From Strigamia acuminata (lineage: Eukaryota), in assembly GCA_949358305.1 (NCBI GenBank), contig OX442314.1, positions 9,548,001-9,612,000 of the forward strand: a DNA stretch of 64,000 bases. Reading direction: 5' to 3'. Both the position numbers and the translations under genes were made by a program. Positions 1 to 64,000 of this stretch are shown here, one piece after another; within the stretch, counting starts at the first letter, position 1, and each line of letters starts with the position of its first letter. The notes beneath the pieces were generated by a model. That model did no database searches, was not told where the DNA came from, and saw nothing but the letters and a program-made list of their open reading frames with translations.

Positions 1-455
1 GTGGTGTTCGTCCAGTGGTAGTCCTTCGCATATTCCTCGACTATCTGGAGCCATTCCGTCGTGGTTCTGGTCTGGTCCCGCTCGCCCGAAAATTTTGGCA
101 GCTTCGGCGCCGCTCGCGTTTCGCGCCGCGAGTTTTCCAGCTGCATTTGCGCAATCAACAGCTGCACAGCCTTCTCGGTCCCCGTCGCATTTGGATCTGC
201 CGTTTTCTGTACCTCTCGTATCTGTTGGTCGTCGTCTTCTTCCTCCTCTTCCTCCTCGTCGGCGACCGTCTCGCCTGCCGCCTTTCGCATCGCTCGCCAC
301 ATCTCGACCGCCATCTCCGCTTTACGTTTTCGGAACGTTGTGAGCCCGAGTTTCCGCATTTCGGGGCGCATTTCTTCCGTTCTCAGGACCAACAAATTCT
401 CAACTGTGGGTATTTCGCCCCTCGCAATCATCGCAAGTACCGCCGGGATGTCCAT
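1..455 (-). CDS. Gag-like protein, N-terminal part (runs off left edge; absent from ORF track)
   Basis: Manual translation from ATG at 455: MDIPAVLAMIARGEIPTVENLLVLRTEEMRPEMRKLGLTTFRKRKAEM...EEEEEEEDDD...AAPKLPKFSGERDQTRTTTEWLQIVEEYAKDYHWTNT, with no stop to the window edge. LPKFSG..WL..VE..A...W resembles the start of a Ty3/gypsy capsid domain. Confidence 0.7.
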   Translation of the reverse strand, partial: MDIPAVLAMIARGEIPTVENLLVLRTEEMRPEMRKLGLTTFRKRKAEMAVEMWRAMRKAAGETVADEEEEEEEDDDQQIREVQKTADPNATGTEKAVQLLIAQMQLENSRRETRAAPKLPKFSGERDQTRTTTEWLQIVEEYAKDYHWTNT

Positions 456-1268
456 CGTGATTTTTTTGACGTTCAAAAAACTTTTCGACCACGCGTCGCT
501 GTTTCGCTCTTTTGTCTTGGTTTTAGGCCTCGCGCCGCTTTCACCACTCTCTGCTCACTCTGGATTCCGGTTCTGGTCACTTCACTTCTCGTTCTTTCAG
601 TTCGCAATTTTGTTTAACATCCCACTTCTGATGTAAAGTTATTGTTTCTCTCTCAAAAACTTGTTGAAAACTGTTAAAATAACTGTTGCCAAAATGGCCA
701 CACAACCAGTCAGTTCTCTAGATTTAACAGGAATGCTTTATTTTACAAAGAATATACAAAAATGGTTTTTAATCTTTTAATCTTTTAACTCGATTCTTGA
801 ATTCCTCGTGTTGGCGCGCGTGTCTTTCTGGCGATCCTGTCGCCCTCTGGTGTCACTTCTCTGCACCTTTACATTTCACAGAGGGGAGGAGTGGTAGAAA
901 AGAAGAAAATAAAGAAATTTTATCAAGATTTGCGTGAAAAACAACCTAAAAAAGTCATGAAAAAAGCTATCTTGAAGAAATATTCACTTCGAGATAGGGG
1001 GAGGATTAAGCCTCCAGACTACCTCTAAAAATAGAAGGTAGCGACGTCACTCGGGAGTCCGGAAGTGGACGACGTCGCAGCTCGAACGTGATTGGTCGAG
1101 GCGAATCTCACTTGTTAACTTGACATCAAAACAATAACAAGTTAAGGAAAGTTATCCCGGATTTTAACAACAAGTCAGTAAGAATAAGAGGGAAGAACGA
1201 CCAAAAACGAAGAAAAAGTGTGCAGCCAAGTGAAAGAAGGGTCCGATTAAGCGGAAGTTCATCTTAAG

Positions 1269-4200
1269 ATGTTCGAACCACGGAAATCACCACCACCAAA
1301 AAGACGGGACCATAGTGAGGTAGTAAAAATCGAAATGTGTCGAAAATATAAATAAGGAAGTATTTTCTCTCATCGGGTGTGTTATTTGAAAGTGCGTAAA
1401 GTATTGTGGAAATGACGGGAACGAAATATGTCGTTACAACGTGACAAGTTCGGCGAAATCACGATTTAAAATGAAAAGGAATCAAATGTCTCGAAATAAG
1501 TTAAAATAAAATTAGTTATCACTTAAATAACTGGTTTTATAAGACAAAAGTGCTAATTTATTAGGCAAAATCACAAATTAGTAACTTAAAAAGGACTCCT
1601 ATCACGGAAAATTAGCAAGGAGCGCCATCTTGTGAGAAAATTTAGAATAATAAAACTCAAAATCGAGATAAATACGCAAAAATAACACACACATCAGAGA
1701 AAGATAAAATACAATGAATTTGAGAGAAAATTGAATTTAATAATGTTTTACACAGACCCAAGAAGCCATGGCGTCGTGGGGAAGAATTTCGAGGGCGGCT
1801 AGATTGCCAAGGAATATCCACCGAGGGAGAATTCCTTATCGTTATAAAAGGGAATTTACCAAGAGAGGATACACCGCATTCCAGGCTCGAAAAGCGTTTA
1901 CAACAGCCATCCAAAGATTTTGGGGAACGACGAAACGATTATTCAAAGGATTCAAAACATGTTTCCACGAAGTTTTGAGACAGATCCCAATTACAGAGGA
2001 CACACATGGCCCAATTTGGAACCAGATGATAGGAGACGAATATCCGATAGAAGAGGAGGAAGCAGCCGATCTCAAAATATACAAGAACCCCGCGACAAAT
2101 AAATTTAAATTCGTGGAAGAGGTGATGGCCAAACTGAAAACTGGAGCGCAGGAAGTGGCAGCGAAATACATGGAAGAGAAAACCGCGTACCTTGAAGCTC
2201 AGGCCTTATTGCCTTCCCCGGAGTTAGATAAAGAGCCGCCATATTTCGTAAAGAGCCAGTACAAGATGCACCAACTCCACATGACGGGACTCATTGGCCA
2301 AAACATCACACCACTCAATTTAGAAGGTGAGCCGCCAGGCGAAGATTTTGGACCGCTCGTGTACGCCAAACAACAGCGGCAGGAGCAAGACGAATGGGAA
2401 GCAGCATTAGAGCAGGCAGCGAACGAGACGGTGAAGGAATTACACGAGGAGGTGGAGTTTCTGAAATGTGTCAGAACGGAAGAAGAGGAAACCAAACGGC
2501 GAGGAAGAGAAGCCAGATCACGAGGAGCCCTTCGTTACTCCAGGAGTGAGAGACCCAAAAGGACAACTCCTCCTCGAAGAATCAGCCCAAAATATTATAC
2601 CAGGGAATTCCGATCTAGGCGAAAAGAGTACAGAAGTGCGGAAATAAGTCCGAGAAGATGTCAAAGTCGAGATAGAAAAGAAAGTCCCCGACGAAGGAGT
2701 AAGAGTCCAATACGGCAATATTTCTCTCGTCAAACTCAAATGGAGAAAAGATTAAGTCAAACAGACAAAGATTCAGAGAGGGAAGTAAAGAGGCATCAAC
2801 GAAGCTCGGAAATAAGTCCGAAAAGGAATTCGAGGCGACACGAAACGACAGAGCAAGAATACGTACCTAGACACCACCGAGCAGCAGAGAAGCGTCCATC
2901 AGCCGAAGGAAATCGAATTGAGCGGACAAAGAAGCGCCCACGGTCGTCACACCGCTATTCAGAAATGCGCCCAGCGAGAAAAGTGACGATTTCGGCAAAT
3001 AAAGATGAGACACTACAGGTGCAAATTCGCAGAAGTTCGTCGGACGAGTATTTGACGGCACACGAGATGGAGCTAGATCAATACGTGGTAATGGACGAGT
3101 GTCAACGTTCGCCATCGCCTGATTCGGAGGAAGAGCAGCAATTGGCTGAAACGACTGTTCACATTTTGGAGGAACGGGAGCCAACAGCGACAGTCACACA
3201 CGACATTGAAAAACGACAAGGAGGTGAAACCAGCAAAAGAGGGCCACAAACACCACCTACTACCCCGCCAAGGCAGCAGGAAGTGCAGAAACCACCGCCG
3301 GCCACCCCTCCAAGACCGGACCAGGCGCCAAATACACCACCACGGAGTATGCACACTCCTATTACCTGGACTCCAACCACGTGCCCACCAACACCAACGC
3401 CGCGAGTGTCATCACCGGAGATTTCCAGCTGCCGAGAGTTGCCGACTCTTGACGAGGCCTTAGCCCAGGCATGGGAGAAAAGGGCAAGGGAACCAGCGCG
3501 GAAAAAAGGACCATCGCGAATACTGCGCCCAAGGATGCGAGATCCAAGGAAGGTACAACCAAAAGCTACGCCGAGTGCCGCCTTGGGAGTGCCTCACCCT
3601 CACTTGCAGCCAATTACGGAACCAATTCCCCAAACGGACTTATCACTGCCAATTCCGTCAGTAGCCACCGTGATGTACACGATAGACCCATCAGTTACAT
3701 TAGCCGAAGATTTCGATAAATACTATCGACAGCTGTGGACGATGTATCTGAAATTTCCGTTATGTAACCAAGGACTTCTGACCCCGACAATGGACGAGTA
3801 TCAGCAAGCCCAATTAGCAGAGTCACTAAATGAACGACGGAGATGCGCTCAAGCCTTCATCGCCCAACCCACCGAATTGAGAACCAAAGAATGGCTAGCT
3901 TGGTTCGAAGTGCAAATGTCAGTGGCATTAATAAGACTTTTGTTTCCAGGAGTTTTCCAAGCAGTCGAAGCATCGCTGATCGCCACAAGTTTCCTATGGA
4001 CGGCAGCAATGGGCATCCCACCCGAGTTGCTCGACAGCTGGAAAACAGTATTGGGAGACCCACCTGTCATCCGGGCCCAATTGGAACGAGAAGTTTTTAA
4101 AACGGGAGAGACATCGGGGCAGTGCATGCTAAGATTGCGGGGCGAATGGATTCTGAGAAGACAGAGCTTGCAACTGCAACGGAATTTTGGGACGTGTGCG

Positions 4201-4815
4201 CAGCAAGTGGCTGACCCACCAGCAGCGGGAGGGGCGGTGCCCACAATCTTTATGACTGCCACGCCAAGCCACCAGCCAACCAAAAAAGCAATAGCTCCAG
4301 AATCCGATGTCGAGTTGAAATTGACCACCGATACTGAGATGTTTGATGTCGAAGGGAATGAGCCCTTAAATAGAGCTAGTGGAAGCTCGCAAAAAACAGC
4401 GTCTGGCAGAAGTTCAGCAGCCACTAAAGGGACGAAAAAGAATCCGAACCAAGACTACAGGAAAATAAAACAGTTGTATCCAAGTCTGAGATTCCCCGAT
4501 TACGCGCGAACTCTACTTATCTATAATGCGACGTTATGCCATGAGGCATTGAAGTGGCTTGAGAATGCTGTCAGAGAGCCGAAACGCATAATTCAGCATC
4601 AACGACTAGTTGCAGTGCGGAGACCACCCACCGGATCCCGCGAAAAATATGACATCGACTATGACCGAGTATTCCCGAGGACCAAGTTCATCAAAGAAGT
4701 CTGGCTCCATGTCAACAATGGCGCCACCTCGGGACCAACCAAGCATCTGCCAAAATTTTCGGTTTCCGAAAGCGAAGCTCCAACTCCGGAGTCAGTTTTC
4801 CGAATCGAGAAATGA
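1269..4815 (+). CDS. Element C accessory ORF3 (about 1030 aa, RS-rich and Pro-rich, non-Env); probable short first exon 1269-1319 and main exon 1756-4815
   Basis: The 1015-aa ORF ends about 45 bp before the LTR, and two blocks are homologous to 51105-53342. ATG 1269...GAG|GT and TTTTACACAG|ACC at 1756 join in frame. The first exon is less certain than the main ORF. Confidence 0.8.
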
Positions 4816-4845
4816 GAAGTGAAGGAAGAATCGGAGAACCTTCCT

Positions 4846-4859
4846 AAAAAGAGGGGAGG
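4846..4859 (+). other. Polypurine tract of element C
   Basis: AAAAAGAGGGGAGG immediately before the LTR start TGTAGTG. Confidence 0.8.
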
Positions 4860-5867
4860 TGTAGTGACCCTAGTGGTCACTAATGAAGTGTCGGGAATGA
4901 GCCCGAAATAAAATATTAAGTTGGAGATTGTTTTATTTTATTTTATATTTTTTATGATTTCCTGTCTAGATAAAGGGAGTTAGGCAGGGTGGGAGGAATT
5001 GTGGGTGGTCGCCAAGGAAACCAGCCCGCAACCTCCCGGAGCAGGAAACACTTCCTGTGAGGAGCAGAAAAACTCCTCAGTTTGAAAACCTACTTTGAGA
5101 GCAACCAGTCACCAAAATCTTCCTGAGAGAACACCATTCTACAAGCTGATTTAGTGAAAGATTGCCAGAGTATTTGGACTCAGTCTTGCAACTTGCCAGA
5201 GCAATTTGTGCGACATTTCTTGCTGTTACTTCAGTTAGTGACAGTGGGAGTTTCATCTTGCCAAACAAGTATTGTTTGGAGGGATTTCTATTCTTGGCCA
5301 ACAACCATTGTTGGACTGAGATTTCCTCACTCGCGACGAAGCGAAGTGAGCGCGACTGTGTGAGATTGTTGAGCGGAATCAGCCGCAACGACGCCGCGAC
5401 GACGACGTTGCGACCTGGAGAGGACGAAGAGAGTGGGATTGAGCCCGAACGAGTCAGGAGAGCGTAGTTGTGACGGAATTGAGTCCGTGTTGAAGAAACG
5501 CCGAAGCCGAGCCGAGCGTCGGGTGAAGCGAATCCAAGCGTTCGGCATTCCCAAGAAGTGGAGCCGTCGAATCGACTGGATTCTGTATCATTTTCCTTTG
5601 CTTTTAATTATTTTCCTTTTAGTGAATTATTCCTTAAGTCATTTAATTTATCAGTTTATCACAAAATAATATCTTGTATTTGATTTAGTGTTTATTCTAA
5701 GTTTGAATAAATCGTCTGTTAATTGAGAAATAATTGAGTCATTATTTCTCTCATCATTTGAATTAATAATATAGTTATTTTGAGAAGTATTTGTATAAGT
5801 CCTGGCACGGCATCAATGAGTTTAGTTTTATTGTTAATATTCCTTACAGTAATTTGAGCTCATTACA
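4860..5867 (+). mobile_element. 3' LTR (about 1008 bp) of Ty3/gypsy element C, which extends beyond the left edge
   Basis: Near-inverted termini TGTAGTGA...TCATTACA with the PPT upstream. Similarity to the paralogous host segment (about 24472) begins exactly at 5868. Confidence 0.8.
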
Positions 5868-7270
5868 GGTTGTATGTACTCCAGGCACACAAGTTGACAC
5901 AAATTAAATTTGCCAGTGAGTTTTTGAGTCGTAAAAAGACAGACAGAAAGCTTAGCTGTCACTGGAATCGGAAACAACACAATTCTCAAAAGAAAACGCG
6001 TATTATCCCGATGCGTCGGTAATGCCAAGCAGTGCTCAACAATTACCGGAATCGGAAACAACACGAACCTAAAGAGAACGCGTATTATCCTGACGCGTCA
6101 GTAATGCTAACCTATGCTGAATCAGGCTAAAGCCCCTTGTAAGCAGGGCGGCCAAATCAAGCAAAAGCCAAAACCCAAATCGCGAATGAATTTAATCTGG
6201 CGTTAAAACATGAAAAAAGGCGGAAAAAAACAAAGGAATCCAAGTGGGTTAAAATGTTGCATGGATGTGTTGCACAACCTTCACAACTGGTGCTCCCTTT
6301 TAGAGAGCATGAAGCAAAACCAACAGAATTTGATGATAGGGTGAAGATTTGAGACTTGGACAAGGGTCAAGGTATTTGAGTTTCCAACAATCATGAAGTG
6401 ACTACCAAAGGCAAATTGGACAAGAATTGTACAATTTCTCTGATTTTGGAACCTCCTTAGGCACAGCATAGGTGCACAGAGTCTGGTTATAACGTGAAAT
6501 AACAAGCAAGAAAAATTAAACCAAACTAATATGAAAACTATGAAGAAATGCCACGAAAAATTAAATAAAAATAAACATTAATTGGAAATGTAGCATTATT
6601 GCGGAACAGAAATTTATAGCCCAAATAACCAGAGTTCTCTCTTCCAGTTCGACTTAGACAAGTCATCAGTTTATCCAGCAGTGACCAATTGCAACAAGCA
6701 ACACTGGAAATCAATATAATAAAAAATAAAAAAACTAAAGAATTGATTTTAAAACACCAAACAAAAGAAAATAAAACGATATTGCTTGAGTCACACATTA
6801 ACTAATATATGCATTTTAAATGTATTAAGCCTAAACTAGAATCCAGAAGTGAAATTAAGCCTAAACTAGAATCCAGAAGTGAAATTAAGCCTAAACTAGA
6901 ATCCAGAAATTAAATTAAGCCTAAACTAGAATCCAGAAGTGAAATTAAGCCTAAAATGAATGAAATCAAAGTTATCAACTCGTATCAAACCATCCAATTC
7001 CTTGGTTGTGCATCTATAAAATTCTGCGTAAATACGAATAGAATTTGGTGAAAAATATCAACCTGAGAGAGAAAACGGATAAAAACGAAATGGAAGGCAG
7101 AGCATGACCAACAAAATCTCGCCTCGTGCTGACCGAGATACGTGACAGATTATTGTTTAGCGTGTGGCATTGTCGTCATAAAATGCACATCCACACCCTC
7201 TGCTGTTAAACGACCAAAACATCATGGAAATGCACAAAACGAAAATTGGATCGCTGCATTGGACTCTATT
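5868..7270. repeat. Segmental duplicate of about 24472-25777
   Basis: Long near-identical colinear stretches, and near-identical short ORFs 6538-6798 and 25063-25329. Confidence 0.9.
6825..6957. repeat. 30-bp tandem repeat (ATTAAGCCTAAACTAGAATCCAGAAGTGAA), about 4 copies; about 3 copies in the paralog at 25350-25450
   Basis: Directly visible periodicity. Confidence 0.9.
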
Positions 7271-7300
7271 TCTCCGCTGGGTGGAAAATTCGACCATAGA

Positions 7301-7650
7301 GTGAGTTTCTTTCACTTTTTTCTTGAATTCTTCGAATCCTGCGATCGCTTTCTCTTTCTCGTTCGCGGCCGATTCGGCTTCGATCTGCAAGCGGTCCTTC
7401 AGAGGCCGCAATAACTCCACTTCTTTTCTCTCTTTTTCAAACTGTTTTTGCTTGTCGGCCAACATTTTCTCTTTTACCGCGATTTCTGCGTCCAATTTCT
7501 CCATTTGCTCGAGCTCCCACTGCGCAGGAAGCAAATCAAACATCTTATCCAGTTGTCGCTGAACTGTTAAAATTGAATTTAAAGTTAAAACTACTCAATC
7601 TTGATAAATTGCATTTCATCGGGTAACTTTGTGCTTAAGTGTAAATTCAG
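7301..7650 (-). pseudogene. Partial duplicate of the KNL1 coiled-coil exon and adjacent intron
   Basis: MFDLLPAQWELEQMEKLDAEIAVKEK...KKVKETH is nearly identical to 27548-27800 and is truncated. Confidence 0.9.
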
Positions 7651-7970
7651 TTTTGACGTAAAAATCGAATTTTTGACGTAAAAATCGAATTTTTGACGTA
7701 AAAATCGAATTTTTGACGTAAAAATCGAATTTTTGACGTAAAAATCGAATTTTTGACGTAAAAATCGAATTTTTGACGTAAAAATCGAATTTTTGACGTA
7801 AAAATCGAATTTTTGACGTAAAAATCGAATTTTTGACGTAAAAATCGAATTTTTGACGTAAAAATCGAATTTTTGACGTAAAAATCGAATTTTTGACGTA
7901 AAAATCGAATTTTTGACGTAAAAATCGAATTTTTGACGTAAAAATCGAATTTTTGACGTAAACATCGAAT
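7651..7970. repeat. 20-bp satellite (TTTTGACGTAAAAATCGAAT)n, about 16 copies
   Basis: Perfect tandem array. Confidence 0.95.
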
Positions 7971-7974
7971 GCGC

Positions 7975-9120
7975 GAAACCGACGAAACCGGCCGAAAAAC
8001 GGACGAAAACGCCACAAAACAGGCAGAAAATGACGCGCAAATCGACAAAAATCGCCGGAAAAACAGTCGAAATCGCCGAAAGAACGGTCGAAATCGCCGG
8101 AAAAGCGGACGAGGACCCCGTCAAAGGTGGCTAAAACGCGCCAGAAGAGAACGAAGTCGTCGCAAAGACCGATGAGTGGAGCGCAGCGAGGGAAAAGCGA
8201 GCCGGAAAGACTCGTGCCGTTGGTGACGGCTCGTCCGGGGACTCTCACGCACCATCGGCAAGTGCTGAACGCGATTCGCCATCAAAACGAGAACTTCGAA
8301 GCCGATTTCTTCTCTGCGTCGACTTTCGACGTCAGCAAAATAATCGTATAAATCTATTTGGATTTTTGGATTTAACAAAATGTTAAAATTTTGATTTTTT
8401 TACAATTACAGAATTTACCGACGAGAAGTTCCATGTCCGATTTGGAGTGTACGTCGGATTCCTCCAGCGCTATGACTCCGAACGTCCGAATACCGTTGCC
8501 GAAGCCGGCGTCGCGGCACCGCACGCCCGAACCTGATGACCCGTTTAGCCAGCCTCTTCCCGACGAATTATTTCGAAGGTCGACATATAAAAAGGCCGGG
8601 AAAAAAAATCGATTTTTTAACAAAAAAAATTTTAAAAACCGATTTTTACGTCGATTTTCTTAAGAAAAACCTTAAAATACGATTACTTTAGTCGATTTTA
8701 ACGTAAAAGTTGAGAAAAACGTCAATTAATTTCATTAAAAACTAAAAAAAAATATTTTTTTGTCAATTTTTGCGCAAAGAATGCGACAAATTTTGATGGT
8801 ATTTCACAATCGCAAGAAGAAAGGTCAGGGGCCTCACGTGCACGAAAGGTTCAGGGTAAGATGTCGATTTGTGTTTGTATTTGATTAAATTTAATCCGCG
8901 AGTGGTTCTTGGAAATCCTCGATTTTTCCGTGCGAAAATTTGCCCTTTCAAGTTTTGACGTTTCTCGCTCTTTTCTTTGCAGCAAAAATCGACGGACGCC
9001 GCGATCAAGTGCAGAAAGGCGTGCAGTTTGGATATGCCGAAGAGCGTTCTGCAGTTTGACTCGTCGCTCGACAAGAACAACTTTCGCGACGAGGGTGACT
9101 GATCAACCACAACTTGTCGT
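7975..9120 (+). pseudogene. Partial duplicate of the KNL2/M18BP1 3' exons
   Basis: AKTRQKRTKSSQRP...ARPGTLTHHRQVL, NLPTRSSMSDLEC and KSTDAAIKCRKA match 35106-36780, with internal deletions. Confidence 0.9.
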
Positions 9121-9322
9121 TTTTTTTACCTTAGTTTATTTTTGCGAAAAAAAATAGAATAAAAAAAAAAAGAAATACAGAAGGGTAAAAATATTTTACG
9201 AGCAAAAATTGAATAAAAATTCAAATTCAAATTCAAATTCAATTTTCCTCACTCGAAAGTGGTCGGACTAAAAATCCCGCCCGGTTCAAGAAATGCGATA
9301 AAATAAAAATTCGATAAAACGG

Positions 9323-10912
9323 TGTGACGATTACCTTCTGGAGATAGCAATTGCTAAACTAAAGTGTGAACTATCTGTGTGAAAATGTAAAATATGCAAA
9401 CCTGATGTTTTCTCAAAACATATAACATTTATTCCGGTTTGAACCTTATATAAATACTATGCCTACAAGTGGCTAAAATGACGAGAAGTTAAACTATACA
9501 GTTGTTTGGCAAAAGCCCTGAAATAATATCATTTGAAGGCTTCAGTCATGCAATAAGAATTTGTAACGGTCTTATTGCTGTGACGTAAAAGATGTCATCT
9601 ATGAATGGCTTTGGCTTCTAAATGGTCCGGGGTTTGGTTCTAAAAGGCGTGTAAATGGTTAGGCTGGGTGGGTTATATCCGAGAGGTGCGGTTGACTTTT
9701 CTGTATCGTCACACACATCGCGTCGCAGATAATTGTTGTAATCAATAATTACCGCGAGATGTAACAATGTGAGAATAAATATTCATATTAATTCTATGGA
9801 ATTAATCATGATATTTTAGAGTCACAAACTTAACTAAAACTATGAAAATAAGTAAAATATATTAAAATAGCGCCGAGCTATTTTTTGCCCCGAGTGCAAT
9901 CAACATCTAAGTTAGACTTAAAGGTTCCGTCAAACCAATAACGAATTGAATCGAAATATCTCGCAGGAAAGGTTATCCATCGCCGGGAAATTACTCCACT
10001 CGGTCCTGGCTGGCGGGAGAGTAACCGGGAAATTACTCCGCGTCGATTACTCTGATAATGCGTCTGTGAAATATAAATACTCCACTCTAGATTCTACATT
10101 ACCAATGCGTCTGTGAATTTTACTCCACTCTAGATTCTGCACTCTACAACGGAATGTTGGCATGAAGCTGGAGGGAGTGCGTCTGTGGGTTGTACCCCAC
10201 TCTAGATACTACACTTAAATGTGTCTGTGAATTACTCACTCTAGTTACAACATTTCTACAACGGAATGTTGGCATGAAGAGGCGGGCAGTGTGTCTGTGA
10301 GTCTTCTACCCACTCTAGATACTTACACTAAATACAAAGTATTTCTACAACGGATTGTCGGAACGCAGAGAAGTATAATATGTGCTCAAGTAATATCAGT
10401 ATCAAACAAAAACAGAACAAGAGCGAGCTATATCCGTTTTGCAGGGGGATATATACTCGGTGAGGAGAATAGCTGTTCAGTGATCCAATGGGATCACTGG
10501 GCAGTCAAATCCATCCAATCCCAGATCATAGGAAGTGGATACTCAGGACATAGTCTTCTACTAGGTCCACTACAGGAACTGGATACGCAGGACACATTTT
10601 GGATTAAGTCCCTTTGACTATAATCCAAAAGGAGTCCAACTCACAGTGGGTGATGGGGGGTGACTTCACCAGGTGTAGAGTTTGCACATAATTCAATAGA
10701 ATTATGTGACAAATAAATCAACTAGTTTTTAAACATCCAAAAGTATTTAAAAGTGTCTAAAGTTGCAGTGGAATAAAATATAAATAGTAATTTATATTTT
10801 ATTCACTCAAAAATTGTCGAAATTTGAATTTACCGCTAAAACGCATCAGCGCCATCTATTGGTGAAGTAATCGTCCTATACTAACAAAGTGCATGACAGT
10901 GTAACCGTCACA
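9323..10912 (-). repeat. 3' LTR of element A
   Basis: Direct repeat of 21751-23340; PPT-like AAGGGGGACT adjacent on the minus strand (10913-10922). Confidence 0.95.
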
Positions 10913-11568
10913 AGTCCCCCTTAAATATATGTTAATACCTGTATTAACATACTATTTATTCCGAATATCTTGAGGATCAAGACCACACTGTCATCTAGGG
11001 GACTCGAGCTGTAATCCTTGGTAAGTAAAAACCTTTATTTTATATCTTAATAGTATAAATAAAGAGTATTTCTTAATCAAATGCTTCAAAAAATATTTAT
11101 TAGGGTTATAAAACTTTCAATTATCAATAATAACTTCCATCTCTCTTTACAGGTGGACTTACAACTGCATCAAGAAAAGGCGATAACTTAAACTAACATC
11201 AAACTCTTGTACCAAACAAATGATTAATAAAATTTAACAATTATTTTCACAAAACTTAACTTCTCACTGGAAATATAATGATTTGCAAAATAACACTTTA
11301 CACGTTAAAATTCAAGTATTAAAATTAGTATTCATTTAAACAAACTCACATTGACTCGTAATCAAATTTTAACAGAATTGTTAAATTAAATATTAAAGAT
11401 CTTTGAATTATTCACAAAAACGGCATAAAATACACCTGAACCTGACTAAATCTTTGTTTCAACTCGGGTCAAGAAATGGAGATGGAGAAAATGGACTCGT
11501 TACTTCTGGTCTTGCCTTAAAAGGGAAGATATCGGGAAAGTAACGGATCCCGACATCGTTGACGCTTT

Positions 11569-13224
11569 CTAGTCCAACTCTTCATCCTCAATAAATCCTT
11601 CCATGGATGTAACAACTTCCGAGACGGCTGCGGGTGGAGAATTAAGTTGAATAGCTACCAATTCCGGTACTACATCTGTCTCAACGTCATGGGCCAGGGG
11701 ATTCAGGAGCATTCTGTGTTGTTCCTCGGTGAATACTTCCAGGGGATCAGGCCCTCCTAACGGAATGGTGTTAGCGCTGGTTGGCTCGGAGAAAACCAAG
11801 TGATGGTCGGGTAAGCCAGAGTGCCATCCCTCACGAATCAACGGGTGTGCTGCTGCTGAGACCTGCTGTAAAATCTTACACCAAATAAAAGAGCGAGTTT
11901 GAAAAGATTCCGGCCGGGATGGATGAAAAATCCATTGGATCACGGCCAGTGGCACGCTCAAATCTGGAATTCGGTCGTTTGAAATCGACACACTAATACG
12001 TTTAGCTGCTTCCAATAAAATTGGGAAATAATGTTCCACTTCTGCCTTCGTTTGTTCCGTGAGTGACATGTCTGGTCTCGGCATATATGGGTGGACCAGT
12101 AAAATAACCGGTTCAGCAGCGTTGTTTACTTCGGGGAGCGGAATAGTCGCTACGATCATGTTGTTAGCCGAAGTTCCCTCTGGAGAAGCGGCGGCTTGCG
12201 GACCAGAATCGGCTGCAACCGGCGGAGAATCAGACGCAGTAACTGACGTTGGTTCGTTCGTTGGGAGGTTTTCCGCCGAGACAACCGGAGTTCCATCAAT
12301 CGCAGGGGTGGGAGTTTCCGGCTCGCGTTGTGGCTCCGTAAATCCTCCTCGTGGAGTCGAGGTGCTGGACATTTGTGCCGGGTCTACATAAATAGCCTGC
12401 TCCGGGCCCTGGTGGATGAGGCCACATTCGCGACACATCGCCCAATTGCGTGCTGTCGGCGTACTTAGCCCCTTGACGATAAATGGAAGAATTTCTTCAT
12501 TCCACATGCTGGATATGGCAACGCGTTTACCACCGTGACAGTTCACGCAGACTACGGCGTGAATGCCGGATAACAAGGACGACAACCATCCGCATCCTGC
12601 GCACAATGGGCAGAACATCAGCTTCGACTTTGGCATGATGTTAGTCCCCAAGGCGGCAGCTTCCATATCTCGAAATACGTGTTCTCTTCGCTGCTTCCGG
12701 TAACTTGGCAAATTTAGCTCCGATATCGAGCGAGCCTGCGATGTTGGGCGGGTCAGCGCTTCGGATGAAGATGCCAACGTGGACTTGGTGGGTCCTTTGG
12801 ATTTGCCAGTCTTGCCTCGACTAGCGGTATCACGCGGATTTCGTGGTCGGGCAAACTGCCTGCTGGTAGCTGGAGGCGGAGCTTCTTCAACCGATTCTTC
12901 TTCTTGTGAGAAGTCATCTTGGCGCCGTCTCCTCGAGGCAGAACGGGAGTATTGTGACGAGTCGTCAGAAAAATCCCAATTCGGCGCATCATAGGTTACA
13001 ACACGCTGACTAGCTTGACGGCCTCTGGAAGGACGCGAGTCGGTCGGGCTAACACCCATGGCGGTCCTAATTCGTGGCGGTACGAGATCCGGGTTATCAC
13101 GGGCCCAGTTGGCAACGAGCTCGGGGTCGGAGGAGGGATTAACAAAGCGATAATCCGTCTCTTCCGACTCTTCTGGATCCCAATGCACGTACTGTCGCTT
13201 GCTAGCACGACCTCGGCGACTCAT
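11569..13224 (-). CDS. Element A accessory ORF3 (551 aa) with RS-rich N-terminus and Cys/His cluster; not Env-like
   Basis: Intact ORF between pol and the 3' LTR, in the element's sense. Contains CPLCAGC...H...CVNCH...CRECGLIH, with a splice-acceptor-like TTTTCTTGAAG just upstream. Confidence 0.85.
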   Translation of the reverse strand: MSRRGRASKRQYVHWDPEESEETDYRFVNPSSDPELVANWARDNPDLVPPRIRTAMGVSPTDSRPSRGRQASQRVVTYDAPNWDFSDDSSQYSRSASRRRRQDDFSQEEESVEEAPPPATSRQFARPRNPRDTASRGKTGKSKGPTKSTLASSSEALTRPTSQARSISELNLPSYRKQRREHVFRDMEAAALGTNIMPKSKLMFCPLCAGCGWLSSLLSGIHAVVCVNCHGGKRVAISSMWNEEILPFIVKGLSTPTARNWAMCRECGLIHQGPEQAIYVDPAQMSSTSTPRGGFTEPQREPETPTPAIDGTPVVSAENLPTNEPTSVTASDSPPVAADSGPQAAASPEGTSANNMIVATIPLPEVNNAAEPVILLVHPYMPRPDMSLTEQTKAEVEHYFPILLEAAKRISVSISNDRIPDLSVPLAVIQWIFHPSRPESFQTRSFIWCKILQQVSAAAHPLIREGWHSGLPDHHLVFSEPTSANTIPLGGPDPLEVFTEEQHRMLLNPLAHDVETDVVPELVAIQLNSPPAAVSEVVTSMEGFIEDEELD

Positions 13225-14532
13225 TGCATCTTCAAGAAAATATAAATTTTATTTGAGAACATGAATCAACCGTCGGAAATTAATTTAATTTCAAATTAAA
13301 TTAATTGTCGACCAACAACTGGATTAATTTCATAATTAATTCTTAAGTTCCCTTGTTAGTGTGTTTCCTCCATTTGTCGAATAATTATTAAGATTAATAA
13401 TTATTCTCGACTTGGCATATAATTTCATTTTATCGTTTAAAACAATATCGCTGATAAAATATTCAAATTAGTGTTTATTTAATGAAATAAACCTAATTTT
13501 TGTATCTACACGACATAATAACTAAAAAACATATAAAAATATTAAAAAAAAATATTTTTGTAAGTGTTTTTTAGCATCCGACAATAGTCATTTTACATGG
13601 TTTTAATTGTACGAATAATTCCACAATTCGTCCGAGTAAATAATTTACTACCGACATCTGGTGGCGTTTGCCCCTATCATACACGTGACTTGTTAACACA
13701 TGTCTGCTCACCAATTTCCAAGGAACTTAAGAGATATTTTATCTTTCATAAAATAAACACTTACTAACTAGGTGTAGTCCTAGAAGGGTATACTTGGCTA
13801 GTTTAATGTCTAGCTTCACGTATATGCGAGGGCTGTTCGGTTCCGGCGATGTTGGCCGATAAAAACGTTGTGCGGCGCGTGCGAATTCTAAGTCCGCCGT
13901 AATGAACGCTTAACCAAAATAAATGTTGTCAATTAATGTCAAAATATTATAAATTTTGACAAAATATTGCTTAAATGTTTACCGGGAATTCACTTAGTGA
14001 GTTCGTGAAAGGCTTACTCGCGATTTTGTCCACGAGATGGTTTCGATAATCAGCGTCGTGTCGATAATTTCTGAATTTGAACTGATATTCGTCAAATGAA
14101 AAAATCAGTAAAATAAACGATAAGTGTTCAAAATCATCTAGATTTTAACTCACTAAATTTCAGCGAAAATCCGTTAAAGCGTCGAAGGGTCGAGAATAAT
14201 CCTTGATTTCAGTCCAGTACAAAACTTGGCGAACAAGTGAGTGATAATCTCAAACCAGGGGTTAAGGGGAGTTTCGAGGAGTAATTTGATTGGTTTGTAA
14301 TTACTCATCTCGAAGTTTCTATTAACCCAAAGGGGGAAACACAGTTTCAAGTAAATGTTTACACGTAGATTAATTTGAATACAATCAGCTTGTGTAAAAA
14401 ATAACTCAAACATTTGTTAAATTTTATCCACATCAAAAAAAAAAATGTTTTTAATTAATAAAATTTAACAATTCTTCGTGAATATGATTGGAAATATTTA
14501 TTTAAAATAAAATATTTTCAATATATTGTGTC

Positions 14533-17500
14533 CTAACCCAACTTGACTTGTTTTAGACAATTTACGAGTTGTACAAAATCGGTCACGTATTTTGTGTTCG
14601 GCTTGGGTCTACGTTTAGACTGTCGAACGGGAGATGGAAATCTTTTCCTCTTTTTAGACGGATTTTGAGGAGTTTCGTCCTCTTTAGAAGAAATCTGAGA
14701 AGTTTCCTCCTCTTTCTCTTCAACTAAATCCTCTGTTTCCATGGACACAGGTTCATTTATTAATTCTGGAGAATTAATAACCTGACCTGCCATCCAATCT
14801 GGAGTCGGGTGTGACTCGTTGGTACCGACTTTCTGATCTAATGTCCATTCCTCAATCGGGTAACTTGGGATATAAGGCATTAAATCCTGTATGTTGATCG
14901 CTTTTGCTTTCGTGTTATCAGAAAGCTTACGTAGTGTGTAGGAACCTCCGCCAAGAACAGCCGTAATTTCCCAAGGTCCATCACGTTTCTCAGCGAATCC
15001 TGCCGAAATCCCTTTATCTTTATTTGATAAAATATGTGTGGCTTTCCACACGAGATCTCCTTTGGCAAATTGACAAATATAATATTTGTCTTTATGTAGT
15101 CGATCATGCTTTTCGTAATTCGATTGAATTTTCCGATGCATTTCGCTGTGTGCACGTCTAATTACGTCTAAAATGCTGTAGACGTAGGCTTCGGGATTCT
15201 CTTTGTCGAATTTGATGGCGTGTTTAGTAATACGCGGGTCAAATGGCAAAGGAACGATTCTTCCTGTATTAAGAATCATCGGAGAACAATTTGTTGCCTC
15301 GGACTTAGCGGTGCGCATCGCAAAGGCAAAAGAATTTAAATATTTTGGCCAGTGAGAGTGAATGTCCGAGTATAAAGCTAACATCATTTTTAAAGTCCTG
15401 TTAGCCCGCTCTGTAATATTAGCGGCAGCGTGATATGGGCTAATGTGAGCAATATCTACGTGATTTTTTCGACAAAAATCATTAAATATTGTTGACACGA
15501 ATTGTTTGCCGTTGTCGGAGATTATCTTTTTTGGATATCCCCAACGGTGGAAAACTTCGCTCATTTTATTAACGATGCATTCACTTGATGCAGTCGCTAG
15601 TGGGAAGACTTCAATCCATTTTGTACAATTATCAATGATTACTAAAATCCATTTTAATTGCGAACGACCGGCTGGTTTTGGTCCCATCAGGTCAATGCTT
15701 ACAGTCTCCCACGGGTTGGTCATGTTGTGAGGTGTATAGCTTGCCCGATGCTTTTGGTGTTGACTAGGTTTGTATTGTTGGCAATGAGTGCAACTGCGAA
15801 CGTAGTTTCGAGTGTCTTTGCTCATTCTAGGCCAGAAATACATCTGTTTTGCTCTATCTAGGGTTTTGCTCATGCCGGCATGTCCTGTAAGTGGGTGGCC
15901 ATGGCATGCGAATAATGCACGTCTCACGAGAGAGCGTGGAATTACCGCCTTAAACCCGTTGCCGGAGTCGTTTAACTCTTCCTCATCGGTCGGAGCAAAA
16001 TAAATTAGCATAACACCTTTATTTTCTTCCGGTTCGTCGAGAGTGTAGCCACGAATCGCGTTTAACCAATGTTTATCCGTGACACGATTTTTTAATTTTT
16101 CGTCTCCTTTTAGGTAAACAAGGATTTTACTACATGCTGGATCTTTAAGCTGCGCTTCGATAATTTCGTCTCGCGTCGGCGGAACTACTTTTAGGATATC
16201 TGTTAGCGCAGTGTGTACATTTTCGTGATTACAATTGTGGACATCTATATGTCTGCAATTTTCTCTTGTACATCCTTCTTCCTCCCCCTTTTCTCCAGAA
16301 TCATGAAATCTAACTGGATTATATGATTCTGAGAAAAAGTCTAAACTAAGGCCAACATTTGTAAGAAAATGTTTGCGCTCAGTTTCCGTCACTTGTAAAG
16401 ATGCACACCTGTTTCCATTCCAAGTTGGATAGAAATGGGTGATCTCCTCTGGTTCGATATAATCATAATCCGGAGTGTCTAGTGCAGACAGTGGAGCGCG
16501 TGATAATGCGTCCGCTACTTGGTTCATTGCGCCGCGTCTAAAAATAATTTTAAACGCGCCACATTGTATTTTGACGGCCCAACGACCAAACCTTCCGGAT
16601 GGTTCCGGCGTACTCATCAACCAGCTAAGGGCTTTAGCATCGGACTCGAGAGTGAAAGTCGTGTATTCTATATATGGGCGAAATCTCTCGATTGCCCATA
16701 CAACGGCCAAACACTCCAATTCCGGCGTAGAATACCTTACTTCGGCCCCGTGTAACACTCGACTGGCGTACGCGACTGCTTTCGGGACCATAATTAATTT
16801 CTGTTTCTTTTCACAGAATAATTCGACATCTTGGCAGAGTACTGCACCTAAGCCTGAATGAGAAGCATCTGTCAAAATGACAAAAGGCTTATTCATATCT
16901 GGCATGTGGAGAAGGGCTTGGTCCTTGTCACACAAAATATCTTTGATAGTTTCGAATGCAGTTGTTTGTGGATCATCCCACACAAACTTTGCTTGATCAT
17001 GCATAATATTGGTCAATGGACGAGCAATATTTGCGATGTTAGGAATAAATTTTCGGAAAAAATTCGCAAGTCCTACAAATCTTTGAATGTCTTTAGAGCA
17101 AGTCGGTTTGGGGAAATTCCTTACAGCCGAGACTTTGTCAGGGTCTGGAAGAAGAGATCCCTCCGAAATTAAATGGCCTAAAAATCGTAATGATGTTCGA
17201 CCAAATTTTGACTTGTCTTTATTGATAGTTAGATTCGCGGCATCCAACTTCTCAAGTACGTCTTTAATATGTAATAAATGATTTTCCCATGTGTCGGAAA
17301 AAATAATTATATCGTCTAAATAAACCAGAGCATGTTTATATAGAGAGTCACCCAATACGGTAGTCATGAGGTGTTGAAAAGAACTAGGTGCATTACAAAG
17401 ACCAAATGGCAATCTCTTGAATTGAAATTTGCCTTTTGGGGTGTAAAAAGCAGTTTTGCTCTTATCCTCCTCCTCCATTTCCATTTGATGATAACCTTTA

Positions 17501-18812
17501 GTTAAATCAATGGATGTAAAGTACTTGGCCTGATTAGTATGGTGAATTAATAGGTCAATACTTGGCATTTGAATTGCATCAACTTCTGTGATCGCATTCA
17601 ACCAGCGGTAGTCGATACATAATCGATACTTCCCGCCGGGTTTAGCCACTATGACGGGGTGACTTATATAAGGGCCAGTGGCAGGTTCGATCAACCCATC
17701 GGCCTCCAACTCCTCGACCAATTCCGTCATAATCGCCTTCTTGGCCGGATTGTACATTCTATATGGCTGGTGTTTCCAAGTAGCACCAGGTTTAAACTTG
17801 ATGCTGTGCTTGGCCACCTTCGTACAGCCCAGTTGGTCTCGAAATACGTTTTTTAATTGTACAAGAACGTTTACGAGTAACTGTTTTTCTTCCGCCGAAC
17901 TGTTGCAGCCTTCGACGAGTTTTTCTGCCCAGTCCGGTGAAGTGGGAGTTCCTTCACCTTGGAGACCCAAAGTCTTAATGCTTGCTAAGCAACAGTTAAG
18001 TTCAGTGGTCTCGTACGGGGCTGTCCATCCGGGCATGTCATCACAGGTGAACACTGCTCGTCGGGGATTAGGGTTTATCCCCGTTCTACGCATAAAATTG
18101 TGACCCAAAATTAACCCACATACATTCTTGTGTAGAATTATGAAGGTCATAGGTGTAACTCTCCTTTTATCGGCCCATTTGACACAAAGACAAACTTGAC
18201 CGATAGGTCGGTGATCTATTCCGACCGCGCAGACACGCATTCCCCGGGGACATTCTTGTATGAATTCCACCGGAATTTCCGTGTTTGAGAGGAGTTGTAC
18301 TCCAATAAAACATTGGGTGGCTCCAGAGTCCATTAGTGCGTTGTAATCCAAACCTCCAATTTGGACATTCATACGCGGATCATCTTTGCCACCATTAATT
18401 AATTTGCTATTGCAAAGTTTGCCAAGCAATACTTTTCGTTCTTTCTTGTTCCATTTTTCAAGTTTAAGAAGTTTTCTTAACTTGAAAACCTTGGGTACAA
18501 GCGGTTTCTTGGGTGCATTCCAGCTTCCACTGAAAATACTCAAATTTTCTAGTTGGTCTGTCATGACTTTTAAATTTTCATCGACACCGCCAGTAGAGCT
18601 GCTAGTCTTTCGACAGACAGGTACGGCTTCGTAAGAAATGACCAACGATGGTGGTTTATTCTTCGAATCATCGACATAAGGTACTGTGAGATGACTAGGC
18701 TTATGTCTTAATTTAAATTCATCTTTTCGTAAAAATAAATCATTTGACAATTCCGAGAAAGGAAACAACTCTTTAAGCGGGGGTTGGGCAACTTGAACAA
18801 CCCCCTGAATCA
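14533..18812 (-). CDS. pol: Pol polyprotein (PR-RT-RH-IN) of element A, reached by -1 frameshift
   Basis: LMDSGA protease, YLDD RT, TDASHSGLGAVL RNase H, integrase HHCC + DLMGP/SDNG/ERANR, GPW motif; gypsy domain order. Confidence 0.97.
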
Positions 18813-20858
18813 GTTTTTTGTCTCGTCGGGAGTGACTGACTCAGTGGCTGCTGGTAAATGCTTAATTAACAGGTCAACCATGTTTTTCTGGAAGTCAGTA
18901 AATTTGGAGTCTAAAGTTTCTGACGTAACCCAATTTTGTTTGGGTCGTTTAAACTCGGGGTTGGGAGCAGAGTGGTTAAATCTTTTATTTGAATTTAACG
19001 AGTCTGATTTCCCTGCTAATTTTTTGGCAAGAGCGGGACATTCTCTTTTAAAATGTCCAGGCTCGTGACAGAAAAAGCATTTTCCAGTAGTCTTTTCATA
19101 CTGGGCGGCAAATAATCGCTCCATTGAACCATCGTCAGTTGAGTCGTCATTTTCCGACTCGTCTTCATTTTCAACTTCATCTTGAGTTTGCGTTAAACGT
19201 AGTGAAGTTTTAGAAGGAAAAATCTTAGATTTTTCGTGAAGTTTGGGAGTAGGATGATTCTCTCGATTATCGTACTCCAATTTTGCTGCAAGTTGAGAAC
19301 TTTCAAACTTAGAGCGATTTGCTCCTACATATTGTAGAATGTCATCTACTGTAAAGTTACCATACATTCCTTGTGTACATAACGCCGTGAAACTTTCTTG
19401 AGTTAAATTGTCGAATAATTGCGCACGTCCAGTTTTATCACCTGGCGGCACTTCACCTTGTTCTTGCGTATAACGCAGAAGAAAACTATAAAGTGACTCG
19501 TCGGCTCGTTGTTTTACATTAAGAAGTCGCCTTTCTCTTGTAAGTGGAACGAGGTCGAAACAATCGAGAAAAGAGGCTTCGAAAGTTCGCCAACTGTTAA
19601 AAGTATGGCGTTGCTTATGGAACCAACGTTGTGCATGGCCTAATAGTCGTCCAGGTACAGCAGTGTGTACCATGTCGTCTAAAGGGATGCCTTTCCCGAG
19701 TGCGACAGCTTTGACGATTTCAAGGAATCGCGCAACCTCTGTCTGTTTCCCGTCAAAAATAGGAATCTCGATTCCTTTTCCAAAATTCTGACTGGGATTA
19801 CTCGGGCTTCGGATTTGACCAACTAAACCCTGAATAATTTGTTTTACATTTTCGTCCGACAAATTAGAAGCAGAGTTCGAATTGGGTGTAGACCGACTTC
19901 CTTGGTCTCTGGGTGGCGGATTTGGCTCTCCTTGAAAATTTTGATGTCTATCAGGTGGCGGTGGAGAACGAGAATTATTACGTCGGTGGAAATTATTGTT
20001 ATAATTTCCCCCTCCACCAGCGTGAGATTCGTCACTACTCGAGTTAGGATCGGAGTCACGCGGATCACCAGGAGCTCCGGGAAATCGTTGATTTCTCGGC
20101 GGAGCTCGTCCACCTTGAGAGCGGGAATTTCTATAATTCCTAAAATCTCCATCAGATTGGGTGTGAGATTGAAAATTTTGATAATTTTCATTTCTCCCCC
20201 TTGGTTGGACCGACAGATTAGTTCGAGGCTGTGGAACTCTGAAAGAATCATTCAAATTCCCAGTGGGAGCGGGTAAATTATTATTTACTGCCGTCACACT
20301 TGGCAAATTTCGGGAAATTGGCGCAGAAATATTTCCTTGTCCGGAATTTCCCATTCTTTCGGCCGAATTCGATCGCCAAGAACTAGCTGGTAATTGAATC
20401 GAAGGTTGAACAGATAGTGAAGAATTTAACTGCCCATTGTCGTCACGAGCAACATTCATTCGCCATCCAGGTAATTGCTGGTAGCGATATGTGGCCGGTG
20501 AACGAGGGCCAGTTCGATCTACAGAAACACTTTGTTCGTTGGTTACAACTACATCGGGAGTAATTACACGATTTCTCTCGTGATGATTATTCGCCGTGTA
20601 TTGTTGAGCTTCACACAAAGAGGAAAACTGCGTCACTTCCAATTGGTAATGGCGACAGTAAACTTCTAAATCATGTGGGACTGATAGTGGATCCGTTCGA
20701 GAACTTCCTGGGTTGGAAACGTCTCTAGGAACATTTTCTTCCCCCTGGCTTTCTAGATCAGACTCCACAATTCCTCTTGGTGTTTCACACATACCACCAC
20801 GTCGTCGTGCTCCACGATTTCCTCGTGTTCCACGAACTCTTACAGGTCTACGGGCCAT
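18810..20858 (-). CDS. gag: Gag of element A
   Basis: IPIFDG capsid start, KQRADESL major-homology-like motif, CFFCHEPGHFKREC zinc knuckle; first ATG at MARRPV. Confidence 0.95.
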   Translation of the reverse strand: MARRPVRVRGTRGNRGARRRGGMCETPRGIVESDLESQGEENVPRDVSNPGSSRTDPLSVPHDLEVYCRHYQLEVTQFSSLCEAQQYTANNHHERNRVITPDVVVTNEQSVSVDRTGPRSPATYRYQQLPGWRMNVARDDNGQLNSSLSVQPSIQLPASSWRSNSAERMGNSGQGNISAPISRNLPSVTAVNNNLPAPTGNLNDSFRVPQPRTNLSVQPRGRNENYQNFQSHTQSDGDFRNYRNSRSQGGRAPPRNQRFPGAPGDPRDSDPNSSSDESHAGGGGNYNNNFHRRNNSRSPPPPDRHQNFQGEPNPPPRDQGSRSTPNSNSASNLSDENVKQIIQGLVGQIRSPSNPSQNFGKGIEIPIFDGKQTEVARFLEIVKAVALGKGIPLDDMVHTAVPGRLLGHAQRWFHKQRHTFNSWRTFEASFLDCFDLVPLTRERRLLNVKQRADESLYSFLLRYTQEQGEVPPGDKTGRAQLFDNLTQESFTALCTQGMYGNFTVDDILQYVGANRSKFESSQLAAKLEYDNRENHPTPKLHEKSKIFPSKTSLRLTQTQDEVENEDESENDDSTDDGSMERLFAAQYEKTTGKCFFCHEPGHFKRECPALAKKLAGKSDSLNSNKRFNHSAPNPEFKRPKQNWVTSETLDSKFTDFQKNMVDLLIKHLPAATESVTPDETKN

Positions 20859-21730
20859 AATACTCAAAGAAATACACGTACAACAAGGAAAAATAAGATT
20901 TTAACTGAACTAGCGTAAATGTAACACGCTTAATATTAAACTAAGAAATAATTTGAAAAAATACAACCTTAGCTGCTGAAACTGAAGTGGCTTCGGAAAA
21001 ACTGTCCTATTGCGTGGTCAAGAATGGTCCAAACGGGCACTGGTCACAAAGGCACAACTGGATGGTCGCACTGTCGAAAAGCAAGTGTGGCTGAATATTG
21101 GTTGTCAAACTAGCTTCCGGAAAATCTCCTTTGTCAAGACAGTCTGCTGTGATTGGCGATGTTGACAAATTCCTGATAATTTCTAATCCGAAATTCTCAA
21201 CAATGTCACATCTGGATGACCTACTCCGAGCTGCATCGTGAGTGGTTCTCTTTGTCACATTCTTTACTTTGTTAAAGATTAAAATAATAATCAAAAACAT
21301 TGAAAACAGAACAATAGAAACTTGGTCAAGTTTTTAACCAGCAAAATAAAATACTTTAACTTTTATTTTTCAGTCAGCAGGATTTCTAGTCAAATTCGTT
21401 TTTTTGATCGAAATTCAAGGTTTCGAAATTTTCCAGAATATAGTCGAATATTCTGGGAAACTCAACAAAATCAAAATAGATTTTTTTTTTTTTTTTTTTT
21501 TTTGTACGAAATTCGGAATTATAATGAGTTTTTCAAAATAATCCAAAAATTCGAATTCAGATATTTCCAAAAGATAATGAGAATTTTTTGAAAACAAATG
21601 GATATTTCATAGTAAATTTATAGAGAAAAATCGGAAATTTTCTAATTATAATATCTACATAAAATAATCAAGAAATTCATTTTTCAATTTTACACTTGAT
21701 CACAGAGTTCACTTCAATAAAATGCAACCT

Positions 21731-21748
21731 ATCTCGGTGGGACCTCCA
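21731..21748 (-). other. Primer-binding site for tRNA-Gln
   Basis: TGGAGGTCCCACCGAGAT is complementary to the 3' end of metazoan tRNA-Gln (ATCTCGGTGGGACCTCCA) and sits 2 nt from the LTR. Confidence 0.9.
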
Positions 21749-21750
21749 CG

Positions 21751-23340
21751 TGTGACGATTACCTTCTGGAGATAGCAATTGCTAAACTAAAGTGTGAACT
21801 ATCTGTGTGAAAATGTAAAATATGCAAACCTGATGTTTTCTCAAAACATATAACATTTATTCCGGTTTGAACCTTATATAAATACTATGCCTACAAGTGG
21901 CTAAAATGACGAGAAGTTAAACTATACAGTTGTTTGGCAAAAGCCCTGAAATAATATCATTTGAAGGCTTCAGTCATGCAATAAGAATTTGTAACGGTCT
22001 TATTGCTGTGACGTAAAAGATGTCATCTATGAATGGCTTTGGCTTCTAAATGGTCCGGGGTTTGGTTCTAAAAGGCGTGTAAATGGTTAGGCTGGGTGGG
22101 TTATATCCGAGAGGTGCGGTTGACTTTTCTGTATCGTCACACACATCGCGTCGCAGATAATTGTTGTAATCAATAATTACCGCGAGATGTAACAATGTGA
22201 GAATAAATATTCATATTAATTCTATGGAATTAATCATGATATTTTAGAGTCACAAACTTAACTAAAACTATGAAAATAAGTAAAATATATTAAAATAGCG
22301 CCGAGCTATTTTTTGCCCCGAGTGCAATCAACATCTAAGTTAGACTTAAAGGTTCCGTCAAACCAATAACGAATTGAATCGAAATATCTCGCAGGAAAGG
22401 TTATCCATCGCCGGGAAATTACTCCACTCGGTCCTGGCTGGCGGGAGAGTAACCGGGAAATTACTCCGCGTCGATTACTCTGATAATGCGTCTGTGAAAT
22501 ATAAATACTCCACTCTAGATTCTACATTACCAATGCGTCTGTGAATTTTACTCCACTCTAGATTCTGCACTCTACAACGGAATGTTGGCATGAAGCTGGA
22601 GGGAGTGCGTCTGTGGGTTGTACCCCACTCTAGATACTACACTTAAATGTGTCTGTGAATTACTCACTCTAGTTACAACATTTCTACAACGGAATGTTGG
22701 CATGAAGAGGCGGGCAGTGTGTCTGTGAGTCTTCTACCCACTCTAGATACTTACACTAAATACAAAGTATTTCTACAACGGATTGTCGGAACGCAGAGAA
22801 GTATAATATGTGCTCAAGTAATATCAGTATCAAACAAAAACAGAACAAGAGCGAGCTATATCCGTTTTGCAGGGGGATATATACTCGGTGAGGAGAATAG
22901 CTGTTCAGTGATCCAATGGGATCACTGGGCAGTCAAATCCATCCAATCCCAGATCATAGGAAGTGGATACTCAGGACATAGTCTTCTACTAGGTCCACTA
23001 CAGGAACTGGATACGCAGGACACATTTTGGATTAAGTCCCTTTGACTATAATCCAAAAGGAGTCCAACTCACAGTGGGTGATGGGGGGTGACTTCACCAG
23101 GTGTAGAGTTTGCACATAATTCAATAGAATTATGTGACAAATAAATCAACTAGTTTTTAAACATCCAAAAGTATTTAAAAGTGTCTAAAGTTGCAGTGGA
23201 ATAAAATATAAATAGTAATTTATATTTTATTCACTCAAAAATTGTCGAAATTTGAATTTACCGCTAAAACGCATCAGCGCCATCTATTGGTGAAGTAATC
23301 GTCCTATACTAACAAAGTGCATGACAGTGTAACCGTCACA
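21751..23340 (-). repeat. 5' LTR of element A
   Basis: 1590 bp; no differences from 9323-10912 noticed by eye. Confidence 0.95.
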
Positions 23341-26300
23341 ACGGGATTCGATGAAGTGATCCGACCTGAATTCTGGATCACTACAGCTTTTTTGATTTAG
23401 TTAGATATTTTGGTGATTTTTTTATTTATATTTTTCATTTGTTATACTTTGATGTTTTTTTATATTTGTTTGACGTTTTTTTTTTATTTTATTGAATTAT
23501 TTTACTTTTTGTATCGATGCTTTTATTCAGAGGCCATAGAAATAGTATTATCACATAAGTTACTCCCAGACAGCGCAACATTATATGGATGCTCTGCTTA
23601 TGGTGATGGTTTCATCAATCATAGGCAAGAAGAGGTCAAACAGATAGTTCAAATGGCTAAGATTAAATGTTAGGATTATGTTAGGATTATGACAGAAAAA
23701 AGAAAGGCTTGAGGAAAGAAAATCTTGTTTTTATAGGATTGCTAGATAAGTATCGATTGCTCAAAGAAGCAAATGTAAATCAGACAAATCACATGTAGTC
23801 TTTTGTGGCATGAATTGGGCACAGGTGAAATTCATGTTAGATTGGATTGAAAAAATTTTCTTCTTAATTGGAATAATAAATTAAGCAATAATTTCTTCCC
23901 TTCTTCGGCGCCTTCGACGGGAAAGGATTTTGATTTTGTATTGCAGCACTTCAAATTGCTATGTGTTTTACTATGTTTTTTGGCTTCTTGGCGTGTATAC
24001 AGAGTAAGTTACACGTAATATAATTTTAAATAGATATCGCGTGCGCGTGTCCCACGCGATTTCTTTTACATTTGCACATCTAAGTCGAACATACAAAATG
24101 CGTTTTCTTACCATCGATAGAGTAACTTCACTAGAAATATCAGATCCAAAACAACATAGTCAAAAGCCATGACTTTAACGACGCCAAAGATGCATTAATA
24201 CTGATGCTACAGTATAACCATCAAAATGAAACCAATGCGACGAAAAACCAAAACCAAAACCAAAACCAAAACTTGCAGTATAAGACAAATTAAAACACTA
24301 AAAAACAAGCGTGATTTTCTAATTACGAACCATGTTTTGCCAAAAAAAAATTTCTCGCCAGGCCAGAGATTACTACTATTACCAATTTAGAATAAGACTT
24401 CTTTTCATAAGTTTTCTAAACTTTGTTGTGTCAACAATCGCCTTTCCCGCGATGAGCACACACAGGAGGTTGGTTGTATGTACTCCAGGCACACAAGTTG
24501 ACACAAATTAAATTTGCAGGAGAGTTTTTGAGTCGTAAAAAGAAAGACAGAAAGCTTAGCTGTCACTGGAATCAGAAACAACACAATTCTCATAAGAAAA
24601 CGCGTATTATCCCGATGCGTCGGTAACGCTAACCTGTGCTGAATCAGGCTAAAGCCCCTTGTAAGCTGGGCGGCCAAATCAAGCGAAAGCCAAAACACAA
24701 ATGCACAGCGGAATAAATTTAATCACTGCGCTAAAACACGAAAAAAGGCGGAAAAAACAAAGAAATCCAAGTGGGTTAAAATGTTGCATGGATGTGTTGC
24801 ACAACCTTCACAACTGGTGCTCCCTTTGGGAGAGCATGAAGCAAAACCAACAGAATTTGATGATAGGGTGAAGATTTGAGACTTGAACAAGGGTCAAGGT
24901 ATTTGAGTTTCCAACAATCATGAAGTGACTACCAAAGGCAAATTGGACAAGAATTGTACAATTTCTCTGATTTTGGAACCTCCTTAGGCACAGCATAGGT
25001 GCACAGTCTGGTTATAACGTGAAATAACAAGCAAGAAAAATCAAACCACACCAATATGAAAACTATGAAGAAATGCCACGAAAAATTAAATAAAAATAAA
25101 CATTAATTGGAAATGTAGCATTATTGCGGAACAGAGATTTATAGCCCAAATGACCAGAGTTCTCTCTTCCAGTTCGACTTAGACAAGTCATCAGTTTATC
25201 CAGCAGTGACCAATTGCAACAAGCAACAGTGGAAATCAATATAATAAAAAATAAAAAATCTAAAGAATTGATTTTAAAACACCAAACAAAAGAAAATAAA
25301 ACGATATTGCTTGAGTCACACATTAACAAATATATTCATTTTAAATGCATTAGGCCTAAACTAGAATCCAGAAGTTAAATTAAGCCTAAACTAGAATCAG
25401 AAGTGAAATTAAGCCTAAACAACAATCCAGAAGTGAAATTAAGCCTAAAATGAATGAAATCAAAGTTATCAACTCGTATCAAACCATCCAATTCCTTGGT
25501 TGTGCATCTATAGAATTCTACGTAAATACGAATGGAATTTGGTGAAAAATATCAACCTAAGAGAGAAAACGGAGAGAGAAAACGATGAGAGAAAACGATG
25601 AAAACGAAATGGAAGGCATGACCCAAAATCTCGCCTCGTGCTGACCGAGTTACTGACAGATTATTGTTTAGCGTATGGTATTGTCGTCATAAAATGCACA
25701 TCCACACCCTCTGCTGTTAAACGACCAAAACATCATAGAAATGCACTAAACGCAAATTGGATCGCAGCATTGGACTAAGTCTCGAAATCAAACATTTTAT
25801 CCAGTTGTCTCCGAACTGTTAGAACAACTCAATCTTTGATAATTTACACGTTATGAATTGTATTTCATCAAGTAACTTTGTGTTTAAGTGTAAATTAAGT
25901 TTTGAATTAAAAGCTGGATTTTTGACGTAAAAATTGCATTTCTGACGTAAAAATTGCAGTTTTTTGACGAAAAAATAGAATTGATGGTTTTTATAAAACC
26001 TGATAAAATTAAATTTCCGTTTTTAATTTTATCAGATTTTATAAAAACCATCAAATTTTGTTTTGCTATTTTCTTCGCATATTTCGCGTGTTACTGATCA
26101 ATTTGATGGCTAAACGCAAGATACACGTATTGTTTATGTATTTTGCACGATTTGTGCGCGTTTTGTCCACGTTTCGTGCACGTCTTGTGCAGTGTTGTTT
26201 CAAGCGGTCATTTTGACCGCATTCGGCCTTTCTAGGTCAATTCTCTTTTTTAAAATTTTTTTAAAAGAAAAATGCCACGTTTGCTGATTTATGATGTAAA

Positions 26301-26675
26301 GTATCATAAATCAGTAAAAGTGGAAAAATACCAGCATTGTAAACCCATTGGGTTTATTGCTACAGCTGTTTAAAACAGCTGTTGCGGTCAAAATGACCGC
26401 TCTGGCCTTTGTAGTGTTAAGACATTTGTGGCTTAAAACTGTCCATTTTAGATGAAAAAGGCATTTTTGGGTCTAAAGTGGTCTAAAACTGCAGTGTGTG
26501 CCAGTCATACGTTTAACCAAACATCAACATTAGTGCGAAAATAGAATAATCATCCGTGTAAAAAAATTTTATGTTAAAAAGGAATAAATTACAGAAGGGT
26601 AAAAATATTTCACGAGGAAGATAGATATATTGTATTGTATGTACACGCACAAACGACCAAAAAACTAAATGATTA

Positions 26676-29600
26676 TTAAATTAAAGAATCCAAAAACGAT
26701 TCCACCGCCGCAACCATTTTCCTTATGTAAAGCGGACTCGGCTTAACCGCGTCCAACACGTCCAAAATCGATTTTTCCCTGCAAATAACGCAAAAATACG
26801 TAAAAAAAACGCAATTAATAACGTTAGATAAATTTACAGCGATGGTTTTCCGATGGTTATCTCGATTTTCGGTTCGATTTTCGCGTCCGGATACGAATTC
26901 GGCGTCACGTTGAACGCCAATCTGAACATAACGTGCGCCCTATCGTGCGAAAAATTAATCCAAACCCTAAAAACGAAAATTTAATTGAAAAAACCGTTTA
27001 AAATCGATTAAAAATTCGTTTTTTCACGTTTTGTCGTCGACTTCCAACGGATGTTTGGCCGCCACGTGCTCCAAATCGTAAACGAAAAGCCGCGCGCCGG
27101 CCACGACCAAAGAAACTTCCATCAACACCTGAAAACAATTCAAAAATTAAATTCAAATTCAAATTCAAATTCTATTTTCTTCACTTTATATATCTCGAAA
27201 GTGGTCGGACTTTTCTCTAAAAATCCCGCCCGGTTCACGCCGTTCAGAATGAGCCAGTGGCACAACTCAGACAATTTCGTTTTTTCCTTTTTATCTAAAA
27301 ATTTAAAATTTAAAAAATTAAATCAAATTTAGAAATTCAAAAATTTAAATTACTTGGATTCGGTTTAAACGCGATAGAAGCGACTTTGAAAGCCGGCAAA
27401 TGCGCTAGACACTCGGGCGCCGCGATCCTCTCGCCGTAGAGAACTTCGAGTAAGAGCGACCGGTTGAAATAAGAGATGCAAAAGCCGGTGTCGTCGTGCG
27501 ACTCGAAATCGCCTTCGCGGGAGCTCCACTCGGCGTGCGCTCGGCGGTGAGTTTCTTTCACTTTTTTCTTGAATTCTTCGAATCCTGCGATCGCTTTCTC
27601 TTTCTCGTTCGCGGCCGATTCGGCTTCGATCTGCAAGCGGTCCTTCAGCGGCCGCAATAACTCCACTTCTTTTCTCTCTCTTTCGAATTGTTTTTGCTTC
27701 TCTGCCAATATTTTCTCCTTTTCCGCGATTTCTGCGTCCAATTTCGCCATTTGCTCGAGCTCCCACTGCGCAGGAAGCGAATCAAACATCTTATCCAGTT
27801 GTCGCTGAACTGTTAAAATTGAATTTAAAGTTAGAACAACTCACTCTTTGATAATTTACACGTTATATTTCGTCAAGTAACTTTATGTTTAAGTATAAAT
27901 TAAGTTTTGACGTAAAAGTTAAATTTTTGACGTAGAAATTGAATTTTTGACGTAGAAATTGAATTTCTGCCTTAGAAATTGAATTTCTGCCTTAGAAATT
28001 GAATTTCTGCCTTAGAAATTGAATTTCTGCCTTAGAAATTGAATTTCTGCCTTAGAAATTGAATTTCTGCCTTAGAAATTGAATTTCTGCCTTAGAAATT
28101 GAATTTCTGCCTTAGAAATTGAATTTCTGCCTTAGAAATTGAACTTCTGCCTTAGAAATTGAACTTCTGCCTTAGAAATTGAACTTCTGCCTTAGAAATT
28201 GAATTTCTGCCTTAGAAATTGAACTTCAGCCTTAGAAATTGAATTTCTGCCTTAGAAATTGAACTTCAGCCTTAGAAATTGAACTTCTGCCTTAGAAATT
28301 GAACTTCTGCCTTAGAAATTGAATTTCTGCCTTAGAAATTGAACTTCTGCCTTAGAAATTAAATTTTTGACGTAAAAATTGAATTTCTGCCTTAGAAATT
28401 GAATTTTTGACGTAAAAATTGAATTTTTGACGTAAAAATTGAATTTTTGACGTAAAAATTGAATTTCTGCCTTAGAAATTGAATTTTTGACGTAAAAATT
28501 GAATTTTTGACGTAAAAATTGAATTTTTGACGTAAAAATTGAATTTTTGACGTAAAAATTGAATTTTTGACGTAAAAATTGAATTTTTGACGTAAAAATT
28601 GAATTTTTGACGTAAAAATTGAATTTTTGACGTAAAAATTGAATTTTTGACGTAAAAATTGAATTTTTGACGTAAAAATTGAATTTTTGACGTAAAAATT
28701 GAATTTTTGACGTAAAAATTGAATTTTTGACGTAAAAATTGAATTTTTGACGTAAAAATTGAATTTTTGACGTAAAAATTGAATTTTTGACATAAAAATT
28801 GATGTTTTAAAGGCAAAAATTAAATTTTTAAATAAAAATTGTCAAATATTTGGGAAACCCTAATTTTGGAGCTTTTTACCCTTTATTGTGCTATCTAGCA
28901 TCGCGTCGGCGGCCTCCATCACGGACAAAAAGTTCAAAATTTCGTCCTCTTCATCCGACGACAAATCCGAACCCTTAAAAAAAATATAAATATATATAAA
29001 TCTAAAAATCAATTCGACCCAATTTTATTTTACTGAAATTACCTCGTTGGCTCTTTCCTCCACGGTGGCCTCGTTCTCGTTGATTGACTCCTCCCTGGGC
29101 ACATTTAGAACACTCAAAACCTCTTTACTCAACGTTTCGCGCTTCTGCGTCAATTTGGCGCACGACAAACGGACATTCTTCGACAAATACTTCGTGTCCT
29201 GCAATCTCTGTTCGTGTTGCGGAGTCACCAGCTCGAGCATACTCACTTGCGCTTCCATTTCCGCCCTGCTCAATTCCGGCTCAGAAATCTGCGTCAAAGA
29301 TTCGGAAAAAAGCGGACACGTTTCGTTGCAAATGAGTTCCTCGACGGCGCGCGACTCTTGCTCGGTGCAATCTAAAACGCTTTGCTCCTCCACGAAGTTT
29401 CTGCGCGTTATATCCCAAAATTCCGTGTCGGATCCGTCGATTTCGGGCAATTTCGACGGCGGATAATCAACTTTCTCCTCATTTGTCATCAAAAAGTCCA
29501 AAATTCTGGCCGAATCTGGAAATTTTGTGCTCGATTCAGCCGAATTTTGTGCTGCATTCGCGTTTTTCCGACTCGGTTCATCGTCGGAAGCGATTTTCGA

Positions 29601-32015
29601 TCCGCTGTCCAGTCGCAGTTCGATTGATTTCATGGATTCCTCGATGGTGATGACGTTTTTAGCCACTTCTGTGAATTCCATGTCTTCGCAGCCGTCTAAA
29701 TCGGTGCTTTGACTCGCGTTTTCTCCTATAATTGGAATTAAATGCGGTTTTTCATCAATTTTCATTGACTCCGCGTCATCCGGTAAGCGGCAGCCGACTT
29801 CAGTAAACTCCATGTCTTCGCCTTCGTTGAATACGATGGTCTGTCTTCGACTTTTGTCAACTGTGGGCTCATTTTTGTCTTTTATCGGATTCGTGATGAC
29901 TTGTGTCAACTCCATGTCTTCGCCATCGTTGAATACAATCGTCTGTCTTCGACTTTTATCGATTTTCGGTTGATTTTCAACGATTTTCGGTTGATTTTCA
30001 ACGATTTTCGGTTGATTTTCAACGATTTTCGGTTGTTTTTCAACGATTTTCGGTTGATTTTTCGCGATTTTCGGTTGCTTTCCCTCGTCAATCTGATTCG
30101 AAGTGACTTCAGTAAGGTCCATATCTTCGCCATCGTTGAATACAATCGTCTGTCTTCGACTTTTATCCAATTTCGGTTGATTTTCCACAATTTTCGGTTG
30201 ATTTTCGTCGTTAATCCGATTCGAAGTGACTTCAGTAAGCTCCATATCTTCATCATCGTTGAATACAATCGTGTGTCTTCGACTTTTATCGAATTTCGGT
30301 TGATTTTCAACGATTTTCGGTTGATTTTCCTCATTAATCTTATTCAAAGTGACTTCAGTAAGCTCCATATCTTCGCCATCGTTGAATACAATCGTCTGTC
30401 TTCGACTTTTATCGGATTTCGGTCGATTTTCCACAATTCTCGGTTGATTTTCGTCGTTAATCCGATTCGAAGTGACTTCAGTAAGGTCCATATCTTCGCC
30501 ATCGTTGAATACAATCGTCTGTCTTCGACTTTTATCGGATTTCGGTCGATTTTCCACAAATTTCGGTTGATTTTCCACAATTTGCGGTTGATTTTTCACG
30601 ATTCTCGGTTGATTTTCGTCGTTAATCCGATTCGAAGTGACTTCAGTAAGCTCCATATCTTCGCCATCGTTAAATACAATCGTCTGTCTTCGACTTTTAT
30701 CGACTTTCGGTTGATTTTCCACAATTTTCGGTCGATTTTCCACGATTTTCGGTTGATTTTTCTCGTTAATCAGATGCGAAGCGACTTCAGTAAACTCCAT
30801 GTCTTCGCCTTCGTCAAAACAAATCGTTCGCCGCCTTTCGTTCGGAGTTTTAGCGCTAATTTTCGCTTCTTCCGGCTTCTGCTCGATGTACCCCGTCACG
30901 CACTCTGTGAATTCCATCTCGGCGGCGTCGTGACACGTTTTATCCTCCTCTTCCCTCCTGTTGCTGACCTCGTCGTCGGTCGACAAGATCGTGCACATGT
31001 TTTCCTTCTCGTCGTTCCACCGCTGGCCCTTTTTCGATTGGTCAAAATCGAAGCTGGTTCCTTGCGAAATCGTTGTGATGAGCGAATTTAATATAAACTG
31101 CGACGAGAATTTCACTTCTTCCGTTATTCCGTCCTCAACTTCGGTTTTTTCGTCTTTTTCGCACGAATTTCTTTGTCGTTTCGGGTTTTCCGAACTTCCT
31201 TGAGCACCCAGGGTCTCCAGATCGCGTTTACGCTTCGTTAGATTGCAGAAAATCTGAAAATTTAACAAATTTTAACCAATTTTTCATCTTTTTAACCATT
31301 TTTTTACCTCATCGTAATCGTCCTCGTCCATATTTCCCCCGGAATTGTGGATTTTAGCACTTAAAAGGTGATCTAAACCTCCAACACGCAATTTTAAGCT
31401 GAAAAATACATAAAAAATAGCATTTATTCGAGAAAATCAAATAAATAAATTGCTTTTTTTCGATTTTTTCGGTCAAAAAAGGCATTACTTTGAAGTGTCA
31501 ACTGCTGTGGAGTTGTAGGATGACTCGTCGGACCCCGTGACTAACAAAAATAAAAATAATTTCAAATATAAATCCGAATTTCCACAAATTTTCCAATTTA
31601 CTCGTCACAAGTTCGGTGCTGTTTGAAATTCCCAACGTTACCGAATCGACGCAGAATTCCCTAAAAAAACGAACAAAAACAATTGAAATCCCGACAAATT
31701 TCCACATTTTCGACCGTCAAACTCACTTAACTTGATATTTTTCGGCAAAACTCACCCGCCGAGGTGGTTGACGAATCGTTTTCGTCTCATCGGACTGAAA
31801 ATATTCAAATTTAATACGCAAATCAACACAAATCACGTGACAAGACCGAAATACCTGCAAATTGAGTTCCAGGTCGAGATCCTGCAGCGCGGATCGATTT
31901 GGCGATTTCGATTGCTTCAAAATCTGCAAACAACAACCGAGGAAAACAAAAATAAACAAACAAAAACAAAACAAAAACAAACCGATTGCTTTTTCCGTTG
32001 ATTGTTGGTCGACAT
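26676..32015 (-). CDS. KNL1: Kinetochore scaffold KNL1/Spc105 (multi-exon)
   Basis: Exons 32015-31983, 31923-31855 and 31794-31727 give MSTNNQRKKQS|ILK...RRVSFAEKYQVK|EF (SILK and RVSF PP1 motifs). The large exon has 10 M[ED][LF]T repeats, most preceded by RRQTIVF. A coiled coil follows (27360-27810), then small RWD-like exons ending FLDSLI-stop at 26676. Confidence 0.92.
27905..28800. repeat. Intronic 20-bp satellite in two variant blocks (GAATTTCTGCCTTAGAAATT and GAATTTTTGACGTAAAAATT), about 45 copies
   Basis: Visible tandem array inside a KNL1 intron. Confidence 0.95.
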
Positions 32016-32256
32016 CTTGAACTAACCCCCGAAACTTTCAACTTACAGCAACGACGTCTGATTGGCCGCTTTAAAACCACAGTAGTGGATACCTCCATTC
32101 TCGTTGGTCCAAATTCAAATAGCTCAATCAACTATCGCCATCTATTGCTGGTGCGAGCCACTAAACAAATTCCAACCAATAGGAAAGCGATTCAGGGCAT
32201 CTGGCAAAGAAATATTTATTTTCAACCGTAATTTGGATGATTTTTAATTAGTTTAA
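32016..32256. promoter_or_regulatory. Putative bidirectional promoter between KNL1 and KNL2
   Basis: About 240 bp between divergent ATGs; CCAAT boxes in opposite orientations (ATTGG ~32061, CCAAT ~32176) and CHR-like TTTAAA/TTCAAA. Confidence 0.6.
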
Positions 32257-35200
32257 ATGCGATTAATCACAGATTCGCCTCAATATCCGCCATACGATTA
32301 CGAGGTAAGTTATTTTTAAGTGTTTGCATGATTTTGGTTCAATTTTGGTTATTTATTTTTCGTTTAATTAGGGAGAATGCGCGAAAATCGACGAGTGGAT
32401 CACTACGCCGCCGGATTCGTTAATCAGAGCCTACGCGCGGTGGATTGAAATTCGTGATTTAAACGCGAATAAAAGCATGAAGAAAAATTTAAGTTTGCTC
32501 GACAAGCTCAACTTGACGTTCCCAAAGCTGGATATAAACAATTGCAGTCACCTAAGCGAATTGACACCGCAAATATCAAACTCGTGTCGGTCGCGACGTC
32601 TCGATTTCAGTCATCGGCGCTCGCATTCATCCAATTTACACGACAGTTTTGGTCATAAATTGACAAATAACGACGGAAATATCGGTCAGACGTCACTCAG
32701 ACGCAGTAAGAGACGTGCAAATGTTGAAAAAGATGGAAATTTTGGTGAAAATGCGCCGAAAAGAGGGAAAATTGAAAAAATGGAGGAAAAAAACGCGGAA
32801 ATCAAAGACAAAAATGTTGAAATTGTCTCGTTATATAAATGGAATGTTGTTGTCAATAGCGGGAAGGTTTTCATAGAAGGATTTAAAAAGTATTTGCATG
32901 TTTTTTGGGTGGTTTTTAGTGTTATTTTTATGATTTTTATGATTTTTAGGGGCGATTTCGAGCCGAAAAAGTGGCAAACGTCGCGAATTGAGCAGAGGAT
33001 TAAACGGAACGTCGTTCGATCGGTTTCGGGGACTGATTATCGTTTGGTGGGACGGATAGTTGATGGGAAGAGAAATGGAGGTGAATTTTTGTGTTTTGTT
33101 TAGGTTTTTAGTTCGATTTTATTTACCTGGATTTGCGATTTTTTGTTTTTTGGGTTTTAGAAGGAATTCCGAAGAATGTGGCGGAGAAGTTTGTTGAAGG
33201 TTTCCCTGTCAACTGGAAGAAGCTTTTGTTGGAAACGAACACGTGAGTTTTTAAATAATGATGTATTTTTGATTTTGTTATTGTTTTTTTTTAATTTCTT
33301 TTGAATTTGTTTAATTCGTTTTTGTGTTTTCTTCTAGGAAATTATGTGAGGGACGATTAGGGAAAATCAATTCCGACGCCAATTCATGTGAGTTTTGGTT
33401 TGGTTTTATTTGGGGATTTTGTTGGGATTTTCGGTTTGTTTTAGGTTTATTAATGTTTTGATTTGTCAATTTTTTTTTTATTTATTTGGATATTTTGGTG
33501 ATTTTTTATTTGTATTTTTATTTTGATGTACTTTGATGTTTTTTTTTTATATTTGTTTGATATTTTGATACATTTATTTATTTATTTTGATATTTTGATA
33601 TATATATTTATTTATTTTGATATATTTTGATATATTTATTTATTTATTTTGATATTTTGATATTTTTAATTTAAAAAAAATATTTTTTAGATATTTTTGA
33701 ATATTTTTTTCATTTTGAAAATTTATTTTGTTTTCCTTAAATATTTTTTGATTTATTTTTAATTTTTTTGATATTTTGACCCATTTATTTATTTATTTTG
33801 ATATTTTGATATATTTATTTATTTATTTTGATATTTTGATATATTTATTTTGATATTTCGATATATTTATTTATTTATTTTGATATTTCGATATATTTAT
33901 TTTGATATTTCGATATATTTATTTATTTATTTCGATATTTCAATACATTTATTTACTTATTTTGATATTTTTAATTTTTTAAAAAAATTCTTTAGATATT
34001 TTTTGAATACTTTTTTTATTTTGAAAATTTATTTTCATTCACTTTCATTTATTTTTGCTTAATTATGAATTACTTCATCATTTTCTCTCCAACTTTAATT
34101 AATGTCTAAATTTTTAAATTATTTCCCACAGCTGGCATGGAGAAATCAATCGCTAAAATCGATGTGAATTCACACCCTCGGACCAGAAGTGGCCGCGTAG
34201 TCTTCCCACGCTTGGCCCACTGGGAACACCCGTTCTACAAGTCCCAACTCGACGACTCGACGTGTCTCGCTAACAACCCCGTAGAGAAACAAATCAAAAA
34301 TCCCGCCGCAACTCGCCGAGTAAAAAGCCGCAAGGTCAAAAAATAAAAAAAAAATCATTCATCGAATAAAATTAATAAAAAAATAATATTTCCATTTACA
34401 GAAGGCACCGGAAGTGAGCAAATTCCAACTGCCCCGCACGAAAGAAGCGAACACGAAGCGATTGACTCCCTCGCCGGCCCGTCGTCGTCTGCGCCGTCGA
34501 AGTGAGAGCAAAACTCCGACGAAGGCAAACATCGGCGATTGGCGTCCGAAGAATGTCGACACTTCGAGTGGTCCCGCATCGAGAACACGCTCCCGTACGA
34601 AGCGCAGCGACGACAAAAGACGAACATCGCCGGTGAAAATGTTCAAAGCTGCGCAGAAAAGTGCGAAGACCGATACAAAAATCAATTTATTTCCGAAAGT
34701 TGTGCTCACTCGACAAGATTTGGTGCAATCTCCGGGGAGAGACGCGAAAACTCGACGAAATTTGGTGCAAACTCCGGAGAAAGAGGCGAAAACTCGACGG
34801 AAACGGACGAAATCACCGCCAAAAGGGCCGGAGACGACGAAATTAGCCAAAAGTCCGGTGAAAATGGTTAAAATAGCCAAAACTCCGACGAAAGTGGCGA
34901 AAGTGGCGAACGTTCCGTCAACACGGAGGAAAACTTCGCCGAAACGGACGAAAAGTCCACAGAAACCGCCGAAACCTTCGCTGAAACCGACGAAAACGTT
35001 GGATAAACGGACGCAGACTCCCCGAAATGCTCGGACAACTTCGCCGAAACGAACAACGCCGGTGAAACGAACGACAACTCCGCAAAAACGAGCGAAATCT
35101 ACGCAGAAACCGACGAAACCGGCCGAAAAACGGACGAAAACGCCACAAAACAGGCCGAAAATGACCCGCAAATCGACAAAATCGCCGGAAAAACGGTCGA

Positions 35201-36765
35201 AATCGCCGGAAAAGCGGACGAGGACCCCGTCAAAGGTGGCTAAAACGCGCCAGAAGAGAACGAAGTCGTCGCAAAGACCGACGAGTGGAGCGCAGCGAGG
35301 GAAAAGCGAGCCGGAGAAACTCGTGCCGTTGGTGACGGCTCGTCCGGGGACTCTCACGCACCATCGGCAAGTGCTGGACGCGATTCGCCATCAAAACGAG
35401 AACTTCGAAGCCGATTTCTTCTCTGCGTCGACTTTCGACGTCAGCAAAATAATCGTATAAATCTATTTGGATTTTTGGATTAAACAAAATGTTAAAATTT
35501 TGATTATTTTCCAATTACAGAATTTACCCACGAGAAGTTCCATGTCTGATTTGGAGTGTATGTCGGATTCCTCCAGTGCTATGACTCCGAACGTCCGAAT
35601 ACCGCTGCCGAAGCCGGCGTCGCGGCACCGCACGCCCGAACCTGATGATCCATTTAGCCAGCCTCTTCCCGACGAATTATTTCGAAGGTCGACATATAAA
35701 AATGCCGGGGAAAAAATTGATTTTTTAACAAAAAAAATTTAAAAACCGATTTTTTGGTCGATTTTAGTCGATTTTCTTAAGAAAAACCGAAAATAATTGA
35801 TTTTTATGTCGATTTTCTTAAGAAAAACCAAAAATAACCGATTTTTTTTGTCAATTTTAGTCGATTTTCTTGGGAAATATCTAAAATAACCTTTTTTTGG
35901 GTCGATTTTAGTCGATTTTCTTCAGAAAAACACAAAATAACCAATTTTTATGTTGTTATTAGTCGATTTTTTTAAGAAAAACCGATTAAAACCGATTTTT
36001 ATGTCAATTTTAGTCGATTTTCTTAGGAAAAACCGAAAATAACCGATTTTTATGTTGATTTTAGTCGATTTTTTTAAGAAAAACCGAAAATAACCGATTT
36101 TTATGTCGATTTTCTTAAGAAAAACCTTAAAAAACGATTATTTTAGTCGCTTTTAACTTAAAAATTGAGAAAAACATCAATTAATTTCATTAAAAACTAA
36201 AAAAAAATATTTTTTTGTCAATTTTCGCGCAAAGAATGCGACAAATCTTGTTGCAATCGGCTAAAATGGTATTTCTGCGTTTGTATATTGAATATTTTGG
36301 GTATTTTGGGTCGTGGGAGTTAATAATTAGCACCGAGTGAAGTGCTTGAGGTTTATTCGGGGTCATTTTTGCCCCTGCAGGGTGTGCTGGCTTCAGATAA
36401 CGTGATGTTTCCGCTTTTTCAGGAAAGAAGTGGATAGTTACATTCATAATCGCAGGAAGAAAGGTCAGGGGCCTCACGTGCACGAAAGGTTCAGGGTAAG
36501 ATGTCGATTTGTGTTTGCATTTGATTAAATTTAATCCGCGAGCGGTTCTTGGAAATCCTCCATTTTTCCGTGCGAAAATTTGCCCTTTCGAGTTTTGACG
36601 TTTCTCGCTCTTTCTTTGCAGAAGAAATCGACGGACGCCGCGATCAAGTGCAGAAAGGCGGCCAGTTTGGACATGCCGAAGAGCGTTCTGCAGTTCGACT
36701 CGTCGCTCGACAAGGACGATTTTCGAGACGAGGATGACGACAGCGATTTTTATTTCGAGGACTGA
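32257..36765 (+). CDS. MIS18BP1: CENP-A loading factor KNL2/M18BP1 (multi-exon)
   Basis: SANTA domain split over exons (LYKWNVV...FIEG|...WQTSRIEQRI...SGTDYRLVG|...FVEGFPVNWKKLL), CENPC-k motif RTRSGRVVFPRLAHW at about 34180, C-terminal ARPGTL...ADFFS block and acidic DEDDDSDFYF end. The start exon is tentative. Confidence 0.88.
33480..34000. repeat. AT-rich degenerate intronic repeat (TATTTATTTTGATATTTTGA-like)
   Basis: Visible low-complexity tandem units. Confidence 0.8.
35740..36160. repeat. Degenerate intronic tandem repeat (AAAATAACCGATTTTTATGTCGATTTT-like)
   Basis: About 9 imperfect units. Confidence 0.8.
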
Positions 36766-37244
36766 TCGAGCGGAACTTGTCGTTTTTGTGATAAACATTT
36801 TTAAAAAAGAAAAAATTGTTATAGTTTTGTGTTTGTTTTTATATTTTTATAGCATTTTAATGTGTGGATTTGAATTATGGCGAATTCATTTTAACAAAAG
36901 GATTTTTTTTGTGCGCGAGGAGAATAAAAAAAATAATTTTGGGATTGTGAAGAATGTCATTTTGATAAGATTTTTTGTTTTGTTTTTTTGTTTTGAGTTT
37001 TTGTTGATTGAAGGTGTGTTTAATTCGTGATGTGAGAAGTGATTGTTACCTTTTAAAAAATTGACTTTTGAATGAACGAATTTATTTGACAACAGGTGCG
37101 TTGTATTGATTAGACAATGTAAAAATCTAGAGACTTTAAAAGCTGAATTTGCATTGTGGGAAAATGGATTTTTATGGGAAATAAATTCGTTTTGAGCTAT
37201 AAAAAAATTAATTATATTTTCACTCAGAAAATTTATTTTTGTAT

Positions 37245-37920
37245 TTTTTGATGAAATTATGCATTTTCTGGTGAAATAATGCATTTTCTGGTGAAATTAT
37301 GCAATTTTCCGGTGAAATTAAGCAATTTTCTGGTGAAGTAATGCAATTTTCTGGTGAAGTAATGCAATTTTCTGGTGAAGTAATGCAATTTTCTGGTGAA
37401 GTAATGCAATTTTCTGGTGAAGTAAGGCAATTTTCTGGTGAAGTAATGCAATTTTCTGGTGAAGTAATGCAATTTTCTGGTGAAGTAATGCAATTTTCTG
37501 GTGAAGTAATGCAATTTTCTGGTGAAGTAATGCAATTTTCTGGTGAAGTAATGCAATTTTCTGGTGAAGTAAGGCAATTTTCTGGTGAAGTAATGCAATT
37601 TTCTGGTGAAGTAATGCAATTTTCTGGTGAAGTAATGCAGTTTTCTGGTGAAGTAATGCAATTTTCTGGTGAAGTAATGCAATTTTCTGGTGAAGTAATG
37701 CAATTTTCTGGTGAAGTAAGGCAATTTTCTGGTGAAGTAATGCAATTTTCTGGTGAAGTAATGCAATTTTCTGGTGAAGTAATGCAATTTTCTGGTGAAG
37801 TAATGCAATTTTCTGGTAAAGTAATGCAATTTTCTGGTGAAGTAATGCATTTTCTGGTGAAATTATGCATTTTCTGCTGAGATTATGCATTTTCTGCTAA
37901 AATTATGCATTTTCTGCCGA
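37245..37920. repeat. 21-bp satellite (TTCTGGTGAAGTAATGCAATT)n, about 32 copies
   Basis: Visible tandem array. Confidence 0.95.
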
Positions 37921-38246
37921 AATAATACATGATTTTCTAAGAATTTTGTATTTAAAATCTACATTACGAATTAAAACTAAAAGAAATCTCGTTCAGAGAT
38001 AAAATGTTCTCTGTTCAAACTGAAAAACCAATCGTCGATGAAAAACTGCTACTGAAGCGTGTAATGAAAATGACGCTAACAAAGTTGCAACTAACCGACA
38101 AGGAATGGTAAAATAAGCAAAAAGCATAACCCCTAACTAAAACAATTTTCCTAGTCAAATAAAAATCTTGGTTGTTATTGTAGGGAATTTCGTTGCTTCT
38201 CTTTGAAACTGTTCAAAAGAGCACGACTACACTTTAAAAAATTATT

Positions 38247-38318
38247 TGCCTCCTATGAGGATCGAACTCACGACCCCTGGTTTACGAAACCAGTGCTCTA
38301 CCACTGAGCTAAAGAGGC
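38247..38318 (-). tRNA. tRNA-Thr(CGT)
   Basis: GCCTCTTTAGCTCAGTGGTAGAGCACTGGTTTCGTAAACCAGGGGTCGTGAGTTCGATCCTCATAGGAGGCA folds into a cloverleaf with anticodon loop TTCGTAA; T-run terminator downstream. Confidence 0.95.
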
Positions 38319-39902
38319 ACGTATGGATTAAGCTGTACTACCAGAATGTCCTATTGGAGGGACAATTCCATGCAGGAAAGCTTACAAGTGAGTATACACA
38401 TGTAAACATGGTAACTGATAGCGTGTCAAGATTACTATATAAATTTGTTTGTACAGTGGGTAAAGAAAGCACATTACAAATGTCTTATATTTAATTTAAG
38501 GTCCTAGAAATGCACTGTTGGGACCTGAGGATACTTTCCAACATACGCACTGAAAACAAGTGAAACTTGAATAAATTTAAAATGAGATTTATTGATGTCG
38601 GTACAATAAGCGAAAGAACAATTTGGACTTTGGTCTATGTAACAAACCATTGATTACAAGTACTGTTTGTAGTTAATATACCTAGATCATTGAAAAGTTG
38701 AATGAAAAATATAGTCACAGATGTTAACTTTGAATTATACAACAGAAAGGAGTGAAGAAGAGCTTTAATGTCTTCTAAAAATCTGAAGTAAAGAAATAGG
38801 TTGAAAGAGTGAAAAAAAATTGTTGAAATAGCCAACAAGTGCAAATGTCGAGAGACCGGTAAAAATCGAGATAATTGATCCAATTTGACAAAGCAATTTG
38901 ACGATGGAAGTTTCTTTCTCTTCATTAATTACTTCTCGAATATTGCTGACAATAGTGAACTTATTTTTGGTGTACTGGTAACGCTCAATATACATTTCTC
39001 GTTCTACTGAAGAAAGGAAAATTGTTTCTTCACAGCGTGCTGGACAGGAACAGTCTTTGCGAGGATCTGTCTTGAAGTGAGCCTCCAAATACATTTTCAC
39101 AGTCTTTTCGGCTGTTTCTGTTGTCTGGCAAAAAGATAGCTTACTCTTTTTCATAAATGGCAATCTAATAGTAGCACAAGTTTTGAATGTATTTACAGTC
39201 CATCTGTGTGGTATAGATACCAATGTATTACAAACATAAGCTTACTTGCAATCGAATGGTTTAAGTTGTAGCTTGGCCTTAATACAGTTTTGTTCACATT
39301 CTGAAACTTGATCATTGTCTGCACAAGGGTTTTTTGGAGTGTTTATTCGAACCAACTAAAAAGAATAGACAAGTAAACAAACATTGTACGGCTGTGAATT
39401 CTTTTTGATACAAACATTACCGTTTTACGAGAAATATAAATTTTAACGTTAGCCATATTGGGTGTGAAAACAATGTATTTTGGGTGAAGAAATTGGTTCC
39501 GTGGTAGAATAAAGTTCTGGAACGAATGTAATCAAAATAATCAGCCAAATAAACATGAAAATCATTGCAAGATCTCACTGCTTGATTCTCATTCCATTGG
39601 TATTTGTGTTTAAAGAAATAGGGAACAATTAAATGGTTGTGATTTGGAGAATATGGTAGATCATCTGTAAACATTTAAAAATGAGAAGCATACAACGTGT
39701 TTTGTATTTACCTCTACTTTTCTTAAATTCAGTGCAGATTCCAAACACTGTTGACACAGCCGACACATTGCCATACTCCTTGTCAACAACTAAACCAAAG
39801 GCCTATAAAGACAGCTATTTGTAATACAAGTAGAACATACAGTACTAGGCATGGTGCCATCAGGATTCTTTTTTAAAGGTGCTGCACACTATGTCTAACC
39901 TA

Positions 39903-41443
39903 AGGTGCGCGCCATAAGTATAGAATAATCAGTTTTTTTGAAATATTTCTTTTTGCGCTTCATCTGGAATCAAACCAATTTTTTAATAAACGTATTTTGG
40001 CATTAGAATTCATTTAAAATAAACAGATTTATAAATTTTGAAGAAAAATAAATTTCGCAGTGATTTTACATAAAAATGGGGCTGACATTAGTATAGAATA
40101 TTTTAGGTTTGATGGCAAAAAATTGGATAAAATTAATATCACATAACATGCCTTTGTTTGATTAGTCAATCAGTGAGTATGTCATCAATTTTCTGCCATT
40201 TTTGAATTGTATTACTTGCTATTTTCTTATTTTGAAGCAATCCCTTGTGCAAAACTTGTAACCATTGTAGAAATCGCTGAAATATGGCAATTAAAGTCAC
40301 TGGGGCTCTCCAAAGAGCAGATCCATAGAAGATCAGGAAGAAATTAATCAATTATATCAAAAGTCCTAACTCAAAGATGAAAATCAAATATGGAAGCAAG
40401 ACGGGGAGGACCAAAAGTGACCATGCAGCAAGTTGACAGGAATATTTTGTGCCCAGCACTGACTCTGCTGATGTCTGCAAATGAAATTTGCACACATGTA
40501 GATGTAATTGTGTCTTTACAAACAATTCAAAGCAGACTAAACAATTGTGATCACCTTTGTTATCAAAAAACAGCTGTACAACTGTGGTTAACTGAACCCC
40601 TTAAATTGAAGTGCTCTGATTAGACTAATACTAAGCTGCCCTGGACCAAATCATGAAACTGAGTGCTTTTTACAGACAAAATACAGTTCAACTTAGATTG
40701 TCTGGACGGTTAGTGTAATAAGTGGCAAGATTTAAGGAGAGAAGAGAAGTTTTCTCAGTGGGCAGAATCATGTGATGGTTTGGGTGACATTCGGGCAAAA
40801 ATTACAGGAAAACATCATAATAATGAAAGGAAGTGTTGAACATGCATTTATAGCCATTTGAATGGAAAATTATGGCAATAAATGGGTGTTTCAGCAGGAC
40901 AATGCTCACTGCATGGTCACTTATGGTCTTCCCTGTCTGCTTTCACATTTGGATTTCATGTTTTGGTTAGAATTTTTGATGCAATTGGCTAATTTCTTTC
41001 AATTTCTTCTTAATCTTCTATCAACTTGTTGTTTGGCGAGCCACAGTGCCTTTAATTGCTTTATTTCAGCGATTTCCACAGTGGTTGCAAGTTTTGTGCA
41101 AGGGATTGCTTCAAAATAAGAAAATAGCAAGTAATACGATTCAAAAATGGCAAAAAATTGATGACATATTCACTGATTAACTAATCAGACAAAGGCAGGT
41201 TACGTAATGTTGATTTTATTCATTTTTTTGCATCAAACCGAAAATATTCTATCCTTATGTCACCCTCATTTTTATGTAAAATCACTGCCAAATTTATTTT
41301 TCTACAAAACTTATAAACCTGTTAATTTTAAATGAATTCTAATGCCAAAATACATTTATTAAAAAAATTGGTTTGATTCCAGATGAAGTGCAAAAAGAAA
41401 TATTTCAAAAAAACTGATTATTCTATACTTATGGCGCGCACCT
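39903..41443 (+). mobile_element. Degenerate Tc3-like Tc1/mariner transposon with long (>400 bp) TIRs
   Basis: TA|AGGTGCGCGCCATAAG...CTTATGGCGCGCACCT|TA; transposase remnants VLFTDKIQFNLDCLDG and WVFQQDNA broken by stops. Confidence 0.88.
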
Positions 41444-41990
41444 TAACTTAACCTAAAGGGAATGGTGCTCATCCATCACTTCTCAAGTCACTGCTTGTGT
41501 TCTAATTGGTTCAGGCATACGGGATACAACCGTTCGCCTTGCTGGCTAGAAGAACAACTTGTGGACCTCGAAGGGGCCCACCCACTTCCGGAAGGTCACT
41601 TCCAGGGCCCGACTCCACCAATCAAGGACCCGCAGCTCCACATGGTTGCGGTAGACCGCAACAGGCGCGCGAGAGATACGAGAGGCGCGAGAGCTGCTCC
41701 AAGTGCATTATCGTTGCAGTGCTGTGATCAGCCTGCATGGGCAGATGGTCACAACCGTACTTTTGCAAAAATATGGTATTCTTGGTGTCTCAGCCGCGGC
41801 TACTATTCGAGGATGGCTATAATTCGAGGGCGACTCTTAATCGGTAAAATACGGTAATTGGTAATTTTCTTGCTTACTTGGAATCTTTTATAATGACGTT
41901 TAAGATTTGAAGAGGCTTTCCATAATCTCCGTGAGTTGTTTGCATATTTAGATGACGGATGGAGTAAATAAAACAGCTTGTAATGACGAA

Positions 41991-42974
41991 TGTGGTGATC
42001 TCAAAATATTCACCAACTTAGAAGATTAAATTAATTATCTTCTAATTAATTTGACTGTGGCACACGCCAAGTCAGATCATGTGACCGAGGGGAGAAATCC
42101 TCTCTAGGCACATATCACCCCAGGTTGTCCGGGGTGAAAACGGTTATTAGCCGTTATGGTGCAATATGGTGTAATAACCACTAGTTGCACCCATTTGAGC
42201 TAAGTGCGCAGGTTTTCTGCGCAATATTGAAGCGTGCTGGGCTCGCGTCTTGGCTCAAATCGGGACTCTGAAAAATACAACAACAACCTCAACATCACTG
42301 CGATATTTGCTCCGACAATACGTATTGATAGAGGACCGTTGTAACTCAGTTTCATCTGCTATCTTTGTGTCATCCAAAGCACAAAGCCAGCAATTCAGCT
42401 TGAATTAGCCGTCGCTAATTCCAGCTATCGAGAAGAAGAAGTTTCCTGATCCAAGTGAACCATCGCCATCGTTGCCGCGCGAACGGCAACCATCGCCATC
42501 GTACCTGGACCAGACGCCTACAGCCGTCAACCACCGCCGCCGAGCCGTCGCACGAGCCGTAGAAGAAACCCACGAGAACCATCGTCTTCGACCATCGTTC
42601 GTGAGTTTGCCGAGAACGAAGACATTTGCCTTCGATCAACAACATCTCGTTGTTTAAGCGCCATTTCTGACGCTTTGTAGCTTGCAACAGTCGTTGCAAG
42701 CCCTTCCTTTGTTTCATTGTTTCCCGCTCATTTTATTCTTGCGACTTGTTGCATATCGTGATATTCATAATCATTATTAATATATATATTGTAATTTAAA
42801 CCGAATAAATAATTGTGTGATTTTTATTACCATAATAAACTGTCTTTTTATTCCTATTTTCGTAAACTTAACCCTAGACAAGTTTCGGCCGCGATATAAG
42901 TCTTGTTAAGCATTCACCTGCGGTTTCTGCTTAATTTATTAGAAATTAAGTGGATAAAAACCCGGATCGCAGCA
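41991..42974 (+). repeat. 5' LTR of element B
   Basis: Direct repeat of 53395-54378. Confidence 0.95.
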
Positions 42975-42976
42975 CG

Positions 42977-42994
42977 TGGGGGCCCGTCCGGGAT
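42977..42994 (+). other. Primer-binding site for tRNA-Pro
   Basis: TGGGGGCCCGTCCGGGAT, one mismatch to the canonical tRNA-Pro PBS TGGGGGCTCGTCCGGGAT. Confidence 0.9.
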
Positions 42995-43088
42995 AGTCAT
43001 TGTATAAATTTTGATAGTTTAAAATTTACCCGCCATTTTTATCTTGCTTATCTTTCTTCTCTATCCTTTCTTTGTCTTCATTTGAAAA

Positions 43089-46000
43089 ATGGCGACTCCA
43101 GGCGAAAAGAGACCGAGAGGCAGACCAGCGAAGAGACGAGTGGCCATCGATCTACCAGTCGTGGATCAAGAAGTGACTGAGTCACAAGAACTGTTTGAAA
43201 CTATGGATCAAACAGCTAACTGTAACTCGGCACAGTTAATCGTGAATGAATTCACGCAAGCGTTGGAGCGACAACAGCCATCCCCGCCAAGCGGCCAGTT
43301 GGACTTAAACAATCCAACTGGAAGTGGCCGTTCCAAGTCGCAAAACGATGATTTGAATTTACGAATTCAATCATCAAGTGCGGAGCACTCGCTGAATTCA
43401 TCACCGGTTCAAGGTGCAGCACAACAAGATTCTGAGAACTCCAATATGGAAGTTTCTCATTCTCCCGTGCGTGTTACCATGATGGACGCACTCCGTGAGC
43501 AAGCTAGGCTCGAGGGAGTAAAAGTCACTAGCGAAATGACTGTGGAACAAATCCACAAAGCTATGGTTCGCAAACAAAGCCAAAAAGACGTTGAAATCGT
43601 CAGAACAAGCTTGCAAGCAGAGTTCGAGCGAATGCGTGCAGAAATGCATCAGCAAAATGCCGAACTAAAACAACAACGTGCGAATGACCATGTTAAGTTG
43701 TTACAATTAGAGCAGGAAAAAGCTTCCTGGCTAATTACTGACGAAGAGCAACAACAAAGGCTCGAGCAACTAAATCAAGCACAAAAAGATTTAGAAATTG
43801 CTAATGAAAATTTGAGATTGGCCAACGCAAATTTGCGAGAAGCCAACACAAATTTAATGACTGCCGAACTAACCGCCCCAGTTCGAGCGAGGGAAGAAAT
43901 TCCCTCCACTTCTCGAAATTACGAGAATTATGCTGCAGAACAAGCAGCAAGAGCTAAGAGATTAGCACAACGAGAAAATGAAGTATTTCTCGCTCGACAG
44001 CAGTCAGTAATTGATGCTGGTCAAGCCGCCAAAAGTCAAAGTACTGCAGAGCAGTTATTACGTGCCGACTTAGCTGCGCAAGCTCGTGAAAACGAGATTC
44101 TTCGCGCAGATCTATTGACGGTACAAGAAAACTTTGCAGTAGTCGTACAAAAAGTACAAGACGTTTGTGGCGAAGATAATTTTGCAAAGCCAGCCCCAGT
44201 TTTGCAAAAAGGTGCTTCCAAATCACCTGAGTTGATTGATTTAACATCAGCTAAACCAAAAGTCAGTCGACAATCAAGTTGGACTGACAGTGATGACTCA
44301 CGCAGTAGTCGTGGAAGCCGTAACAGTCATCACAGTCGCAAAAAGCGAAAGCGACAACCAGACCCGACCGAATATCATTCCCCAAAAGTTACGCAAGATT
44401 CGGATCGATTCTTTAGCAATAGCGACCGGTTAATCGGAATGCTAGAGAAAAAGAATAAAGAACGTGAGAAACCACACGATCGTGGACGGTCACACGATAA
44501 TCCGCGAGAAGGCTCACCAAAACGAGATTGTCACAACGACATCCGTGATGGGCCGAGATACCGTGGAAATCCGCCAGGTGGTGACCCACCAGGTGGAGAT
44601 AGTTCAGATGGACATGGAGGTGGCCACTCACGTGACCACAATTCGAATGGCAATCGAAATGGAAGGGGACCACCAAATGGAGACCGTCGTCCGCCAGATG
44701 GCGACGATCCTCCGGACCCTGATCCGCCGCCAAATCCGAATCATGAATCTGCGTCAGATACAGATTCCTCACGTCCCAGTGTGAGAGGGCGATCTCGTCA
44801 CAGAACACGTAGTAGAACTCAAAGACCCGATTTCTACACGAAAGATGAGATTGACCAGTTGTTGAGGCAAAATGCTCAACAACAGCGAAAAAGCAGAAGG
44901 GATAAAATTATTTTGCAAAAAATAAGTGAATTTACTTCTGATAAATGGACTCATCAAACAACAGATGAAAAGTTCATTAGATGGGATCGAGTTATCCCAC
45001 ATGCCTATAATGGAAATTGGCAAGCAGGGTCAAACCTCTTGCTGGAAATATTCGAACTAGGCAAAGTTCACAGTTTTAGCTGTGAAGGTGCATTGGCCCA
45101 TCTAGTACCAAGAATACTAGTTGGCGGTGTCAAGGAGTGGTTTCGCAGGAAAGACTTCACGAAGTGGGATGACTTCGTTAAACAATTTATGTTTAAATTT
45201 GGTGAATCGAGCGAAGACATCAAGACGCTTTGGAGATGTCTTAAGCAACGAAAAGGCGAAAGCTTACATTCGTACATGCTAAGAGCAGAGAATCTGCTTG
45301 GCAGAATGCCACATGCTGTTACTGATGCAACAGCAGATGATCAGTTTAGAGCTGGCCTCACAGAATATAGTAAAAATATTCTGATGATGTCGGACGCTCC
45401 CGACCCGGGGAAATTCTCCGAGTTAAACGAATTCATGGAAGTCAATCAATTGCGCATTGACGAAAAGTACAAAGCTTATCTTACAGAAGCCGAAAGGTCA
45501 GCGTACTTAAAGCGAGAGAAAAGACTCGCTGAGCAAAACAATGAAACCTTTAATGGTTTGAAATTGTTGCAGCCACCTAGTTACGAAGACTTTCTAGACG
45601 AAGTGGATGAGAAGAGTTCGAAAAAAGAATCTTCCAAAAAGGACGTCAAAAATCCTCATTCAGTTCCTAAGTTACATGCAAATATAACTGGAGCTGAAAC
45701 TCCGTCGTCTGAAGCTGAAGAAGCTGAAGAGGAGGAGGAAGCAGGAGATGAGACGTTGGCTTTATTAGCCAAAGCAGCGGCGCTGTTAGCAAAAAATAAC
45801 CCCGTTGCAGGCAAATGGAAGCCAAAAATGAAACCAAAAAATGTTTCATTTGACGCATCAAAGGTGAATACCGAAAGGAATTCAAAATCACCCGCGGTGT
45901 CGCCAGAGCGCCGGTCTGACGCTCGTTCTCGTTCTGCCTCGCCAGCAGCAACGAAAAAGAAATCGCCTGCCACTGATCCATGCAATTTATGCAAAAAATT

Positions 46001-46112
46001 AGGGCATTGGCAAAAAGACTGCCCTTCCTCTAAAAAGGACAAACCAGTGTCAACAGCTGAGTTTGAAAAAGCAGTCAAGATCATAACTGACATGTTTCGA
46101 AAAAACTTGTAG
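43089..46112 (+). CDS. gag: Gag of element B (1007 aa, long coiled-coil N-terminal extension)
   Basis: KQRKGESL motif, CNLCKKLGHWQKDC zinc knuckle, and position right after the PBS. Confidence 0.95.
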   Translation: MATPGEKRPRGRPAKRRVAIDLPVVDQEVTESQELFETMDQTANCNSAQLIVNEFTQALERQQPSPPSGQLDLNNPTGSGRSKSQNDDLNLRIQSSSAEHSLNSSPVQGAAQQDSENSNMEVSHSPVRVTMMDALREQARLEGVKVTSEMTVEQIHKAMVRKQSQKDVEIVRTSLQAEFERMRAEMHQQNAELKQQRANDHVKLLQLEQEKASWLITDEEQQQRLEQLNQAQKDLEIANENLRLANANLREANTNLMTAELTAPVRAREEIPSTSRNYENYAAEQAARAKRLAQRENEVFLARQQSVIDAGQAAKSQSTAEQLLRADLAAQARENEILRADLLTVQENFAVVVQKVQDVCGEDNFAKPAPVLQKGASKSPELIDLTSAKPKVSRQSSWTDSDDSRSSRGSRNSHHSRKKRKRQPDPTEYHSPKVTQDSDRFFSNSDRLIGMLEKKNKEREKPHDRGRSHDNPREGSPKRDCHNDIRDGPRYRGNPPGGDPPGGDSSDGHGGGHSRDHNSNGNRNGRGPPNGDRRPPDGDDPPDPDPPPNPNHESASDTDSSRPSVRGRSRHRTRSRTQRPDFYTKDEIDQLLRQNAQQQRKSRRDKIILQKISEFTSDKWTHQTTDEKFIRWDRVIPHAYNGNWQAGSNLLLEIFELGKVHSFSCEGALAHLVPRILVGGVKEWFRRKDFTKWDDFVKQFMFKFGESSEDIKTLWRCLKQRKGESLHSYMLRAENLLGRMPHAVTDATADDQFRAGLTEYSKNILMMSDAPDPGKFSELNEFMEVNQLRIDEKYKAYLTEAERSAYLKREKRLAEQNNETFNGLKLLQPPSYEDFLDEVDEKSSKKESSKKDVKNPHSVPKLHANITGAETPSSEAEEAEEEEEAGDETLALLAKAAALLAKNNPVAGKWKPKMKPKNVSFDASKVNTERNSKSPAVSPERRSDARSRSASPAATKKKSPATDPCNLCKKLGHWQKDCPSSKKDKPVSTAEFEKAVKIITDMFRKNL

Positions 46113-49100
46113 ACGCAGATCCATCAGGTCTAGTGGACGCTGCGTCACCTCCGAAATCGGAATCAGAGAATGAAAATCTGAAGATAATGGAAGATGTTGG
46201 AGAAGCTATTGATGAATTAATTCATCAAACTGAACTAAAAGAAAATGGATCTCTTGATGTAAAAAAGGAGATTGTCGGCGAAACCCCGACTGAAGAAGAC
46301 ACTTCCAATATTCAAGATAAAGTCGAAGTTAAAGACGATAGACCAAGCTCAGTTCCAGAGACACCTGGAATTGAGGAGTGCATTAAGTTATTTGCAGCTA
46401 CAACTCTTGATACCAATGAGTTATTAGATGAATTGCCTTTGGAGCCTCCAATTACAATTCCTCATAAATTGCGCAAGTTTGAGTGCAAAGTGGCTGGAAT
46501 ACCAAACAGCCAAGACCTTCCGACGTTAAAGTTAGAAACGTTAAAAGGTGTAATAACCGGAATGTTGGACTCAGGAGCAAATAAAAGCTTCCTAGCCACT
46601 TCAGTTATTAATCAATTAGGTCTAGAAAAATATCTACGACCTATCGGACCTGGTGTCAGAGTTACAACGGCAAGTGAAGAAGTCACTCCAGATGGAACCA
46701 TCCATCTTTCATTTCGATGGACACATGGCACGTTACGTCATCCGTTCATCGTAATACCAAATAAGTATCCAATGGTACTATTGGGTTGCGATTTTATGAA
46801 TAAATTAAAAATCCAACCTAATCCACAGACGATGTCTTGGAATTTCACGCAACCTGTGGATGCAGATTTACCCTACATTCCACAAGCGTTGCTGGATCGT
46901 TATTTGGAGAAAATAGAGGAACCCGATTCCTCATTTGTGACCTTTGCAAAAGCTTACGCTGCAAGTGTAACTCAAAGCAAAATTGATGAAGAGAATTTCA
47001 TCCAAAAGTTAGTCAAAGAAGCTAACTTAAATTTGGAGCAATCCAAATTATTAGAAAAGATGTTATCCAAACATAAAAGGATTATTTCTAAAGATCCAGG
47101 TAAAACACACCTGGTTAAGCACAAAATTGAGCTTGACACGGAGAAACCCATCCGTGTCCCCTTTAAGAGCATAAACCCTCAAAAAAGGGAAATAATCAGA
47201 CAACTTTGTCAAGACATGATTGACAAAGGCGTAGTCGTCAAAGCTGAAGGCGATTACGGAATGAGGCCAGTCCTAGTCATGCGACCAGGAAACGACCCAC
47301 GCTTGTGCATTGATTTTCGCCCCATCAATACACATACTAAGTACAACCCACCTCAAATGCCAACAATTGAGGAAATTCTGCGAGAAATCGGAGAATTCGA
47401 ATGGGTCAGTACTATAGATCTGACCAAGGGATATTGGCAGATAGAATTGCGACCTGAAGACAGAGAAAAAACTGCCTTCTGGAGCCCAATGGGAAGACTA
47501 ATGTTTTTAGTCATGCCTTTCGGATTAGTAAACGCACCAACTACCTTCCAAGAATTAATGGAAAAAGTTTTGGGTGACGTTTACAGAAAATTTGCATGGG
47601 CATATTTGGATGACATAATTGTTGTATCCAAATCGTTCGAAGAACACATTAAACATTTAGATATAGTGTTTAAAAAATTGGCAGAAGCTAATTTACATGC
47701 GCACCCTGGCAAGACGCATCTCTGTAGAAAGGAATTAATTTTTCTAGGCTACAAAGTAGGAGTAGAAGGACTTGCAGTAGACCCTAAAAAAGTCGCTGCA
47801 ATTACGCAATTTCCTGCTCCTACCAATCTTAAGGAATTACAAAGATTTCTAGGCATGGTGAATTTCTTTCACCGCCTAATCAAGAATTTGGCCACAGTGG
47901 CAGAACCACTAAGGCCACTCTTGAAGAAAGATGCGGAGTTCGATTGGGAACTGCATCATCAGGCAGCATTCGACGCAATAAAAGACTTGCTTACGAATGC
48001 TGAAACAATGAAGATGCCTGACTTGTACATGCCATTTATTGTTCATACTGACGCCAGTAAACAAGGGTTGGGTGCAGCCCTTACACAAAAGAAAAATGTG
48101 GATGGCCAAGAAGTCGAAATGCCATGCGTGTATGCAAGCAGAAGCTTGCAACCCGCTGAAAAGAATTATACTGTGACAGAATTAGAATGTCTCGCAGTAG
48201 TATGGGGATTACGCAAATTTCGCCCATACTTAGAGTACACTACATTCACTGTACAAACGGATCACCAAGCACTTAAGTGGTTGATGTCGTTATCTGACCC
48301 GTCGGGCAGATTAGCTCGTTGGCAAATGGAGCTGATGGCGTATTCGTTCGAAATACAATACGTCAAAGGTCCGCTAAATGTAATAGCAGACGCATTGTCA
48401 CGTGCACCTGTCAGCGCACCTGACGAACCAGAAGACGATGGCGATAATGATGATTTATTATCATATTGTCCATCTCCTTGCCGAAGTTGGCAAATGGGAA
48501 AATTGAATGAATTACCCAAGTCGATAATAGTTAATGAAGACGATCAAGCATTAATCAATTTTTGTATTAACATGCATGATCCGTCAGGAACCCCTGACGT
48601 CGAATTAAGGGCTATGATGGCTAAAAAATTCGAGCTGCCAACAACAAATGTTTTAATTAAAGCATTTGCAGCTAAAATTGCCAAACAATTGGAATGTGAT
48701 CCTCCAACGAGAGATGACATTATTGCGGCGCAAAAAGCAGACAAATTTTGCCAACATATTCGCAATTACTTGTTAAACAAGCAATACCCAAGTTACATAG
48801 TAACTCGTCTTCAAAGAAGAAATTTTGAAAGACACGCGAGTACTTATCTCATTGAAGAAGATATGTTACTCCATTATCATCCTACCTCTACCGATGAATT
48901 GGGAGAGGATGGTAGGGCACTTAAAGTTGTTGTGCCAAGAAAATTGATTTATAAAATCATTTGGTTGATGCACGGACATCCACTGTCCGGCCACCCAGGC
49001 ATTGCGAGGACAATGTACCGAACTCGAAGAGTTTATACCTGGAAAGGTATGAAACGTGATATTACACGTTTTATTCAACATTGTCAAGGATGTCAGGCAT

Positions 49101-50359
49101 GTAAGCCGAGATCAAAGACCGAAATTGAAGGCGCTCAAATTGGACCATTTGGACCATTTGACTGCCTCAGTGTGGATTTGTCTGGTCCCAAACCAAGAAC
49201 CAGAAAAAACAATACCCACATTTGCGTCATCGTAGATGTCGCTACACATTGGCCCGAATTATTTCCAATGTGTAATCCAACGGCAATAAAAGTTGCCAAC
49301 ACAATTTATCACTTATCAATGACTTTCGGATTTCCGAGACAAATCATAAGTGATAATGGACCACAATTTCGATCACAGGTCTATAAAGAATTTTGCAAAA
49401 AATTCGACATGTCGCGAACACCGACATCGATTTATCATCCACAAAGCAATCCTGTGGAGAGAACCAATCGAGATATTAAATATTTAGTTTCGATTTATTT
49501 AGATATTCATGACCAATGGGATGAGTATCTACGCGAATTTGCATTCAGTTTGAGAACAACTGTAACAAGAGGCAGAGATTATTCTCCTGCTTTCTTAAAT
49601 TTTTTCCGAGAATTAAGAATTCCTTGGGATCCAAGAATTCCGGAAGGAATTTTAGTCATTGATCCAAAAAATCCGCATTTATATGTTCAGAAATTAGAAA
49701 CAATAATTGCAGAGACGTATCAGCATATGATGTCTCACGTCTTAGATTTGAGACGCCGTGTCGAAGCTGAAAAATCAGATAAGAAATTCGACAACTTCAG
49801 ACAAAATGATTTAGTCTGGCGAGAGTCTCATATTCTCTCAAATGCCGCTAAAGGAATAGCAGCAGGCATTTCACCGAAAAGGAATGGGCCTTATGTAATT
49901 ATCAAAAGGTTACAAGGAGGCGCCTTTCAACTTCGACGGCTGAGTGATAATAAAATTTATCCAGCTGTTCACGGCACTGAATTAATGCCGTACTTTCCCG
50001 TTTTCAACCAAGAAATTTGGCTGGAAGGGGAGGAAGTGGGTCAAAAAACAAAGAATATTGTTAATACCTTGGATGATGCTAAATTATCCAAAATTCCTGT
50101 CGAAAACACGGAATCGAGTAAAAAATCGAAACTCAAAAATAACGAAGTCGATGAAATAAACCAGCGACTTGAAAATGTTTCTCTTGATGAAAATCTAGAA
50201 AAGGAAATGTTTTTAGAAAAAGAGAAAATTTCAAACAATGAAGTATATAACTCATCTGACATTGGAGACGATGCTGATGACAATCTAAACAAGTTGGATT
50301 GTACTTCGCGAAAGTCAAAGTACAACTTGAGATCTCGCGTTCCGCGAGCCAAGACATAG
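46106..50359 (+). CDS. pol: Pol polyprotein (PR-RT-RH-IN) of element B, reached by -1 frameshift
   Basis: MLDSGA, YLDD, TDASKQGLGA, HGHPLSGH..CQGC, SDNGPQF, ERTNR and GPY motifs. Confidence 0.97.
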   Translation, partial: LVDADPSGLVDAASPPKSESENENLKIMEDVGEAIDELIHQTELKENGSLDVKKEIVGETPTEEDTSNIQDKVEVKDDRPSSVPETPGIEECIKLFAATTLDTNELLDELPLEPPITIPHKLRKFECKVAGIPNSQDLPTLKLETLKGVITGMLDSGANKSFLATSVINQLGLEKYLRPIGPGVRVTTASEEVTPDGTIHLSFRWTHGTLRHPFIVIPNKYPMVLLGCDFMNKLKIQPNPQTMSWNFTQPVDADLPYIPQALLDRYLEKIEEPDSSFVTFAKAYAASVTQSKIDEENFIQKLVKEANLNLEQSKLLEKMLSKHKRIISKDPGKTHLVKHKIELDTEKPIRVPFKSINPQKREIIRQLCQDMIDKGVVVKAEGDYGMRPVLVMRPGNDPRLCIDFRPINTHTKYNPPQMPTIEEILREIGEFEWVSTIDLTKGYWQIELRPEDREKTAFWSPMGRLMFLVMPFGLVNAPTTFQELMEKVLGDVYRKFAWAYLDDIIVVSKSFEEHIKHLDIVFKKLAEANLHAHPGKTHLCRKELIFLGYKVGVEGLAVDPKKVAAITQFPAPTNLKELQRFLGMVNFFHRLIKNLATVAEPLRPLLKKDAEFDWELHHQAAFDAIKDLLTNAETMKMPDLYMPFIVHTDASKQGLGAALTQKKNVDGQEVEMPCVYASRSLQPAEKNYTVTELECLAVVWGLRKFRPYLEYTTFTVQTDHQALKWLMSLSDPSGRLARWQMELMAYSFEIQYVKGPLNVIADALSRAPVSAPDEPEDDGDNDDLLSYCPSPCRSWQMGKLNELPKSIIVNEDDQALINFCINMHDPSGTPDVELRAMMAKKFELPTTNVLIKAFAAKIAKQLECDPPTRDDIIAAQKADKFCQHIRNYLLNKQYPSYIVTRLQRRNFERHASTYLIEEDMLLHYHPTSTDELGEDGRALKVVVPRKLIYKIIWLMHGHPLSGHPGIARTMYRTRRVYTWKGMKRDITRFIQHCQGCQACKPRSKTEIEGAQIGPFGPFDCLSVDLSGPKPRTRKNNTHICVIVDVATHWPELFPMCNPTAIKVANTIYHLSMTFGFPRQIISDNGPQFRSQVYKEFCKKFDMSRTPTSIYHPQSNPVERTNRDIKYLVSIYLDIHDQWDEYLREFAFSLRTTVTRGRDYSPAFLNFFRELRIPWDPRIPEGILVIDPKNPHLYVQKLETIIAETYQHMMSHVLDLRRRVEAEKSDKKFDNFRQNDLVWRESHILSNAAKGIAAGISPKRNGPYVIIKRLQGGAFQLRRLSDNKIYPAVHGTELMPYFPVFNQEIWLEGEEVGQKTKNIVNTLDDAKLSKIPVENTESSKKSKLKNNEVDEINQRLENVSLDENLEKEMFLEKEKISNNEVYNSSDIGDDADDNLNKLDCTSRKSKYNLRSRVPRAKT

Positions 50360-50701
50360 TGTTGTCTTTCACCTTTTGGGTTTACCCAAAAGATCCGAGA
50401 AAGCAATCTCGTGACGTCATTCGTAGTACCCACTCGAATGACAACGTTAATCATACGTTATAATTAGTGACGTCACAAAGCGTCTCTAATCCAAGTTCGT
50501 GTTTGCAATCAACGAACTTAGTCACTTTTTCAAAAGTTTCGAGAGTGTATGCATCGCATCGCCTACGTTACGACCCGAATAGTTCGACAACCTGATCGTA
50601 AGTAATTTTTCTGTATGAAAAATTTGATAAAACATAAGATTTATGTATTATTTCTCTTTCAAGACGAAAGAATTTCCGAAATTACCGGAAAACGAAAGAG
50701 A

Positions 50702-53342
50702 ATGGACGAGGAAGCGATCCAACTCCAGGCGGACGGAGAAATGCCCATGGAAGGGGCAAATGAAGACGTTCAATTGACGCTTCAACAACGGGTAAATTAT
50801 TAGAATAAATTTTTACCAAGTGTTTAAGTCAGAAAAATTGAGTAATTTCACTTTTCCTGACTTCAAACACAAGCCGCTAAAAAATAAAAATGGCGGCTAT
50901 AAAAGTCACGTGCTTCAAGCATGTGCGAAGGGAGTTGCCATGACAACCAACATCCCTTAGTGACTCACAGCCACAAGCGCTAAGCTTAAAAAAATATTTC
51001 AAATAAGAAATTATTTGTTTATTTTTAAATAAACTAATTTATTTATTTTTCTTCGAATATAGATCGAGAGGGATCGAGAAACGCCATTCGCGCTTCCCGA
51101 TCACGTGCCGACTCAGCACCCGCTGATTTTTCGAGCGGCATTGCCCGAAAAAATCAGAAGACTGAAGACGGCAAACAATACCTGGTGGAAGTTGCGCCAC
51201 GACTTCAGCAGATCAGCGCTGCAAGGATTTGGTGCAAAAGGAAGATTCATCGAGCGCCTTCACGTGGACGGTGTCGACGAAATCGAGTGGACGCTCGACG
51301 AGAGCCCCCCAGGACCGCTTGCAGCAGAGTTGCTGCACAACCAGTGGCCAGTGACGCCACGAGAGCGTCACGAGCGCAGAAGAGCGCTAAAGAGTACCGG
51401 AATTAATTACGGTGCTCTAACCCAATTGAGGAAGAACCTCAAGACGACACAACGCGAAGTCGTTAAACGGTATCGCAAATCCGTTCGTGACGGGAACCCA
51501 CAACTTCCCGTCACACAAACCGAGCTCCACCAGTTGGCGCTCGCCGGGTGTTTTAACGATTTTCCGGGATTTTTCCCGTCCAAAGCACTCCGAGCTGCCG
51601 CGGTGCAGCTTCGCGTCAACGAAAATCGACAACTGGCTCGAGAACACGAGGCAGAGGAGCAAGCGCGTTGCGCTCTCCCTTTTTATCAAGAAGATGAAAT
51701 TCCGGCCCCAGCGGCCATCAATCCTCCGCCGCAAGACGAGGATTTGAGGGTGGGGCAACTCCCTCCGCCGGTTCCAGTCCGACCGATGTTCCGCGAATCA
51801 AGCCGCGATCGAGAGGAACGTCAGAAGCGATCACGCCCATATTCGACTGACGCGCAGCCATCACGCCCGCAGTCGCGACGAGGACGGACACCAGAGTCGT
51901 TTGGCTCGTCGTCTTCGCTGAGTTTTGAATCGGACTCCACAATTAAGTCCGCCCGAAGTAGCCGAACCGCCTCCACGTTCAAAGTGGACAACTCGGCTAC
52001 TCCATACGCCATGAGACGTGTTGTCGGTGATATTTCTCCCGACTGTAGCGTGCCAGTACCTGGACATGCTAGCCGCTTGCCCGAACAAGGATATGTTTCC
52101 CGCTTGCCGGCTGGAGTTAGCAACCTGCAACTCCGGCCATTTTTTAGTGAGTCATTCGGCCCACAATGGACCTGCTACGAGCAGCAACCCATTAGAGCAC
52201 AGCAGGAAGTGCTCCAGAAGCTGGACGCATACCAAAGCGCCCAGATCGCCGAGTCGCAGAAGGACTGGCAGAGACTAGCTGAAAGGCTAGAAGTCTCCGA
52301 CATCAATACCATTGATGATCCCCGTCTGATGGATTTTCAGCGTCAGCTAATTCCGGGGATGACTAGGGTGTTGTACCCTGGTGTTCTTCCTTCGCCAGGA
52401 CAGGCGTTAGCGGCCATAACGTACCTTTGGACCGCGCCGATGGGCCTGTCGGAGAAGAAAGTCGAGCTGTGGTACCACCTCAGGCTCGACCCGCCTACGA
52501 TCTTAGCCGAGCTAATAAAGCAAGTCGTAGCAAACGGTGAGACCGAAGAAGAGGCCGCCGTTCGGTTGCGAACCGAGTGGTCCTTTGCGAAGGCCACGGC
52601 GCGAATGACCGGAAGACCACCGCTTCCAGTTACAAGCGCCACAGCAGCTGCGTCACTGGCTGTTTTCCAGTCGGCCCAAGAGGGCGCTGGATGTTCATTT
52701 TGGCCAGAGAACGCCGGAAGTTCTCAAACTCCAGCCGGAGTTCAACGGGTAGTCGAAACCCGTCAGCTCCCCGGTATGGGTCGAGCACCGGGACGAGGCG
52801 TCACACCCTCGTCAACCTCCGCACCCGCGTTGGTTTTCTTGGGCCCGCAGTGCCAGTTTGACGATGCCACGACGGAAGACTCACGTCCGCCGCCGCCGCC
52901 AGCCAAGCCGGAGACGAAGGTCAAGCCGCTGAAAAAAGAGTCGGCTTTCAAGACCCTAATGCGCCTGTATCCGCACTTCTATTTGACGCCGGATACGCGA
53001 ACACTGCTTAGCAACAACCACAAGTTGTCGAGGCAGGTGTTTATGTGGCTCGAGGACCACATCCGGGTGTTAAGCCCACCATCGGTGCTCCATGATCGAC
53101 TCCTGAGAGCACGATTAGCGCCAGAGGATCCAATCGAGTTCGCGGCGCTAGGATGCTTCAACCGAGCGAACTCGGCAAGAATCATCCAGGTTTGGCTTCA
53201 TGTCAACCCTGGAATGGTCTCCGGACCAAACGCAGGTCGCGACCTGTGTACGGTTAACGAGCGGTCCAACCCGAGGGACGACACCACGGATATGATGCGC
53301 CCGTTGACGCCTGAGCGAACTCAGACCATGGACGAATCATAA
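50702..53342 (+). CDS. Element B accessory ORF3 (about 790 aa), exons 50702-50791 and 51063-53342; non-Env
   Basis: ATG 50702...CGG|GTAAAT and TTTTCTTCGAATATAG|ATC join in phase 0 into the 745-aa ORF; homologous to 1768-4815. Confidence 0.85.
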
Positions 53343-53394
53343 ATTGGTTCGTTCATTTTCTCTCCATGTAAGATTCGTCTTAAATGGGGGGATG

Positions 53395-54378
53395 TGTGGT
53401 GATCTCAAAATATTCACCAACTTAGAAGATTAAATTAATTATCTTCTAATTAATTTGACTGTGGCACACGCCAAGTCAGATCATGTGACCGAGGGGAGAA
53501 ATCCTCTCTAGGCACATATCACCCCAGGTTGTCCGGGGTGAAAACGGTTATTAGCCGTTATGGTGCAATATGGTGTAATAACCACTAGTTGCACCCATTT
53601 GAGCTAAGTGCGCAGGTTTTCTGCGCAATATTGAAGCGTGCTGGGCTCGCGTCTTGGCTCAAATCGGGACTCTGAAAAATACAACAACAACCTCAACATC
53701 ACTGCGATATTTGCTCCGACAATACGTATTGATAGAGGACCGTTGTAACTCAGTTTCATCTGCTATCTTTGTGTCATCCAAAGCACAAAGCCAGCAATTC
53801 AGCTTGAATTAGCCGTCGCTAATTCCAGCTATCGAGAAGAAGAAGTTTCCTGATCCAAGTGAACCATCGCCATCGTTGCCGCGCGAACGGCAACCATCGC
53901 CATCGTACCTGGACCAGACGCCTACAGCCGTCAACCACCGCCGCCGAGCCGTCGCACGAGCCGTAGAAGAAACCCACGAGAACCATCGTCTTCGACCATC
54001 GTTCGTGAGTTTGCCGAGAACGAAGACATTTGCCTTCGATCAACAACATCTCGTTGTTTAAGCGCCATTTCTGACGCTTTGTAGCTTGCAACAGTCGTTG
54101 CAAGCCCTTCCTTTGTTTCATTGTTTCCCGCTCATTTTATTCTTGCGACTTGTTGCATATCGTGATATTCATAATCATTATTAATATATATATTGTAATT
54201 TAAACCGAATAAATAATTGTGTGATTTTTATTACCATAATAAACTGTCTTTTTATTCCTATTTTCGTAAACTTAACCCTAGACAAGTTTCGGCCGCGATA
54301 TAAGTCTTGTTAAGCATTCACCTGCGGTTTCTGCTTAATTTATTAGAAATTAAGTGGATAAAAACCCGGATCGCAGCA
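53395..54378 (+). repeat. 3' LTR of element B
   Basis: Preceded by PPT-like AAATGGGGGGATG; no differences from the 5' LTR noticed by eye. Confidence 0.95.
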
Positions 54379-55405
54379 CGAACATCATTGTGCAGTAGTT
54401 TAGCTAATTTTTCTTTGGCTCGTACTATTTTTGTAGATTCTCGGCAATGAACAATAAGTGGAAAATGAATAATTTTGTCTCTAACCAGAATAACAGTTTT
54501 GACGAGTGGATAATCAAAATAAGTTTTAATCGATGCGTAAACTTGGCAAATCGATATTAACATCAGAAATAGTAGCACAATTGTTTTTCAGTTTATTTCC
54601 TTTTTTTGCTTTCAATTTAATTTTTAGAATTGCTTGAATTTTGCCGCCTAACTTGGCATTTGATTTAGTTGTTTTTCTGAACATTGAAAGAAGCATTTTG
54701 TAGCAGTGAACAAATATTTCAACGAGTGATAAACAAGATATTCCAAAGTAGAGTCCAATGTTTCCGCCAATGTCGCATAGTAAAGAGATTACGTCATAAG
54801 AAAATTTTTCTTGCAGTGTACAAACGTAATTATTCACAACAGAAACATGAATAATATTCTCAGAATAGGGTATTGTATCAAAGGATGTGCTGAGTTGTGT
54901 CACATCACATAAATTAGGACATTTGCACAGTTGTATTGCATGTTTCCATTTGAACTTCCATTTAAACTGATACCTCTGAACATCTTTCTTACATTCAGGT
55001 AGCTTTCTTGCATCGTAAAATGGATATCTGTGGTATGTTTTACTAATCTGTCTTTAAAATGAACAGAAAACTGATGCAGTGCACACACTTGATCCAGTAA
55101 AACCAAGTAAATGATAAAGCATAGACAAAAAACTTGACTTAAGGTGGAAATACAAGGGAGAGGGTAAAATTCCAAAGCTTGCTAGTACAAGTTTAAAGAG
55201 GAAGTCAATTACAAGCTCACTTGACTCGCCTTTGGCTTACCAGCTTAACTGGCAAACTCAAGCTATACTCTTTCCGCACTCAAGAAGAGCCCTGGAAGCT
55301 GGGTTCCCATTGGCCTAGTCCAGGGGTCGGCAACCTTTTGAGACGAAAGAGCCAAAAGTTAAAATTTCCATAATTTCCCAGTTTTTAAAGAGCCACTAAC
55401 ATATA

Positions 55406-56896
55406 CAACCCCTGGCAAAAAGTTTGGAATCATCACCACCTTAAACTGAAAATGCAACAATAAAGTGCTGTAGCACAATAATGAGTAAACTTTGTTGAAA
55501 AACAAATAAATTAGCTTGAAAGAGCATTGTTTTATCTACATTTTCACTTTAAAAAAAACAGTAGAACTTCAACTAGTGATGAAATAAAAAATCATTACAA
55601 AATCAACACAGGGAAATTAATTTGGAATCATACAAATCTGAGGAAAAAAGTTTGGAATCAAACAAAAAAAGTGCTGTTTACTTCCATTTAAAATTTTTAA
55701 AATCATTCCAATTCAATGAACTACTCATCTAAATGTCACATGTGTCTAGCCACATGTCCAAGTCACATGATTAGGATTTAAAAATGGCTTCTACGAAGTT
55801 AATGTCTACTGATCTCAAAGACAAAATTATCAAGGCATGAAAAGAAGGAAGAACTCAAAAAGATGTTGCAGTTGTGTTCAGTATTACCCAATCTGCTGTA
55901 TTTAACGTTTGGACAAAATATCAAGAGACAGGAAGTGATAAAAATCGCCCTAAACTGGTAGACCAAAAAAAACTTCAAAACGATAGGATAGGAAATTGCG
56001 GAAAATTATAAAAAAAATGTGGAAAAACACATCAAATGAGATGAATCAGGAGTGGAGTAAAGCCACTGTCAAAGTGTGCGACAGCACAGTCAAAAATCGA
56101 CTCAATGAAATGGGTTTTAAATCCAGAAAAACTAAAGTAAAACCATTTCTAACCAAAAAGCACAGGTAAGCAAGATTAAAATGGGCAAAACAACATAAAC
56201 ACTGGACTTCTCATGACTGGAGTAAAGTCATATTCAGTGATGAGTCCAGAATTTGCCTTGAACTTGGAGATAACATTTGTCTGGAGGCGCATTGATGAGA
56301 AGTTCAACAGTGATTGCCTCAAATCTTCTATTAAATTCCTCAATTTTCGATGGTTTGGAGCTGCATATCTTCAGAAGGCACTGGACATTTGAAAATGATA
56401 AATGAGACATTCAATGCAGCTATATACACAGATATTTTGTACTATTTTTACTGCCAACAATCGAGGATCACATTGGGTAACTTATCAGAACCACAACGCT
56501 CCCTGACACAGAGTCAAGGATGTGAAACAATACCTTCAAGAAAAATAATGCAATTGACACATATGACTTATAGATGAGTCATTGATTAAATTGGAATGAT
56601 TTAAAAAATTTTAAATGGACCTAAACAGCACTTTTTTTGTTTGATTCCAAACTTTTTTCCTCAGATTTGTATGATTCCAAATTAATTTCCCTGTGTTGAT
56701 TTTGTAATGATTTTTTATTTCATCACTAGTTGAAGTTCTACTGTTTTTTTTAAAGTGAAAATGTAGATAAAACAATGCTCTTTCAAGCTAATTTATTTAT
56801 TTTTCAACAAAGTTTACTCATTATTGTGCTACAGCACTTTATTGTTGCATTTTCAGTTTAAGGTGGTGATGATTCCAAACTTTTTGCCAGGGGTTG
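55406..56896 (+). mobile_element. Degenerate Tc1-like transposon with about 300-bp IR/DR-type TIRs
   Basis: TA|CAACCCCTGGC...GCCAGGGGTTG|TA; internal direct repeats AAAAAGTTTGGAATCA; GRPKKT, WSKVIFSDES and MVWSCIS transposase motifs with stops. Confidence 0.92.
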
Positions 56897-56925
56897 TATA
56901 TACTCTGTATATACTGTATATATTG

Positions 56926-57117
56926 CTTTAGCGACGCCCGTTTTAGCAACGCCGTGTTTCAGCTGCTTAGATTCAGCTAGGTTAGGTTAGTTTAGGTCAG
57001 GTCAGGTTAGGTTAGGTTAGTTTAGGTCAGGTTAGGTTAGTTTGGTTAGGTTAGGTCATGTTAGGTCACGTTTAATTAGATTAAAAAACGGCGTCGCTAA
57101 AACGGGCGTCGCTAAAG
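56926..57117. mobile_element. Small MITE with (GGTTA)n core
   Basis: TIR CTTTAGCGACGCCCGTTTTAGC flanking degenerate TTAGG repeats. Confidence 0.7.
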
Positions 57118-57817
57118 TGAAGTACATTCCTCCAGTACCGTTTTAACTGGAGAGCCGCATCTTGACATCGAAAGAGCCGCATGCGGCTCGCGAGCCGCAG
57201 GTTGCCGACCCCTGGCCTAGTCTGATTACTCAGAACTGTATATAGTTATAGTTGAAGTTCTACTACAAGGAAAAGTAGTTCCCTATAATGCATTTCTGGT
57301 GTTTTGGGTCTTTTTTTATGTATCACTACACAAGTGATATGGCTTGGCCAATGGGAGCCAAGATTCCAGGGCTCTTCTTGAGTGCAGAAAGAGTATAGCT
57401 AGGTAGCTGCCAGATATTCCCGCCAAAATCTCCTCCAAGAATTTCCTCACGATTCTGATTGCCTGTCAAAGTCATATGACCAAAACACCAGCAAGCTTGA
57501 AGCTGGTAAATCAAACTCAGTTTGATCGGAGCGGGTGAGTACGAGCTCGCTTCAAAACAAAGCTTTGAATAGAAACTCAAGCTTGTGTTTGCTCAAGCGG
57601 GCGAGTTTTTAGTCGCTTTTTCAAGTAGAAGCAAGCTTTAAAATTTTACCGTCTCCCTTGTGTTTCCACCTTTAGGATTCTGGAAAGTGTGGTTTTGCAT
57701 TGTAAAACACATCGTATAAGAGAAACTAACGTCAATTAAATAAATTTAAGATGAAATATTGAATACATCCATTAAATCTCAATGGCTGAACAAACTTAAA
57801 ACAGCTAAACTATACTC

Positions 57818-58270
57818 TAACCACATCCAAGGTTGGCCTAACTCCCATTGGCCAAGCCATTTTCACATGTGTAGTGTAAGTATGTCAAAGTAGGCCAAAA
57901 CACCAGAATTGCATTAGATGTACAGACATTGTAATCGATTACCTATTGTTAAGAAATTGTTTGCTTTCCTGACAAAGCAACCAATAAACTTAACAAAAAT
58001 GTATGTTGAAATGAAAACAACATAAAACTTTATCTTACAAATGAAAACAACAAAAACATCTATCTTACAAATGAAAACAACAAAAACATCTATCTTACAA
58101 ATGAAAACAACGTTACACTGTATTGTAGAATCCAATAATAATCCAATAATAATAATAATTAGAATACTTGAAATAATTAAAAATAAACAATAGTACTTTT
58201 CCTTGCAGTAGGAAGTTAGGGGTAATAAGGCTCAGCCAATGGGAGTTAGGCCAACCTTGGATGTGGTTAT
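57818..58270. mobile_element. MITE
   Basis: TIR TAACCACATCCAAGGTTGGCCTAACTCCCATTGGC, inverted at both ends. Confidence 0.75.
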
Positions 58271-60404
58271 GATGGGAAGTTTTTCGTCCAAGAAACTTAC
58301 AACTTCATCTTGCTCAATTTTGAAATGAATATTACATTTGTGACTACAAAACTGACTGAACAGCTGGTCAATAAATAAGCTTTTAAAATATATTCCTGGA
58401 ACATTATAGACTTGTCCAGACTTTCTGGTGGGTAGTCACAACTCACAAATATAAACATTAATTTCAAAATTGAGTAGCATGAAGTTAACAATTTTTATGA
58501 CCTCAATTGCACTATTATAATTATATACCTGCAAGTAATATTTTTCATGAGACATGGAAACAAACAGTCGTGTAAATTGTTATTGCAAGGATTTCTCTTC
58601 GTGTTGAGAAAGTGATACTGAAAGACGATAACTTAAGTTTCAAGTAAATATTTATAAACATCAATTCAGTGCACACATATTTGACATAAATGACAAAAAT
58701 ATTCAATTATGGTTTTTATGTATATGTTGCAAACTTTTTTCTTACTTTTTCTAAACTAGTTTTAGCAATATGTCTAGTTGCTGTCAAATACACTCCCTCT
58801 TTGTCAGTGGTTTCAATACCATTTGCTTTCAGTGGCAAATACACTGCTTCATCAGGGGCATATGCGTGATACATAACTGGCGAAAGATTTATGCTTACCT
58901 GAAAATTTTAAGAACACATTTTAGGAACACAAATTTTATAACTTTATCAACATTAAAACCATACAGGAATTATTGTACAATGTGCTGGAAACTTTAGCTT
59001 AATCACCATCTTGTAATCAGAATTTCCATATGGGAGCCGAAATGCTAATCAACAATAACGAATTTAAAAATAATACTTGTGGATTTATTTTTATTTCTAT
59101 TTTTTTTTTACTTACAACTTAAAATTCGAGCACTAGGCTGCATAATGTTTTCATAATTTTGAATTGTCAGATTAATGCGTGATTTTCCCTGAAAAGGATG
59201 CTCATTTATTATAGAAAGATAGAAAGAAAAATAAAGTGTTACCATTTCAAAGTGCGCATCAGTTATGTAACTAGGTATACTCATATATTGTATAACATCA
59301 GAAAAATTATAAAGACTATTTCTGATTTTGTTGATACCATCACATTTTTCTAAGTGGTCAGTTCTGCCATCCACTTTTGCAAAATATTCATTACATTCCT
59401 TTGTTGTACATGGGAAAAGATAAACGTATGAGAAAATGCCATGTGTTATTTCAATCAGGTGCACATCGACTGCTGTTGGTTCGTCTATGTAATGCAATAT
59501 CCGATCCACGGTTTGGTAAACACACATTGCCAAATTGATGGCTAGTAACGAGAATAACAGACAAGAAGTAATTATATTCTTTTGAAAAATGCTATTCATA
59601 GATGCGATGATTGGTGGTATCTCCGATTGTTCCGACATGATAGTGCCAACAATCTCTCGGATTTTTCGCCTTCTGATTTGCTGAATTTGGTCAAATGGTT
59701 GAAACACAGACATATTTTTGTCTTCTTCTTTCGCTGTTTAAAGAAACTGAATGAATATAAACTTTGATTATATCTATATTCTGAACCGATACAACGTTGA
59801 CCTAATTCCAGCCGTATTACGCCTAACTGCGGACAGTGCTCTACTATGCGGAAAAGTAGTTCTGTGCCAAACCATCACCTTTGACAATAAAACAAGTGTT
59901 GGTAATTGACCACAATGTCTGGAGTTCGATTACAATTCTGGTGTTTTGGGCTACTTTTTTGTGCCACTACACCAGTGATACGACTGGAAATACGACAACG
60001 TTGTGTAACCAAAAATATAATTTACGATCAGTTTGTTTTAATTTACTGCTTTCCTGCAGAGACCATAAAACATATTTTTACTTTCAATGAGTTGAGTCAG
60101 TTTCTTTATTGATTGACTACAAGTGCTTAACATGCAACAAATAGAATAAATTTGTAAGAGATCTGAAATAAAATTTTAGTAATTAAATGCATTTCATTTG
60201 AATTAATTTTACTCATTTTTCAAGCTGATAATTTTTAAATACAGATTTAGCAGTTTGGTAAGAACATAGTAAAGTAAATAAAATATTGATTTCTATTGAG
60301 CATTTACGGCATGCTTAAATATAGTTTTATTTTTCTAAACAGCCTCAAAAAAATTAAATTATTCGAATTATTAAATCATTAAATCTCTGATAACACTGAT
60401 AACA

Positions 60405-60548
60405 AGCGCAGAATAACCAAGCGCGTAATAATCCAAAAATGTCAACAAAGCCCCTACGTTTGAACCAACGCACATGACGACTCGGTGCGTTTGAACAAGC
60501 GCAGTTAAACAATCGCCAAATTAATTACGCGCTTGGTTATTACGCGTT
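60405..60548. repeat. Short inverted-repeat element (MITE-like)
   Basis: AATAACCAAGCGCGTAAT ... ATTACGCGCTTGGTTATT. Confidence 0.55.
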
Positions 60549-61213
60549 AAGTATCACGTCCCGGTGTTGCGTGCGCTACGGCACTGCCACACATGAGTAG
60601 ATGGGAGATTCCGACCCCTAAACAACGATTAAAGGCCAAAACCCAACAATCCGGAATCCCTGTCTCATTCTTACGTGAGTAGGCCTCCCTCCCGTAGTAG
60701 TCAGATCTCCAGACTGTCGCTGGTGAGACCATAACAGTCACAAAAAGAGCAAGTAAATTTATTTACAAAACAACTTTTTTACTTTATTATTATTTATTAA
60801 TATTATTGTTATGTTGTTATTATTAATATTATTGTGCTAAATCAGAAATAGTGTTTACAGAACGTTATGTGGACGTTATGTTGACCTGGCGCCAATTTGA
60901 AAACCGGCATCAATACGAGCCCAGCGCGTATAGAATTTTGGGCCGCTAACTGCCAGGCGCTAAAACGGGGCCGGCGCCAGAATGAACCCAGGCTATTAAA
61001 TGGGGCGGTACGGTAATAATGAACTGCACTTGATATTCAAAATACAATTTTGTGGTCTTCTGCTGACCACTACCCTTTCAATACGATGGTCTTTTGCTGC
61101 TCCCTCAAATGAGTTTTGTTTGAGGGTTTATTAAAATATTAGTTGATAACCACACAGTGAGCACAATATTTAGGCCTTAAAGGTTTGCTGAACGAAGCTT
61201 ATTTGGTGCTTTT

Positions 61214-62091
61214 TAGGGATTGCAGTACCAGACGGTTTTTATGGTACCGGTATTCGGTACTGACTTTTTTTTTCGGTACTATATTCGGTTCCGGTACCGA
61301 ATGAAAAATGAGCACCGGTATTGGGGCCGGTACTACTAGCGAGAGCGGTACTGGCACCGGTATTGGTATCGGTTCTGGATAGTCAATCCATTTCTCAACA
61401 AAAATATTTATTTGTAATGTATAATTAGATAATACTGTAGTACTAAAATTTACTCTTGAAAATATGAACGTAAAAAGCACAAAGAATCCAGAGACTGGTC
61501 ACCCAAGCAGCTAATTATCTTGGTGCAGAAAATTCCAGCTGACGAAAATGCCCGTTCCGATTCCACACTGGTTGGAGGTATTGTCATAAGATACTGGTAG
61601 ATTTTGTCCATCTCTTTAATAAACTTTACAAGTGGCTGACTGATCGTCACTAGACTTTGTGAAATAGTTCCACACTGGATTTTTGTTTATAGAAACTTCC
61701 GGCGTAGACAAGACACTGCCGGAGTAGGAACTTCCGGATTTTGTCCTAATTCAGCCATTTGCCATTATTGCTATTTCCAAGTTAATTTAAAAAAAGAAAC
61801 TGTTTCCAGCTGGAATGAGTACCTAAATAACGAGTGAAATAAAATTTGTCCCCTCCTACATCATTAGAAATGCTGGTAGTAGGTGTTGTTGTGTTGTTTA
61901 TGATGATGGAAAGTACCGGTTCCGGTTCCGGTTCCGGTGTGAGGCACGGTTCCGGTACCAAGAAAAGCTTACGGTACTAGTACCGGCCCTCAGTACCGGC
62001 AGAAAAAAAACCTCGGTACAAAGACTGGTACTGAATCCCGGTACTAATACCGGTCCTGGAACCGATACTGAAACTGGTACTGCAATCCCTA
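61214..62091 (-). mobile_element. Internally deleted hAT transposon
   Basis: TIR TAGGGATTGCAGTACCAG; TSD GTGCTTTT/GTGCTTTG; hATC dimerisation remnant IPPTSVESERAFSSAG (61450-61650). Confidence 0.9.
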
Positions 62092-62101
62092 GTGCTTTGC
62101 G

Positions 62102-63044
62102 CAGTGTTGTATCGAACGCGAACTATTAGTTCACGTTCGCGAACTTAGTTCGTTAGTTCGCGAACTAAGTTCGTTAGTTCGCGAACGAAGATCGTGAACT
62201 AGTTCACTTTTCTAAGTGAACGAAAAAAACGAACTTAGTTCGTTTTTTGAAGCGAACGTAAACGAAGTTCGCGTTCACTTTGGGGCCCGACTAATCGTCG
62301 ATTGTCGGCCGGACGTTTTCTCCTCTCGCGCCCGTCAACTGTCGATTGGCAGGTGTTAGCTGTCGATTGTCGGCCGGACGTTTTCGCCTCTCGCGCCCGT
62401 CGATTGTCGATTGTTGGCCGGGCGTTTTCGGCTTTATTTACTTTATTTACTTTATTTACAGAATAAAAGCATTTGAAAATTTTATTACACTTGTGTTTGC
62501 AGTGACTTTTAATTTTTTAACACTAGTGTAATAAAATTTTAAAATACTTTTATTCTGTAAATAACACTTTTTTAATTAACATAACGTTATTTTATTTACA
62601 AATTATAATAAAAATCATCAAATCAAATCATCAAATAAAATAACATTAAACATTAAACGACGGGCGCGAGAGCCGAAAACGACCGGCCAACAATCGACAA
62701 TCGACGGGCGCGAGAGCCGAAAACGTCCGGCCGACGATCAACGGCTAACGCCCGCCAATCAACGGCTAACGCCCGACGATCAACGGCTAACGCCCGACGA
62801 TCGACGGCCGCGACATTCGTCTGTTGATGATACGTCCACTAGACGTTTTATGTGACAGCCAATTAGAAAATTTTGAAAATTTTGAAAAGTGAACTGAACT
62901 ATTGGTTCAAGTTCGCGAACTAGAACTTAGTTCACTTTGAAAAAATTTGTAGTGAACGCGAACTAGAACTAGTTCACAGTCTTCACACGGTGATGAACGC
63001 AAACTTGAACTAGTTCGCGATTCGATGAACGAGATACAACACTG
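62102..63044. mobile_element. Non-autonomous hAT-type element with a nested palindromic MITE (about 62295-62810)
   Basis: TIR CAGTGTTGTATC; 8-bp TSD GCTTTGCG; subterminal GAACTAGTTC repeats. Confidence 0.85.
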
Positions 63045-64000
63045 GCTTTGCGTGAGGTACACCTTAGCAACACCATTTTAGTGATCAGGTTGTTTTAGTA
63101 ACAGAAATTATTGCTAAAAAAGCGACACTAAAATATCCCCTAAGTTGTCCTAAACTAAATACTTGTTGCAAATCGATTCCATTTTGACCAAGGTAACACA
63201 CTGAGGCACCGGTCAGCTCGACAACCTATCCAACTCACAAAACTACTTCATCTACTATCCATCTGCTGAATCACAAAAAAACAATCTAAAGAACTAACCT
63301 GTTACATTCTCCTATCTACAGTGTACTTTGTGTAGCTTGGACGTAGGACCGGTCACAAAAAGTTGTCTGGACTAACAGGCTGGGAGAGAGAATTTAACAA
63401 TAGTGAGTATAGGTTGTGTCCAGCACATCTGTCTGGATCACACAGTCTACTTGTATATATCCGGATGAGCACTGTCCGATCCGTACAGAGTACACTGTAT
63501 CTTCAATTCAAAATTTGACTTACCGGTTTCTCCAGTTGACGACTTCACGATGGTCACTGAAGTGATCGAATACCGCATAAGTTTAATCTAAATGCAAAAC
63601 ATTTCCTTTCTCTTTCTATGTCATGTTCCAAAAATGAATAATTAACCAAATGTACTGTATATTTTCTAATTTCAAAGAAAATGAATTTTAGACGTTGAAG
63701 TTTCTTGCGTGAGTTTAATCTAAATGCAAAATTCTACATCTGTTATTCATGTTACTTTCCAATGGTGAATAATTCACCAGAAGTACCATCTGTATAATGT
63801 CTAATTTCTAATTTCTAATCTCAAGATTGTCTATTTCCATCTTTCTGCAAAACTCATGCTTTCCGTTAGTTACAAAGATATCGATCATTTATAAAAAAAA
63901 AAAAATTTTATGAGTGGTCATCATAAACATCTGTATAAGAAATAAAATTAAGTGATAAATTTTTATTACATCAGGTTGAGGCACAATTCTTTATACAAGA

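What the first reader, a model, noticed from the sequence alone, without database searches (positions are those of the whole stretch)
50702..53342. Conserved non-Env ORF3 family shared by two distinct gypsy elements (B and C)
Seen: elements B and C have unrelated LTRs, yet both carry a long intact ORF directly before the PPT. These share two alignable blocks. Block 1 is YQxAQxAES...RxLxPGV...LWTAxMG...DPPxIxAxL...GET...RLRxEW. Block 2 is LYP...RTLL..N..L....WLE...H.RL...IxxVWLHVNxGxxSGP. The blocks are separated by Arg/Ser- and Pro-rich low-complexity sequence. I see no signal peptide or C-terminal TM anchor. Known: the third ORF of errantiviruses is a membrane Env. Inference: this is a conserved soluble accessory protein of a gypsy lineage, possibly an RNA-processing/export factor or silencing suppressor. 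I do not recognise the domains.
Basis: partly seen in the sequence, partly recalled or inferred. Interest (0 to 1): 0.85.

Follow-up and report, generated by a model that had tools for sequence, protein, structure and literature searches.

The report
Orphan spliced third gene in retrotransposons
Two unrelated-looking jumping genes in an animal genome carry, where retroviruses keep their envelope gene, related genes for a protein with no known relatives and no membrane anchor that is kept intact by selection, and this protein likely works in the nucleus to help the element make or export its own full-length RNA.

Summary
Element C (41991-54378) is a young, intact gypsy element with identical LTRs. 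Its third gene is not one ORF from 50702. A 30-codon ATG exon is predicted to splice in frame onto a 759-codon frame (51063-53342). That frame is homologous to the ORF at 1768-4815 (element B): BLASTP E 3e-29, two strong blocks and a weak third, N-terminal block. The Arg/Ser region lies before block 1, not between the blocks. B's gag-pol is outside the window. Copy variants show purifying selection (27 synonymous, 13 replacement; 18:4 in the domains). There is no transmembrane segment and no Env or Pfam hit. No relative was found among 1.84 billion representative proteins, and low-confidence models matched no fold. C's integrase groups with element A and with Strigamia (centipede) elements. 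Element A carries a different, Cys-rich non-Env ORF3 that has a Strigamia homologue, so this clade fills the ORF3 slot with at least two soluble families. The function is inferred: most likely a nuclear RNA regulator like Cer1 CERV or Rev (0.35), or a Tas/VANC-like activator (0.25). It is a new protein family in a known kind of slot.

The parts
41991..42974 (+). Element C 5' LTR (984 nt, TG...CA), identical to the 3' LTR; 4-nt target-site duplication at 41987-41990 and 54379-54382
   Evidence: contigs that skip the whole element (empty site)
42977..42994 (+). Primer-binding site after a 2-nt spacer; tRNA-Pro-like (assignment recalled, not confirmed by a call)
   Evidence: supplement look-ups gave no Pro row to check against
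43086..46112 (+). gag of C (ATG 43089; CCHC knuckle)
46091..50359 (+). pol of C (protease, RT, RNase H, integrase in gypsy order), overlapping the end of gag in another frame
50360..50701 (+). pol-ORF3 spacer, predicted internal promoter and leader. It holds the window's only two TGACGTCA palindromes (50412, 50468), an initiator-like site (50518), a donor (50598) and a likely acceptor at about 50663 (by eye)
   Evidence: not shown by RNA
50702..50791 (+). Predicted first coding exon of ORF3 (30 acidic codons from the ATG)
   Evidence: phase-0 donor at 50792
50792..51062 (+). Predicted GT-AG intron (271 nt) with YY1-like (50887) and E-box (50905) motifs; other copies have 1- and 2-nt deletions here
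51063..53342 (+). Main coding exon of C ORF3 (759 codons; first in-frame ATG only at codon 242)
   Evidence: selection
51126..51548 (+). N-terminal basic domain, weakly homologous to the N-terminus of B
   Evidence: z 5.2; 9 synonymous: 3 replacement in aa 1-200
51798..51968 (+). Arg/Ser-rich low-complexity region (much longer in B, with SPRR-type repeats)
52125..52607 (+). Middle conserved domain (block 1), predicted helical at low confidence
   Evidence: (4:0)
52923..53252 (+). C-terminal conserved domain (block 2): predicted three-helix unit, then the H..RL and WLHVN.G..SGP motifs
   Evidence: (5:1)
53382..53392 (+). Polypurine tract of C
53395..54378 (+). Element C 3' LTR
1744..4815 (+). 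Element B ORF3 homologue (ATG 1768, 12 nt after the best acceptor of its upstream region at 1755|1756)
4846..5867 (+). Element B polypurine tract (4846-4859) and single LTR (4860 to about 5867; end inferred from the terminal inverted repeat only)
11569..13248 (-). Element A's different non-Env ORF3 (Cys-rich plus helical domain); comparator, not a member of the B/C family

Best explanation
ORF3 is a selected, membrane-anchor-free accessory gene of a gypsy retrotransposon that is predicted to be spliced and likely encodes a nuclear, nucleic-acid-binding regulator that helps the element's own intron-containing full-length RNA escape splicing and leave the nucleus, in the manner of Cer1 CERV or retroviral Rev. 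Shown: an intact young element; homology between B and C in three colinear blocks with variable linkers; purifying selection among copies, strongest in the blocks; no transmembrane segment; a basic Arg/Ser region. Inferred, in order: (1) a subgenomic mRNA, probably from a promoter in the pol-ORF3 spacer, is spliced onto the main exon, giving about 789 aa in C; (2) the basic clusters and RS/SP repeats take the protein to the nucleus and let it bind RNA under kinase control; (3) because the genomic RNA must keep the introns in the spacer, the protein binds its own family's RNA through the conserved domains and licenses export, translation of gag-pol and packaging. That it is a real conserved non-Env gene: about 0.9. 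This particular mechanism: about 0.35.
For: Homology. Selection: 27 synonymous, 13 replacement and 0 stop among the 40 listed of 85 variant sites, against an expected synonymous share of 0.25-0.31 (P 1e-8 to 2e-6); domains 18:4, linkers 9:9. The only short indel row in the frame is 3 nt, while 1- and 2-nt deletions occur in the predicted intron. The N-domain lies upstream of the first in-frame ATG (codon 242) yet is conserved and selected, so an upstream spliced start is needed. In both B and C the best acceptor sits at the start of the frame. RS/SR dipeptides: 14 in C, 20 in B; B has 8 S/T-P-x-K/R sites; net charge +11 and +36. Precedent: CERV, from a spliced mRNA, is nuclear, has three domains on flexible linkers and is needed for export of genomic RNA (PMC10309623). 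Internal promoters ahead of the third ORF occur in Tor4b elements (PMC4402516).
Against: No RNA run was listed, so neither the splicing nor the promoter is shown. No sequence or fold similarity to CERV, Rev or any RNA-binding domain was found. The RS region is short in C and poorly conserved. C has only one S/T-P-x-K/R site. No convincing export-signal motif lies in a conserved block. The promoter motifs are not shared by all three spacers: B has ACGTC cores, CCAAT and a YY1-like site; A has CCAAT and the E-box; the spacers do not align. Element A, in the same integrase clade, manages with an unrelated ORF3 of net charge -19, so the B/C protein is not a clade-wide need. Five of the six sites where nearly all contigs differ from this copy are replacements, so this copy carries private changes.
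Confidence: 0.35

Rival explanations
1. A chromatin-level activator or anti-silencing factor. It is made early from an internal promoter and then switches on the LTR of its own family, like foamy virus Tas, or removes silencing marks, like plant VANC.
For: Predicted LTR-independent promoter holding the window's only two CRE palindromes. Acidic first exon in C, basic N-domain. Tas is made from an internal promoter and activates the LTR (PMC13220597 abstract). Strigamia methylates silent transposons (PMC6673714 passages), and the closest named integrases are from Strigamia.
Against: The B and C LTRs share no sequence although the proteins are homologous. B has no acidic exon. CpG is not depleted in the elements (observed/expected 0.84-1.53). 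The host is not identified. No DNA-binding fold was found.
Confidence: 0.25
2. A cytoplasmic or particle-associated RNA chaperone or assembly factor, possibly also made as a Gag-ORF3 fusion by splicing from the end of gag.
For: Basic RS/SPRR tracts can condense RNA (recalled from hepadnavirus core and coronavirus N). A phase-0 donor at 45864 near the end of gag would be in frame with the acceptor at 51063.
Against: Donors of this score are common in 7.3 kb. Block 1 does not align to the capsid region of the window's Gag proteins (hhalign probability 0.4%).
Confidence: 0.15
3. A captured and diverged enzyme, for example a nuclease or RNA-modifying domain, with the invariant H..R and WLHVN.G..SGP residues of block 2 as its active site.
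For: Block 2 keeps His, Arg, Asn, Gly and Ser at 32% identity. Bdelloid ORF3s are captured DEDDy and GDSL enzymes (PMC5408684 section 3.3). ORF3 has a higher GC3 than gag-pol (0.59 against 0.34-0.37), which fits a separate origin.
Against: No Pfam or PDB-sequence hit, and no relative among 1.84 billion representatives, where a host enzyme family should have left a trace. Two sequences cannot separate catalytic from structural conservation.
Confidence: 0.13
4. An atypical Env or fusogen.
For: Position directly before the polypurine tract and a predicted spliced mRNA, as for env.
Against: No hydrophobic leader or anchor. Cysteines are not shared between B and C. One and three N-glycosylation sequons only. 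Strongly basic low-complexity tracts. No Env family hit.
Confidence: 0.03

Closest known systems
CERV of Cer1 (C. elegans gypsy element; PMC10309623, abstract and one results section read)
   Same: Extra non-Env protein from a spliced mRNA; three structured domains on flexible linkers; fast-diverging and lineage-restricted; basic nuclear signal and phosphorylation sites.
   Different: CERV shares exons with gag and lies 5'; it has a Cys loop and a G-protein-like domain. Here the gene sits between pol and the PPT with its own ATG. No similarity to CERV appeared in database searches, and no direct pairwise test was run.
Non-Env ORF3s of bdelloid Juno/Vesta LTR elements (PMC5408684, abstract and section 3.3)
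   Same: Same slot; family-specific ORF3s swapped within a lineage, as between elements A and C here.
   Different: Those are recognisable captured enzymes (DEDDy, GDSL). This family matches nothing.
Foamy virus Tas/Bet (PMC13220597, abstract) and Tor4b internal promoter (PMC4402516, passages)
   Same: A 3' gene expressed from a promoter inside the element; predicted here from motifs.
   Different: Tas is a retroviral DNA-binding activator, and Tor's gene is a membrane Env. The promoter here is unproven.
MDG1-group sORF1/sORF2 (bioRxiv 10.1101/2025.03.14.642691, passages)
   Same: Selected accessory ORFs in env-less gypsy elements; sORF1 is nuclear.
   Different: They are 70-110 aa and lie upstream of gag; this one is about 790-1015 aa and lies downstream of pol.
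Errantivirus Env (PMC13524379, passages and supplement look-ups)
   Same: Position and predicted splicing.
   Different: Env has a signal peptide, ectodomain and transmembrane anchor; none is seen here.
VANC of VANDAL DNA transposons (PMC6719617, passages); plant additional ORFs (PMC7264820, abstract)
   Same: Transposon-encoded accessory proteins, some family-specific anti-silencing factors; extra ORFs between pol and the 3' LTR.
   Different: Plant elements; no sequence link found.

Membership tests
Ty3/gypsy LTR retrotransposon (element C) | TG...CA LTR pair, target-site duplication, PBS, PPT | tested here: met
Ty3/gypsy LTR retrotransposon (element C) | gag, then pol in the order protease-RT-RNase H-integrase | tested here: met
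Ty3/gypsy LTR retrotransposon (element B) | gag-pol linked to the ORF3 | not testable with these tools
   Outside the window; no genome is held. Only PPT and one LTR are seen.
Errantivirus / retroviral Env | N-terminal signal peptide and C-terminal transmembrane anchor | tested here: not met
   Hydropathy maxima 1.01 and 1.55, none terminal. SignalP and DeepTMHMM were not available.
Errantivirus / retroviral Env | F-type or gB-type ectodomain homology | tested here: not met
   0 Pfam families at E<=1 for either protein; 0 PDB sequences at E<=10 for C
Osvaldo/Ulysses-like clade | Pol groups with named members of the clade | not tested
   No named reference was in the tree. The resemblance of the integrase C-terminus is recalled only.
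CERV/Rev-like export factor | Made from a spliced subgenomic mRNA | tested here: inconclusive
   Splice sites, phase, indels and selection fit; no RNA run listed
CERV/Rev-like export factor | Nuclear localisation and requirement for export of unspliced RNA | not testable with these tools
   Needs bench work
CUE/UBA-like three-helix bundle (first half of block 2) | Profile or fold match | tested here: inconclusive
   Three helices at pLDDT 60-71, but no CUE/UBA entry
Gag capsid-derived domain (block 1) | Profile similarity to capsid | tested here: inconclusive
   hhalign 0.4% with two-sequence profiles on each side

The most novel reading that the evidence does not exclude
A myriapod-linked gypsy clade has evolved a complex-retrovirus-style regulatory module. 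An internal promoter drives a spliced early gene in the env slot, filled by at least two unrelated nuclear protein families: the B/C three-domain family with new folds, and the A/Strigamia zinc-binding family. Each controls or de-silences its own element family in trans. That would be an animal LTR-retrotransposon counterpart of Tas, Rev or VANC.
Probability: 0.3. Interest if true: 0.8.

Novelty: new variant of a known kind. Interest (0 to 1): 0.55.

Why it matters
Few accessory proteins of animal LTR retrotransposons have a known job; CERV and the MDG1 sORFs are recent cases. How these elements export intron-containing RNA or evade silencing is an open question. This window offers two young, intact, high-copy elements of one clade with two different selected orphan ORF3 families, so localisation, RNA/DNA-binding and reporter tests can be run directly. 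It may also give new folds. As it stands, the finding adds an orphan family to a known kind of slot; it does not yet add a mechanism.

Full report
Layout. The window is eukaryotic and holds four LTR-element pieces. Element C spans 41991-54378: two identical 984-nt LTRs, a 4-nt target-site duplication, a primer site, gag (43086-46112), pol (46091-50359, protease-RT-RNase H-integrase) and a third long frame at 51063-53342, ending 40 nt before the polypurine tract. Element A is an intact minus-strand element with identical 1590-nt LTRs (9323-10912, 21751-23340), also with a 4-nt duplication and a 2-nt spacer. Its primer site matches the tRNA-Gln end listed in a supplement of PMC13524379. Element B is represented only by an ORF at 1744-4815, a polypurine tract and one LTR. 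Upstream of B lie the LTR (about 632-873) and gag start of a fourth, opposite element, so B's gag-pol is out of view. Contigs of two public runs (one study, same organism) cover all of C deeply and include contigs that skip the element at its insertion site. Summed depth is not a copy number, but C is clearly a multi-copy family.

Is the homology real? Yes. BLASTP of C against B gives E 3e-29 and 26% identity over 434 columns. Against shuffles, block 1 has z 34 and block 2 z 19 (0 of 500 each), and an N-terminal stretch of about 140 aa has z 5.2 (1 of 500). The protein therefore has three colinear domains, with an Arg/Ser- and Pro-rich region between the first two and a Pro/Ala/Thr/Gly linker between the last two. 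The LTRs of B and C are unrelated. No further copy of either family lies in the window.

Gene structure. A phase-0 donor at 50792 ties for the best donor in the spacer, and the best acceptor lies exactly where the long frame opens (the scoring matrix was approximate and recalled). The first in-frame ATG of the long frame is codon 242, downstream of the conserved N-domain, so an upstream start is needed. Other copies carry 1- and 2-nt deletions at 50988 and 51050 inside the predicted intron (12 of 37 indel rows shown). The single short indel row inside the frame is 3 nt. That call also lists five low-depth joints, three of them multiples of three and two not. In B the best acceptor lies 12 nt before the ATG. 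C's spacer holds the only two TGACGTCA palindromes in 64 kb, an initiator-like site, a further donor, and YY1-like and E-box motifs; B and A share only some of these, and the spacers do not align. An internal promoter is therefore a prediction. A phase-0 donor at 45864 in gag is an alternative route. No RNA run was listed.

Selection. Of 85 variant sites in the frame, the 40 best supported were listed: 27 synonymous, 13 replacement, no stop. The expected synonymous share is 0.25-0.31, giving pN/pS 0.16-0.21 and P 1e-8 to 2e-6. The three domains show 18:4 and the linkers 9:9. For comparison, gag gave 5:0 and pol 8:4, after I left out three gag rows (45603, 45608, 45610) and one pol row (48096) that had low support. 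Caveats: these are differences among collapsed contigs, chosen by support, and five of six sites where this copy stands nearly alone are replacements.

Not Env, and not anything named. Hydropathy shows no leader or anchor. Pfam, PHROGs, PDB sequences, two word-indexed searches, a profile search of 1.84 billion representatives, the ESM Atlas, and viral and metagenome contigs gave no true relative. The large searches used blocks 1 and 2 only. Models from two-sequence alignments were poor (pLDDT 38 and 47). Only a three-helix unit at the start of block 2 reached 60-71, and fold searches were at background. So the folds are unknown, not shown to be new.

Lineage. A profile of the A and C integrases (38% identical) found 168 proteins, of which 120 were listed. 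The top six scores were five Strigamia maritima gene models and one unnamed record; the top five stood well above the rest (366-519 bits, then 275). In a quick IQ-TREE tree of 108 of 122 rows (14 dropped for short coverage or over-long matches, one of them a Strigamia row), C, A, P0008 and five Strigamia rows form a clade with SH-aLRT 99, with C on a long basal branch. The careful search did not finish, and no named clade references were included. The host may be a myriapod, but it is not identified. One Strigamia model (P0009, T1IRW1) runs on from integrase into a homologue of element A's ORF3 (E 1e-20; shared Cys motifs and a helical domain). A-type and B/C-type ORF3s do not align. The clade thus carries at least two unrelated soluble ORF3 families, one of them conserved across species. 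ORF3 has a higher GC3 than gag-pol in both C (0.59 against 0.37 and 0.34) and A (0.49 against 0.30 and 0.39).

Mechanism. The anatomy is a spliced 3' gene, basic, with RS/SP tracts and three small domains on loose linkers, in an element whose genomic RNA must retain introns. That best fits a nuclear regulator of the element's own RNA, working like CERV (PMC10309623: abstract and one results section). I put this at 0.35. A Tas- or VANC-like activator comes next at 0.25 (PMC13220597 abstract; PMC6719617 and PMC12859917 passages; PMC6673714 passages on methylated transposons in Strigamia). A particle-associated factor (0.15), a diverged enzyme (0.13) and Env (0.03) follow. None of these steps is shown.

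Novelty. Non-Env third or accessory ORFs are known in bdelloid elements (PMC5408684, abstract and section 3.3), plants (PMC7264820, abstract), MDG1 elements (10.1101/2025.03.14.642691, passages) and Cer1. Internal promoters before ORF3 are known in Tor elements (PMC4402516, passages). PMC13524379 (passages and supplement look-ups) and PMC2238898 (passages) did not mention this family in what I saw. Nine literature searches found no description of it, but transposon databases could not be searched. Verdict: a real, selected, orphan accessory protein family, and a new variant of a known kind. Interest 0.55.

Noticed in passing
window 11569-13248 (-): Element A's ORF3 is a second non-Env family: a CxxC-rich zinc-binding region plus a helical domain, homologous (E 1e-20) to the C-terminal part of Strigamia gene model T1IRW1 (P0009), where it is fused to integrase, probably by the gene predictor. 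No Pfam match. Worth its own follow-up, as it has a cross-species homologue.
   Followed up: partly
window 29025-31271 (-): 748-codon frame with MELT repeats (Pfam MELT E 1.3e-20), like the kinetochore scaffold KNL1/Spc105. It lies among large satellite arrays and young LTR insertions, perhaps near a centromere.
   Followed up: partly
window 1-873 (-): Fourth LTR element: short 242-nt LTR (632-873), a primer site and the start of a gag-like frame running off the window; apparently inserted in element B's pol-ORF3 spacer.
   Followed up: partly
window 54526-55053 and 59108-59737 (-): Exon of a DEG/ENaC channel gene (Pfam ASC E 5e-9); the second frame may be its 5' part but had no Pfam match.
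   Followed up: partly
window 5868-9100, 24470-28840, 33440-38000: A large repeated unit with 20-, 21-, 30- and 51-nt tandem arrays; element A is inserted in or beside one copy.
   Followed up: no
window 39896-41450, 55401-56901, 62333-62771: Long inverted-repeat pairs (87-97% complementary), likely non-autonomous DNA transposons.
   Followed up: no
window 38246-38319 (-): tRNA-Thr(CGT) gene called by ARAGORN.
   Followed up: no
window 51063-53342, laid contigs: Contigs with about 10-18% differing letters lie across the frame (table 8), so more distant C-type subfamilies exist in this genome and could deepen the alignment.
   Followed up: no
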